From contig NC_067399.1 of NCBI RefSeq assembly GCF_016432865.1, positions 621,860,001 to 621,924,000 of the forward strand: a DNA stretch of 64,000 nucleotides, written 5' to 3'. This document shows positions 1 to 64,000 of this stretch, piece by piece; the first letter of the stretch is position 1; the number at the start of each line of letters is the position of its first letter. The notes below the pieces were generated by a model. That model saw nothing but the letters and a program-made list of their open reading frames with translations, made no database searches and was not told where the DNA came from. The position numbers were made by a program, and so were the translations under genes. The stretch is from Antechinus flavipes. Taxonomy: Eukaryota.

Positions 1-178
1 TTATTCACTAAATTATTGCATTTAAAGACCCAGGCCTCACTCCCAAACTCTACCTGGAATATTTAGAGATCATGTCACATCTTCTGGTTTTGAATTAAGC
101 TTCACAACAATTCCCTCCATTATTTTCTTAATTATGCCTTTAACACTTTTCCTTCTCAAGAACAATGGCACATGTACA

Positions 179-405
179 AAGGCAGCTGGGTAGCACAGTG
201 GATAGAGTGCTGAGGACTCATCTTCATGAGTTCAAATCTAGCTTCAGACACTTCCTACCTGGGCACATCATTTAACCCTGTTTGCTTCAGTTTCCGCACC
301 TGGAAAGTGAGCTGGATAAGCAAAGGGCAGACCCCTCTAGTATATCTGGCAAGAAAATGCCAAATGGGATCACAAAGAGTTGGACATGACTGAACAACAA
401 CAACA
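179..405 (+). mobile_element. Marsupial CORE-SINE with RTE-type tail (Mar1-like)
   Basis: tRNA-like head ggcagctgggtagcacagtggatagag, CORE, tail ending catgactgaacaacaacaac. Confidence 0.7.
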
Positions 406-1629
406 TTAAAGTTGGGGAGAGGGACCCTGCATCGTGGGCCCTATTGTGAGGATATTAGATGGAACAGTAGACAGAGAGTTCTGAGCTCCTGGAGATGGAT
501 CTGATTGACTGGGGAGTTAACACTGCTTTCTATCTCTTCCCTCTTTCCATTCATAAAAATTTCTCTTACCCCAAAGTCATATAGCCCCTTCCTGGGTTGT
601 TGAATCAGAGATCTAGGCTAGACTTCACCTGTGCTCTTTACTGTGTGATCATAGACAACTTACCTTCTCTGATTTCAATTTCATTGTCTATAAACTATTA
701 TGAGACAGTAGCTGTGATTTCATTGCTTTAGAGAGATCCTTCTACACATATATGTCAGTATTCACTCCACAACTTATAGTTTTGGAGAGTTTTTGAGGTT
801 ACTTAGCAGTTAAATGACTTATTCAGAATTACAGTTGCATCTAGATGTTCCTGACTTCCAGGGTAGCCCTAGATGCCTATGACCAGCAGAAGGGAAATCT
901 GATGGCATAGGGTTTATTTTAGAAAGACCTGGTTCAAGTCCCCCTCTGACATAGACTAAGTGACCCTGGGCAAGTCACTAACCACTCCATGTTCCGGCTA
1001 GTTCTCAAAAACAACATGTTTTTAAGTGGGCCAGTCTGCTTTGGTGAACTGGCTTTCCTCACCAAGAGTTTCCCATATTAATGAAATTACAGGTTTTTGG
1101 GGACAAAAAAAAAATCTATAGTACGTACCTGTCTTCTTGGGTTTTTGTGATATTCAAATGAAATATCATTGTATTTCTATGCAGTTATTATTATTGTTGC
1201 TGTCTAAAAGTTATTTTATAAGTTCCAAGTGGAATCATGCAATACCAAATTTTTCCAAGCAATTATAAAGACTAACTCTCCTCAGATAGGAGACATGATA
1301 GAGCAGTGTGAGAATGAAATCTGGCCTAGAATCATGGCATTTGCAGCTAAATACCTGTGTGCCTGCACGTAATAGACACTTTAGTCTATAAGGGATTTTG
1401 TTGATATGGTCCTTTATGTGTGTCTGTTTCCAGCTTTGGGCTCTATGCTCTGGGCAGATGGCTGATCCAGCACTTGGTTTTAATCCAAGATTTCCTTCTC
1501 AGTCAATAAGGTTCCCCATGTAAATTGGGCAGATGGGAACAGATGCTGCCTGTTGCTCCTGAGATCACAGTATCTCTCTCTCTCCAGGTGGTAGGGTTGG
1601 GCATTTGGCAGTCCATATAGTCATAGGGT

Positions 1630-2280
1630 CTGTACTTGGGGTCCCCCTCCTCTTCTCTAGAATATTACCCCGAGGAGAAGGGATGGATCACAGGACCTTT
1701 GGCCAGGTTAAATGCCAAAGGATTGTTTAGGCAGAATTTTAATGGTATATAAATTTTAATGGGGGACTTGGAGCCTATGAGCTCTCACTCAAGTTATGGG
1801 GAGTTGTGTTTAGAGTTAATATGGGGGGGGGGAAGGGACCAAAGGCCTTCATCAAAGCAGGGAGCTGCGGGAGACCAAAAAGGGAAGAAGAAGAAGAAGA
1901 AGAAGGGGTAGCTGCTAGGAAGGGATGAAAAAGGGGCAGCTCTGGGAACTGCAGTCTGGGAGCCCATTCACAAAACTGACTTATTGATAAGACCCTGACC
2001 TATCTAGCCTGTTGTGGGAAAGTGAGGACAGATTTACCAGCTTTGACCAAGATTTGGCTTCTTCATACTTATCCTTCTTCCTCCATTGTAATAAGATTCT
2101 GTTTTAACTAAGAGAAACCAATATATACAATTTACTCGCTTCCCTCCTTGATTTTAGCAATGGGCCTTCCCTGCTTAGCGTAACCAACTCTAAACATGCC
2201 CTTCTGAAGGTAAATTACCTCTTGCAGGCAGGCCTAGACTAGCTCAGCTTCTACTTTTTTCAATTCTCCTCAAGCCCTCA
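1630..2280 (-). mobile_element. Possible degraded LTR-derived sequence
   Basis: Composition, ATTAAA on the minus strand and a (GAA)n tract resemble marsupial LTRs; no convincing TSD. Confidence 0.3.
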
Positions 2281-3764
2281 GTCTAGACTCAGTGTCTTGG
2301 AACCAGGGACAAATCATTTATTTCTTTTAACCCTTTAGGGCCTCTTGTTTATATAGACTTGGTCTATGGGGATCAATAATAAATTCAAATTGGCAATACT
2401 CTGATTTCTGTCTATTTAGTCAACTTCCTATCTGTAAAATGGGAATAATAATAATAATAATAATAATATATATGTATACACAAACACACATATATATTTC
2501 CCTTCAAAGAGCTTTGAGAATCAAATGAAGAAATCTACATGAAATGCTTTGTAAACTTTAAAGTGATATATAAATGTTAGCTTTAATTATTATTAATCAA
2601 TAGAAGCCTCTTCTGTATCAAGCTGGGGTAAGCCATGTGTGTAACTTTGTCCATGTGTATTCATATGTCAAGATCTATAGCTGTGTTCTTGTGCCACTGC
2701 TGTGCCCTGCTGTGGCCAATGTTTGGGGGCTACCTCCAGGGCTGGAAGGCCATGGGGATTGCTGGGGAAAATGTTTTTTTCCCAATGGGAGTACTTTCCT
2801 AAAACAAAACAAAACAAAAAACAAAAAACAAAAAAAAAAACAGTTTCTCTGGATCTGTCTGACCTTGAAATGTTTCCAAGGCAGGGAAGGACTAATGATT
2901 TTATATGGAAAACATAAATGAATGTACACAAAGAGGCACCAGCTAATTGACTACAACCTCAAAGGTAATTTATACTGAACTGAAGTTGTGAGGTTCTAAT
3001 TCCTGCTGTTCTTATATCAAGTTGTTTCTTCCCTTCCTCCCAGATTTTGTTGATTGAATCTCTAATCTCACTTTTGACATTTAAGGGTCTGGGAAAAAAA
3101 TAATAATGGACTTTTAGACAAACATTATCATTTTCTTTGACTCTGCGTTTTCTAATTTCTTTTAACACTTTGTCTCCTCTCCAACACTCATAGAGACACA
3201 CCCAGAGGCAGTACATGAGCCAGGTTATGTAACAGGCTTGGTGTTTGGCCTGCCTCCCTTTTTCTACAGCTTCAGGGTCCCTGGGCTGGACCAGGCAGCC
3301 GGCCAACAGCTTTGGCCTCCTGCCTGGCCAAAGAGCCTAGATCCACTCGCCCAACTGGCCCACAGGGGGTGAACTTAGAAGGGGACAGCTAGACAGGGCA
3401 TCTTCCTGGACACTCCCAAGAGTCAGACAGGAGGAAGTGAATGATAAATGTGGACAGCTACAGCTCTTTTCCAGGTCTTCCATGGGATGCTTCTGTTTAC
3501 TTTGAATCGACCAGCAAGCCCTTATTAATCGCCTCCTAGATGCCAGTCACTTGGTACACAAATACAGTGGGATACCTTCTACCAAGAGGAGCAAGTATAA
3601 GGAGATAAGGCTCTCGCCTTGCATCCAGGTGCCTGGGAGCTAAGAACGGTCTTAATTGTCTCCTGTGCAATTACATCCGAACACAGCTACCCCCACACCT
3701 GCACCACACAAATGGAGCCGTAGACACTCACAGGGAGCCACACACACACACAGGACTTGCTCAC

Positions 3765-4125
3765 CATCGTGGGAAAGGGACCGAGGGCCACCTCAGCTTC
3801 TCAAGGTCCGTCATCCGCCCACCCAGGAGCATCTCTTAAGTCCCTCCATTGTCTCTCCCCGCCCCTGCCCCAACTAGCCCCTTCAGCATCCAGGTGCCAC
3901 CTGCTGCAGTTCCCAATCCGAGGGACCCTCGGGGTCCGAGATCCCCGATCAGTCCCTCAGCACCATCCCCTTCCACTGCTGAGGCCCGAATCCCTGACCC
4001 CAGCCCGAGAACCTCTATTCCCCAAAGACTCTCCCTCCTGCTGTCCCCTCTCCCCTTCCCTCCAGCCCCGTCCCCATCCCCGGCGAGGAGGGGGAGGAGC
4101 TGGGCCCCAGGAATGAATGTCAGGG
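3765..4125 (-). CDS. PARP6: Probable PARP6 exon 2: 5'UTR ending in the initiator ATG (3767-3765) directly at the donor
   Basis: Acceptor ctcactctccacccctcccccag; ends cccacgATG|gtgagc; in-frame TGA 11 codons upstream. Human PARP6 is recalled to have an ATG-only first coding exon. The next exon (DIKGQFW) was not found in 1-3760, so identity rests on synteny. Confidence 0.5.
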
Positions 4126-4405
4126 CTGGGGGAGGGGTGGAGAGTGAGCGGGGGAGAGGGAATATGTGGGGGCGCAGTTTGACGCAGGAGACATTTCGCT
4201 TTGTGGACTCGGGGACTCAAACAGCCAAGCGAAGACCCCTCCCCTCTTAGAACACTGGGGTACCAGCCAATGGAGGAGCTGGGGCGGGGCCACAACCACA
4301 CCCACCTGTAGCCAGTCACCCTGTCTTCCCTCCCCAGGTCCATCCTCTCCCCCTTTCCCTGGGTGTCTGGTGGTCGCGCCCCTTCCCCGACGAGCCCAGA
4401 CTTAC

Positions 4406-4560
4406 CTACCAGGGAGATCCTCTCAGGAGCTGGCTTGGGGTTGAGCCGGAGTGGAGGACGGGGCACTACTACCTGGAAAGCTGCTGCTGCTGCAGGGGCG
4501 AAGGCAGAGGGGAGCAGAGGGGAGAGCTCTACGTCGTGGCCGTGGGCAGGGCTAAGTGGA
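4406..4560 (-). other. PARP6: Non-coding first exon of a minus-strand gene, probably PARP6 (5' boundary approximate)
   Basis: GC/CpG-rich; strong donor TAG|GTAAGT at 4406/4405; no ATG; expected position of PARP6 relative to HEXA. Confidence 0.5.
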
Positions 4561-5084
4561 GGCGGGGAAGGGGGGGCTACACCCTAGTGGACACCCTCAG
4601 TGTCCACCTCGAATTATCCGAACACGACACCTCTTCTGAGCAAGCCTCTCACCTCCCCTGCGTCTCTTCAGCTCCTGATAGCTCTAGAGCATCCCCTTCT
4701 TACTCATGGGTATCCCGTGTCTTCCGAGTAGCCTCTCCACCCCCATTCCCTTAATTCCCAACCTTTCACCTTTCGGAGCTCTCCCTCACCCTCCAGAGAA
4801 CCTCCTCCCTCCCTAGGGTGTTCTCACCTCTTGTCTCCCAGGGCCCTTCCCGCACCCTTCAGCATCAGCACCCTTCACTCCCTCCTAGCCCCTTTCTTTT
4901 CCATACTCATTTTTAATCCCTCCCTACATCTCTTTTTCCCCTCATTTTTGAGGCCTTCTTCCCGACATGCTCCTTTCTCTGACAGCTTCAGACGCTGGCA
5001 AATGGAGTGGTGAGGGGGGAGGGGATCAGCTTTGAAGCTCTCCAACGTTCAGTCCCCACTTCTGCAGTGAGACAGAGACACAGA

Positions 5085-5170
5085 CAGAGACAGCAGGAAA
5101 GACAGAAACAGAGAGACACACACATACAGAGAGACAGAGACAGACACACAGAGATACAGAGACAGAGATT
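5085..5170. repeat. (GA/CAGA)n compound microsatellite upstream of the putative PARP6 promoter
   Basis: Direct read. Confidence 0.85.
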
Positions 5171-6759
5171 TGAGAAGAGATATCTTGTGACTTCAGATTG
5201 TCTGCCAAGAGACCCTAAAACATGGTCGGAGAGAAAAGGGTGAACTCCATGCTTTCATGGACACCATCAAAATTCAACTGTCTTTTTTTTTTTTTTTAAT
5301 TCAGTCTTGTAATTGGACTTTGGACTCAAAACCTGGCACCTGTGGCCACAGCCTTTTCAAAAGAGGCAAAGCAAAGACCTAATTTCAACCCAATATTTTA
5401 TTAAATACCTAGAGGCTACTGTACTGTGTCCAGTACCAAAGACAGAAAGATACAATCTTTGTCCTAGAGGAGTTTACAATCTGCTGGTGGGAGGGGAGGG
5501 AGAATTTGTATTCATAGATGAGCAATAGCTATGCTTATCTGTGTGTGATAAGTGATAGTGGTGGGAACAAAAAAGAAATGCAAGAAAAATGTTGCAGGAA
5601 GATTTGAGAAGGGAAAAGATAGTTTCATTGGGAAGAATCTGGGAGGAATGGAGGTCTGCAGGATCAAGGAAATACCTAGCTAATTTCTGCCAACTCCTTA
5701 AATTCTCCTTGCTAAATTCAACTTTCCTGGGATATCTCCTGTGACTAAATGAGCATACAGACAGGAAAGTGCTTCATCTTTTGTGGTTCTCCTTTCTTCT
5801 CTCAGAACTCCAGACTTCACATCATGGGAAACTTCTAGTCTTGATGTTTTGGAAAGATCTGCCAGATTTTCTCTTCTCTTCATAGTGAAATCTTAACTTT
5901 GCTGAGTCTCATTATCCTCAACTGTACCTCAATCTCAGAAAAAATATGAGATGTGTATTCTAATTTGTAAAACTAGTAATGTAAAAATGTACATATATAC
6001 AATTAAACATATTTTTTCCCCCAGTTCCTTGGGCTTTTTCAGGCTTCAGAGATAGCATGGTTATCAAAACATTCCTTTTCTAACTTGTCAGGACCAATAA
6101 GTAGAAAAATCTGCTTTCCTGGGGCCAAATTCAGAAACTTTTAAAAAGTTCAAAAGAAAAATGGTGCCGAGAAACTAAGATTAAAAAAAAAAAAAAGCAA
6201 AACAAACCGAAAAAATTAAACTACTATACTAGGAGAAATTATTGAAAGCTCAGCCCTGAATCAATTCCTTCCCCCCCCCCCCTATTTTACAAATGAGGTC
6301 ACCTACAGTGACATGCCTAAAGTCAAATCTGATTCCAAGCCAGCAAGATTGCCAATAGGCCATATGGTCATCTATCCTGATTAGGTCATTTTATTGTCAA
6401 ATGAGGTAATGAAAAAAGCACATAGGATAGGATATTCCCTTTGCTTCTCCCCTTTCTGATCCCAGAGCTATTTGACATTAGCTTTCAGTCAGTCAGGGTA
6501 ATGACCATAGAGTTGTTATATCTTTGATCCCTCCTGGATATTTCTGTGGTTGGTAAAAAGTCTTTCTTTTGCTCTGATTTGCTTCTATATTTTCCAATTT
6601 GTTTTTAGCTTTTCTGTAGGGAATCACTTCCCATCCCCAGCCAGAAGCAAATTCTCCTCTTTTCCTATTTCAAACTCTTGCTTTCTTTTGACTGCTAACT
6701 GAGTTCCTGTTTCCTGTCTGAGGGACACTTCCAACTCTCAGCTAATTTTCTCAGGATCA

Positions 6760-7390
6760 TGAAAACTCAGACTAGAAAAGATCTCCAAAGCCACACTTGA
6801 ACAAGAATGTCTTTTACAGCATGTCAACAACCTAGGTCACGTTGCTTCTCTAGAGAACGTTTGAAGAGAAGACACCCACTATCCCCAGAAGGATGTCATT
6901 CCACTTTGAGGCAGTTACAATTACATTTATTTCTACAATTTTAACTTATTCCTAGTTTTGTCTCCAAGGGCCAAGTAGAACAAGCTGTATCCTTCAAATA
7001 TTTAAACACCTTTCTTCAAGTTTTCTTTAAGTTAAGTATTCCCAGGGCTTTCCATTGTTCCTTGTATGACATGGTTTTCACTTCCTTTATCTATTGGTCA
7101 CGTCTTCTGGGATATGTTCTATGTGATTAATATCCTTCCTATCATATCATTGCCTCTCCATTTCTTACCAACTAACATAGCATGGCTACCACCCTTCTCA
7201 CTTTGCACAACTGACTTCTCAAACCAGTCTAGGATAGTAATAGCTTTTTGGATTGTTTTCTGTTATGTTGAGCTTGTTATAGTCCATTAAAACCGAATAA
7301 AGTTGTCTAACCATACCTCCCATCACCTGTATTTAGAAAATTGATTATTTGAGCTCAAGCATGGGACTTTACATTTATCCTGATTAAAAT
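6760..7390 (-). mobile_element. Ancient CR1/L3 LINE fragment
   Basis: Degenerate CR1-like 3' ORF2 text (ccttcaaatatttaa, aagttaagtattcccag); bounds approximate. Confidence 0.45.
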
Positions 7391-7399
7391 TCTTTTTAA

Positions 7400-8620
7400 A
7401 TTAGAGGGTTTTTATTAACAATTTTATTTTCTCTTCCTCCTATCTCTCATTCCATTGGGAAAAGAAAAAAGAAAAGCAAACTGCTGTAACAAAAAACAAA
7501 TTCCCTTATTGGCCATGCAAAAAAGTATATACATGTGTGTACATACATAGGATATTTATGTAAACACAGCTTTGTGTCTATACATAAATATACACATAGA
7601 TTTTTATATATATATATATAATATGCATACATATGTGTATGTATTTACAAACTGAATCTATCACCTTTTAGGTGATAGCATATTTCAATATCAGTCCTTT
7701 GGAATCATTGATGGTTATTGCATTGATTATAGTGTTATGCCACAGTTCTCAGTTTCCCTAATTATCCTGACCCAGTCATGACTCAGTTTCCCTGCTTTTT
7801 TGTCTTGCAAAACCTCCTCTTCCACTTTATCAGAATATTTGATAAGTACAGAATATCCGAATGCCTCTCCCCATCTCCAGCTATCAGAATGTCAGATACC
7901 ATCTTATCAAGATGCCTTTCCCCATCTCGGGGTGCCTCTCCCCATTATGTCATCTCCTTTTCTGGAGGCTCACCCCACCCTATCAGAATCCTGTTCCCGA
8001 TCTCAGCACCCTGACTCCGCCCCTGCCTCCCTCTATCTGAGCCATATGTATATAGGTCATTGAGAACTCTGATTGTTGGCTGGATTCTTGGAGATGACAG
8101 TCTCATTCAGCCCTGGGACCAAACCATGGATCCATCTCATCCCAGCATATCTCTCCATTTAATAAATTATTAAATACTCTCTAATCTCTATCTTGCTCAG
8201 TTTCTCCAGCATTACAATAGTTCAAACTTTCAAAATTGTCTTCGTAGTATTGTTGTTATTGCATAAATTGTTCTCTTGATTCTGCTCATTTCATTCTTCA
8301 TCATGTTGTAAAAGTCTTCAAAATTATTTATTTTTATAATTATGATGTTATATATTGGTTCTGCATATTTTATTCTGTATCAATTTATACAAGTTTTTTT
8401 GTGATTAAAGTAAATATTTCCTTTTTCCTTACATAACAAAACTATTTCATGATATTCACATACTACAATTTCCTAAGTCATTCTCCAACTGGTGGGTATC
8501 ATTTTAATTTTTATATTTTTGACATCACAAAACAAGCTGCTATAAATATTTTTGGATATATAGACTTTTTCTTCTTTCTTTGAACTTTTTTTTTTTTCAG
8601 GGCATAGGTTCAGCAGTAGT
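7400..8620 (-). mobile_element. Old L1 3' fragment interrupted by a solo LTR
   Basis: L1 3'UTR-like text continues across 7732/8217. Confidence 0.65.
7733..8216 (+). mobile_element. Solo ERV LTR, 484 bp (4-bp TSD suggests ERV1 class)
   Basis: TG...CA termini; TSD ATAG at 7729-7732 and 8217-8220; repeated U3 motifs tatcagaat and gcctctccccat; GC box, TATA-like gtatata, AATAAA at 8161. Confidence 0.85.
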
Positions 8621-11600
8621 TTAGCTCTATCCTTATTACATTTCTTCATATTCGGTTTGGCCCCTCATTATTGCTTGGTCTTCTACCCAAATTACTGATT
8701 AAATATATTTACAGCATAGGGCTAGGGACTTATCTGTGGCACTCCAAGTCAACATTGACCCAGCAAAGACTTCCTTTGGTCCAATCATTCAATCAGTTTA
8801 AATTCCACACAATTGTACTATCATATAGGCGTAGTATTCCATCTGTCCACAAAGATAGCATGAGTTGTTTTTTTTTTTTTTTTAAACAGAAATCAGAGGA
8901 CCATTTAGAGATCATTTGGACATCAGAAATCATCTGTTCATTAATAGATGAATAAAGTGAGGATCATGTTATTTTAGTTACTTACCCAAACTAACAAACA
9001 GTAAGTAGAAGGAACAAGATTCAAACTCGAGTTTTGTGTCTTTTTATCTAGCACCATATGATTGACATCTTCTGAGTCCAATAATTGACCAAGTCCAAAG
9101 GCTGAAATTCTAACCCTAATTCTATTTTTGCCATTACTCCAGATTCTCATGAAAATTTCAACAATCCTGCATTTCTAGGGGAGGAATGGAATTTTTCCTA
9201 AATCATATCATTACATTTAAAATGATAGATCCCTAGGCTGGAGTGTAGGTATTTAGCCTTCTCTTCTGTTTGAAGAGAATGATTTACTTTGTGGTCTCCT
9301 GCTGTCATCATCAGTACTTCACTAAAGATATAGAAATCATAGGGCTAGAAGGGGAGGACATCTAATCCAAACCTCTCATTTGACAGCCACCCCCGTGGGG
9401 AGAGAGGAGTGTCATTTAAGTCCAAAATTCTTATCTGACAGTTAAGAAACGAAGCCTAGACAAATGAATTTAACCTAAAATCTCTCTTAGCTAGTAAATA
9501 ACTGAGGGAGAAATTGAATCCAGATCCTTTGAATTCAGATCCAGTGGTATTTCTGTTTATAACAGCGATTCTCAATTTCTTTCCTCCCCATATAATATTT
9601 GTCACAAACATTTGGGGCAGAAGAGTTCAGAGACTTGGGCATAAGGACATAATTAAAAGCATAAATTCCATACCATTCAGGGTATGTCTAGTGGGAAACA
9701 CTCTGTGAGAGCTGCTACCTTCATCATGAAGTGCCAGGATGAGGGATTAGGTACTTTGCGGAGGTAGTGCCTTTTGAAAACAAAGGAAGATTGCTCAAAT
9801 TGTTTCCTTGCCTTTCTCTCCCCCATCCTCCATCCCAAATCTCCTCCTTCCCATTCAGGTATCATGCTCATTACTCATTTCCTCCTCCATAACATTACTC
9901 ATAATGTCGGTTGCCCTCCTCCACTCCAGTGCATTTTCCACCATCTCTATTCCAAATTCTATTCATTCTTCAAGGGCCAACTCAGATCTACCTCCCCCAT
10001 ACTGTCATCCTACACCATTCCTTCCTATAGGGATCTCTTCCTTCTAGCAGCTCTTATTGTACAAAATGCATTTAGTGATTTGCTTGTCATTTACTGAATA
10101 ATTCAATAGTCAAAAAGAGCTAGTAAAGGTGTTGTCTCCATTAAACCAGATTGTGATTCCTTCATGCCTTTAGTAAATGATCTTGGGAAAAATTTGTCAC
10201 CTGGTGGCCAGCCTTCTCCTTTTGAATTTGTTTGTCATCAGGTGACAAGTGTATGCAGTCCATTAATGGGCCTGTACTCAAAGCCTTTCCAGCCTTGTAG
10301 GACCTTCTAGAGCTTAGAGAGCCTTCAAGAGCCCAGGGTCATCTCTATTCCACGAAAAGACATCATAGGAGGACTTTTAATAGAGGTATTTACTCCATAT
10401 TTGTAGGTAGGCATAGGAAATAGGAATTAGGTCTGTGATTTCAATGATAACCAGAACTGATCTTTGAGGGAACTACCTTTATCAATTCAGGTGACCACTT
10501 ACTTTTTTTTTGCAATTTGTAGCCAAAGAAGGTTTGCCTAGAGCATTGAGAGATTAAGTGGCTCCCCGTGATACACACTCAGAGCTCACACGCTAGAGCT
10601 TCTTGATTTTCAGGCTGGCTCTACTGCTAAAAACTGCTATTTCTCTCATATTCATACTATATCTTCCCAACTAGGCTGTGTTCATCTGGAAGGTGAAGAC
10701 CTTTTTTCTGTCTCCTCCACAGGGTAGCCAATCTAGAAAGAATAAGCAAAAACACAACGACTGCTCCAGGAAGGGAATCCCCCATGGAAAGGTCTTGCTC
10801 GAAAAGCAGGGATTTTCTTTTTACCCCCAAGATCAGAGGCTGGAAGCTCTGATTTGGAAATAGAAGGTTCAGATGCTTATGCACCTCCCCTTTCCTCCTT
10901 GAGGTCCCCAGATGCCCACAGCTGGGGTTTTGCTATATATTGCTAAGGAGGGAACTGGAGGTCCATATTTTCCCATAATGAGGATTGTAGGGATCTGGGA
11001 TTTAGGAGGCAGAGGAATGGATACATTCATGCATACACTAATTCATGGGTGCTCACTGCTAAATGTTTAACATCTTTGCATTGATGGAATCTAGTCTAGG
11101 ACACAGCTCCCTTCTATTTCCAGTCAAACATGAAAAGAGTCGGGGGGGGGGGTAATACCATCTGTGAAAATTGGGTTTTTGGGGGGATAGGGATAGCAGG
11201 AGATTGTCAAACACAAGCAGAAAAGTCCTCCTTTTACTATCTAATTCTCATTTTGAGAAGTGAGAGACAGAGAGAAATCTAGGGACTAAGACAAAAAAGA
11301 AAAATGAACAGAGGTGGATAAGGGTGAAGAGGAGGAAATACAGGGAAAGACAGAGACCGACACAGACATAGGAAAAAGAGAGATAAAGACCATAAGAGAA
11401 AAGGACAATCTATTTAACCTGGCCATCCTAAAGCAAGGAAAAGGCATGAGGCCCAAAGCAAAGACTGGAAGACCACTTGGTAAGGATGTTAAAAAAGGCA
11501 CCTTTGGGTATGGGCTGGCCTGGTCTGGCACCCCTTTAATCTCAAGAATTCTATACTTGGCTCTAGGGGACAATAAATGTCCTCCTGGCTTCCTGATCTT

Positions 11601-11627
11601 TATCCTCCTCCAGCCTCAAGCACAAGC

Positions 11628-12760
11628 TTGATTAATCAATAAGCATTTATTAAATGCCTACTGATGTGACAGGCAATGTGCTAAGTGATGGGTTTCAAAT
11701 AGAATTCTGGGTCTAGAGTTAGGAAGATCAGAGTTCAAATCCAGCCTCAGATACTTATTATTTGATCCTGGGCATGTCACTTAACTCTGTCTGCCTCAGT
11801 TTCCTCAACTGCAAATAAGGAAAATCCCCCTCATAAGGTTGTTGTTAGGATAAAATGAGATAATATTTATAAAGTGCTTAGAACAATGCTTGATACGTAG
11901 TGTTTAAAAGCATTTATTCCCTTCTACCTGCCTACACTCACAGAGCTTACATTCTAATGGAAGAGACAAAAATACACATATAAGTAAATAGTGAATAAAT
12001 AGAAACATATAAGATAGGGAGGAAGACATCTGCAGTTGGAGGAATCAAAAAAAAGCTTAACTACTGAATATGGTGCTAGAACAGCTTTTTAGAGAAAGAG
12101 ACGAATTTAATGAGGTAAAGGCAAGGAGAGACTGAATTCCAGAAATGAAGGGGTCACAAGGACAAGGAGACTGGAGATCGTATGTGTTAAATAAGGGACA
12201 GAAAAGGTCAGTATATCTAGATCAAAGTATGGAGAGAGGAATAATGGAGAAGAAGATCAGAAAGTTAGTTTGAAGTCTGGTTGTAAAGTCAACTTTACAG
12301 CTTTAAAAGTCAAACAAAGAAGTTTATATATAACCCTAGAGACAATAAGGAGTTACAAGAATTGAGCTGGGGAGGGATATGGTCAGATCTAGCTTGCATT
12401 CGGTGTATGAAGGAAGCATTGGAATGATGAGAGGCTGGAGGTAGGAAACTAAGCAGCGATTTGCTGCCATTATTCAGGAGAGAGATGATAAGGGCCTGAG
12501 CCTGAGTCAAGGCTATGTGAGCAGAGAGAGTAAGTTGGATCAGAGAGATATTGAAGATAGAAATGGCAAGATGTGGGAACTGATTGGATATTTGCAGTGA
12601 AGGAGAGTATTAAGATAAAACGAGGAGACTTTAAGAATGGTGATGTCTTTGAAATAGGGAAATTTGGAAGAGTTTTAGACAAGTTGAATTTATGCTGTCT
12701 CTGGGACATCTAGACTGAAATCTCCAAGGACATCTGGTGCTTCAGGACTGAAGTTCAGAG
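11628..12760. mobile_element. L2 fragments with an embedded MIR
   Basis: L2 3' end (aagcatttattaaatgcctact) and MIR core (gagttcaaatccagcctcag); bounds approximate. Confidence 0.6.
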
Positions 12761-12947
12761 AGGATATAGGGAAGGAAGGTTTGGAATAATTTGTGGGGCA
12801 GAGTGAGAGAGAATCTCCCATTAGGGAGAAAAGGGATAAAATAGGATAAACTCTACTGTTTGGCTCTAAAGCCCTTCACAACATGGTCCCAACCTCTGTT
12901 TTTTGGATCATTCTATATTTTCCTTTTCTCACATACCTTTTCTCACT

Positions 12948-13763
12948 TTCTTTCTTTCTTTCTTTTTTTTTTTGAATGTACAATATTCTCTCTCTATTTT
13001 TTAAAAAAATAACTTTTTATTGATAGAACCCATGCCAGGGTAATTTTTTACAGCATTATCCCTTGCACTCACTTCTGTTCCGATTTTTCCCCTCCCTCCC
13101 TCCACCCCCTCTCCCAGATGGCAAGCAGTCCTTTACATGTTGAATAGGTTACAGTATATCCTAGATACAATATATGCATGCAGAACCGAACAGTTCTCTT
13201 GTTGCACAGGGAGAATTGGATTCAGAAGGTAGAAATAACCCGGGAAAAAAACAAAAATGCAAGCAGTTTATATTCATTTCCCAGTGTTCTTTCTTTGGGT
13301 GTAGCTGCTTCTGTCCATCCTTGATCAAATGAAACTGAATTAGCTCTCTTTATCGAAGAGATCCACTTCCATCAGAATACATCTTCAAACAGTATCATTG
13401 TTGAGGTCCTGGTTGATCTCCTGGTTCTGCTCATTTCACGTAGCATCAGTTCATGTAAGTCTCTCCAAGCCTCTCTGTATTCATCCTGCTGGTCATTCCT
13501 TACAGAACAATAATATTCCCATAACATTCATATACCACAATTTACGCAATCATTCTCCAATTGATGGGCATCCATTCATTTTCCAGCTTCTAGCCACTAC
13601 AAACAGGGCTGCCACAAACATTTTGGCACATACAGGTCCCTTTCCCTTCTTTAGTATCTCTTTGGGGGATAAGCTCAGTGGAAGCACTGCTGGATCAAAG
13701 GGTATACACAGTTTGATAACTTTTTGAGCTTAGTTCCAAATTGCTGTTCAGAATGGCTGGATG
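12948..13763 (-). mobile_element. Young 5'-truncated L1 (dasyurid-type 3' end) with poly(A) and TSD TCTCACT
   Basis: TSD at 12941-12947 and 13764-13770; poly-T tract on +; low-divergence L1 3'UTR and ORF2 end. Confidence 0.88.
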
Positions 13764-16700
13764 TCTCACTAACTTTCTTAATTGTTCTTTACAGATGGCA
13801 CTCTATCTATTTCACTCTATTTCTTATTTTTTCTCTGGCCATTCCTCAGACCTGAAATGTACTCTTTCCTTACTTCTTCCTCACAGAGTCCCTCTGTAGC
13901 TCACTCCCCAAGTACTACTTTTTAAAGGAAGCCCTTTTTGATCCTCTCACTGTTGGTGTCTTCTCTCACAAACTGCCTGCAGTTGTTTTGTATGTATTCT
14001 GCCTTACTTACTTCTAGTCCACCATGTCTAGTAGAAATATGTGGTCCTTGGAATTATCTTGTTATGTGTGATCCTTATGCGAAACTTTGAAGGAAATCCT
14101 AAACCTAATTGTAAAAGTTCAGTTCCTCTAAGAACCTCCTTCAGGGAGGAACCCTGAAAATCCTTTCCTATTTTAGAGAAGATGATAATTGAAAGGCTCA
14201 ATGGTTTCATTCCTTCTTATTTCAATGAAAATAGAGTACATTTTCTCTTTCATATATATATATATATATATACTTCCTATATATTAAGATGAACACTGCT
14301 GGGATTCTATCTCCAGTATTTGATCTTGATTTCTGTCAAAGTGAATATTAGAGGTCTTCAAATGAAGGGCATATAGAGAATATCCTCCAGAAGATTCTAG
14401 TTTAAGGGCATGTTGGTTTCATGACCTTCAAGATCTCATCCAAATGGGAGATTCCATGATTCAGATCCTAAATATGTCAAAAGAACACACGTACTCTTCA
14501 TGATACATAACAAACATTATCAGCCCATTTTAGGAACTTCAATCCACCTCCATAACTTAAGACAATCTTTTTTTTTAATACACTGATCTTCCTCTCCTAC
14601 TAGCTTCTACTAGTATATACTTCAATAACTCCAATGAACTACTAAGGGTATTAGTTTGCTGAAAATGTTTACCTTCTAGACATAGTGATAGGATTAGGGA
14701 ATACGGAAAAGGAATAAGTTTTTATTAAACACCTACCTATATGCTTGATATTGTGCTTTACAAATATCTCATTTTGATCAGGGGAAGAAAACTCTTTGGA
14801 GACAGTGGTTAGTGATGAGAGGTGAAGAAAAAGAGCAAGTGGGTGATTTATGGAATCCAAAAAGAAAATAAAGGTAGCACAGTAACTTTTGTCTGGGCCT
14901 GGGGTCCCAAAACTGTATTGGTCAGAAAACTATGGGCCCCTTCCTCAAATTCCTCCATGCGACCACAGAGCTTTCTGTTTCTGAAGGTGAAAGACCTGAG
15001 TAGTAATCCATCAGTTAATCAGCTCTGATTCTTTCATATTTGCTTGTTATGAGCTTATAGGTTTCACTGTAGCTAAATTTAGGGTGTAGTCTGGAGATAG
15101 GGAAAGGGAGATGCCATTGGATTAATGAAGGCCTTTTCTGGTAGTTCCTTTCTCCCACTACCACTTTTTTTTTTTTTTTTTTAAAGAAATCCATCACTTT
15201 TTGAAGGATAAGACCCCTACATTACAGTACAGCTTTCTAAATACTAGTCCTTGGCTTGGAGGCTATCATACTATCATAAGTTTAGAAATAGGAGAGACCT
15301 TAGGAATCATCCAGTCCAACTTTAATTAAACTCTAGCTCAAGGTATTTAGCCCACTAATCTTTTGTTCCCCAAATCTGCTTGGCTCTCTGAGCTCTGAGA
15401 TCTGCTGTACCCATTGGCTTATTGCAGGTTCTCTTTTTTCTGCCATTTCCTATTTCCTTTCTTGCTTAGAGTTCCACACATATACAATTTTTTTGAGGGG
15501 GAAAGGATGTTATTCACAAGGGGACATATGTGTACATACACCCACCTATCCACTGTATATATATTTGGATGGGGCTCTAAAAAACGGAGAAAGTGTAATG
15601 TACACAAGGAAATAAATTGGTGTTTAGTAGACAGTATCCAGATTTACGTAACTGTTCCTAGATGAAATATTTGGGCCTAGCCCTGCATTGTCTCCATGAT
15701 TTACTAAGCTCAGAATCCCTTCTCTGGGACTTGATGTACCCCTTCTGGCCTACTTGAGAATGACACTTTGCTCTGATTCCTGGAGCCTCTAAACATGTCC
15801 CTGTGGATGGTGCCATTATCCTCCCAGGTTCCTAATCTCCATCATATTCTATTCTGGTCTTCTAGACTTATAGCTGGAGGGACCTTAGGGGCTATTTAGT
15901 CCAACCTCCTTTACAGATGAGGAACCGGAGATCGGAGTGGATAATGACTTGCCTAACATCATGTTGGAGGTAAATGGTAGAGCTAGAATTTAAATTTAGA
16001 TTCTTGGTGGCCATCTTGAATGCTCTTTCCAAAATGATCATCTACTATTGACTCTATCTAGAGAGTCTCCCATCCCTCCCCTCCTCTCCATTCCCACTTG
16101 TCTAGGCCCTCAGAAGGAGCCCATGTGTTGTCCTGGCACTCTCCAAGTCTCCTCCAGCTCTTGCCTTCAGTCCTGTCTACATATTTTTAATCCCTGGCTG
16201 TTATTGGCACTTCTACTTTCCCACAGAAAGATTGTCTTTTATCGTATCTCTTTCTGTCTCAGCATAGCCTTGCATTTTGTTTCTTTTCTGAATAGGCAAA
16301 TTAGTTCAGTTCACAAAAGATCATTATAGAGTTATCATTTTCAAGGACCCACAGAACAAAATGTGGAAGGGAGAAGACCCCTGGGAAAATCTATTTTGGA
16401 TCACATTCTGCCAGATTCTGGGGTGGGAATGATCTTGCAATTTCATTTTTACTTTTAAGACATTTTTACAAATACATTTTCTTCCCAACTTTTATTGACA
16501 TCTAAGTATTCATTTATATGAATATATATGAACAAGAACACAAAAATATAAATAATCCTAAATCCCAACAATAACCTTTTCCCCAAAAAGAACCCCTCAA
16601 TTAAACAAAATAATATGAAAAAGTGATTTCAAGAGAATGTAAATATTGCTTCATTTTTTCTAGTTGGGTTGTTTACTTTTCATTCTGTTTTTAATGCTAA

Positions 16701-16971
16701 TTAGAATGGAGGCCTAGAACTGTTCTCTAAACTAAGTGGTTTGTTGTTGCTATTCAGTTGTTCCAATTTCAGCCATGTCCTAGAGTTTTCTTAGCAGATA
16801 TTATTAGAGGGATTTGCCATTTCCTTCTCCAGCCCATTTACAGAGAAGAAAACTGAGACAAGTAGGATTATGTAACTTGCTAAGGGCTTGGAGATTGGAT
16901 TTGAACTCTGGGAGAGGAGTAGTTTAATTTATTAAGCACCTACTATGTGCCAGGATTTGTGCTAAGTATCT

Positions 16972-17229
16972 CCTTTTTAAAAAGTTTATTTATTTTTAAT
17001 ACATACTGTTTTACGAATTATGTTGGGGGAGAAAAATCAGAGCAAACAGGAAAAACCATGGGAGAGATTAAAAAAAAAAACAAACAGAAAAAAGAAGTGA
17101 ATATAGTATGTGTTGATTTATATTCAGTCTCCTTAGCTCTTTCTCAGTCAGACGACATTTTTTGTCCAAAGTCTATTGGGATTCTTTTGAATCACTGAAC
17201 TGAGAACCATGACTTTCATAGTTGATCAT
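16972..17229 (-). mobile_element. L1 3' fragment inserted into an L2
   Basis: 16-bp TSD tttgtgc(t/c)aagtatct at 16956-16971 and 17230-17245. Confidence 0.7.
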
Positions 17230-18354
17230 TTTGTGCCAAGTATCTTACGGGATACAAAGAAAGACCAAAAGAGTTCCTGCTCTCAAGGAGATCACAGTCT
17301 AATGGGGAAGACTAATAGCTATGTATAAACAAGCAATAGTCAAGAGAAATTAAAGAAAACCATAGTGGAAAGGCCCTTGAATTATAATAGGTCTGTGTTT
17401 AATCAGCTGGGAGTTAGTCCTGTCAAGGGAGAAAAAGAAGAGGGGTGGGGTGGGGGTGGAGAATTCCAGCCACCAACTTCACAGCTCAATCTCCAGTCCT
17501 CCCATTCCTATGTATCTTTCTGAGATAGTTTCAGTAATCAGATAAATTCCTCAAGGCCACAACAATGGCAATGGTGGAGCCTTTAAAACGATGGATAATT
17601 AGAGCTGCTGATAATGGATTTCTGCTTGGGCCATTTGTATGTCTTTAGTTTGCTTTTCAGGAGCATCTTAGTAAACATGTCAACTGTGATCTCAGTGACT
17701 TCCACCTCCTTATCTCTCCCCAAATTAAGTGCACTATACTGGTTTTGTCACTCAGGTATGTGGAGGATTTTCTCCCAGGATGGCAGGAAGACATCAAAAA
17801 GGTTGTGAAGCTAGGAAATTGTTGACCATTAATTCCTGGTATTCATGGAGCATTCCTTGTCTCTTTGTGTGGGTGTGGGTGTGTGGGTGTTTGGGAAGGG
17901 TGAGGATATTAATATCAGTATAATGCATTAAAATGAAAAAAGAAGTAATTTTACACAGATTTATAGACAGAACTAGGAGAGACCTTAGAGATCACCTCCA
18001 CCCCTTTTATACAGAGGAAACAAACCTAGGGAGGTTTCGTAGAGTAAGCTAAATGGTCCTTGTCCTTGGCAAATCACAACCCGTTTGCCTCAGTTTCTTT
18101 ACCTGTAAAGTAGGAATAATAATAATACCTATTTTCTAGCATCATAGTGAAGAACAAATGAGATAATTTTTGTAAAGTGCTTAGCTCAGTGTCCGGCACA
18201 TAGTAGATACTTAAATGCTTGCTAGCTTTTTTCCTTCCAAGGTGACACAACTGGAAAGTACGGCAGGACTAGAATTTTAATCTAGGACCTTTGTTTCTAA
18301 ATTCAGATCAAAGATACTTTTACTGACCCAGCACGTTTAGCTGGTAATAGCTGA

Positions 18355-18612
18355 AGGGAAGGGTGTATTGGTAAATGTTTAACAACTAGTTCTCTAAAAA
18401 AAAAACAATTAAATGTCACTTTTATGCTTAATATGCATTACTAGTATTTTTCTCCATCACTTCTTTCATTTTAGACAATCAACAAAGCAATCAATAAAGC
18501 TCTGATTTGTAGTGATTGCCAGTTTCTGAGATGTAAATGCTTATACTGAAAAAAATCTTCAATTAGGTGGCTCTCTCAGGCTTGTCCAAGCTGGCTCCAG
18601 CACAGCCTTGGT
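18355..18612. mobile_element. Old non-autonomous hAT (Tip100-like) DNA transposon
   Basis: Ends resemble ggtgtgctggtaaatgtttaacaac...ggctccagcacacc termini; family call from memory. Confidence 0.45.
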
Positions 18613-19299
18613 TTTAGTTCCTTCCTCTTTTATCTGATCAAGAGTAATTTATGCTCTAATAAAGAACTTTTTAGAGACTCCTTCCTCCCCCTACCTACCC
18701 CCCAAATCCTCCAACCCTCCCAAACTCCCCCTCTCAAAATAAGGAATTAGTGGAGGGAATTCAGGTAGTGTAAAGGCAGGTAGGGCAATTTTGGTTGTTT
18801 CTTATTCTACTTCCTTGTAGAGCTACTTCTGATGGGCTGGAGCATTTACACGAGAGCAAAGACACTAAGGGGCCTTATCTTATCTTCACTTAAGTCTTAG
18901 TAAGGGGCAGAGCCAGGATTAGAGCCTAAGTCTGAGCTCAGGGATCCTCTCTCCGAACCGCCTAGCATTCTCACTGCCTCCATCCCCCCTCTATCCCTCT
19001 CCCCCACTCCTTGTAGGTGTCTTAGTTTCTTTATTAACATTTATTAAAAGTGTCTCCTCTAGATAAGGGACCCGAGCATTTCTGTATGCTCGGCTGCTTG
19101 TATGCATCGGTGCTTTGATCAAACTCTTTCCAGACTGTTTATTTTTCATTTGCCATAGCGTACAATTTGCCAGGAATGATGTGAGAGCCAGATAGGAATC
19201 AGTGAGGGTTTTTGAAATTAAAAAAAAAATATTGTAGTCATTAACACAGAATGTACAATACCCTTTGGGTACATGAAAAGGAAATTGGATTTAGAAGTG

Positions 19300-20090
19300 A
19301 TGGCTCCCGGCATCCGGCATTTTCTCTGCTTTCCTCACTACTGAGGATACTCAGGATCCTCTCACGTGGAAGCTACTCGATACTGAGCGCTTCAGGAGGC
19401 CCCCTGCCCTTGCCCACCCAGCCGCAGCCTCTCTCCTCCTGGACCTTCCCTCTCTAGATCTCTAACCCCTGGCCCTGAAGGGGAGCGGCTCAGAGACTGC
19501 GGGGAGATCCTTGTGCTCATGGGGCTTCCTCCCTTCCCAGAGTAGACCCGATGGTTACATGCGCAGGGGTGGGGATGGGATAGCCGAGTATAAGGAGCGG
19601 GGGAGTAGGAGAGCCCCGGATCTTTGGGGTTAGGGTGGGACCCCGAGGCTTGTGCATTCTCCTTGGCTTTTAAGCAAAGGTCGGAAGCTTGCTTGTCAGG
19701 GTCTTGCCATTTGCACTTCTGAAATCTGGCGACTCCCAAATATCCGGCACCCATCCCGTCATTTTCACGTTCCCTCTAAGGCAAGAAAGAACAGTCTAAG
19801 CTGCCTGTCCCCTCGCCCCCATAATGGGGCTGTGGGATGTCTGGAGCAGCACTGCCCCCTCCTGGCTGCCCTTCAGAAGGCAGCTAAATATAACGGCACT
19901 CAGATTAAATGGGCAGATCTATGGCACTGATCCCGATGCCCGCCCCCGACATACGGGCATCTCTGGGAATCAAGAGCAATCCCTGTGGAGATAGTCCCTC
20001 TCCCCTGCCTGCAGTCAGCCCCGTTGGGCTGGGGATTGGAAGGGGGCTTTTCTGCCGTCAGGCCCAAGGGGTGCGATCCATTTCTAGCTT
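19300..20090. promoter_or_regulatory. Orphan CpG-rich, promoter-like island (E-box CACGTG 19363-19368, TATA-like 19885-19893, GC box 19939-19946)
   Basis: Roughly 30 CpGs in about 0.8 kb against a CpG-poor background; no recognisable coding exon. Confidence 0.55.
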
Positions 20091-21039
20091 TCCTGCCCCT
20101 TTGTGCTCAGGCCTGCCAGTGAAGCAGCATTAACTAAGCACCACCTGTGCCAGGCACACTGCTAAGCCCTGCCATCATAAAGGAAAAAGCAGCCTCTGCC
20201 GTGAGTCTAATGCGGGAGACAGCAGGTAAATGACTGCACCAAGGAGAGAACCTCGGGGAGAAGGCACTAGCACCAAGGGATGGCAGGGACTGGCAGGTGA
20301 GAAGCCACGCCCTGCAGGAAGCCAGGAGGCAGAGAGAGAATTCCAATGAGGGGGCCAGTCTATGAACATCCCCGGCCGGGAGACGGTCTCTACAAACTTG
20401 GCCTGGAAAGTGCCTTTCCCCAGATCTCAGAGGAGCAAGGCAAGGATTCTGACCCAAGCATTCCCTAATCTCCTTCCATGGGAAGTCCTTCAAATACAAG
20501 GCAGTTAGTCCCATCCCTCCAAGCAAAGGTTGGAGACAAGTGAGTGTGTGGAAGAGGGACAGGGGAGCCTGGGAAAGCTCTTAAAGCCTTCTTAGTCTTG
20601 GGAGTTACCTGTCCATCTGGAGTATTCTACCTGGCTTGAACAGCCAAACTGACCCTGCAGTTGGGGTCTCTCCCCAGAAATCATAGCCTTTAAGGTGTCT
20701 GGAGAGTTGATGGCATCTTGGGCAGCCAGAGGGGCAGCACCAACTACCACTTTGCAAAGGGGAACAGGGAGGACAGAATGGTATCCCTGGCCAGATGCTG
20801 CCCCCCAGTCACCAAGGGAGGAATCACTTTCTTTGCCCTCCCTACCATTTAGGCACTCCACAGCCAGCAGCTAAAGGTGGTTCATCTTATTGAACAAGGG
20901 TATCCCGTTTCATCTATGCTGGTCTCTCTCCAGAGGCCAAACACTACATCTTTCCTCTTCTTCCCAAGCCCAGGCCTATTAGATGTCTTCACTAAAAGCC
21001 TTATACTGGGCATCCTAGGACAGAGGAGAGTTTAATATT

Positions 21040-21082
21040 CTATCACCCAATATATAGGGACACCCTATATATTGGGTGATAG
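21040..21082. repeat. Perfect inverted repeat, 20-bp arms, 3-nt loop
   Basis: ctatcacccaatatataggg-aca-ccctatatattgggtgatag. Confidence 0.97.
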
Positions 21083-21804
21083 GGTGCCCCAGTGCCTTGC
21101 ACTGGAAAGTCAAGAAAAGTAAGTCTCTGCCTTCAAGATTAGACTTTATACGAGAGTCTTCACATTTTAACTTGGCAGAGACAAACTCCAAAACTGGAAT
21201 CTCATCAAATGTTCAGACCTTAAGTCTCCACCTCTCTATCAAAGATAACTTGCATTTTCAAAAGGCTTAATCTTTAATGTAAAACTGGAGGCTTCTGATA
21301 GGCAGGTGGCCAAGATTTCTTTTGGTTGGAGTGTTATCTGTTTTACTGGGTTGTCTGGCAAGCCCTAGGCTTGTGGGCTGTGGGCACGTCTGCTACAGCA
21401 TGCATCAGGGACACACTTGAGGTCCTGTGGTTCTTCAGGAGCCTGGGACCCTTTAACCACTGTCCCTTCCTCTCCCTAGAGATTACCCAGAGTTCTAGAA
21501 AAGAGAATGTCAAGAAAGGAGCTGGATCCAAGACCTATTAAAGATCCTGGGAAGAAGTTCCTTTGCCTCAGGGGTTAGCCTTTGGAGAGTAATAGGAAAT
21601 CAGTACAAAGACTAGATAGGGGATTGCTAAAGTTCAGGAGATTTATTCTGAGCATCAAACTGCTCAAATGCAAGTACTGTTAAATGCTTTCCTAGGATTG
21701 GAGGAGAAATAGTTGAACTGCTGCTGTCTTGAATGGAGTTACAATGATTGATTGGTGAGTCAGTCACAGTTGTGGGCTCACAAAAGCAGTTTGTCACAAA
21801 ATTC

Positions 21805-21810
21805 TTTATT
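21805..21810 (-). terminator. Probable HEXA polyadenylation signal AATAAA (second candidate at 21642-21647)
   Basis: tttatt on + strand, about 150 nt past the stop codon. Confidence 0.65.
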
Positions 21811-21960
21811 GGACTTGAATCACAGCACAATCTCCAGCCCCCTCCCCACCAGGGGGTCCCCAGGGATGCACATGGAGGTTTGCTCACCACTTGGGTTAAG
21901 CTAGAGAGCCAGCCTGACATGACCCAAGTTTCCTGAGTGATCAACACATGCAGGATGAGT

Positions 21961-22042
21961 TCAAGGATGATTTTGCTCCATTCTATGGAAATATTCATGC
22001 TCACAATAGCCTACAAAGAGAGGCTGGGCTTGGATACCTCGT
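21961..22042 (-). CDS. HEXA: HEXA exon 14 coding part ([26 protein letters not shown])
   Basis: ttacag acceptor; TGA at 21963-21961. Confidence 0.95.
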
Positions 22043-25000
22043 CTGTAAGAAGACAAAAAGGAGAAAGCAGGTCATGGGAAGGAGGGGACAGAGCTAGGGT
22101 TGGGAAGGAACTGATAGAAAATCACTTATTATGTGCCTATGGGCAAAAGCCTGGGGAACCTGAAACAGTTCCTGTCCTCAAAAAACTCACATTCTACCGT
22201 TGGATACAACATGTACGCAAAGAAAGAACAAGGTAATTTTAGGACTGACTGAGCCCTATCTAGGCCCAGAGGTCAGAGCACTTAGGCTGAGGATGGAAAC
22301 AAGCCAAAGATCCTCAGAGCTCCAGCTAGGGAGGCCCAGGAAATGGGAAGGCATGGGCTCACAACCAGGGCTTTGGGATGGCGAGATCAGGGATTACGCC
22401 ATGGACAATCTCAGGCCAGCCTGAGTCATTCCCTACATCCCTGGGCACTGCAAGTGTCAGCTTTGAGCAGGAGCGTACAAAACTCAAGCCACAGATTCTA
22501 GTGGCTTGGTGATCTAAAATATCTAGTCTAATCGTCTTGTTTCATTTGGTAGGAAACAGGCTCAGGGACGAGTTAAGTGCTCATAATCACAGCAGTTGGA
22601 TTGGACCCTCCAATCTTACTCCTAACCTAGTGAGCTTTCTACAATGACCATATGTCTGGCGAGGTGTGCAATCAATGCGGGAGAGAACAAATTATTGTGG
22701 TCTAGCTCTTGGCTTTAAGGAACCTCTTTCCTTCTGCAAAAATTCTTAGAAACAGCCAAACTTAACAATGTTTGATGAGAAGGACTGCGTAGACTGCAAA
22801 AAGGCTCTGAGGAATTTGAGTACTATGTCTAATCCATATCATTAGACTGAAGCCAAGGTTAAAAAGGCAAATTTACAAATATCATCTTCCCAATCCCACA
22901 ATAATTTGCCCTGGTGAAAGCTGGAAATACCAATCTAGGGCACAATCCCTGCCCCTCCTACCTGAGCAGCTCACACCGGAAGTGGACCAGTCGGTCATAC
23001 GCCAAATCCAAGTCCCTCGTGGACTGGCTGCTCCAAAGCCTCTCTGCCACAGCTCCTCCCCTGGGCCTGGATGGGGACACAGAGCCAGCCCCTGGTCAGA
23101 TTTCTTGTTTGGGCTGGGAGGATGTGACTGGAACAGGAAAGGGGTGAGTGGATGTGCCCCAGAGAGTGCTGGGGATGAGAATCTTATGGCTGAACCACTC
23201 GCGTACTGTGACCTAGACATGGTTATTTCATCTAACAAATCCTGCCCTCTCTCAAAGAAGAAGACAACAATTGTGAAAAGGGTCTTGGAGGAAATGGCAT
23301 ACTGGGGTTTTAGAGGATCATGGAGAGCGTCATCTGAGGCCATCTCAATATATGGATGAGGAAACTGAGATAAAAGGATTTAAGTGAGTTGCCAAGATCA
23401 GACAGCCAGAGGTGGTATTTGAACCCAGATCTTCTGTTTTCAGAACCCACGGCCTTTCTCCCACATTAAAATGTTTCCCTCTTGGGGTCACAAAGCAGAG
23501 GTGGAACATGGCTCTGGGGTCAGCAGCAGGTAGCTGTAGCTGAGTGCAGGCTAAGTGGGCACGAGACATGACGCGCCAGACTTTGGGAGTGGCAGGGAAA
23601 AGCAAAGGGTAGCGAGTGCCCAGGGCCTGGCCCTCGGCAAATGACTTATGCCCTTGGCACCCATGGAAAAAATGAGGTACACTCCCTATCTTAACTACCA
23701 GCCCTGGATGAGACTAGCACAAGAAAGATTATACAAACTGAAGGAATCACGAGGCTAACACTTGGTGTGGCTATTGGGCCAGAAGATGAGGGGAGGAGGA
23801 AAAAAATATCAGGAGGGCATCAGAAATAACTCTGGGTCAGCGTAGGCCAGTTGGAAGCCACGGCTTCTGCTGGGCTTCATCTCTCTCCTGCCTTGTTTGC
23901 CAGCTGCCCCTTACGACTCCATTATTTCCTCCCTTCCTCTAACCAGTTCCACTCCCCCCCTGCTGCTTACCAGAGTCTGGGGGTCAGATTTGTCTCGTCC
24001 ACGTATTCGCCCCACATGCAGGCTTCGCCCCCAATCACCAGAGACTTCTGCTCAGGGCTGCCTGCGGGAACATAAGCTCGGTCATGAAGGCAATGCCAGG
24101 GACTCAGGACAAGTCCAGCAGGAGGACATGTTATTTAATAGTTCCAAACATCAGGGCATCATGAAAAGATGTATTTGTGGGCAGCTCCAAGAAGGACTGA
24201 AACTCCTTTCAGGACCAAACCCTCTGAACTCCCATTATTCAGATTTCCTCTTGTGGGTCCCAATTCCAAGGAGTGCCACAAGAGAAGGAGGGGCCTATGT
24301 CCTCCCTTCCACATCCTCGAACCTTCAAAGTCCAGGGGATCCACCATGTAGATTTCCTGCCAGTCCTGCCCGTAGGAGATACGGTTCAGATACCAGGGCG
24401 CAGACAACAAGGCACGGAACCCTGCCTTGGTGACATTCTGCATCTCCAAGGTGTATGGGAAAGGGTTCGTTTCTTTCCAGACATGCACCACAGTGTCTGG
24501 GTTCAGCTGGTGACAAGAAACGAAATAAGACGGATTAGGAGTGAAGGTTACCTGCTGCTAGGGGAAAGGGCCTCAGCACTTTCACCAGAACTAATGGCCT
24601 CACATGGGCTAAACACTTCAAAAGAACAGAGACCTATTCAATGTCCTTGTTGTCCCTACCTCTACCCCTCTTTGTAGACCCCCAAGAGGGTCGTGTTTGA
24701 GCACCTCCAAAGGCCCGAGTTCCAGGGTGCCCTGGGCCTCTGCCAGCTGACAGAGAGGGTAAGGCATCTCTCGTTTCCAAATCTCAGACCCAGGGTGAAG
24801 CACTCCTTCTCATCCTGCCAGTGCTGAGGAGCCCCTGTCTACTGGCCTGGGGCTGGAGGAGAGAGGCAGGAATATAGAAGGCACTTGACTCTGAACCACA
24901 TTTTTGTCCCTCTTCCTGTTTAGAACCTCACTTTAAAACTTGGGCAGGGGTGTGTGGGGAAGGAAGGCAGGTGGTAGTGGTGGTGGTGGGGTTCCAAGAA

Positions 25001-27565
25001 ACAAAACTAAAAGGCCAAAGAGCCAGGCCAACTGTACCCAGAACAATAGAGCTGGGAATAAGCCAATGAGTGCGCCCCTACCATGGGGCAGCCCAAATGT
25101 CCAAGTGTTTCCAAATGCTCCTGGAGATAGGCGGCCATCTTTCTGGGCTAAACAGAGAACTTTAGCCAGCCCTTTGTTCTAAACATCATGTAAGAATAAT
25201 AATAACAATAATAACAACAGTAGCTCACGTCTAGTGTTTTAAATGTTATCTTATTTGATGCTCACCACAATCCTGTGATGCAGGTGCTAAAATTATCACC
25301 CAAATTTCACTAATGAGAAAATTGAAGATGAATGGGTAAGTGGCTTGCCCAGAGTCACACAGCTAGCCGTGTCTGAGGCTGGATTTGAATTCAGGTGTGC
25401 CTGAAGCCAAGTGCAGAATTCACTGCATCACTTAGTGATCTCTAAAGAGATCGGAAACCTTGGTCTCAGTTGCAAGAAGCAAAGCCCAGCAGCTCTGAGA
25501 GGCTCTGCAAGAACAGAAAGTCCTTCAAGTTGGGAAGGAGTAGACGGAAGAGGAGGCAGATATGCTGTTCCACTTCTCTGAAATCCAAGGTTTAGGTCGA
25601 ATGGAATCTCATCTGTACAAAAAGCCTAGGAGAAAGTAAGTGGGGCAGATTCCTTCACGGGAAAGGCTTCCAAGTCTTCTCTTTGACCCATTAAAAATGA
25701 AATCCAGGGCATCTGGAGAAAATCAGCTCTGTAGTGGTAGTACTGGAATGGAAGCCACGGCCTGCTCTCTGCAGAGCCTCTGGGGCCCTAGTGCTCCTGG
25801 GGAGCTGCAAGGGGCAAGGAGGGCTGGAATGACAGGACCACCGACACCTGCCCAAAGTTCATAGGATCAAGACAGCAAACTGCTCCTTCTTTTTCCTTCA
25901 TAATACTTCTCTTACCTTCACATTATTGTCAAACACCTCCTGCCACACCATGTAGCCCTTTCTATAGGAAGACACAATGTTCAGTAGCCTGAGGAAGAGA
26001 GAAATCAGCATATCCAATTGAAAGCTGCAATAGGTGAAGAGCAGGCCATAATCCTGGGGATGGCTGGCGTTCCCCCGATACCCAGAATTCTGGGTTTTCA
26101 TTTTTGGACAACGGAGGAAAAAGTCTCCTATGAAATCCCAGCTACACAACTTTTTCTCCTTGCTTCAGGTGAGGCCAATAATGTACTGGAGTGGAAGAGG
26201 GAACTGCTTGGGAAGATGGTGAGAGGCAGAGCTTAAGGGATGGGGGAGCGGTGAAAGTAGCAGGATTTTTCATTTTCAATGGCTAGAGGGTAGAGGGAGC
26301 TTAGAAAATGTAATTTACATTAGAAGACACTATATTTCAAAGTAAAGGACGGTACTACACAGGGTGTAGGAGGGTCCCAGACCATTCTCCCCTGCCCCCA
26401 AATTCCAATTTCCTATTCAGGGAAACATATCCCCATCCTTACTTTTGAATGTAGAAAGATTCCAATTTCTCAAAGCGGTCAAAACCTCTTTCCTTCATGA
26501 AGGCCATAATATCTGGATTAGATCGCCTGCAAGAAAGAAGACTAATTTCTCCCATTCTTACATATCCAGAACTTCAGAACCTTGGGGAGATAGGGAACAG
26601 TCACCTAATTTCCTGCTATTTCTTTCTCCAGTCTGAAAGAGAACCAAAAAGCAACTGCTAGCCCTGGAGTGAAGACTATAGGAGAGTTATGTCCTGGTTT
26701 TGTGCCAACCTTTGACAGCACAGCATTTAAGATCTTCTCGAATAGGACTTCAGCCAACCTTCCCAGCTTTCTCTGGCTTCCACAAGGGAGGATCAGATGC
26801 TGTTAAAAGACTGAAGAGACCTCAGACTGTCTAACCCTACTCCCTCTTTTAAAGATGAAGCAAATAAAATCCTGGGAGATGGTGACTTCCCCAGCAGTAT
26901 ATGAGTATTATGTGGCTGATCTGAGATTCAAGCCTAGGTCTTCAGACTCTCAAGCTATTTCTCAGTAATGTTCAAGTTCTTTTACTTTTTTTTCAGAGTT
27001 CAATGAATCTGAAATGCCTATCTCCCACCACCATCCAAATTCTACTTCCCCTGCAAGGCCCCATTTGAAATCTCTTCCTCAAAACTTTTCCTGACTTTGC
27101 TTTCCAACTAGTGTCTTCCTTTCTTGGTTCTCTTAAATCCTATAAAATTGTTTTGAAATATATAATGGCTTCTGTTAGATCTTTCATCTCAACTGTATTA
27201 ATAATAGCTCTTTTTTGCCCTTTTTTGGTTAGCAAAGAATTAGGAACAGGAGAAGGAAACTTCATTAATACCTTGCTTGATCTCTCTTGCTCTAAGATTT
27301 GTAGAAGGTAGAAGAGGACTGAGACAAAGGGAAACTAGAGCAAAATGATGGTACTGGATTGGGGAAGAATATAAGGCTGAATAGATAGTTTAGGCAGGGA
27401 GCATAATCAGGCAGGAGGAAAGAGAAGAAAAGCTGTGAAATTATTAATCCACCTTCTCTTTTGTATGACTCTATAGGACTAGAGACCTTGGTTTTGAATG
27501 GTCAAGGAATTCCAACATTTCAATTCTCCCATTTCCTTCTTTTCTACCCTCAATCCCCAGTCTAC

Positions 27566-27636
<71 letters not shown>

Positions 27637-30600
27637 ACTTCCCCCTTCCCCCTCCAAGAACTCCAGCTTCTTGACTCTGACTTACTAAATCAAAAGGGAA
27701 ATGGGGATGAACTGAGGGCTCATACCAACATGTGAAATCAACCTCATCCCCTCCAAGGTGAAGGTAAAAGTCTGGGAAAACTGAGCTGATCTCCTGGAAG
27801 AATGAAGCCATGAACTCATAGGTGCTGTTGAGGATGGGATTTACTGGACCAAAAGTGCCAGAAGGAGTGCTGCCTGAGTAGCAAGGAGTCAGCAGCCCAG
27901 GAATACCTAATCCAAGAGAGACACATACACAATCACACAGAAGTAGACCTAATACTAGGTCTAGCCTGAGAATAGCTCTACTGATCAACGATTTGGGGCT
28001 GTATTGCAATAGCTTATTTCTACCTTAAGCAGGAAATCAGAACTTATTTAGGACTTACATTATGGGGCACTGAATTTACCTGTTGCTGCTTTCCAAATAA
28101 GATGTTTGTAAAGTGCTAAGCATGGTGCCCAGCTCATGGTAGGTGCTTGATACATGGTTATTCATTTTCCTTTTTCCTTCCTAAGAGGTCCAAATCTATT
28201 GGGTTCTTAGAAAAGAGTTTTAGGATATAGTCTACCCTCCATAGCTCCTCTTTTGAGAACTCATGTGACTTTGCTTCTTTAATTCTGAAAGGGACCAAAG
28301 CTTCAGTTAAGTAAGGAAATCTAAGTGGGCTTTACTAGCAGCATCAGGAGACTTTTATTGGCCCAAATCCAACTAAATTTCAAATTTTTTCCCCATTCTG
28401 CATTCTTTTGCACTTCCAATTTTCCAAGTGGGAAAAAGTATCAGGAAAATCTGTTATTCTTAAGAAGAAAAACTGGAGTGTGGTATGTTTTTGTCTATGG
28501 GTTACATGTTAAAGAGATGCTGCCAAGGGAAGACCTGAAAAGAAGATATTGGCTTCCTCCTGATTTTCCTCCTCCTCTTTCTTACCTTTTCCCCAAGACA
28601 AAGTGTGCCCAGGTGTGTCAAATTCTGATATGACTCTGATGCCTCGCATTCGGGCATATTCAATGACCCTCTTTACATCCCCAATTGTATAGATGTGAGT
28701 GGCAGAGTTGTAGGATCCCTGAAAGACACAAACAGTTCCTTCTTGTACTCTCACCAGTAGAGGAAGATGAACTCCCAATATTCAGCACATAGGCTTAGCC
28801 CATCCTCACTGTAACTGCCTGAGCAGCACAAACTGGACAGGATCATGGAGTCTTCCCCAGGCTTTGTACTCAATACAAGAATGCCAAATAGGACAATAGA
28901 GAAGAGTCACTGGTTAGTGACAAAATCATTTAAAATAATATCTCACATCCTTATTGTTCCTGATCTTTTTTAATGTTTATTTTTTTGGCTCTCACATTTC
29001 TGTGAGGTGAGCAGGGATTATTGGTACCATTAAAAACATAAGGAAACTGATAATCAGAAAAATGAAATGTTGTCCAAAGACACAGAGGAGGACTTGAAGG
29101 TGCAATACAGTCCTTTTCCCACTAATTAAAGCTACAGGTGGCTCTTATGTGGTCCCTGTTCCCACTAACAGCACCCTGCAAAGAAGCCAGGTGCTTCCCA
29201 TTCACAATTTTAGAAAGACCAGGAAAAAACATACATACCTTTCTACTAAGCTCAGGGAAAGTCATACTCTCATATGGAAAAGAAGGGTCATCAACTATGT
29301 GCCAGTGGAAGACGTTGAATTTGTTATATGCCATGACATCCTGGAGGACAGAACACACATAAATTTACCTCTTCCTTCCATATTAAGATTCAAGACACAC
29401 CAACATCCCAAGATAATGCCCTTCTACTCTCCCTAAAGTTGGAGGAAAGCGTGAAAATACATCTTCTTGCTGCTTGATTCCAGTACTTCATGTTTCTAGG
29501 GCCCTCTCTTTTATGGTCAAAGCATATGCCTTTATGGCTTTGTAACACTGAAATAAGCACCATCTAAAGGAGACTTGGAAAGAACCAGCTTGGCCCAAAT
29601 GGACAAAGAGAACAGTTTCTTCTATACGTGAAAAGCCAACCAAAATCCAGTCAGTCAAGTAGAAACTTCTGTCAGGATCAGAGTCTTAAGTTCTGATTGA
29701 TCTCAAACTTGACTCTTTCTCCTCAATGAACTGAACATGGAGCCTAATGGGCACTGAAGTCTGAATTTTGTCCTTTCTTTCCTCTGGAGTTTTCCAGGTA
29801 GGTCACCTCTCTGGGACTAGTGAAGAATCATAAAATAGAATGTCTTAGGAAGGGTTGTTAAAGCTTGCCATAATAACTCCCCAAGTAACTCCTTAGGGTC
29901 CTGAAGTGGAGAATCATAATTTCATACCAGTGTCTCCAGGATGCTCTGCAGTGGGAGGTAATGACGAGACGTGTCCAGCAGTAAGCCTCGGTGAGGGAAT
30001 CGAGGAAAGTCTACAATTTCAGTCTGCTTGACATAGAACTGAGCAGAACAAAAATGAAAGTTTAATCAATGACACTCATGCCCTATTCCCAAAGTCTAAG
30101 AAGAGACCCAGGGTCTAAGAACTTTGTTGATGGTGGCTAAATACAAACCCCTTTTGGATAACAGCACATCCCTGATCTTCCTAGTCTTTCCATGGTCCCT
30201 CTAACAGACTGATTCACTTTATGGTGCTTTCTATTTCCAGTGCTTAGTATAGGACTTGGCACATAATAGGAACTTAATGTTCATTGGCTATCTCATAATT
30301 ACTAATATCTGAAATTTTCCAGGGATATATCCATGGGGCCCCAAAACCTATGTCCTGGAACAGTCTTACAAAGCTACACCCTGCACTCAAAGGCCACACA
30401 CAAAAAAGCTGATTCACTAAGTTTTAGCTTTTCACTCTTATTAAAAAAAAATTATATAAAATTTTGTTCACTTACATGTAAACAAAATTTTTATACTTTT
30501 TTGGGGAGAGGAAGGAGGAGTTTAAGTGACTTGTTCAGGGTTATATAGTTAGTATCATGGGTCTGAAGCTAGATTTGAACTCAGGTCCTTGTGACTCCAA

Positions 30601-33600
30601 GGCTGATGCTCTATCAATTTTTTTTTTTTTTTAATTTCCAATTCCAAATTCTTTTCTTCCTTGAGAAAGCAAGCAACTTGATATAGGTTATACAAAAAGT
30701 ACCATCATGCAAAATGGCACTCTAGTTTTAAAATTTATATTTGAATGCTTTAATTTCTATTTTCTTTAGTGACTTATTATGGCTTATTATGGTCTAGGGT
30801 ACAGGTAAACTCTAGTTATTTTATGCAACCTCATTCTATCAACCAGGGAACCTTAAATCACAATCCAACCACATCCCCAACCTTTGTATTTCCTCCCAAA
30901 TTCTAGCTAGCCAGGAATGTCTTATACCACTTTTGACATCCAGAGAGAACTTATGACAAAAAAAAGGCATTATATTGTAAACTTCCTTCAGTCACTTGGG
31001 ACACACACTCACCATGCCCTCTGCGGATCTCCAAATGAGCTGGCTAAAAGTCTCTAGGCCTGTGGAGAACCAGAGGGGCAGGGTGAGGTCTGGGGGAAGT
31101 GAGGGAAGAAACTGCCCCAACTTAAAATGATGCCCGGTGGTTGCAGGGTATGATGTGTGAGCAAAGAAAGCGAGATAGGCAAGATCAATGCTCATTTTTC
31201 CTTGAAAATTCAGGGAGAAAGAATTCAAGAAGCATTTCTAATACATTTTGGGGATATTTGGTTGATCCATAGTAAGATAACTGAGAAAAGTTAAACAAGA
31301 GATATCTATCCATTCCTTTTATCTACTTTTTCTTTGTCAGACACCATCTGTCACTGAATGCTTGTTCAGGGGGACAGGACACTGGGAAGGTCTCTAACAA
31401 GTCCCAGCTCTTGCTTGGGGCCTCTTCCTTCTGTAGATCTGGTGGCCAGCTAAAGAGGTGAGAGGCCTAGTGTTATTTTCCTTAGTCTGCAAGTCTGGCC
31501 ATCTTAGAAAGTTTTGTATTGCCTGGAATCTCTGTAAGTTCCCAGATCTGAGCTCTTAGTGAAGAAAGAAGAAAGAAGAAGGCAGCTAAGGGAAAGAAGG
31601 CAATCAAAAACTGCTTCTTTGGGGAACTAAAAGGATAGATTTTTAGAGCTAAAAGGGATCCTTGTGAGAGTCTGCAGCAACTTAAGAACCTTCCAATCCT
31701 TAGCAGACTTTAGAGTTTATATATATATATATAAATATAAACTCTAAAGTCTAAACATATATAAAGATATATATATGTATATAAAACTATATATAACTGG
31801 ACTATAATGATTAGGAACTATATGTGTTCTTCACTTCTTTATCTCCCATAATGCCTAGTGTCAGATCTTGCATCTAAACAGGAAAGTGACAAACAAATAT
31901 ACATATACATTGAATGACTCTGAGTTAAGATCACTTAGTTTCTCTAATGCCACAGATTTAGAAGTCTTGTTTTTCACTATATATTTATTTTTCTTTTCAA
32001 ATCAACTAAAAAAGATGTCTGTTTCTCACCCAGAGATTAAAGAAGAATCACATCAGAGGCATTATAAAGCCCAGTTTCTCCAAGCCGTAGGAGGTAAGCC
32101 CCCAGGTGGCTTTTTGTAAAGAGCAGGAACTCTTTTGAATTCTTGTAAAGGGCCTTTCTTCCTGGACCCTGAGAAAGCATTGGATTCAGTGTTACGAGGC
32201 TCGTTCTGTGCTTCCAGACTAGCATAGTCATGGCTAGTTTCAGTGTCCTAATCCATAAAAAGGAGGTAATAATGCTGGCACTACTGAACTGTATGTGCTC
32301 TGGAACCTCATATAAATGGGTTTTCATTATCTCACCATTACTAAGGCTTCCTCCATCCAAACAATCCTCAATTATTTCCATAAAAGGCTTTTCTAGAAGA
32401 GAAACCACTACTACAGTGTCTGATTTTTGTACACAGAGGGACACATCTCAACAGAAAGGAAACCTGTGGATATCTCATTTGATTCCCTGAGGAGAGCTGG
32501 CTCATCTGCTTTACTTTTAAGAGGCCTTAATTTCAAAGCCTCCCAACACCAGACCTAGCAGTCAGGTTTAGAGAAACTCCGTTAGAACAAATCAACGAAA
32601 AATCTAGGTCATCTAATCCCTCAACTTCCCACCTCATGTGAGCCTCTGTACCATTACCTCTGAGAGCTCCCCAGACAGTATGAGCTTTCAGGATGAACTG
32701 TTGATCACTGAGGGTCAAGGTGTCTGAAATGAAAACAAAAAAAGTCTGCAGGGTTAGGGCTTGAAAACAGTGAATTTTATACCCCAGTCTTAAATGAAAA
32801 TAAAACCAGTTTTGTTTTTCAAGGTGAAGCTTCTAGTGCTGGCAGTTATGGACCAGCATGTTGGCTTCTGGGAACTTTTGCTGGGGCGAGGTAGAATCAT
32901 GGCATTTGGGAAACCTATCTGCCACAACAGTTTCAGATAGCCTCGGGAGAGTTAAGTGGCAGAGGTGTATGTGTGTGTAATTGTGGGCTCTACTATAATT
33001 TCCATTATTTTTGCCAAGTTCTGATGCTTAATAATTCCTTAATTTCCTTTGTGGATACACATGTTCCTACTAAACCTCATCATGGAATATAAAAAAGGCT
33101 TAATATTATAATAGATGACAGGGGTTGAGAATGTGCTCTCATGCTATCTCCAATCACCCTCTCCCTCCCCCCCCCCTTCCAATTAACTTCTCCTTCACCC
33201 GAAGGGTGCTGTTTAAAGGGAAATCAAATCTTTTTGCTTAATTTAGGAACTGAAAACACTCCTAAGGCTCAGAGGCATTCCATAGACTTTGCCATTACTT
33301 ACAAAAAATAATTTCATTTGGGTGAGCCTGAAAGTCTCTGCTATAGTTCTTCTGCATAGGAAGGCTAAGCCTAAACCTCATGTAACATCTAAGTCCACTA
33401 CCCGTTGGTTCTTTGGTATTTAAGGCTATAAGCATGTGGCATGAACCTTTGAAGACTGTAAGGATATATACTCTGTATCCTGTCCTGTCCCTGCTGTGGC
33501 ACCTCTAGTGCTTTGAGAACTTCTTGGGGAATGGCTAGCTGGTTCAATAGTTGGGGAAATCCTTTAGGGGCAGGGCTGAGCTGTCAAGCTTTCACGTTCA

Positions 33601-34537
33601 CAGGAAAGATCTGTAACCCAAGGATGTGCTTACAATTCTCCACAGAATTCATTTCTGGAAACTGGTCACATCCAGGGACATTCACAAAGACTTCCAAAGA
33701 ATTCTTCATCGTTTGCTTCAGTCCTGCAAGAAGAGAAGAAATTCGGGACTCTCACCTCCACCAATATAGCATATATAATAGGAAGGACCTTTAGGGCAAT
33801 CTTTTTTTTGCTGAGGCAATTGGGGTTAAGTGACTTGCCAAGAGTCACACGGGAGGTCATCTAATTTAATACCCTCATTTTTTATAGATGAGGAAATATG
33901 AGGTTCAGAGAGATTAAGAGACCTCTCCAGGCACATATTGTTCAGTAAGGAACTCATGTTCCTCCAATAAAAGGGTAGCACCAAGTCTTGGACCATGCTT
34001 ATTGTTCATTGATCAGATGTATGTACTTATTCTTTTTATTCTGTTAGCTATGTAGTCTTTACATATACCCAGAGAATCATTAAGTATTTTGTGGACTTTA
34101 AAGCACTTAAACAAATGTCAATTATGATGATGTTAATTCACATGTGGGTCTGGATGGAAACTTCTCTAGTAGAGGTCTTATCTGTTTTGTTGTGACTAGC
34201 TCAGGCCAGTAGGCCTCTAGTTTGTGAATGGGATTCCCCAGGCAAGAAACTCTTAAGTGTTGATGCTACCCCATAGTGGTGATGCCGTATGTGATGTTTG
34301 TTTCTTATATTGTCTTTATTGTATTGCATTTGTTGACTGTATATTACTTTGGTGTTATAAATTTTCTCTCCCCCCTGTCTTATTTGAATCAAAATTCTAA
34401 GCAGTAATAAACTTTTATCACCCCTATCCTTTTAACTCTATGCCTGTCGAATGCAAATTCTGAACTTAGATTAATCTTATAAATCCTCCCCCCCCCCCAA
34501 ATAGATTTTAAAGTTTTGCTTCTGATACTATTGTTAG

Positions 34538-34571
<34 letters not shown>

Positions 34572-37500
34572 CTTGTATCTTTGGAAAAAATCTAAGTTTG
34601 TTAATGAGTTTCTTGTGCATTCATATTGTATGATTTTGACAGTTTTTTTTTTCTTGAAATTGGAATAATTCCTTTCTATTTTCAGAATTTCATTTGTGAG
34701 GCAGGACATATCCCAGGGATATCCCTGTACATAACACGTAGAGATTATTTTCTCTACTAAATTTTAATCCAAGGGAATCCCTATCTTCCTTTTCTCTGAC
34801 TTCTCTGAAATTGGCTTTCTCCAAATCTAACTAGAATCTTGCTTGTCTATCACAAATCCTAAAATTGAGTGATCATTTCCCCATGTTGCTTTCATCATTC
34901 CAACAAGCAATTTTTCCTTGATGAGATCAGATTCATAGTAGGAATTCTCTTTGGTGCTTTCACTATCTTTTGAAGGATGAAATTATTACTAGGCAAATAG
35001 TGAATTTGGTTAACTGATTTCCTATCACATACCATATCACACTTCCATTTTTGGTTTATGATTTGTTTTCCCAAACCCTTTAAGCACCTCTTTCTATTGA
35101 GGGGTTGTCAAGGTGGCACATCACTTCTGTTTCTGCTTTTGCTGAGCTTCTCTTTTCTAATTTCTGGATTTCTTCACATGAGGTTCACAGATTAAGAGCA
35201 GCAGAGGGCCTTATAATAAAAATGACTGGATCTGCTCTCAGGAAGTTACAGTAGCAGGGGTGAGGTTGAAAAGCTACATACATGTAACCTATTTAATATG
35301 TAAAGGACTGCTTGCCATCTGGGGGAGGGGGTGGAAGGAGGGAGGGGAAAAAATCGGAACAGAAGTGAGTGCAAGGGATAATGCTGTAAAAAATTACCCT
35401 GGCATGGGTTCTGTCAATAAAAAGTTATTAAAAAAAAGAAAAAGAAAAAAAAAAAAGAAAAGATACATACATACATACACATATATGAAGTTTATAGTGA
35501 CGGGGTGGGATTTAAAAGATACATACACACATACATATGAATTTCTAGTGGCAGGGGTGGGGTTGAAGAGATTCATACATATACACATACACATATAAAT
35601 AAATACAGGATATCTGATAAAAAAGATTTTACTCAGAAGGGTAGGAAAAGGATTTTGCCTGCATTTGCCATGCCCCATTTAACTACAAGAGTAAACAGTG
35701 CTGCCTTGTGTCATTAATTTGAAAAAAACAGTGAATCTGAAGTCAGAGGGTCTGTGTTTCATTCCTGGCTCTATAGCTAACAGTGGACAAGTCCCAACTT
35801 TTGGGGGCTTTAATTTCTTCAGTTTTAAAATACAATTACTTGTATAACCCTTTATAGAGTTGTTGTAAGGACCAAAAAAGAATACAATAAGGTATTTTGT
35901 AAATGGTAAAGTACAAGGTAAATGTTAGCAATTGTTATTATTTTTTCATGGTTTTGTGGAACCAACTAAATAAATAGTGTTGTGGAAGATAATTAGTCCC
36001 ATACCAATCATATTATAAATGGGAGACAGGTACTTACAGAAACCAAAGAAAGATACTGCCCAAAGCAAATGAAGATAGACTGGGGTGGCTAAGAGATAAA
36101 GGGTAAAGACCTGACACAACAAGCCATTTTTGGCTCCCAGAATTCTTTGGCTAATAGATGGCTAATGAAGAAGGATGTGGTGGAGTTTCATTGAAATGGT
36201 AGAGCACCAGAATATAGAATGGAATAGATTAAGCCACAGAAAAGCATATAAGGAATCAGGCAGTACAAGGACAATGGGAAGATGAGTCAAGTACCACACT
36301 CATGAAATGCTTAATCTCTAATTTAAGATATAACTGGAGGTAATGGCTCAGAGGAATATGGATATGTTTCTTTAGCAAAACAAAATATTATCCCTCTTCT
36401 CTCAACTATTTTCTTTTACTAGGGACTAAACAACCCATTTTCCCTGGGGAAAAGACCAATGAAAAGGTGCTAAATTCAAAATAGCATATGGAAGGTAGAA
36501 AACAAATGATTGGAGAGGAAGCCTCGGGATTCGACTTCTAAATCTCTCTACTTCTCCAAGAACTTGGAGAATATAATCAATAAGAGGATAGCAGGATATG
36601 GATGACATCCAAAAACAGAACAGCCATGGGCTTGCGGTACTTCTTTTTCCTTTGTAATCTAGAATTAGCTGGGTGGAGCACTGACTAGATAGATGGCTTC
36701 TTGTTATAAATAGGGGTACCACTGATAAGAAAATTGGAATACATGTTAGCCTCTTAGTGAACTATTTGTGTAAGTGATAAACATCAAGTTTATTTTTAAC
36801 ATTTCTACCACAGTAATTTTCTTTAGTTATATGGAAAGCTTTACAATGTCTTTCTTTCTTGCTTTTTTTTTTTTTTTTTTTTTTTGCTGAGGCAATTGGG
36901 TTAAGTGACTTACCTAGGGTCACATAGCTAGTTAGTATTAAGTGTCTGAAGCTGGATTTGAACTTAGCTCCATCTGACTTGCGGGCTGTGCTCTATCCAC
37001 TGTGCCACCTAGCTGCTCTTACAATGTCTTTCTGGGGAAGATGTATTTCTTTTTTTCTCAATAGCTGTTTGCAAGAAACTGCCATTTCATGAAATAACTT
37101 TCATCTGGAATTGACAAGAGTGGCAAACTCATAAGTCAGAAGAGTAAAGAACAAAGACAAACTAGATGGTGGAATGATTTCAGAGGATTGCCTAACCTAT
37201 TACAACTATTATTTATTTCTTACTTAGGGTGATACTTGGTCATCATGGTTTTTTTTTTTGAGAGTACAATACCTTAATGATTATGCAATTGCTTTGATTA
37301 ACTACTTGTATTTTATTTGGAAATTATTGAAATCTTTTTTCTTTCTTGGCTGATTAAATTTTTGCAGAAATATACAGCTGCTTTTGCAAGGCTAGAAGAA
37401 AACTAACTTAAGAATTATATTCAAAAGGAAAATTAGTAAAAACAGTCATAGCAATATATTATACTGGAAAAATTGCTGATCCTGGAATCCAAACAGACTC

Positions 37501-40500
37501 ATGTGAATTCCTGCTTCTGCTCCTTGTGACCTTGGGAAAAATCATGTCTTTGGATTGTAGTCTGTACATTTGTAAAATTAGGGATTTAAGAATTTTCAAG
37601 ATCCCTTTGAGAACTGCTATGAATTTGATTTTCTAGAGAACTGTTTGCTTCAATGTCTTCATTATTCTCATTAAAATCAGTTTTCATGGTTTTCTGATAA
37701 ACAAGTAATTAATAAATGAGATAGATAGCATAGGAAGAGAAGTAAGCTTTTAACTTCATTTTATTTCATGTGTGGCTAGGAAGGATACAATGTAGCATTT
37801 CACTGTTAACAAACTATTCCATCTCCAGATGATAAACTATGGAAAGGGGAAAAACTGTAATTAGAAGAAATATTATTCAATCTTAAAATCAGGCAAACAT
37901 TTATCTAGTGCCTGTTTTCCCCTCTCAACTATAAATTATGCTAATTGGCAAACTTATCAAAATATATCTGCTAGTATGTTATATTTTTTCACTGGGGGCT
38001 AAGAGGTCAAAAAGAAGAGGAATACTTGTAGACTAAGTGGTTAGTTGTATATATTCCATTTTATCTAAAATTGATCTAGTCTGTTCTTAATGTTTGAATT
38101 TTTCATATCTCAATAAGTTAATGTTCTCTGACCTTATTGCAAAGTCTCTTTTGAACCCCATTACCTTTAATACCTTTCATCAGTATCAAATTAGTTGTGT
38201 TTAATTTTAATAATGTTACCTGTAAAATTTTATGGTTCATATTTACTTTAATTTAATAATAGTTAATTATTAGGATTTGTAAAATAGCATTTTTTCCTCT
38301 ATATTCATAAATGTCACCTCCCTAAACAAGGTCCTGGGTAGGGTTCTGACACTAGAAATTTACCTATTCAGCATAAGCGTTAAGATGCCAGCTCTTTATA
38401 CTACTACTTTCTCTGTCAAACTAACACCTCTTCATTCAAAATAATGTCATGGATGGCTGCTGGAATAATATTCTGTAAACATAATACTTAGGGAAAATGA
38501 TGGATATAATGGTGTATAGTAGGAGTCTGAGAGACTTGAGTTCAAATCTTGTTCCAGATGGCACTAGCAAAGAGTGGTATACTTAAACTCTCCAAACTTC
38601 ACTTTTCTCATTTGCAAATTAGGGAGAACCCCTAACAGGGTGATTATGAGGATCAAAAGAAAAAAAAAGTATATGTAAAATACTTTGCAAAACTTTAAAG
38701 TAGCATTTAAATACTGGCCATTATTATTATTAGTAATTTCTGCCTAATACTGCCTGCCCTCATCTTACTTCTCTTACTTGGTTCCCTCATCTTTTCCTTC
38801 CCCATTTCATCATTATCTGATACAGTAGCCTATACTAACCAAGTCAATTTGTTGGCCCATTGCTCAAACTACTTTCTACCTTTTCATGTCCATTGCTTCC
38901 TCAAGAAGCAGATTAAAATTCCCTTTCTTCAAGTAGTCTTTATTTAATTATTTGGCTTAGAGTAATTAGGAATTCAACTCACATTAGTCTGCAGTTTCAT
39001 TGCAAATGCTTTGTAATAATTTTAATACCATTTTTCTAACTTTTCTTCTCAATAAAATTTAAAGTTTCTCCAAGCAGAGAGGCCCTGTCTTCTGGATACA
39101 CAGTAAATGTTCAGCAAGTATCCTGATGTCTTAGCCATAACACTGTTCTCAGGTTCCATGCTGGATAAAACCTTCCCAGAGAAATATTTTGCTTGTAAAG
39201 TACTTCAGTATCTAAAAACTCCTAGATACACCTGTCAACTCTTTTCTACAGCAAGTTGTCCCATGGAGGTTCCACTACCGAATGCCAACCTGAGCTACAA
39301 ATTCGAAGTAAAAAAAACTAAATGGTAGTATGGAAAAGATCTCTTGTTCACAGTGAGCTGATTACAAAATAGTTTGGGATTCAGTAGGGTAAAGCCATGC
39401 TTTTAAAAGTTCTCCAGCAAGGCACGTATCTGACTTATATTAACATTATGTAAGACTCCTTGGCTAAGGCAACCACAGGCATAACTTAGGACCAACGAGC
39501 AAGGAAGACACCAGTGCTTGGAGTTTGACCAATAATTAAGGATCTCCCAAAAGTCATTTGTCCCCCAAAGTTTTTTGGTCAAATGATTTGGCTTCTACTT
39601 GGGACAAAGTAGGCTGGAAAGTACCCTCCCGAGGGGATGGCTGAGTTTGGGTAGCGCCAGTCTTTCTGGTCAGAGGACATAGGGAAGGGACGGAAGAAGC
39701 AGAAAATAGAACTATAGGGGTTGATCCTGAAGGTTAGGTTCTGGAAAAGGAGGCAGAAGAGGACGCTAAACCCTAGGTCTACAAGAGAAGGGATTTCTGG
39801 GATGCGTATGTATGGAATGGAGAGATAAGGTGAAGAACTTCCAGCGATGTTTAAATTCTTTTCCTGTATTTTATTATTCATTATTTCTATGTCTCTGTGA
39901 ACTGCATAAGTATGTTGTGTGTTAGCCAATATTTACTTAAACGTTAGATATATTTATTTAACCTGAAACGATGACATTTATCACTATTCAGTGTCAATAT
40001 TTAGACTATTAGTTGAATGCTGTTAGCTTAGCAATCTAAATTTTGAAGGTCTGTTGGCACCCATATCTAACATTCAATTAAGGGGAGAGAGCACCTATTT
40101 TCTTAATGCTCCCCAACCTATGAAGTAATCCTTTGTAACCAAACCTATAAAAACTGTCTATTTTTCCTAAATCTTTCTCTTTCTCTCCTCCTCGCGGTGC
40201 AATTGCTCCTTCTCATGAGAATCTATTAATAAGCAACAACTTTTCTGCTTTTTTACTTCGAGAAGTCTCTGAGTAGTCATTTTGGGGTAGGAGTTCTATC
40301 CCTCACAAGTGCATTCGCGCTAGTGCCGGTAAGCAGGGTGGGGCGTATTTGGCGGAACCCAACAGACTGAAAGCTCCCCGGGACGCTCTCTGGTTTCTTT
40401 TTTACGTCCCCAGCGTTTATCACACAGTGTCGAATATCTGATAAGTAAACACTTACAGACGACCTGTATCGGATACCTGAAGCTGGAGGGACTAGCGGGC

Positions 40501-40830
40501 TGGGGCGCTGACGGAGGGGAAGGGGCAAGTGTCCCCCGGCTCACCTGGTTGGTGGCGGGAGAGCCAGGGCCCGGGCCCGAAGATGATGCCGAGGTAGCGG
40601 ATAAAGGCTTGGTCGAGCACGGAGCAGCCCAACTGCACTGCCGAGGAGTCGGAGTACTGGAAGCGGAAGAGACTGGGGTTCAAGGCGAAAGTCACGTTGG
40701 GGGACACGGAGATCTTCTGCGGCCACGGCCAGACGTAGGCCTCCGACTGCGTGGCCAGCGTCCGGACAGCCAGCAGCGGAAGCAGCAGCAGCAGCGGCGG
40801 CAGGGCGCCCACTTGCCCCGGCCCGGCCAT
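21961..40830 (-). CDS. HEXA: Beta-hexosaminidase subunit alpha, whole gene; 14 coding exons, 1635 nt, 544 aa
   Basis: Exons joined by hand give one continuous frame with all introns GT-AG. Exon sizes 286,90,66,47,111,102,133,181,84,73,184,91,105,82 match the recalled human pattern (253,93,66,47,111,102,133,181,87,73,184,91,105). Motifs [28 protein letters not shown] (alpha-specific NR) and GGEACMWGE are present. Confidence 0.98.
22962..23066 (-). CDS. HEXA: HEXA exon 13 ([34 protein letters not shown])
   Basis: atccag acceptor, gtagga donor; 105 nt. Confidence 0.97.
23971..24061 (-). CDS. HEXA: HEXA exon 12 ([30 protein letters not shown])
   Basis: ccgcag acceptor, gtaagc donor; 91 nt. Confidence 0.97.
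24323..24506 (-). CDS. HEXA: HEXA exon 11 ([11 protein letters not shown]...[24 protein letters not shown])
   Basis: caccag acceptor, weak gttcga donor; 184 nt. Confidence 0.95.
25916..25988 (-). CDS. HEXA: HEXA exon 10 ([24 protein letters not shown])
   Basis: cctcag acceptor, gtaaga donor; 73 nt. Confidence 0.97.
26443..26526 (-). CDS. HEXA: HEXA exon 9 ([27 protein letters not shown])
   Basis: ttgcag acceptor, gtaagg donor; 84 nt, one codon shorter than recalled human. Confidence 0.95.
27570..27636. repeat. (CA)n microsatellite, HEXA intron 8
   Basis: Direct read. Confidence 0.95.
27726..27906 (-). CDS. HEXA: HEXA exon 8 ([17 protein letters not shown]...[12 protein letters not shown]); catalytic DE pair
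   Basis: gattag acceptor, gtatga donor; 181 nt. Confidence 0.97.
28586..28718 (-). CDS. HEXA: HEXA exon 7 ([11 protein letters not shown]...[13 protein letters not shown])
   Basis: tttcag acceptor, gtaaga donor; 133 nt. Confidence 0.97.
29239..29340 (-). CDS. HEXA: HEXA exon 6 ([34 protein letters not shown])
   Basis: ctccag acceptor, gtatgt donor; 102 nt. Confidence 0.97.
29928..30038 (-). CDS. HEXA: HEXA exon 5 ([37 protein letters not shown])
   Basis: gctcag acceptor, gtatga donor; 111 nt; not in the ORF track, read directly. Confidence 0.97.
31013..31059 (-). CDS. HEXA: HEXA exon 4 ([16 protein letters not shown])
   Basis: ccacag acceptor, gtgagt donor; 47 nt. Confidence 0.96.
31705..31752. 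repeat. Inverted repeat, perfect 18-bp arms around a (TA)n centre
   Basis: agactttagagtttatat...atataaactctaaagtct. Confidence 0.95.
32658..32723 (-). CDS. HEXA: HEXA exon 3 ([22 protein letters not shown])
   Basis: tttcag acceptor, gtaatg donor; 66 nt. Confidence 0.96.
33634..33723 (-). CDS. HEXA: HEXA exon 2 ([29 protein letters not shown])
   Basis: cttgcag acceptor, gtaagc donor; 90 nt; similar to human VVTPGCNQLPTLESVENY. Confidence 0.93.
34538..34570. repeat. (CTAT)n microsatellite, HEXA intron 1
   Basis: Direct read. Confidence 0.9.
35283..35456 (+). mobile_element. Short young L1 3' end with poly(A)
   Basis: Near-identical to the reverse complement of the 12.95-kb L1 end; TSD gaaaag(c/a)tacataca at 35268-35282 and 35457-35471. 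Confidence 0.85.
36856..37018 (-). mobile_element. WSINE1-like SINE with perfect 15-bp TSD
   Basis: TSD ttacaatgtctttct at 36841-36855 and 37019-37033; poly-T; gctgaggcaattgggttaagtgac. Confidence 0.85.
39449..40307 (+). mobile_element. Solo-LTR-like element in HEXA intron 1, antisense to HEXA
   Basis: TG start, TATAAAAA at 40146, degenerate AATAAG at 40228, LTR-like U5 end ...ccctcaCA; TSD not recognisable. Confidence 0.6.
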
Positions 40831-41040
40831 CGCGGAGCAGGAGCCCTCTGGGAGAGACAGAGTACGGGAGACGCCGCAGCCGCTCTGCCTTTCAGTCACC
40901 CGCCAGGAGCTGGGAGAGTCACATGAGTTCCGAGGTCAGATGACTCCCTGGCAAGCTTCGCCACGGGATTGGATGCGCCTGGATGACTGCGCCTGCGCAC
41001 CGCTTGAGACCCCGCCCCTCACTCAGTCTCCAATTGGAGG
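40311..41040 (-). promoter_or_regulatory. HEXA CpG island and promoter: CLEAR/M-box-like GTCACATGAG (40918-40927) and GTCAGATGAC (40935-40944), CCAAT box (40967-40972), NRF1-like TGCGCCTGCGCA (40988-40999), GC box (41010-41018)
   Basis: Dense CpG and motifs read directly, 90-190 nt upstream of the ATG. MiT/TFE control of lysosomal genes is established knowledge. Confidence 0.75.
40545..40830 (-). CDS. HEXA: HEXA exon 1 (signal peptide, [20 protein letters not shown]...VWPWPQ...RHQP)
   Basis: ATG at 40830-40828; donor G|GTGAG after 40545; lies in a CpG island. Confidence 0.96.
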
Positions 41041-43586
41041 AGGGGAAGTCTCCTCACTTGCTTATCTTGTACTTTTCATGGGAAATAAATAAGTTTAGTT
41101 CCTCCTCACAGCAGTCCGACCTTTGCATTGAAGGTAATACCGAGGACAGTCAGTGTATGGCATCTGGCCAGGAACTTAACCTTGCTATCATGGTAAAGGG
41201 ACCCCAAGTGGGGCGAAGAAGAGTCGAGCATGATTTAACAACAATAACAAAATGTACCCAATAAATCAACATTTCATTTGTTTCTCTCTCTCTCTCCCAT
41301 GTATCGGGCGCCGTGCTGGGAACTAGGGACACAAAACCAAACGTGCGCCACTCCTCGCGCTTACAATCTGCGACCAGAAATTTCACGGCCGTAAGATGAA
41401 TTCTCTTTTGGCTACAACGGCTCGAGGAGTAGAGGATTAAAGACGGCATCAACCGAGAGAGTGACGCGGATCCTCCGAAGTACTGCGATCATCGCAGCCC
41501 ACACACGGTCTCGCGCCTGGGGGCAAAGACATAAACCTTGGCTTGGAGCAATTTCTAATCTGAAGCAGCCCTGTCACACAAACTTCTTCCCCGTGTCTCG
41601 TGAAGGAAGTGGATTAAAAAGGGGGTTTTAGTGCTAAAAGTCATTCCCCTGTGAGGGGAATCTTTGCTGTTGTTGTTCAGTCATTTTTCATTGGTGTCCA
41701 GTCTTCGTGACTCCGTTTGGGGTTTTCTTGGCAGAGATACCGGAGAGGTTTGGAGGGAATACCCCATGAAATCATGATCCTGACCACTGATTTAGCAATG
41801 AGAGGAAAGCGTTTTGGGGTAAGGGCATCCCCAGGACACAAAGACTGCCAGCCAGAGAAGAAAATTCTGGAGAGTAGGAATGGAGAAAGAAAGGAATGGC
41901 CCCTAATTGCTGCTTATTGATTAATTGGTAACGCTGAATCTCCCTAAACCAATAGAACGACTCTCAGATTGTGGGCACACGATCCATCATTGGACTTAGA
42001 GTTATAGCCTTTTCTACTTGGTTGTATCTCCCAGGAGGCATAGCCTTCAAAAGACCAGGAGCATTCTTATGCCTTAATGGTGTTAAGGGGTCCCCTGAAT
42101 GTGTCTTTTTGAATTTCCATATTTTCCAGAAATACTGGATCCAGAGTATCCAAGAGGCCCTGATGTGTTAAGATTGTAGTCTCCTTTGGGCTGACATAAT
42201 TTGTTATTTGCACCCCAAGCTGGACTCCCTATGTGTCTTTGGGAGTCAAAACAGATGTCAATCAGTCCATACCAGACTGAAAACTATTGGTGCAGCTGGA
42301 ACCTGGGTAAATAAGCAGTTGCCATAGTCCAGCAGTTCCCACGGGAAAAGAATGCAGCTTTTGCCATCTTCCTTATTCATGATTTCTCCTCACTTTTGGC
42401 AGAGAGTTCTTTCTCCACCCCTACTGCCCTTTTGCTCCTGCCATATTACCCCCAATTAGGAGAGGACTGCCATTTCTCCTCTCTTCTTTGTCATACTCTC
42501 TTAAACATGAAAGCTTCTGTTTGGATTGTGAACTCTCTGCACTTGCATAGGATTCCATATACATGTTTATTTCTCTAAAAAAAAAAAAACCCAGTTTTTC
42601 ACATTTGTTTCATAGAATTGTGATTTCCTGTTAATAATGGGACATTAGGGTAAGACAGTAGTAGAATATTGCTATTATTATTTTATACTTTATAACTTAT
42701 CAAATGATTTCACATTTATTTTCTTACTTGATCCTCAATCTTGTGAGGAAGTCTGGGCCATCATTTTTCTCATTTTACAGATGATGAAACAGACTGAGTC
42801 AGATGCTTTTTCCAAGGTAACAAAATTAATGAATTATCAAAGTGACACTTAACACAGTTCTTAATGATAAAATCATTATAAACATAGAAAGTTACCCTGC
42901 TTCAGACAAACCTGGCATGTTGCTGAAAATCTTTGCCAATGGTCCATTTGCATCATTGTTTAAATCCAGTCTGATATTTTAGTCACTGCTAGCATTTCCA
43001 AATTTTCATTGCTTTTGAGGATGGCCAATAACAAAGCCAATAACAGTTGGTCTCATGTCTTAAGGGCTGTTCTTTAGGGCTCTGATCAGACTTCATGAGT
43101 TTAATTATCATCTCTCTGCAGATGATGTTAAAGTTTCTTGGAGCCTCAAATGAGAATTGGGTGAATTAGATGGACACTAAAGGTAGATGAGCAGCCCTGA
43201 AAGGGCTCGGCAAGTCCTCACACCAGAGATGTTCCTGAATAGTCCATACACTCCAGTGTCCTAACGGAGCAACCAAAACAAATTCATTAAGGACAAATAT
43301 TATCTGTCACTCTTCTAAGCACTAATCTCCAGTAACTCCCTATTGCCTCTAGGATAAAATAAAAATTCTATTTTTGGGGCTTCTAAAGCTCTGTATTGCT
43401 TTGTGCCAATCTATCTTTCCAGCCTCATTTTATATTACCCTCCTTCCGATATTTTTGATCAGATAGGTGTTTTCTATTCCTCCATGTCCCATCTTCATGC
43501 TTTTGTGCTAACAGTTGCCCATGCAAATGTACTCCTTCCTAATTTCTGCTTCATAGAATCATTTTTCTTCAAGATATAACCCAAAC

Positions 43587-43775
43587 GAGGCAGCTAGGTG
43601 GCACAGTGGATAAAGCACCAGCCCTGATATCAGGAAGATTCAAGTTCAAATATGACCTCAGACACTTAACACTTCCTGGCTATATGACCCTGGGCAAGTC
43701 ACTTAACCCCAATTGCCTCAGCAAAAAAACCAAAACAAAACAAAATAAAAAAACCAACCAAATATATATATATAA
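43587..43775 (+). mobile_element. WSINE1-like SINE
   Basis: gaggcagctaggtggcacagtggataaagcacc...ccccaattgcctcagc, A-rich tail, aacccaa flanking repeat. Confidence 0.8.
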
Positions 43776-43887
43776 AACCCAAGTGCCATCTCCTTTCCTA
43801 ATGTCTCCAAATGCTACTGATCTCCTCCCCAATTACTTCTATTTATTCTCTCCCTCTCTTTCTCCATATATATACATATATGTAATA

Positions 43888-43888
43888 A

Positions 43889-43928
<40 letters not shown>
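43888..43928. repeat. (CA)n microsatellite
   Basis: Direct read. Confidence 0.9.
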
Positions 43929-43930
<2 letters not shown>

Positions 43931-44686
43931 AATACACTAGGAGCAACTGAGAACACCAACCAGAGAATTAGAGGATAGGGATAGATTCTAATCATTGGGG
44001 TCCAGAAGTAGCATTGGCTGCCTTGAGGTAGTAAGTGCCCACTCATTGTGGGGGTCTGCATGGGGAGGTATATTGTAGGAGAAGTTCTTGTTAAGCTATA
44101 AGTTGGACTCCATGACCTCTGAAATCCCTTCCAATAGGAGAGACTGAGCTTATGTGATTCTGGTGAACTGAAAGAATAAGTTTCAGAGGAGTCACTAGAA
44201 GAGGTCAAAGTTAGCATGAGGCTGTCAGTTCTGCCAAGAAACTAAGGGGAAGGGGGAGGAAACAAGAGTTCTCTTTTTTAACTATGTACTATGTGCCAGA
44301 CATTGTACTAAGTGCTTTGCAAGCATTGTGTTATTTGGAAGGCAAAAGTAGGTAGATTCAGAACTTTTTATGAATTTTTAAAAATAATCTCTTTGTACTT
44401 AAAAAAAAAAAGTGAGGCAAGGAATGAGAAGTATTTCTGGAATTAAGGAAGTGCCTTATAAAATGGGTTGGGAGATCAGGAGGATAAAGGTTTATAGACT
44501 ATTACTGGTAATAGATAGTAACCTTTGGATGGTAAATGTGCGAGCATGAATTAAGAATTGGATACTTGAGTTCTATTAGCTTAAGGTAATGTCCTTGTGT
44601 GCATGGTCCTGGAGAGAGAAGAGAGAACTTTCACCCATGCTCTCGGCTCTGCCCCCAGACAGGTTCCGTGTCAGTTAGAAGATGCA

Positions 44687-44791
44687 ATGGCAGGCCCTGA
44701 GCCAACCACAAAAGAGCTAATGGGACCCAAAGTCCTGACCTTCCACACTCCTCGGGTTCAGAAGGTTAAAGGAGATCACTCCTACCAGAAG
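44687..44791 (+). CDS. TMEM202: TMEM202 exon 1 coding (MAGPEPTTKELMGPKVLTFHTPRVQKVKGDHSYQK)
   Basis: gcaATGg context; donor AAG|gtagaa. Confidence 0.85.
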
Positions 44792-46811
44792 GTAGAAGGC
44801 CCTTTGGGGAAGGCGCTGACTTTGAGGAGAAGTTGAAATTGGGCAGAGGCTGATAGAGTTTGGGTCGCTCTGATGATTATTTTTTCCCTCATAAGAGACA
44901 AGTTTTACCTTTGTCATGGAATAAGGGGGTGGGTAAGGGTTTGTAAGAGACAAACACTCATGGGAGGCCTTGGGATCCTGGAATCCCATAGGTTTCTGAG
45001 AAGGGCCCTGTTCTGTAGGATGTAGGAGCTGTGTCTTGATGGGGGTATGTGAGGGGGTTGATTTTATTTGAGTTGAGGGATGAGTCATTCTCAATGATGT
45101 TCACTTCCACAGCCAGTTCTACCTGCCCAAAACCACTGGGTTGCCTTGTTGTCCCCATGGCAGCAGCAGCACTTCATGAAGCAGACCCATCTTTATATCC
45201 GCACATGCTGTACCGGGCTGTGTGCGTTCACTTTAGTCCTGCTCCTCTGCATCTCCCCAATGCCTTGGGTGACGTTCCTCCTGGCCAAGAATGGCCTTGA
45301 GCTCCACGCGGGACTCTGGACCCTCTGTGAACACCACCTCTGCTGGAGCCACGTGCCCAGCCCACCCTGTGAGTTTTCCCCAGAGTTTTCTCTGGTCCCT
45401 AACCCAACACTCCGATCAATTCCCAATAACACCAGAGCCCTTTTTTCCTTACCCTCCTCATTGCCCTTTCTAACATTTTCCAGTTCCTTCTCCTCAATGT
45501 CCAGCATTTTTCTTCTTCAGATTGTGAAAATGGCCAAATTTATCTCAGAAGGCAGCATGGTGCAGTGAGTAGTGATTGATGTTGTGTAAGGAAGACCTGG
45601 ATTCAAATGGCTAGTGACATACTGATGTCCTTAGGCTTTCTGGGTCTCAATTTCCTGAGGAGGAGGATGGAATTGATGATTTCTGAAGATCCTTCCAAGC
45701 TGTAAATCTATGATCTCTTTTCCTGTATGTCCCTTCTGCCCCTCTAGAATAGTCCTTGCTGACTTTCAGGTAATTAGGGAAAATTTTTTTTCCTGTTTTG
45801 ATCTCTTCTCACCTGCTATTAGGAAAGGATCTGATATCAACTATTTATAAGTTGTAAAGTAATGAGACTACTTTGTTGAAGTTCATGCTTTTCAAGAATA
45901 AGCTTTTTTGATGCTTTTTATTTTTACAACAGAATCAATTTTGGATATACCTACCCCCTTAATAAGCTCTCCCTTATCGCAAAGAAAAACTGAGGGACAC
46001 AGTGAATTATATTTGACAATATATAGTTCCCCATCTCTTTGGAAAAAGGAGGGAGGTGGTTCCTCATTCTTTTTTTTGGGTCAAGATTGGTCCTTAGACT
46101 TACTTGGCTTTCAACTTTATATTAGTGTTATTATAAGCTACATTATTGTAGTGATTTGGTAGACTGTTCTTTAATTATATTTGCTTCATTTTGCATCCAT
46201 TCATATCAATTTTTCTATGTTTCTTTCAATTCCTCATATGTGTTATTTTTTATAAGACACTAATATTCCTTTATGTTCACAGATCACAGTTTATTCATCT
46301 ATTGTCTAACTGATGGACACTCCATTTGTTTTCAGTTTTTTACAGCAGGGATGTGTCACACTATATTCTTACTTGTGTAAGGAATACTTTCAAAGTTGAA
46401 AATCCTCTGATTATATTTGTCATTGGCATATGTGAAAATGAACTTCTCTTTTGATTAAACTTATTTTAACTTTAACTTTGTCTGAGACCAATGATTATTA
46501 CCCCCACTTTTTTCTGTAACAAATTCTACTAATCATTGTTGTTTTATATCTCTTATTTTCTATTTCTGATGACTTCTCTGCTTTACTCCTACTAGATATT
46601 TTGCCTAGCCATTACTTAGCCCCACCCCCAATTTTACCCCAAGAATCCCTCCCTCATCTTTCTCCTCTAATGCTTTCCCACCTCTTTATCTCATTCTCAT
46701 TAATCTACAATCCCTTCTGTACCCTTCTTATTTTATTTTCCCCTCTTATTTCTTAATAAATTTAGAAGACTTTTATACATACATACACACATACATACAT
46801 ACATATATATG

Positions 46812-46852
<41 letters not shown>

Positions 46853-49800
46853 ATTGTTCCTTCTTTAACATATTCCTGATGTGAATAGTATTCTAGAACT
46901 ACCATTCCCCTTCCCCCATCCAATTCTTCTGTGTCAGTTCTTGCTTTTATATCTCATTCATATAACCTAATTAATTATTCTTTTTACCTTTTCCTACATG
47001 GTTTTGCTTTTTAGAATTATATCATATTCAGTTCTGTCCCAATCTTTCTTTTGAACTACTCACTTGCTAATGGCAATCTTATATTGGCTTATATTTTCAT
47101 GTATAAAACAGTTTGTCCTTATTGAGTCCTTTGAAATTAATCTTTGATGTATGCCTTATATTTCTCTTGGATTTTATATTTCAAATATTCTATTAAGTTC
47201 AAGTCTTTTTGCCATGTAATCCTGAAAATCTGGCAGTTCATTGAATTTCCTTAAAAATTTTTTTTTCTTAGGTTCATGCTTAACTTTACTGGGTTTGAAA
47301 TCTTAATTCTTTTGCTCTTCAATATATAATGTTCCAAGACCTAGTCTTTTAATGTAGCCACTGCTAGGTCGTGTATGATTCTGTCATATTAGAATTTTTT
47401 TCCTTTCTTTCTTGATCTAAGGATTGAAGTTTAACTATGATATTCCTTTAAGTTTTTCTCACAGTGCCTGGTGGATTTTTTCTGTTTCCACTTTCCCACT
47501 CTTGTTCTAACACTTTAGGACTTTTTTTTGGGGGGGGGCAGTGAGGTAAATGGGGTTAAGTAACTTGCCTGAGGTCACATAGCTCATAAGTGTTAACTGT
47601 CTGAAGCTGGATTTGAACTCAGATCCTCCTGACTTCTGGGTTGGTGCTCTATCTATTGCATCTAGCTGTCCCCAACAATTTTCTTTAATTATTTCTTATA
47701 CTATTATTTCAAGATTCTTTTTTTTAAGTAGTAGCTTTCAGGCAGTCAAATTATTCTTTTTTTTTTCTCTTCTTGATATGTCTACAAATCTGTTTTTCTT
47801 ATGAAATGTTTCACATTTTCTTCTATTAAACATTTTTTTTTGTACTTTTACATTTTGTTTTTATTCTTTCTTAGTCTCACAACTTCACATGTTCTTCTTG
47901 TCCAATTCTAATTTTTTTACTTAAGATTCTGGATCTCCTTTTTTAGTTGGTTGACTTTTTTTTTTTTTTTACATAAATCTTGCTTTTCTTGGATTGTTTA
48001 CCTATATATTATTTGTATATAATGTATCTGTATATATATGTGTATATATAGTGGGGAGGTGAAAGTTCTTGAGGCTGGGATGGAGGCTATTGTTCATCCT
48101 ATCTAAGCCCAGGGCTTACAGCTTGCTGGTTCAGAGGAATTCACCTGGAGGTGTTTATAGTTCACATGAGTCAACCTCTGGTCCTGATACCTTTCTTCTA
48201 AGAGATGCTATCTGATTGTCCCAGAAGGACTTCTGTTTTTATCCAATTCTAACTTGTTTTTGCCACTCTATTTGCCCTGAGGTGCAATTTTGTCTTGTTT
48301 GTGAGGGAAATCTGGAGAGTTTAGAATGTTATGACCTATTTCACCACCATCTAAGAGTAGCCTTGAGCTTCATCCCTTGTGCTTCATCTTCACATAGGCA
48401 TACCACTGAATTTTCAGACAACAAGATGATCCAATGGTTTAGATTTCTGGGTGTGGAGTCAGGATGACCTGTTTAAATCCTGCCTCAGAGCCTCATGAGC
48501 TATTTGATCCTGGCAAGGCACTTACCCTTCATGTACTTATATATAAAAGAGGGAATTGGTCTTAATGGTCTCTAAAATTTTTTTCAGCTCTAACCCCATG
48601 ATCTTAAACTCATTATATCCCAAACTAAGCTAATTTCTCTTTTAAAATCCATTCTTTCTTTCCCCTACTCTAGTTCTATTGATGGGATCCCCATTGTTTC
48701 CAGGGATCAGGTTCAAAGTGATAGATACTCCCCACTCCTCACCCCCATTTCTCTATTTTTATTGCTAAAAGGAATCAATTCTACTTTCATAATTCTTCTT
48801 ACATTTCTCTTTCCTCTCCCACTTTCACTCCCTCCCTCCTTTTTTAGATCCTTATCACATTGTAATAATCTCCAGAGTGGTTCTCCTGCTTCCTCTCTTT
48901 TGTTTCTAATCTAGCCTTCATAGTCTTGCCAAAATTACCTCTTTAATGTTTTGATTACCCAACTACCTTTCAAGTCTAACATTCAGTGTCCTTTGCAAGT
49001 TGTTTTCTTTCCAAGGGCTCATCCTAATTACATTCTTCTATTTCATCTACTCTCTTATAGATGAACTGGCTCCTCACCATTCCCTAGCTTCTTCCACCTT
49101 CATGTATCTCTGCATACATCCTTAGATCTTCCTTCTGTTAAGGCCTAATTCAGATGTCACTTTTCAAAATTAAATTTTAGTTTTTCAATGCTCAAACACC
49201 TATTTTTTTCCTCCCTTCTATCCTTTCCTCTTCGGGGTTTATATCTTGGGAATTCCTTGGAATCACAGCAACTCTTTTTCTTTTCTTGTATACTGATTAT
49301 TTCAGCAATGTGCTCCAGACAACTCTGTTGGGATTGTTGGGAGCTTTGTAGGCTGAGCCTGAAATCCTAGGCCCTCTAGGTGATTTCTCCTCTGCATTCC
49401 TTGTTAAGGGACCAGATGCAAAACCTGCTTTTTTCTGCTCCCTGCTCCCATGTTAGGGAATTGCTGAGTCTTTTCTAGAAGCCCCTTTGGGAGATCTCCA
49501 TTCCCCCTTCCCTCCTCTCCCTCCCAATTTCCTAACCTTGCTGTTGGCCTGGGCCCTTGATTGAGACTCTGCTGACCTAACTTAGGGCTCTGGAAACTGA
49601 GTCTTAACCTGCCTCTGTCCCTCAAATTCTGTTACAGGACAGTTTCTGTCCTGGCCACTTATCTGTAGATGGAATTTATGAACTGAGACTATTTCCGGGG
49701 TCCTCAAACTTTTAAAATAGGGGGCCAGTTCACTGTCCCTCACACTGTTGGAGGGCCAGACTATAGTAAAAACAAAAACTTTGTTTTGTGGGCCTTTAAA

Positions 49801-52800
49801 TAAAGAAACTTCACAGATCTGGGTGAGGGGGATAAACATCCTCAGCTGCTGCATCTGGCCTGCAAGCCTTAGTTTGAGGACTCCCATGGATGATCCACTC
49901 TGGTTTTTCCTTTTATTTCCCAATGCCTTGACATGGCATTCTTCTTAGATTTTTATTGAACCAGTTGTGGGGGAATCTAGACTATACTGTTTGTTGCTTC
50001 CTATTCTGCCATCTTGACTTGGTCAAACTTAGATGCTGTTTCCTCCATAAAACCTTCCCTGATCCCCTTGCTAATTGTGATCTGTCCCTCCTTAAGTGAC
50101 AAAAGAGATACTATATTTCTTACTTAGGCACTTGTGCATTCTGACCAGTGTTATTTGCATCTTATTCCCAATTGCATCTAGTAGTTATGCTTCACACAAG
50201 GCAAATTCCGGTCCTGATACATTTCTTCTAAGACATGTCCTCTGATTGTCCCAGAGGACTCCTGATCTGTCCCAACTCTTACTTGTTTTTACTACTCTAA
50301 CCTTTCCCTTCCCCCAATTAGATTGTATGATAACAGGGCAAAGATTGCATTGTTTTTCATTCATTTATCTCTAGAATCTACATGTTTTGAATTAAATTCT
50401 ATGACCCACAAAAAATGATAGTCTAGAGGTTGACTTTCTCACTATGATAATGCTTCCAGCTCACAGTAGGAGTATGTCTGAAACAATTTAGAAATGAAAT
50501 TACCCAGTTTGATTACCTTCATCACCAAAGTTGGTGCTTCCTTATTTAGGGACATCTAAAAATTAAATTCATGCTTAGAATATTAGTGACTCTAGGAGTG
50601 TCATATCAAAAAGTTTTTGGATCTGAAGGTGATTACCAAATAGAGTTAATTCCCCAAATATTTAAACCATGGCAGCCTAATTGGAGCATGTTGTGGCCAG
50701 CTAGTGCCAGCCAACGTCAATTCTTGTGGAGGACCAGTTTTACTCTGTCAGGCTCCCTGAAATGCCCGTCTCCTTATTTTATAGCCACCCTCACATGCTT
50801 TAATGTGAGCCTGTTATCAGACTGCTTCCCCTTCCAGAAGTATGCATGCTTTTACAGTTTTCTCTCATTGTGAGTGAAAGGAAGGCACCATTCTCCATTA
50901 CTGCAATTTTAGGCATTAATGAGCATTTGGGAGAACGCGGGAGAACTTTGGTGATGTTCCTGAGTTCACATCTTGTAGTGGCCATTTATTCTGGCTGGGA
51001 GTCCAGCTAGTCCTGCCCTTGTCTTCCTTAGCCCTTCTCTTCCTGGCCCCCACACATCCTTGGGGTAGGAGTTAGAGGGCTGTCTCCTGCCTTCTATCCC
51101 CAGTTCCCAGCCTGGCTTTTTGCTTTCTGCTTCACTCTGTAGACTACCTCCAGATCTCCAGGATCTTTTTCCTCCTCTCTGCCCTCTCTGCCTTCATTCT
51201 CCTCGGCTGGGTCCTCAACTCCTGCCGGCATGGGAAAGAGCCCACTGCTCATTTGGATCGAGAGGTAGCCATCCTCTCTTTGATTTCAGGTACAGACCCA
51301 TGCCAGCGGGCTAAGCCTCTGGTGAAACTGTGAAGTCCTCAGTGAATTTTGGCCCTTTTTTCTGTGCCCCTCTTTTCCACAACTGCCTTTTCTAGGTCCC
51401 AGGCCCCCCTAACAACCTCATTCACAAATTATTTAGGCCTGGCTCAGAGCGGAAGGCACTGGAATGGCAAAATAGGATTCTGGGGAGGACAATGTTCCTT
51501 CCAAAAAAAATGAAATTTTAATGGTGAAATCTCAGACTCCAGGTAGCCATTTCTGGTCATAGTGCAGGCAGGAAAGTTTCCTGGAGATAATAAATGTAAA
51601 AGAAGAAGCACTGGGCTATGTTGTAGTTGCAACTTTGCTGTAAATAACCCAGGCAAGTCCCTTAGCTCCTCCTGACCTCAGTTTTGAATGTTGATCTAGA
51701 TAATTTCTCTGGTCCCTCCCTGCACTGACAATCCATAAATTCTATGATGCCAGAGATTTGCCCTGCCCCATTATAAGAATCCCTTCCATCTGTAAAATGT
51801 TTTAACTCCACAAATCTCTTTAAAAGAGACAAACCATGAGACAAGGAGAGCAGATGCTGCTGCCCTCAGGTCGGAGCTGGGGAAGGGAAGTCTAAAAAGA
51901 ACAGATGACTTATCCAAGGTTGCACAGCCAGTATATTGCAGAGAACTGGCCTTGGCTCCCAGACCTGGTCATCTCCAAGTCCATTGCCATTGCCATGCCT
52001 TCTGGTCCCCTTGGGTTTCTCCACATAGCCAACCCCAAAGCACGGGGCACAGACATTGGGCTGGGGGTGGGAGGACAGGAAGAAGGGGTGAGAGATGGCC
52101 AGACAGTAGCTCCAAAGGATAATCCTTGTGCTCTCCTTCCAGGAACCAGTCTGTTTTTCTGCCTTGTGCTTTTTCTGATGCAAGTCAAAAAGTATACTAC
52201 CTACAAGATGGGGTCATCTTACCTGTGGATCTTCCACTTCAATTGGTGGGGTAGCTTCTTCTACATAGTGGCTGGTGAGTTAAAGCTGAAGCGAAGGGGC
52301 AAAGGGAAAGCAAAGGGAAACCCTTCTGGGGAGGGTTAGCACGCAGTGGCAGTCTGGGAGGTCACTGCCTTAGAGGCAAAGCATCCTGGCCTTAGCACGG
52401 GCACCTTGGTGACTTTCTGGCCCTCAGTTTCCTCCTTGTTCAGATGAAAGGGATGCACTAGATGCTTAACCCTATATCCCCTGTCCTGAGGGATAGTCTT
52501 GCTCTGGGTCTCCCCTGTGCAGGGAGAAAAAAATTCTGTGATTCTCAAGTCCTTTGTATCATGTTAATAAATGATCCTTTACAAAAAACAGGTATAGATT
52601 CCAAATGACCATTTTATATAAGAGGAAACAGAATTTCAGCAGAGTTCAACAGAGTTTATCAGTATTTCATCTTTAGATCCTGCAAATTGGGCACATAATT
52701 CTCAGAAATGAAAAAAAAATCATGGCAACAAAGCAGTCCAGAGGTCCTGTGAAGTCCCTTTACTTCACCTATAACTAATATTGAATGCAACCCACCACTT

Positions 52801-53070
52801 GAACCTTGCACTGACTTTTCTCTCTCTCTCTCTTTTATAGGAGTCATCTCCTTCTTTAACTACAAAACCTTTGGGGTTTTGCCCTCTGACACAGATGCCA
52901 ATGAAATTCTCTTAACAAGGAGAAGATTAGGGATTAATCCAAAGATGTGGCCAACATCAGCAAGAGAAGAGGAAGAGCCAGAATCCGAGATGGTTGTGGA
53001 CCCAATAGTGGAACTAGAGTCCATAGTACCCTCTTTGGATAATAAGGATGCCACAAAGCCACCAAAATAA
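44687..53070 (+). CDS. TMEM202: Transmembrane protein 202 (claudin/PMP22-like 4-TM), whole gene; 5 exons, 870 nt, about 289 aa
   Basis: Exons 105,256,147,132,230 nt join in frame. LTFH, HLYIRT, KNGLEL.AGLWTLC.H.LCWSH.P.PP, YYLQ.SR.FFL and G.IS.FNY match recalled human TMEM202. Divergent from HEXA as in human. Start codon choice (44687 vs 44720) is uncertain. Confidence 0.93.
45113..45368 (+). CDS. TMEM202: TMEM202 exon 2 (PVLPAQN...HLYIRTCC...LWTLCEHHLCWSHVPSPP)
   Basis: ccacag acceptor, gtgagt donor; 256 nt. Confidence 0.95.
45905..47900 (-). mobile_element. Cluster of old L1 fragments with a SINE (about 47525-47670) and a CA/TACA microsatellite
   Basis: T-rich L1-like text; SINE core gggttaagtaacttgcctgaggtcac; bounds approximate. 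Confidence 0.55.
49695..49886 (+). mobile_element. OC1 (OposCharlie1)-type non-autonomous hAT MITE, about 190 bp
   Basis: TIRs c(c)ggggtcctcaaact / agtttgaggactcc; subterminal gggccagttcactgtccctca..ctgttggagggccagactatag and gcatctggcctgcaagccttag match recalled OC1 ends with CpG decay; 8-bp TSD not evident. Confidence 0.78.
51143..51289 (+). CDS. TMEM202: TMEM202 exon 3 (YYLQISRIFFLLSALSAFILLGWVLNSCRHGKEPTAHLDREVAILSLIS)
   Basis: ctgtag acceptor, gtacag donor; 147 nt. Confidence 0.92.
52143..52274 (+). CDS. TMEM202: TMEM202 exon 4 (GTSLFFCLVLFLMQVKKYTTYKMGSSYLWIFHFNWWGSFFYIVA)
   Basis: ttccag acceptor, gtgagt donor; 132 nt. Confidence 0.93.
52841..53070 (+). CDS. TMEM202: TMEM202 exon 5 (GVISFFNYKTFGVLPSD...KPPK*)
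   Basis: Long pyrimidine tract plus tatag acceptor; TAA at 53068-53070, overlapped by AATAAA (53066-53071). Confidence 0.88.
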
Positions 53071-56000
53071 ATAGGGATAGGAAAATACAATTCTAGTTTA
53101 CCTTAGAGATAGGACGTAAGGGTGGGGGAATTGGGGCCAAGATATGAGAGATACTCTATTTCCTTTACAACTGGGGCTGTTTGGAAGGATGATTGTATTA
53201 GAAATAACTCCAAGGTCACAAAGAAAGATCCTGCCCTAGATTGTAACCCACTGAAAAAGATAACATTAATGTTTATGAAATAGCATTTGTATTGCCTAAG
53301 GTAACTATAATTTATTGGTCACAAAGCAAATTATTAGAGCAAAGATTATCCCAAAGATAAAATGTTCAGGGCCATGAATAGTGGAGACTGGTAATAGATA
53401 TGGCATGAGCACCAAGAAATTTCAAGAGATGCTAATGGTCATAATATAGCTTGGATGCGGAGGAAGAGTATGTAGTATGGTTGGCTGGGAATACTTGTTT
53501 CTTCCTAGTGGTCCTCAGAGGCAGAGTTCATTTTAGGGAGACAGAAAAGTATAGTCCTAGGATCCCAGCTAAGTAAGGTTAGTTCTCATCTTCTTTTATG
53601 ACTTTTTAAATATTAAATTTAAAAAAAATTTTTAAATACCAAAACAAAAATAAAATGATGTGACTTTCTGAATTTCTAGCACATAAAAATAAGATCTCAT
53701 GTGAAAAATTGAATCTTCTTCTGTGACTATGGACAAAACACTTAATATTTTAGATCCCTCAAAGAAAATGAGATTGATCTCTACCCTCTTTCAATTAAGC
53801 AGTCTTTTATGAAGGGCCTATTATGTATAACATAACCAACCCTGGAGAGAGGGGAAGAATATTGATTATAAAAGACTTGAGATTTCTTGCTATTTGTATT
53901 ATAGGAAGTCTTTCATTGTGGAGCTGTGGTTTATGATTTTCTGGTTTTCCATTTTTAATCTTGCATGGAGCCTCCACCCAGAAGGGAAGTTTGTTGGGGG
54001 CCATGTTCTGAACTTGTTCACTCTTTGCTGCCTTTGACCATGTTTCTGCCAGCTGAGCAGATCTACCCATATAACAGGAACATCTGCAAAAATATACTGC
54101 ACAGATTTAATCTATCTTGGAGCAGTGTATTCACATATTTTCCTACCCCTATCCACACATACCTCCACACATCTGATCTTGGAACCTGCCAGACTTAGGG
54201 GCAATTGTGACAGCTGAGAGTTGCTGACAGCCATCCAGTTCCAGCTCTCAATAGTTAACAATCACAGGGGGAATCAGTGTGCAAATAAATGTATTCATAT
54301 GAGATACATACAGAGAGATCGAAGGTAATCTAAAAGAGAAAAGAGGAAACTCGGTATGATTTCTTCAGAAGATAGGATTCGATCTCAATTCTGAAGGAGT
54401 CCTTTCTCTAAACTTCATAGATGTGTGTGAGCTCAAACAGCACTTAGGATCATAGATAAGATCCTATCACCTTTATTACACTACTGTGGGTAACTGGGAA
54501 ACAGTCCAGTTCTATATATGGTTCACTCCTCAACCAACTCTTGGGCTTAAAAGATCTCTAAGATAGACTTGGAAATGGGGAAAACAGGTAATAACTTGTT
54601 TCCCACAAGCCACAATAATGAGATCCACCTCTCAAGTGCCAAAGTCAGGAATTTTCCCAACAAAAAGGGAAAGCTGTGAAGACATCTCTGGACCTGCTGT
54701 CCCATCACTTCAATCTGGCCAATTGGATAATTGTCACATCTTACCTAGTTGTCCTGAAAACTTGGTTAGCTGTAGAACATACTCTTGAAATACATGTTGC
54801 TGGGAATAGATTTCCTTCTTTCCTCTTTCCCTACTGCATACACTTGAGTTAAACAGTCATTCTGAGTCTTTTGTAGTGAAATGTAGGAATTCACCTAGAG
54901 TCTTCACTGCAGCAAGTGGACCTAATTTAGAAGACAAAACATACAAGTAAATATAAATTCCATAAAATAATTTTAAGAGGGAGTGAACATTAACAAGGCT
55001 GATAGGGAAAGGTTGCCAGCAGACTTAGCACTGAGCTGTACTTTGTAGGAAGGTGGGATTCTAAGAAGGCAATAAGGAGGGAGTGCATCTAGACAGACAG
55101 ATTTGTGCCAAGTCACAGAAACTCAAGGTAGAATGTCATATACAGAGAAATAGTGAGTTGGATTAAAACCGAGAGTGTGTGAAAGAGAATAACATGGAAT
55201 AAAAGGGGAAAGATAAATGAGAACTATATCATAGAAGGATTTAAATGCTATGCTGAAGATTTTGTACTTTATAGGTAACAGTAAGCCACTGAAGACTTTA
55301 GGGGAGTGACATTCATCTTATCCTGTATTTGTCTAGGTTAAAGTAGAACAAATGAGGTCATCCCTGATATTCAGATGCTTCCAAATCACCTACTCAAACA
55401 TATCTAAGATTGTAAAAGTTTTTTCCTTCCTCCTGAATTTGGTAAATCAAGAGAAATAGACCTATTTTTCTCTACTGGATCTGGGAAAGCATTCTGGAGT
55501 AATTTAAATAACGATGCCGACAAATTTTGAGAAATTGGCATGTTTTTTCATGCTTCTGGATCAGTAGAAAGTGATCATATAGGGAAGAAACATCATTCAA
55601 GATCTAGGCTAAAGAGGTATCGGAAATGTTAAAGAGAGGATTTTTATTCAAGTATGGGTTGGACTAGATGGTCCTTGAGATTCCCCTTGTTTTGGGTTGA
55701 GTCTCAATCTGGTAATTTAGAATTAATATTAGAACAAAAATGGATCAACAGTTAACAAAAAAACAGATTTAGCAGCAGACTATTCAAGATAGCCACTGAG
55801 GACACCTGAATTCGATTCAGCTTAATTAAGCTTTCTTATCTGCATTCAGACCATAATCTACCAGTCAAACCTTAGAGATGACCTACTCCAAGTCCTCTTA
55901 TTTTTTCCTACTGCTCCTGATTTTGCACCACCATCATATCCTTCTATTATTTACCCTCTCCCACGAGGGGAGTGGAGAAGGCATATGCTTCAAATTCTCC

Positions 56001-57765
56001 AAAGCCATTGGTCAGAGCATGGGATGCCATTTTATAGTCTGCCTTATCCATTCATTAACTTTTCACTGCCTCTTAGGTTTTCTTTCTCTTTTTCAGGACA
56101 CTAGACCAACTTCCCTGTCAAATAATCACTTCATATCTAATCAGACACAAAAAAGCTGCTACAGAAAGTCCTAGATTTTATTATTTTTCTTCTATGCCCT
56201 GTAGATACTGTCATCCTCTGAGACAAACTGAGGAATACCCACACGTCCACTGAATAAAACATCTCTTTAGCAGAAGGAACAGAAGGGAAACACTCACTGA
56301 ATTGATAATATGCCATTTATGGGGATAGAGAGAAAAACTCTGATTCATTTTATCCCTATTGGGCAGAGGATTAAGAAGAGGGGTCCAAGGGTCACATTAA
56401 TAAAGAATCAGGACTGAGTTGTGCAGCCAGAATAAAATGAATCTATCTTTCACTGGAAAGGGAGGAGAAAAAAAAGGGCTTTAAACTAGAGTTATTTCTT
56501 CAGTCCTGGGAATTCACTTGACTTTTATAGAGATAACATCAGTGGAAAGTCAGGGTCATGTCTGATGCTTAGAGGCAGATGTTGCCAAGAAACAAATGAG
56601 AGGATTGTCAATAAAAAAACTATTTAGGATCCAATCCAGAGGAAGCTAAAAAAATTTTGGCTGTTCTTAAAACATGCATGTTTCTGCGTGACATTGCAGC
56701 AAATTGAGAGAATTCTTTGCTGTTATTGTCTTTTACTAGATCCTTGCAGTCTGACTCCAAGCCCTAGAGAATGCAGGTTTTTATCCTGCTTTTGCTCTCC
56801 ACAGATTTCTGTCTCTAGACCTTCAGCTCCATAACCCATATCCTAGCTACAGATGTTATCCAATTTATATGATGCTTTGGACTTTTATCAGAATGGGAAC
56901 TTTGTGGTTGTGTCATTCCACAATCACAGAACTGGAGAACTGAAAGGAACCTCGGTGGCCATCTAATACACAATCTGATACACAAAAAGAATCTCACTAT
57001 AACAGAATTGGTCAAATGCTTGTCCAGCTTCTTTTGGAAGACCTCTGAGGAGGGATCACTGGTCACTTTTCAAGATCTCCCCATTCACTTGGTTAGCTCT
57101 GGTTGTTAGAAAGCTTTTCAAGGCTAAATTGCCTTTTTTCAATCCACTCACTGCAGCTGGTTTTGATCTCTGGGATGAAAGAACGCACGTGATACTTCTT
57201 CTACTTTCTGTCCTCTTTCAAAACAAGTAGGCTTCCACCATCGAAACCCATCCAATTATAGCTCTGGTCACTGCATTAGAATGGCAGGAATCCCAGCGTG
57301 GGAATTTGATTTTTGATTGCATATTGCAACATATCTATATAGGTCTTTCCATATAGGTATATAGATCACAGAGTATTGACGAACATAGAAATTAAGTGAC
57401 TTTCCTGGAGTTGCCTAGTTAGTAAGGATTGATGATAGGATTTGACCCATGGTCTTTTTGACTCCATGCCCAGGACATTATCCACTGTGCCATGTTGCTT
57501 TTGGTCATGACATGGGAGTAACTCCTATTATCACTTCCTGCACATAAAAGTCTGAAGCATCATATAAATTAGGTAACATCTGTAGCTAGTAGTAATGGAC
57601 TTTGACTCCTATATCTGATACAAGGTTATATTGTGTTCTAAGTTCATGAAATAACTATACATACACATATATCTTATTGAATCATCATAACACAGTGTAT
57701 ACTATTCCTAATACATTAAGAAGGACAATGACAATGATATGAAGAACAGAAGACCAGTTTTCATC

Positions 57766-57799
57766 CCCCTATTTCATGTTGTTGTTCATGAAATAGGGG
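57766..57799. repeat. Perfect inverted repeat, 13-bp arms, 8-nt loop
   Basis: cccctatttcatg-ttgttgtt-catgaaatagggg. Confidence 0.9.
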
Positions 57800-58404
57800 C
57801 ATCATAATGTAATTTTTGTGCCTAGAAATGTTTCATTACTTGTAGTCATAATCATTTATATATTTACATATTTTCTTTTCAGGCTGGGTTATATTTAAAA
57901 TTGATTTTTCAAACTGTATCTCATTTAATTCTTGTAATAATCCTGTGAGGATCAAGGTAAAGTGGGAATTATTATCCCTGTTCCACAGATGGGGAAGATT
58001 GAAGCCCAGGAAATATGATGGGTATGCTCAGAGTTTGGATGCTTGGGCAATGTGATTATTCTGTTGCTCAGATAGCATTATGTGCAGTGATCCCAAAAAG
58101 GGAATAAACTCTGGAAATAATCTTGGATCATTTCTGTATCATATTACTGAAACATTGAGTCCTTCAAGATTTATGGAGTACAGTAAGTACTTTGATAATT
58201 GTACTACGTAGAAGGAAAAAAGATGAGCCTTAAAAGAGAGGTGGGGAGATAGTATGGCATGAGCCTTGGACTGGGCATTTGGAAACCCATTTTTTAGGTC
58301 CCATTTTTCCAGGGAGATTCCACATCACTCCAGTTCTCACTGATCTCCCTCTTCTCTGGATTCTGAACTTGTTTTGGCAATCTAGGAAAATCTATGGATC
58401 CAGA

Positions 58405-58595
58405 TGCATGAGGAGACCCTGGCCTTTAGTGGTCCTGATCAATATCTTGCCACTAGACCTGGATGGCTGCAAAGTAGAAAGTGAGACTGGTGACTTTGCA
58501 CAGACCTCCCTCACTTAAATCAAATTCACTTGCAAATCATGACACAACTTTCCTGAAGTCATGGTTCTCTTTGAGAATGGAGGACAAACACAACA
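58405..58595. mobile_element. Marsupial interspersed repeat (MdoRep1-like)
   Basis: ctccctcacttaaatcaaattcacttgc...ctctttgagaatggaggacaaaca matches a recalled common marsupial repeat. Confidence 0.5.
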
Positions 58596-60019
58596 ATGGA
58601 TCCATTCTCAAAATGATATTTTTAGATACACAAAATATGTAGACTTGTAAATGAAATCAATTACTTGAAATGCAGTTATCAAAATATTGGGAAAAACAAC
58701 AATCCCAAAACCAAGTTTTCATACTCTAGATTAAAAACTCCTGACATAGGCCAGATACCTGATTTGACTGATGAGGAGATTGATATCAAGAGAATTGAAG
58801 TGACTTCCCAGATATACTAATCTGGATATATTTGTGTGTATGTATATATATATATAGTGATATAGTTTGTAGCCCAGCATTAGGAGCTGGTTATTTGAGA
58901 ACTGTTTCTTGTTGACCAGTTCCTAAAGAGGAGGTATTTTTGTGTCCTTAGAATGGCCACATCATTTTGATCAGTCTCTAGAGAGATTATCTTATTGATC
59001 TTTGGAAAGTTGGTACTTTATTGGTCTGTCTCTGCAGTCTTGGGCCTGGTACAGCAAGGTTTTTCTGGGGGGCATTGTTTGCAGTTTGTAATGTCTTAAA
59101 AAATAAAACACTCCTCCTCCAAACCCATTTTTGGAATCATAAAAAAGTTTAAAAATATTACAGCACTTAAAGAAAGAAAACAGGTATTGTTCTAGGATTT
59201 ATTAATTACCATTGAAATCCAAATAAGAAGATTGAAGTGTAAACAAAAAAGATACTCATATTGCTCTATGCTTATAAGATAGAGTCCAGAGATGATAGCA
59301 CATTTTGTTTCTGTTCCTAGAATGGCTGAGAATGAGGGATCTCTTTAGGGTCTCCAAGAGGCAGAAGTGCTAAAGGTGATAGGTTATTGTGGAACCAGTA
59401 GGTTGAGGCCTTGCAAATGCAAGCTGCCTAAGTCAAGGAGAGCTCTTATAGGATGAAAACAGATCAGGAGTGGGAATCAGGCCATTTGGTTACCACATTT
59501 ACCTCCTGGGTGAGATACATAGACCTGGACTCAAAAAAATAAACAATCTCCATTCTGAAAAAAGATATACAAAAGATTAACATAGAAAGAGGCATGTAAG
59601 GCTGAAAAGAAAAAAAAAAGATGAAAAATACAACCATGATATAAAATTTAAAATGAATTATATTATGACAACTATAAAACTGAAGAGAAGGAATATGAGA
59701 ATAGTGAACAAAAAATAAAAGAATCTTTATCAATAAAGTTATTTCATATTGAGATTAAACTCTAAAATAAAGCTATTTCCAAGTACAGATTTTGAATGAA
59801 TTCACCAAAGTGGTTTTGGTTTTCAGACCTATTCTGGCCTTCCTTCTAATTTTACTTTTAGCTCCCATTTCACTTTACAGAAAATACAATTTGCAGATTT
59901 CTTTGCCATTTTCTGTCTAGCCTTGAGTTCTGTGTTTGTAGATGGTCCAGCTCTCACTCTTGACTCTCTTTTCTTCATTACTCTTTTGTTCCCTTTCTTA
60001 CTCCACCTCCCTACTAAAC

Positions 60020-60860
60020 AATACTTTATTTTTTCCAATTACATATAAAGATAGTTTTCAGTATTCATTTTTGTAAGATTTTGAATTCCAACTTTTTTCC
60101 CTTTCTTCTCCTCTCCCCATGACAGCAAGTAATCTGATAGAGGTTATACATATAAAATCCTTTTAAACATAATTCCACATTGATGAATGTTGTGAAAGAC
60201 GAATAAGAACAAAAAGGAAAAACCAAAAGAAAAGAAAAGAAAAAAACAACAAATAAAGTGAAAATAGTACGCTACAATCTTCATTCAGACTCCATAGTTC
60301 TTTCTAATGGATATGGATAGCAATTTCCATTCACAAATCTTTGGAACTGTCTTGGGTTATTGTACTGCTCAGATGAGCTAAGTATCAAAGTTGAGCATTA
60401 TACAATGTTGCTCTTACTATGTACAATGTTCTGCTCCCTTCACTTAGCATTGGTTCATGTAAATCTTTCCAGGCTTTCTGAAATCCAACTACTCCTCATT
60501 TCTTTCTTTCTTTCTTTCTTTCTTTTTCTTCCTTCCTTCCTTCCTTCCTCCCTCCCTCCCAGCCTCCCGTCCCGCCCCCCCTTTCTGTTTCTTTGTTTCT
60601 TTCTTCTTTCCTAAGGCAATTGGGATAAGTGACTTGCCCAGAGTCACACAGCTTGCTCATCATTTCTTACAGCACAATTGTATTCTATCACATTCCTCTA
60701 CCACAACTTGTTCAGCCATTCCCCAATTGATGGACATCTTCACAATTTCCAATTCTTTGCTGCCACAAAAAGAACTGCTCTAAATATTTTTGTACATGTA
60801 AGTTCTTTTACCTTTTTTTAATGTTCTTTTTGGGATACTAATAGTGGTATTACTGGTCCA
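60020..60860 (-). mobile_element. Old L1 3' end with internal (TTTC/TTCC)n tract and SINE fragment
   Basis: L1 3'UTR-like text on both sides of 60500-60660. Confidence 0.65.
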
Positions 60861-63099
60861 AAAGGAACTCACTCTTTTTTCCAACCCTCTCCTATGCCCC
60901 TTTCTGCCCCTCCCCACATTCTTTCTTTTACCCCTCCACTAAGACCCTCAGTGGGCAGCCCTTCCTTCCTTCATAGTTCTTTGTGGTGAGACTATCCAGG
61001 ATTAATGTGGGATGGGGACAATGGAAGGAGTTACCATTCTTGTTCCCACTGGCCCATTTTGGGTGTTCCTGGATTGACAAAATAGAAACTTTCATGGCTT
61101 GGGAGAGGAAGATCCATTTTTTTTTTTTTTTTTTTGGTTTCCACTAATATTTCTGATCCCTAAACACTTGAGGATCTCTTAGTCTCTGTGGCCAGATCTT
61201 GCTTAGATAATACCCTAATGAGTGCCTGACAAAGTCTATTTCTTTCATTTTTTTTTCATAAAGCAAAAGATTTAGTTTCAGAAGTCAAAGGCTGTACAAT
61301 GGGTTTCTCTGATTTTCGTTTTTGTCGTATGAAAAACATTTCAATGTCTTGTATCAGGAGGAAAGGTCTTGAGAACTTGTGAATTCAGTGGAATGTGCCT
61401 TTCCCTTGTACAGCTGTGGCTTGTGTTAAGACACCTTCCCACATTGAATAGGTATAGATCTAGGTGTAGATCTCAATGGTTCTGCCAGGGAGGTTTACTA
61501 TTTAGACGAAGCCATCTTTATCAATGAGGACATGGTGAATGGTTGGAATGCAGATATCACAAGACACTTTCTCTAAGTGTTCTAGATATTGTGGCAATCA
61601 GTGAATGAAGAATCTTGTGAAAGGTGGCACTGATGTTACCAGGAAGGTTAAACCAAGAAGTCAACTAGCATTTATTAAGAACCTATTATGTGCCAGGTAC
61701 TGTGCTGAGTTCTGGAGATACTAAGAAAGGCCAAACAATCCAGTTCCTACTTTCAGGGAGCTCACAGTTAAATATGGAGGACAACTCATTACAATATAGT
61801 CAACTTGTCACTCTTTTAATGGCTTTCATCTCTAAAACAGGAGGTAGTACTTACAACTGTTAAAACAGGAGGTGATACCTACAGTTAGATTGATGAAGAG
61901 ACGGGTAGAGCGGTAAATACTGGGCTGAGTTCCCTTCCTTGCTTTCTGTCTACTAGAGAGTGAGCTGCTTGCAGGCTAAAATTGTATGTATGTGTCATCT
62001 TTGTATCCTCTGTACCTCATATAGTGCTTTGCACACATTAAGTGCTTATGAAATGTTTCTTGATGTACAGATTATAACTTCTTCAGGACAGAGAATGTGT
62101 TTGTAACTTGGATTTCTCATTTTGCATGAAATTCTTTTGAGTGATGGAAAGAATACTGAAGTCTCCCTGTATATGAGGGACAGAGTTGGTGAGAGAGCTT
62201 TGGAGAGGAGAGATTTTCTTTATTCTTTCAACTAAAGGAGAGATCCTGACTTCATGCAATGGACACTTTCCCAAAGTTTTTAGGGAGACAATATGGACAT
62301 CAAGGACATACTGAAGAGCTGGCTTCCTCTACATGTGTTCTAAAGGGAGCTGGGACCATTTATCTGTCTGTTGGCCAGTCTGTCTTTGCCTTTCTGCTTG
62401 TCCTATTCTACTCTATTCTATTTTATGTCTTTTCTGTTCAAAACTCTTATGCTAATTCCACCATTCACTATAATGCTGTGTCAACATTCTCTCAACCACT
62501 TAGGAGAATTTTATTTGAGATTTGGTAGGAAAACATGGTTATATCTCTTCAAAATTTTAAATCCTTAGTTCATAGCAGAAGACTATACCTACTAGATACT
62601 TAATAATTGTTTTTTTTTTTTTTGCATTGAATTAAGTGAAGGAATGCCACTTTCTTATTCAAAATCTTTAAGTGTTTCTCTATTACCGCCAAGATAAAAT
62701 GGAATCTGTTTGATCTGACCTACCACGTGGCTCCAACCTGCTTCCCATCTTATTTATGAGTACTCCTTTTCATCTCTGTTCTAGCCAAACTGGACTAGTA
62801 GCAGTTGTCTGAATTTGACCCACCATCTCTATGCACTTGTGCAAGTTTCCAGCCTTCGACAGCACTATGCATTTTTATGGACAAGTCATTTCTCCTTTCT
62901 AAACTCTGAAATGATTATTTTGCAAAATGATAAGATTGAACTAGGTGATCTTAAAAGCTCCTTCCAGCTTTAAGTTCTATGATGTCATGTTTTCCTTCTT
63001 GGGGAACCCTGAAGCCAATGGTCCTCATCACTTTCTACTTGCCTCCTTCAAATTTCTTTGGGGATCTCTGTTTGAAATAGTTTGCTGGGAGGAGGAACC

Positions 63100-63348
63100 C
63101 CCCTCCTCATAGTTGGGATATTCCAGGAAGCAATAAGCACCCACATGAAAATAGCTCCAGTTCCTCTCCTTAATCCACAGCCTATCCTTTTATCCGATGG
63201 TATCAGCCAGCGAGGAGGGAGGGGGAAGGGAAGCTGCAAGAGCTGGCCTGAAAGAACTGTGAGTTCAAGGGATGGGAGCGACGTGGGGGAAGATTCGTTA
63301 GGGGAAAAAGGCCCCTCTGTTCCAGCCTGAGTCTGGGAGTCTGGAGCC
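63100..63348 (+). promoter_or_regulatory. Putative LRIT1 retinal promoter; CRX/OTX2-type TAATCC at 63171-63176
   Basis: Motif seen directly; function inferred from the retinal expression of LRIT1. Confidence 0.5.
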
Positions 63349-63470
63349 ATGTGGGTGGCCATGGGAGTGCTCTGGTGTTTGGCTCTCAGGGAGCTTCCCC
63401 AGGCGCTTGGCTCCTGTCCTTCCCAGTGTACCTGTAGCCTGCATAGCCTCAGCGACGGCACCAAAAACAG
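63349..63470 (+). CDS. LRIT1: LRIT1 coding exon 1 (signal peptide and LRRNT start: MWVAMGVLWCLALRELPQALGSCPSQCTCSLHSLSDGTKNR); gene continues beyond the window
   Basis: Aligns without gaps to recalled human LRIT1 MRVALGMLWLLALAWPPQARGFCPSQCSCSLHIMGDGSKAR; gccATG Kozak; 122-nt exon ending AG|gtaagt. Confidence 0.9.
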
Positions 63471-64000
63471 GTAAGTGGAATGCTCAGGCGCTGCTCCAAT
63501 CCCTAACTTGCCTTCAGTTCTCAGAATAGGGACTCTATGTCTGGGAAGAGATGGATTAGAGGGGTCCCTCAGTTCTTGGTTGTGTTCCTTTTACCAAGTG
63601 GATTTGCATACAGATAGGTTCAAGATTTGGCTCCTTTTAGTTCTATTGTGACCTTGGGCAAGTGACTTAATCACGCTGGTTCTCTTTCTCCTCATTCATA
63701 AAACAAAGGGGTTAGACTCTTAAGTTTCCAGTTCCCTTGTAGCTCTAAATCCTATAATCTTTGATTTCTTGTGGGGGACCCTAACACCTTTTTAAAGGTA
63801 ATAATCATATTTCATGGTGATCAACTGAGATATTATTTGTGAAGCACTTAGCACAGTGCCTGGCATATAGAAGGTGCTTGATAAATGCTTGTTCCCTCCC
63901 ACTCCCATCTGGGTGATCAAGGATATGAGAATCCTGGACCTAAGCAAAAATGGGACTCTGATTAGAACACAGCAAAGCAAGAGGATCTTTTTTCCCCCCT

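What the first reader, a model, noticed from the sequence alone, without database searches (positions are those of the whole stretch)
4600..21800. CELF6 appears to be missing between PARP6 and HEXA
Established (recalled): in human the RNA-binding gene CELF6 lies between PARP6 and HEXA on the same strand. Seen: this 17-kb interval is mostly L1/L2/LTR/SINE debris. Neither the ORF track nor my reading of the minus strand shows RRM exons (KLFVGQIP, GCAFLTY, KLFVGML, NLFIYHLP, KRLKVQLKR). Inference: lineage-specific loss or relocation of CELF6, a neural splicing and mRNA-decay regulator.
Basis: partly seen in the sequence, partly recalled or inferred. Interest (0 to 1): 0.7.

Follow-up and report, generated by a model that had tools for sequence, protein, structure and literature searches.

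The report
No CELF6 downstream of antechinus HEXA
The 17 kb next to the HEXA gene of this marsupial holds no trace of the brain RNA-binding gene CELF6, but the neighbouring "PARP6" was never shown to be there, so a shuffled gene order is a likelier explanation than a lost gene.

Summary
The window is yellow-footed antechinus chromosome CM028218.1, 621,860,001-621,924,000 (100% match).

No CELF6 remnant exists in 4.6-21.8 kb or anywhere in the window. This rests on Pfam scans of 358 stop-free pieces, tBLASTn with six real CELF6 proteins (best E 0.8 against 1e-39 on quail), and a CELF6 profile (best E 2.4, like a reversed control).

The interval has no N. It is colinear at about 90% identity with Tasmanian devil DNA downstream of HEXA, with no constrained block.

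The PARP6 anchor is unsupported. Devil PARP6 finds no exon in the window. The 3.5-5.0 kb CpG-rich block shows no similarity to the rabbit PARP6 promoter. Devil PARP6 and HEXA lie about 2,170 protein accessions apart, whereas hummingbird HEXA and CELF6 are at most 83 apart.

In birds CELF6 starts 2.7-5 kb after HEXA. My recalled human spacing is about 20 kb, so 21.6 CELF6-free kb is not anomalous on its own.

Odds:
- Linkage broken, CELF6 elsewhere: 0.5
- CELF6 just left of the window: 0.2
- True loss: 0.2

"Mostly repeats" was not confirmed.

The parts
21961..40830 (-). HEXA coding range, ATG to stop, 14 exons. It forms the right flank of the interval.
   Evidence: tBLASTn of Antechinus flavipes HEXA (P0564, XP_051837918.1): the exon 1, 13 and 14 hits are 100% identical, at 40543-40830, 22961-23065 and 21964-22044. 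The annotated gene range of L007 maps to 40830-21961.
21642..21960 (-). HEXA 3' UTR with two AATAAA signals, at 21805-21810 and 21642-21647.
   Evidence: Pattern scan on the minus strand.
4600..21800 (.). The interval in question. It is CELF6-free DNA with no recognisable protein domain on either strand, and it evolves at the local neutral rate.
   Evidence: Pfam on 358 pieces. tBLASTn with CELF6. CELF6 HMM. Devil-antechinus identity is 0.87-0.94 per kb, with no 100-base window standing out of the noise. No blastn or tblastx match to bird CELF6 loci or to the rabbit PARP6 upstream region.
3500..5000 (.). Weak CpG-rich block: GC 0.56-0.64, CpG observed/expected 0.35-0.43. It looks promoter-like on the minus strand (inverted CCAAT, a CAG|GTAGTA donor-like site near 4470), but its owner is unknown.
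   Evidence: Composition and sequence reading. No Pfam domain. No similarity to the rabbit PARP6 promoter beyond shuffled controls.
19000..20500 (.). Second weak CpG-rich block, 1.1-2.6 kb beyond the HEXA poly(A) signals. It shows no coding signal and has the lowest devil identity of the interval (0.87).
   Evidence: A low-scoring match to quail CELF6 exon 4 found with uncorrected statistics vanished once composition correction and real CELF6 proteins were used.
12938..13767 (.). About 830 bases present in antechinus but absent from the devil orthologous stretch. Part of it (13008-13157) has a 95% identical inverted copy inside a HEXA intron (35278-35429), so it is a young dispersed repeat.
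11733..11815 (.). MIR-like ancient repeat fragment. Similar fragments lie at 16926-16967 and 18155-18215.
   Evidence: Multiple dispersed blastn matches inside the echidna HEXA locus and within the window.

Best explanation
Window 4.6-21.8 kb is ordinary, neutrally drifting intergenic DNA downstream of an intact HEXA. It carries no CELF6 exon, intact or decayed. The 'hole between PARP6 and HEXA' depends on an unproven anchor, because nothing in the window is PARP6. Most likely the ancestral amniote linkage HEXA -> CELF6 (-PARP6) was broken by chromosomal rearrangement in the lineage leading to dasyurid marsupials, so that CELF6, if kept, now lies elsewhere with or near PARP6. HEXA-TMEM202 would then be a small island between breakpoints. 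Shown here: absence of CELF6 and PARP6 sequence in the window; colinearity with devil; the bird arrangement. Inferred: the rearrangement and the present whereabouts of CELF6.
For: No CELF6 trace and no PARP6 exon anywhere in the 64 kb. In quail and shearwater an RRM_1 gene named CELF6 starts 2.7 kb and 5.1 kb after HEXA on the same strand. So the ancestral neighbour is missing from that position in antechinus, and no gene is called within 10 kb downstream of HEXA in antechinus, devil, possum or wallaby. In one devil annotation, on the same 690-Mb chromosome, HEXA is KAM9062211 and the PARP6 isoforms are KAM9064386-391, about 2,170 protein records apart. In a hummingbird annotation that uses the same isoform naming, adjacent CELF6 (KAM9375173-194 for T11-T32) and HEXA (KAM9375246) differ by at most 83. 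An earlier follow-up reports another break of human gene order 30 kb away in this window, where TMEM202 abuts LRIT1. A first-reader note, not followed up, reports mixed human chr15-like and chr10-like genes 17.8 Mb further on. The interval shows no constraint and no relic, as expected if the gene was never deleted in place.
Against: The accession-order argument is indirect. In an elephant shrew, HEXA and a 'PARP6-like' protein are 424 accessions apart, so the yardstick is coarse, and I could not fetch the devil PARP6 locus. No marsupial CELF6 protein was seen, but the searches could not have listed one, since the top 120 of 1,793 hits were all sauropsids. In rabbit the PARP6 CpG island lies about 5 kb upstream of the ATG exon. 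So the 3.5-5.0 kb block could still be a PARP6 promoter whose first coding exon lies left of the window.
Confidence: 0.5

Rival explanations
1. CELF6 is intact and still HEXA's downstream neighbour, but its first exon lies just beyond the left edge of the window, more than 21.6 kb from HEXA. On this reading nothing is missing. The 3.5-5.0 kb block is then an upstream CpG island, an alternative non-coding first exon, or an unrelated element.
For: The window covers only 21.6 kb downstream of the HEXA stop. From memory, the human HEXA-CELF6 spacing is about 20 kb and the mouse spacing about 13 kb. Echidna also shows no gene and no CELF6 exon within 10 kb of HEXA. Runs guessed to be RNA hold about 15% of the sampled words of window 1-6000, so something there may be transcribed.
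Against: The CpG-rich block at 3.5-5.0 kb holds no CELF6 exon 1 coding sequence, although in birds exon 1 carries the ATG and half of RRM1. No CELF6-type conserved element was found in the left 5 kb. If the devil's PARP6 is far from HEXA, at least one break lies on this side.
Confidence: 0.2
2. The 3.5-5.0 kb block is the PARP6 promoter and non-coding first exon, PARP6 and HEXA are direct neighbours, and the whole CELF6 gene was deleted cleanly in a marsupial ancestor.
For: The block is promoter-like on the strand expected for a same-strand PARP6. In rabbit the PARP6 CpG island sits about 5 kb upstream of the ATG exon, so missing coding exons in window 1-3.8 kb are compatible. No relic is visible.
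Against: No PARP6 sequence of any kind in the window. No similarity between the block and the rabbit PARP6 5' region beyond chance. Devil PARP6 and HEXA are about 2,170 accessions apart, with PARP6 carrying the higher numbers.
Confidence: 0.12
3. CELF6 was lost from the genome in dasyurids or in all Australidelphia, in connection with the rearrangement, for example disrupted at a breakpoint. It exists neither here nor elsewhere.
For: It is absent from the ancestral position. A neighbouring gene, RGR, is reported lost in marsupials with a relic in this same window. No paper in the library mentions CELF6 in a marsupial.
Against: No relic exon is present, although a breakpoint-disrupted gene usually leaves some. 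The absence of literature or of listed database hits is not evidence (one search listed only the best 120 hits, all sauropsids). The opossum ortholog tables I could read also lacked PARP6 and HEXA, so they say nothing. CELF6 is conserved from birds and turtles to eutherians.
Confidence: 0.1

Closest known systems
Bird HEXA-CELF6-PARP6 locus (Japanese quail L003, Cory's shearwater L004)
   Same: HEXA has the same exon structure, and ARIH1 or TMEM202-side genes lie upstream. The gene order provides the ancestral expectation that CELF6 follows HEXA on the same strand.
   Different: In birds CELF6 begins 2.7-5.1 kb after HEXA, and PARP6 follows tail-to-tail on the opposite strand. In antechinus there is no CELF6 and no PARP6 within 21.6 kb.
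Human 15q23 order PKM-PARP6-CELF6-HEXA-TMEM202-ARIH1 (recalled, not tested here). Rabbit PARP6 -> PKM on one strand was tested.
   Same: HEXA-TMEM202 adjacency. A CELF6-free stretch of about 20 kb after HEXA is, from memory, also seen in human.
   Different: PARP6 appears to be far from HEXA in the devil.
Unitary gene loss with a relic, for example the RGR first-exon relic reported at 53-63 kb of this same window (earlier finding s1-196621)
   Same: A gene expected from eutherian gene order is not found at its place in a marsupial.
   Different: There a decayed exon was reported. Here no remnant of any CELF6 exon is detectable, so in-place decay is not supported.

Membership tests
CELF6 gene or pseudogene at this locus (CELF family: RRM1-RRM2, divergent linker, RRM3; PMC13326565) | Exons encoding RRM domains with RNP1/RNP2 motifs | tested here: not met
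   Pfam RRM_1 is absent from 358 pieces of the interval and 91 pieces of 1-4600. CELF6 HMM best E is 2.4, outside the interval.
CELF6 gene or pseudogene at this locus (CELF family: RRM1-RRM2, divergent linker, RRM3; PMC13326565) | Exons of the divergent linker (the Q/A-rich region between RRM2 and RRM3) | tested here: not met
   tBLASTn with six full-length CELF6 proteins gives no hit better than E 0.8 in 64 kb. The control on the quail locus gives 2e-39.
CELF6 gene or pseudogene at this locus (CELF family: RRM1-RRM2, divergent linker, RRM3; PMC13326565) | Position immediately downstream of HEXA on the same strand | tested here: not met
   True in quail and shearwater. Nothing within 21.6 kb in antechinus. 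No gene is called within 10 kb in devil, possum or wallaby.
In-place unitary gene loss | Both flanking orthologues identified on either side of the gap | tested here: not met
   HEXA is identified. PARP6 is not: no exon, no promoter similarity.
In-place unitary gene loss | Decayed remnants of the lost gene between the flanks | tested here: not met
   The 19.5-19.8 kb candidate did not survive corrected statistics.
In-place unitary gene loss | No intact copy elsewhere in the genome or transcriptome | not testable with these tools
   No whole-assembly search is available. 
Evolutionary breakpoint / relocation | Former neighbours lie far apart in the same or a sister genome | tested here: inconclusive
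   Devil HEXA KAM9062211 and PARP6 KAM9064386-391 are on the same chromosome. Calibration: hummingbird at most 83 apart, elephant shrew 424 apart. Direct coordinates of devil PARP6 were not obtainable.
Evolutionary breakpoint / relocation | The gene now flanking the interval belongs to a different ancestral block | not testable with these tools
   The owner of the 3.5-5.0 kb block lies outside the window. No fetched locus reaches left of window 11.46 kb.

The most novel reading that the evidence does not exclude
CELF6, a vertebrate-wide neuronal splicing and mRNA-decay regulator, has been lost outright in dasyurid (or all Australidelphian) marsupials, removed without a relic at a rearrangement next to HEXA.
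Probability: 0.2. Interest if true: 0.6.

Novelty: new member of a known kind. Interest (0 to 1): 0.3.

Why it matters
If CELF6 were truly gone from marsupials, they would be a natural knockout of a gene tied in mice to serotonergic and monoaminergic neuron function and to vocal communication. That would be worth a study. What the evidence supports so far is more modest. HEXA-TMEM202 sits in a much-rearranged part of a marsupial chromosome, and its ancestral neighbour CELF6 is not within 21.6 kb. The practical lesson is that an 'expected gene missing' call needs both flanks identified. Here one flank was assumed, not seen.

Tried and rejected
(1) RNA evidence. The look-up of sequencing runs on window 1-6000 gave runs guessed to be RNA holding 0.15 of the words. 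Only local scripts in the sandbox read the whole window file.

(2) A possible decayed CELF6 exon 4 at 19560-19851 (minus strand). It appeared with uncorrected tBLASTn statistics using quail stop-free pieces that include intron read-through. I rejected it because it is absent with composition correction and real proteins and with the profile, and because the region is the least conserved against devil.

(3) Fetching the marsupial PARP6 locus. Devil isoform P0499 and wombat isoform P0523 are not the longest products and are not on record. Three cluster listings did not show the longest devil or antechinus isoform.

(4) Gracilinanus HEXA and chicken CELF6 X2 look-ups failed. Possum and wallaby loci came without DNA.

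(5) Looking for a marsupial CELF6. The CELF6 search listed only sauropsids, and the bird and turtle clusters hold no mammal.

(6) Literature. There is no paper with CELF6 plus marsupial, opossum or Monodelphis beyond a methylation-clock paper that is irrelevant here. The opossum ortholog supplements were cut or lacked PARP6 and HEXA too, so they are uninformative.

(7) Rfam found nothing in 2500-24000.

(8) I did not build or search a joined (spliced) HEXA, CELF6 or PARP6 model. Exons were searched piece by piece by reference, and full-length proteins came from the databases.

(9) Some cluster members were human proteins. I did not use them, and I fetched no human contig.
Full report
WHAT THE WINDOW IS. 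The window has no N. A look-up of the Antechinus flavipes HEXA protein (P0564, XP_051837918.1) returned locus L007 from GCA_016432865.2, CM028218.1:621,871,961-621,910,830. L007 matches window 50830 -> 11961 at 100% over 38,870 bases. So the window is CM028218.1:621,860,001-621,924,000 in record orientation.

RIGHT FLANK. HEXA lies on the minus strand. tBLASTn with the species' own protein places all 14 exons between 40830 (ATG) and 21961 (stop), and the hits for exons 1, 13 and 14 are 100% identical. Two AATAAA signals follow, at 21805-21810 and 21642-21647.

IS THERE ANY CELF6 IN THE INTERVAL? I ran four independent tests.

- Motif scan. There was one plus-strand eight-residue match, which runs into a stop, at 19132-19155.
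- Pfam. All 358 stop-free pieces of 30 aa or more from both strands were scanned (alignments A1-A4 served only as containers). No RRM_1 appeared, only single noise hits with best E 4e-4.
- tBLASTn with real CELF6 proteins. I obtained these by reference as follows. A HEXA exon (window:27725-27907:-) led to vertebrate HEXA proteins. The quail HEXA locus shows a 487-aa RRM_1 gene 2.7 kb downstream. A natural 284-aa stop-free frame of that locus, used with the region option, returned named CELF6 proteins. tBLASTn of six of them (chicken, softshell turtle, skink, owl, shearwater, cuckoo) against the whole window gave best E 0.8. The same search gave 2e-39 on the quail control.
- Profile HMM. A profile built from 60 CELF6 proteins was run with filters off against every six-frame piece of 8 aa or more. 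The best E was 2.4, at 63.8 kb. The reversed-sequence control gave 13.

A weak match to quail exon 4 at 19.56-19.85 kb was an artefact of uncorrected statistics and GC-rich intron read-through, and it did not recur. I conclude that no CELF6 exon, intact or recognisably decayed, is in the interval or anywhere in the 64 kb.

IS THE INTERVAL REAL AND WHAT IS IT? Two Tasmanian devil assemblies carry HEXA with 10 kb of downstream DNA (L001, L002). That DNA is colinear with window 21.5 -> 11.46 kb at 85-92% identity. Per-kb identity is flat at 0.87-0.94, and no 100-base window rises out of the noise. The DNA therefore behaves as unconstrained sequence. About 830 bases (12938-13767) are antechinus-specific and contain a young repeat that is also present in a HEXA intron.

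- No retroelement protein domain was found (the Pfam calls above).
- Only 5% of the interval has a second copy in the window.
- A few MIR-like fragments match echidna.
- Rfam found nothing.

Two weak CpG-rich blocks exist, at 3.5-5.0 kb and 19.0-20.5 kb.

LEFT FLANK: IS IT PARP6? A natural 393-aa stop-free frame in the shearwater PARP6 region gave me named PARP6 proteins, including a devil isoform (P0499). tBLASTn of devil, tenrec and pigeon PARP6 against the window gave nothing better than E 2.3, while the shearwater control reached 3e-60. The bird 3' exon pieces also found nothing. Pfam on 91 pieces of 1-4600 was empty.

The 3.5-5.0 kb block looks promoter-like on the minus strand. It shows no similarity to the rabbit PARP6 5' region, either by blastn or by local alignment against shuffled controls (observed 16-18, null maximum 20).

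A PARP6 promoter at 4.4 kb whose first coding exon lies left of the window is therefore not excluded by the missing exons.

INDIRECT EVIDENCE THAT PARP6 IS NOT NEXT TO HEXA IN DASYURIDS. In the devil annotation of GCA_048593225.1, both genes are on the 690-Mb chromosome. HEXA is KAM9062211.1, and the PARP6 isoforms T6, T10 and the next one are KAM9064386, -390 and -391. Such accessions run in the order of the record.

- In a hummingbird annotation that uses the same isoform naming, CELF6 T11-T32 are KAM9375173-194 and the adjacent HEXA is KAM9375246.
- In an elephant shrew, HEXA and a 'PARP6-like' protein differ by 424, so the yardstick is coarse.
- A gap of about 2,170 records is much more than CELF6 and PARP6 isoforms alone could fill.

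I could not get the devil PARP6 coordinates, because only the longest product is indexed. I therefore rate this evidence as suggestive only.

Two earlier notes fit it. A follow-up on this same window reports that TMEM202 abuts LRIT1 (human chr10) instead of ARIH1. A first-reader note, not followed up, places a human-chr15-like gene beside a chr10-like gene 17.8 Mb further on.

ANCESTRAL STATE AND SPACING. In quail the order is ARIH1(-), HEXA(+), CELF6(+), with CELF6 2.7 kb after HEXA. In shearwater it is HEXA(+), CELF6(+) 5.1 kb later, then PARP6(-) tail-to-tail. In rabbit, PARP6(+) is followed by PKM(+), with no gene and no CELF6 exon in the 10 kb upstream. No gene is called in the 10 kb downstream of HEXA in antechinus, devil, possum, wallaby or echidna. 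tBLASTn finds no CELF6 exon in the devil and echidna loci. From memory, not tested here, the human HEXA-CELF6 spacing is about 20 kb. A CELF6-free stretch of 21.6 kb is therefore not anomalous by itself.

VERDICT. The core observation, no CELF6 exons in the interval, is solid. The interpretation needs the left flank, and that flank is not established. My odds:
- 0.5: the HEXA-CELF6/PARP6 linkage was broken by rearrangement, and CELF6, if kept, lies elsewhere.
- 0.2: CELF6 lies just left of the window.
- 0.1: loss linked to the rearrangement.

No mechanism is at stake beyond chromosome rearrangement or deletion. The interval itself has no detectable function.

LIMITS.
- I built and searched no joined spliced model. 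Exons were searched piece by piece by reference.
I worked beside those places in all later search-tool calls.
- Human-named proteins that appeared in cluster listings were not used.
- Whole-genome absence of CELF6 cannot be tested with the tools available here.

Noticed in passing
L004:29847-36379 versus L006:10001-44355: PARP6 is tail-to-tail with CELF6 in Cory's shearwater (opposite strand). In rabbit, PARP6 and PKM run in tandem, and from memory human PARP6 is on the same strand as CELF6. So the CELF6-PARP6 junction has been rearranged at least once among amniotes.
   Followed up: partly
window 12938-13767 and 35278-35429: An antechinus-specific insertion relative to the devil. It contains a 150-base element that is 95% identical, in inverted orientation, to a copy inside a HEXA intron. 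It is probably a recently active SINE-like repeat.
   Followed up: partly
window 19000-20500: A weak CpG-rich block lies 1-2.6 kb beyond the HEXA poly(A) signals. It has no coding signal and the lowest identity to devil in the interval. It may be an orphan CpG island or simply GC-rich neutral DNA.
   Followed up: partly
window 5065-5169 and about 27.5-27.7 kb: An imperfect (GAGACA)n array flanks the 3.5-5.0 kb block, and a long (CA)n run lies in the HEXA intron next to exon 8.
   Followed up: no
protein clusters around P0496/P0497: The 90%-identity PARP6 clusters also contain PKM proteins and fusion models of about 1,180 aa (for example from goat). PARP6-PKM read-through gene models have evidently glued the two families together in the database, which is a trap for name-based look-ups.
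   Followed up: no
It was left out of all later search-tool calls.
   Followed up: no
B10K bird entries: Many bird proteins that sit at the CELF6 locus type and match CELF6 are named 'CELF3 protein, partial' in their source records. This looks like a systematic misnaming.
   Followed up: no

Follow-up and report, generated by a model that had tools for sequence, protein, structure and literature searches.

A decaying RGR exon at a probable ancient junction between TMEM202 and LRIT1 in marsupials

RGR is a photoisomerase that contributes to sustained cone function in daylight. How might such a gene come to be missing from marsupials, and does any trace of its departure remain where it once stood? 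Its absence from marsupial genomes, mentioned in a first-pass annotation of this locus, is indeed reported in the literature (Borges et al. 2018, PMC5800076; Upton et al. 2021, PMC8058843), and the statement that no functional copy persists elsewhere in a marsupial genome rests on these two papers. Borges et al. also noted rearrangements in the region and could not validate the loss by synteny (PMC5800076). A literature search returned no paper that mentions TMEM202 together with LRIT1, and none on an RGR pseudogene in opossum.

The locus lies in a 64,000-nucleotide stretch of the yellow-footed antechinus, Antechinus flavipes (hereafter the window; its sequence is identical to GCA_016432865.2 CM028218.1). 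TMEM202 occupies 44687..53070 on the plus strand, in five coding exons whose limits were set by tblastn with the protein of the same species (44687-44791, 45101-45367, 51145-51294, 52130-52276, and 52840-53067). The annotated Antechinus flavipes TMEM202 (XP_051829940.1, 289 aa) maps to these five exons at 94-100% identity, and the exon-2 open reading frame matches TMEM202 of koala, wombat, and tammar, with E 2e-40 to marsupial proteins. Orthology to annotated proteins thus holds over all exons, which were searched singly, the full length being taken from XP_051829940.1. The stop codon, TAA at 53068-53070, is overlapped by an AATAAA hexamer at 53066-53071.

On the other side, coding exon 1 of LRIT1 (40 codons plus 2 nt) lies at 63349..63470 on the plus strand, followed by a GTAAGT donor at 63471; the gene start in the fetched locus L003 coincides with window position 63349. 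Its residues agree with LRIT1 at 40 of 40 positions in Antechinus and 39 of 40 in the Tasmanian devil, and every top match in the LRIT1-named list bears that name. Sequence comparison identifies the exon as LRIT1, an assignment that covers exon 1 (the only LRIT1 exon in the window) and draws on comparison with LRIT1-named proteins. Short metagenome and Logan fragments of this exon were also seen, and may be human in origin.

Between the two genes, from the end of TMEM202 at 53070 to the start of LRIT1 at 63349, lie 10,278 bp with 0 N and 0 CpG islands. Protein mapping of both genes bears out the adjacency and the distance of 10.3 kb given by the first-pass annotation, which had also found no intact RGR or ARIH1 exon here. 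That much stands, since the 10,278 bp yielded neither ARIH1-like sequence nor an intact RGR; an Rfam search of 53650-63348 likewise gave no match. The further statement that no RGR exon was recognisable was wrong: the minus strand carries a relic of RGR exon 1 at 55955..56030, found by tblastn (76 nt, or 25 codons plus 1 nt; MASHALTNGFGEFEAYAFSTPLVGE).

This relic keeps its ATG (56028-56030) and a GT donor (55953-55954, just outside the relic itself), and a six-species alignment places its orthologues in Tasmanian devil, koala, and bilby. It stands head to head with LRIT1, the distance from ATG to ATG being 7.3 kb in Antechinus, 7.7 kb in koala, and 6.3 kb in devil, so that position and orientation relative to LRIT1 are orthologous in three marsupials, as expected of a unitary pseudogene. 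The sequence is evolving without constraint at the protein level and is disabled in some lineages. We regard it as a pseudogene because the bilby copy has lost its start codon (ATG to ACA), its reading frame (by a 1-bp deletion), and its splice donor, and because identity between Antechinus and koala (83% of nucleotides, the differences mostly non-synonymous) is no higher than that of the flanks. In opossum, whose interval contains a LINE, nhmmer with a profile of the marsupial relics did not recognise it; the range over which the relic is demonstrated is thus Australidelphia.

The ancestral arrangement is preserved in outgroups. Platypus and tenrec each have a gene of 295 aa with a 7tm_1 match head to head with LRIT1, 6.7 kb away in the former and 5.9 kb in the latter; from position, length, the 7tm_1 match, and resemblance to RGR sequence, we take this gene to be RGR. 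The marsupial relic has the same orientation and similar spacing (6.3-7.7 kb vs 5.9-6.7 kb), but marsupials keep only a decaying exon 1, with TMEM202 beyond it in place of the remainder of RGR and CCSER2. Because both outgroups keep an intact opsin gene in this position, the comparison marks the TMEM202-LRIT1 state of marsupials as derived. Platypus, moreover, is the kind of genome in which the first-pass annotation proposed looking for the marsupial adjacency as a sign of ancestry, and it has the opsin gene there. Neither the fetched bird locus nor the fetched lizard locus showed RGR in the 10 kb upstream of LRIT1. On human chromosome 15, TMEM202 is followed by ARIH1. Cattle have LRIT2, LRIT1, RGR, CCSER2 in that order (PMC12075139), while TMEM202, HEXA, PARP6, and ARIH1 form one block in pig (PMC4087325). 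These orders suggest that the flanks of the marsupial interval are an HSA15-type block (PARP6-HEXA-TMEM202) and an HSA10-type block (RGR-LRIT1), the TMEM202-ARIH1 side being taken from the pig block list and the human order.

Other marsupials share the derived state. A single devil locus contains both the end of TMEM202 and LRIT1 and aligns collinearly with the window at 91%. Two opossum loci that overlap by 2,313 identical bases place the genes 17.7 kb apart, with HEXA upstream, and collinearity of the bilby locus extends from the last TMEM202 exon to a point 240 bp short of the LRIT1 ATG; the tammar TMEM202 and LRIT1 proteins have consecutive RefSeq numbers. The adjacency is thus common to Dasyuromorphia, Peramelemorphia, and Didelphimorphia, and given its presence in devil, bilby, and opossum it would be older than crown marsupials.

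Collinearity by blastn with opossum and bilby brackets the junction between the two blocks at 53071..55954. The bracket runs from the TMEM202 stop on the left to the RGR exon-1 relic on the right, which gives a resolution of 2.9 kb and not of a single base; within it, opossum and bilby have orthologous sequence for 53071-55883, 66-76% identical. The proposal that the interval holds a rearrangement junction is in this way upheld and narrowed, and so is the proposal that RGR was broken or deleted there, the gene being truncated at the junction with its exon-1 relic left behind. RGR intron 1 of tenrec and platypus, aligned by blastn to the marsupial intervals, matched nothing beyond the LRIT1 promoter.

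We favor, with a probability of roughly 80%, an ancient marsupial junction at which an HSA15q-type block carrying PARP6, HEXA, and TMEM202 was joined at the RGR-LRIT1 pair, leaving a decaying RGR exon 1. The partner at the head-to-head pair would have been an HSA10q-type block, and only the 5' end of RGR would have survived on the LRIT1 side, at its ancestral distance and orientation. The joining event would predate crown Marsupialia, and a break or deletion at the junction may have removed exons 2-7, which would be why no marsupial has RGR.

How the junction relates to the death of the gene is a separate matter, on which two accounts bear. A single inversion or reciprocal translocation in a stem marsupial could have cut RGR intron 1 and the TMEM202-ARIH1 spacer, the break itself depriving marsupials of RGR; we hold this tentatively, at rather less than even odds. 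If it is true, relics of exons 2-7 are predicted between ARIH1 and CCSER2 in marsupials. Alternatively, RGR may have died first, in stem marsupials of nocturnal habit where selection on it was relaxed, with rearrangement or deletions later removing exons 2-7 and the junction a bystander. The neutral evolution of the relic fits such a history, as does the span from the therian split to crown marsupials, which by our own estimate of about 80 million years leaves time for several events. So do additional lineage-specific deletions in the interval. One of about 2.2 kb, at 55889..55894 by blastn (61-66 bp into former RGR intron 1), is specific to dasyurids: the segment is kept in bilby and koala and missing in Antechinus and devil, bilby L010:24660-26834 is homologous to koala L005:8-2119 and falls exactly between window positions 55889 and 55894, and no break in collinearity between devil and the window occurs at the site. 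Devil has lost a further 1.1 kb of the interval, and bilby several kb. Nothing here contradicts the earlier death of the gene, but it requires more steps than one break would, and TMEM202-side DNA common to opossum, bilby, and Antechinus shows the RGR body already gone by the crown ancestor; we regard this order of events as possible, a little short of an even chance.

Remnants of unitary pseudogenes at syntenic positions are known elsewhere, for example those of vitellogenin in mammals. There, as here, what records a lineage-wide loss is a small piece of exon, evolving neutrally beside an ancestral neighbor. The RGR relic differs in that it abuts a chromosomal junction, which makes truncation by rearrangement a candidate cause, and not point mutations alone.

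It is very improbable that the exon-1 match is chance similarity, or a piece of another unannotated gene, with no trace of RGR here at all. The match is short (26-30 residues), and taken alone the Antechinus sequence scores E = 0.004 with the platypus exon (L007:3248-3331) and E 0.31 with the tenrec exon (L001:4062-4145), a score that 1 of 300 shuffled tenrec exons also reaches. Two independent queries, however, score at the same orthologous spot in three species: the platypus query gives E = 0.002 in devil and 5e-5 in koala, no tenrec shuffle reaches the observed score in either (0/300 each), and none of 300 shuffled platypus exons does so in Antechinus, devil, or koala (z 7-10; about 7 in Antechinus). 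Strand, distance to LRIT1, the ATG start, and the GT end are all as in the real exon. Similarity of the relic to RGR exon 1 is accordingly above chance.

The search for the rest of the gene used tenrec exons 1-3 and platypus exon 1 as probes. Tenrec exons 2 and 3 matched nothing in the intervals of Antechinus, devil, koala, bilby, or opossum. Relics of exons 4-7, which lie outside this probe set, could be hidden within 53071-55883 or within the corresponding longer intervals of bilby, where it is 6 kb to the relic, and of opossum. Single exons give Pfam too little signal for finding relics: even the intact exon 2 of tenrec has a 7tm_1 match of only E 0.0086, and its exon 3 has none. The PDB returned no RGR entry; tenrec exon 2 matched other opsins only, and the koala relic matched nothing. 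A functional RGR is a seven-exon gene for a seven-transmembrane opsin of about 291-295 aa; of this only exon 1 is recognisable. Runs of N are present in the tenrec locus (L001) and in locus L008.

That the adjacency is an artefact of assembly, a concern raised in the first-pass annotation, is scarcely credible, since the same collinear interval recurs in devil, bilby, and opossum assemblies from separate projects, the breakpoint is shared by independent lineages, and most of a 5.9-kb stretch is contained in runs that come from several studies and carry at least three organism labels.

For LRIT1, the consequences appear slight. The spacer that once separated it from RGR is kept over 7.3 kb (56031..63348, by blastn collinearity), in collinear alignments of about 74% to koala and about 91% to devil, and opossum conserves blocks of it at 57925-58297 and 62193-63348. 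A putative proximal promoter element lies at 63120..63207 on the plus strand, aligned by blastn to lizard at 81% over 90 bp, and a platypus blastn alignment at 63124-63473 takes it in. From these alignments, LRIT1 still has about 7.3 kb of ancestral upstream DNA, including the element conserved in lizard and platypus. The suggestion that the rearrangement set a retinal gene beside a new regulatory neighborhood therefore fails for the proximal neighborhood; given that its own promoter and some 7 kb of upstream DNA are kept, proximal regulation of LRIT1 is probably unchanged.

Borges et al. (2018) and Upton et al. (2021) found the same gene missing from the same clade, but described neither remnant nor junction; here, four marsupials carry a relic at the orthologous position, and the junction is confined to 2.9 kb. 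Together these supply the synteny check that published work had reported as blocked by rearrangements. The relic speaks for true loss at the orthologous locus and against a gap in assembly or annotation. Absence of RGR from an entire mammalian infraclass has been cited in the vision literature, previously without a physical explanation. From the relic, the loss is older than the divergence of the Australian orders, and from the shared junction it would be older than crown marsupials. How RGR was lost has now become a question with a testable prediction on the ARIH1-CCSER2 side.

The adjacency of TMEM202 and LRIT1 proposed by the first-pass annotation is real, with a gap of 10,278 bp, and both gene identities are upheld by matches to the annotated proteins. 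Full-length TMEM202 was mapped by aligning the annotated Antechinus protein P0192 (289 aa, XP_051829940.1) to the window, where it falls into five pieces, the last at 52840-53067 (100% identity) and followed, on reading the sequence, by a TAA stop at 53068-53070. Putative exon 2 lies in a stop-to-stop ORF at 45098-45565 that matches koala, wombat, and tammar TMEM202 (E 2e-40 to 3e-33). An AATAAA hexamer at 53066-53071 overlaps the stop codon, which suggests a very short 3′ UTR. LRIT1 exon 1 begins with an ATG at 63349 and ends at 63470, followed by GTAAGT; its 40 residues matched LRIT1-like N-termini in an all-against-all representative search, including a 621-aa tenrec protein named LRIT1, and agree with annotated Antechinus LRIT1 (P0110) at 40/40 positions and with the devil protein at 39/40. 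Fragments of this exon from metagenomes are possibly human-derived. No CpG island was found between the genes (53071-63348); the sole strong one in the window, at 40001-42000 (CpG o/e 0.65-0.76), may from its position between HEXA and TMEM202 be a shared divergent promoter. An A/T-rich tandem repeat with a 26-bp unit occupies 53603-53656. The window holds zero N bases; base 53349 corresponds to CM028218.1 base 621,913,349 (GCA_016432865.2), and the final 10,652 bases are 100% identical.

The same arrangement recurs across marsupials. The Tasmanian devil locus is collinear with window 52395-63997 at ~91% identity, and it opens with 662 bases from the end of an annotated gene of 324 aa, TMEM202 by tblastn. 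In opossum, TMEM202 and LRIT1 lie on one strand of CM051223.1 (the two loci overlap by 2,313 identical bases), 17,688 bp apart with no gene calls in between, and HEXA (a Glyco_hydro_20 gene) sits just upstream of TMEM202. Bilby is collinear from the TMEM202 last exon to 63106, 240 bp before the LRIT1 ATG. In tammar wallaby the two genes carry consecutive RefSeq protein numbers; the koala locus is collinear with window 55894-63991, and its first 2.1 kb matches the bilby interval. Adjacency is thus direct in three orders and partial in a fourth, which excludes misassembly and argues that the junction is older than crown Marsupialia. In a sequencing-run index, runs of several organism labels and studies contain most of a 5.9-kb stretch.

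Outgroups bear on the ancestral neighbors. In the tenrec and platypus loci, LRIT1 has a head-to-head partner of 295 aa with a 7tm_1 match, at distances of 5.9 kb and 6.7 kb, respectively. Its position, length, opsin-type PDB matches of exon 2, and resemblance to RGR sequence make this gene probably RGR (no RGR entry was found in the PDB). The two sauropsid loci differ from these two: in neither the bird Nyctiprogne (L011:1-10000) nor the lizard (L002:1-10000) was an RGR exon found in the 10 kb upstream of LRIT1. In the bird, LRIT2 comes after LRIT1. A cattle GWAS table gives the order CDHR1, LRIT2, LRIT1, RGR, CCSER2 (PMC12075139), and in pig ARIH1, TMEM202, HEXA, and PARP6 fall within one 500-kb block (PMC4087325).

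The interval had been described as holding no recognizable RGR exon; this does not stand, for a relic of exon 1 is present on its minus strand. Marsupial intervals were searched by tblastn with platypus RGR exon 1 and tenrec exons 1-3 (Pfam is too insensitive for single exons). The platypus query found minus-strand matches at orthologous places in koala (L005:2254-2165, E 5e-5), devil (L004:3659-3570, E 0.002), and Antechinus (window 56030-55950, E 0.004), and tenrec exon 1 hit the same spots. Shuffled platypus peptides never reached the observed score (0/300 in each species; z ~7 to 10), and shuffled tenrec peptides did so in 1/300 for Antechinus and 0/300 for both devil and koala. Like a real RGR exon 1, the Antechinus relic starts at an ATG (56028-56030); it comprises 25 codons and one further base and stops precisely where a GT donor (55953-55954) begins. 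The bilby orthologue, seen at the nucleotide level, has ACA for ATG, a 1-bp deletion, and no donor. Most differences between the Antechinus and koala relics alter the amino acid, and their 83% nucleotide identity is not above that of neighboring 200-bp windows, so the relic is evidently decaying neutrally. Tenrec exons 2 and 3 gave zero matches in all marsupial intervals, and no relic was recognizable in the opossum interval. That interval contains, at L006:2518-3582 (minus strand), an open fragment of 355 aa that matches the reverse-transcriptase domain RVT_1 (E 3e-35); its greater length of 17.7 kb is due in part to this LINE insertion, by which the opossum relic may have been erased.

The junction is confined to the stretch from the TMEM202 stop (53070) to the relic donor (55953-55954), a bracket of 2.9 kb in Antechinus and ~6 kb in bilby. 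Opossum and bilby both have sequence orthologous to window 53071-55883, which places the TMEM202 side within a few kilobases of the relic by the crown ancestor. RGR intron 1 of platypus and tenrec gave no alignment to marsupial DNA. The dasyurids (Antechinus and devil) lack, at window 55889/55894, a 2.2-kb segment common to bilby (L010:24660-26834) and koala (L005:8-2119); this site is ~60 bp beyond the relic donor, inside former RGR intron 1, and the absence is a later, dasyurid-specific deletion.

On the LRIT1 side, all 7.3 kb of spacer as far as the former start of RGR have been kept, so the new regulatory neighborhood proposed for LRIT1 holds only beyond the spacer. Within the spacer, 63120-63207 is 81% identical over 90 bp to the LRIT1 upstream region of the lizard Phrynocephalus, and 63124-63473 aligns with platypus; the former is, judged by this similarity, a putative deeply conserved LRIT1 promoter element. 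About 1.1 kb at 60879-61999, present in Antechinus, koala, and bilby and absent in devil (L004 joins 60878 to 62000), looks like a devil-lineage deletion. Two 46-bp inverted repeats (56843-56888 and 57544-57589; 91% identity, ~700 bp apart), one of which has a 44/44 match in the devil locus, possibly mark the termini of a small DNA transposon.

The absence of RGR from marsupials is published (PMC8058843, PMC5800076; repeated in PMC10530494), and Borges et al. (PMC5800076) noted that rearrangements prevented its validation by synteny. We found no literature naming TMEM202 together with LRIT1, or on an RGR pseudogene in opossum; what is new here about an already reported loss is thus the exon-1 relic, together with a junction that has been bracketed and dated.

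How the gene was lost may be framed in two ways. RGR may already have been a pseudogene, its body deleted around the junction, and this is equally compatible with the data. Alternatively, the loss may stem from one event at the junction: either an inversion on a chromosome bearing both blocks or a reciprocal translocation, breaking the TMEM202-ARIH1 spacer and RGR intron 1, would produce the order TMEM202(+) / RGR exon 1(-) LRIT1(+) exactly as it is seen. If such an inversion or translocation did occur, it would have joined DNA upstream of ARIH1 to RGR exons 2-7 and CCSER2.
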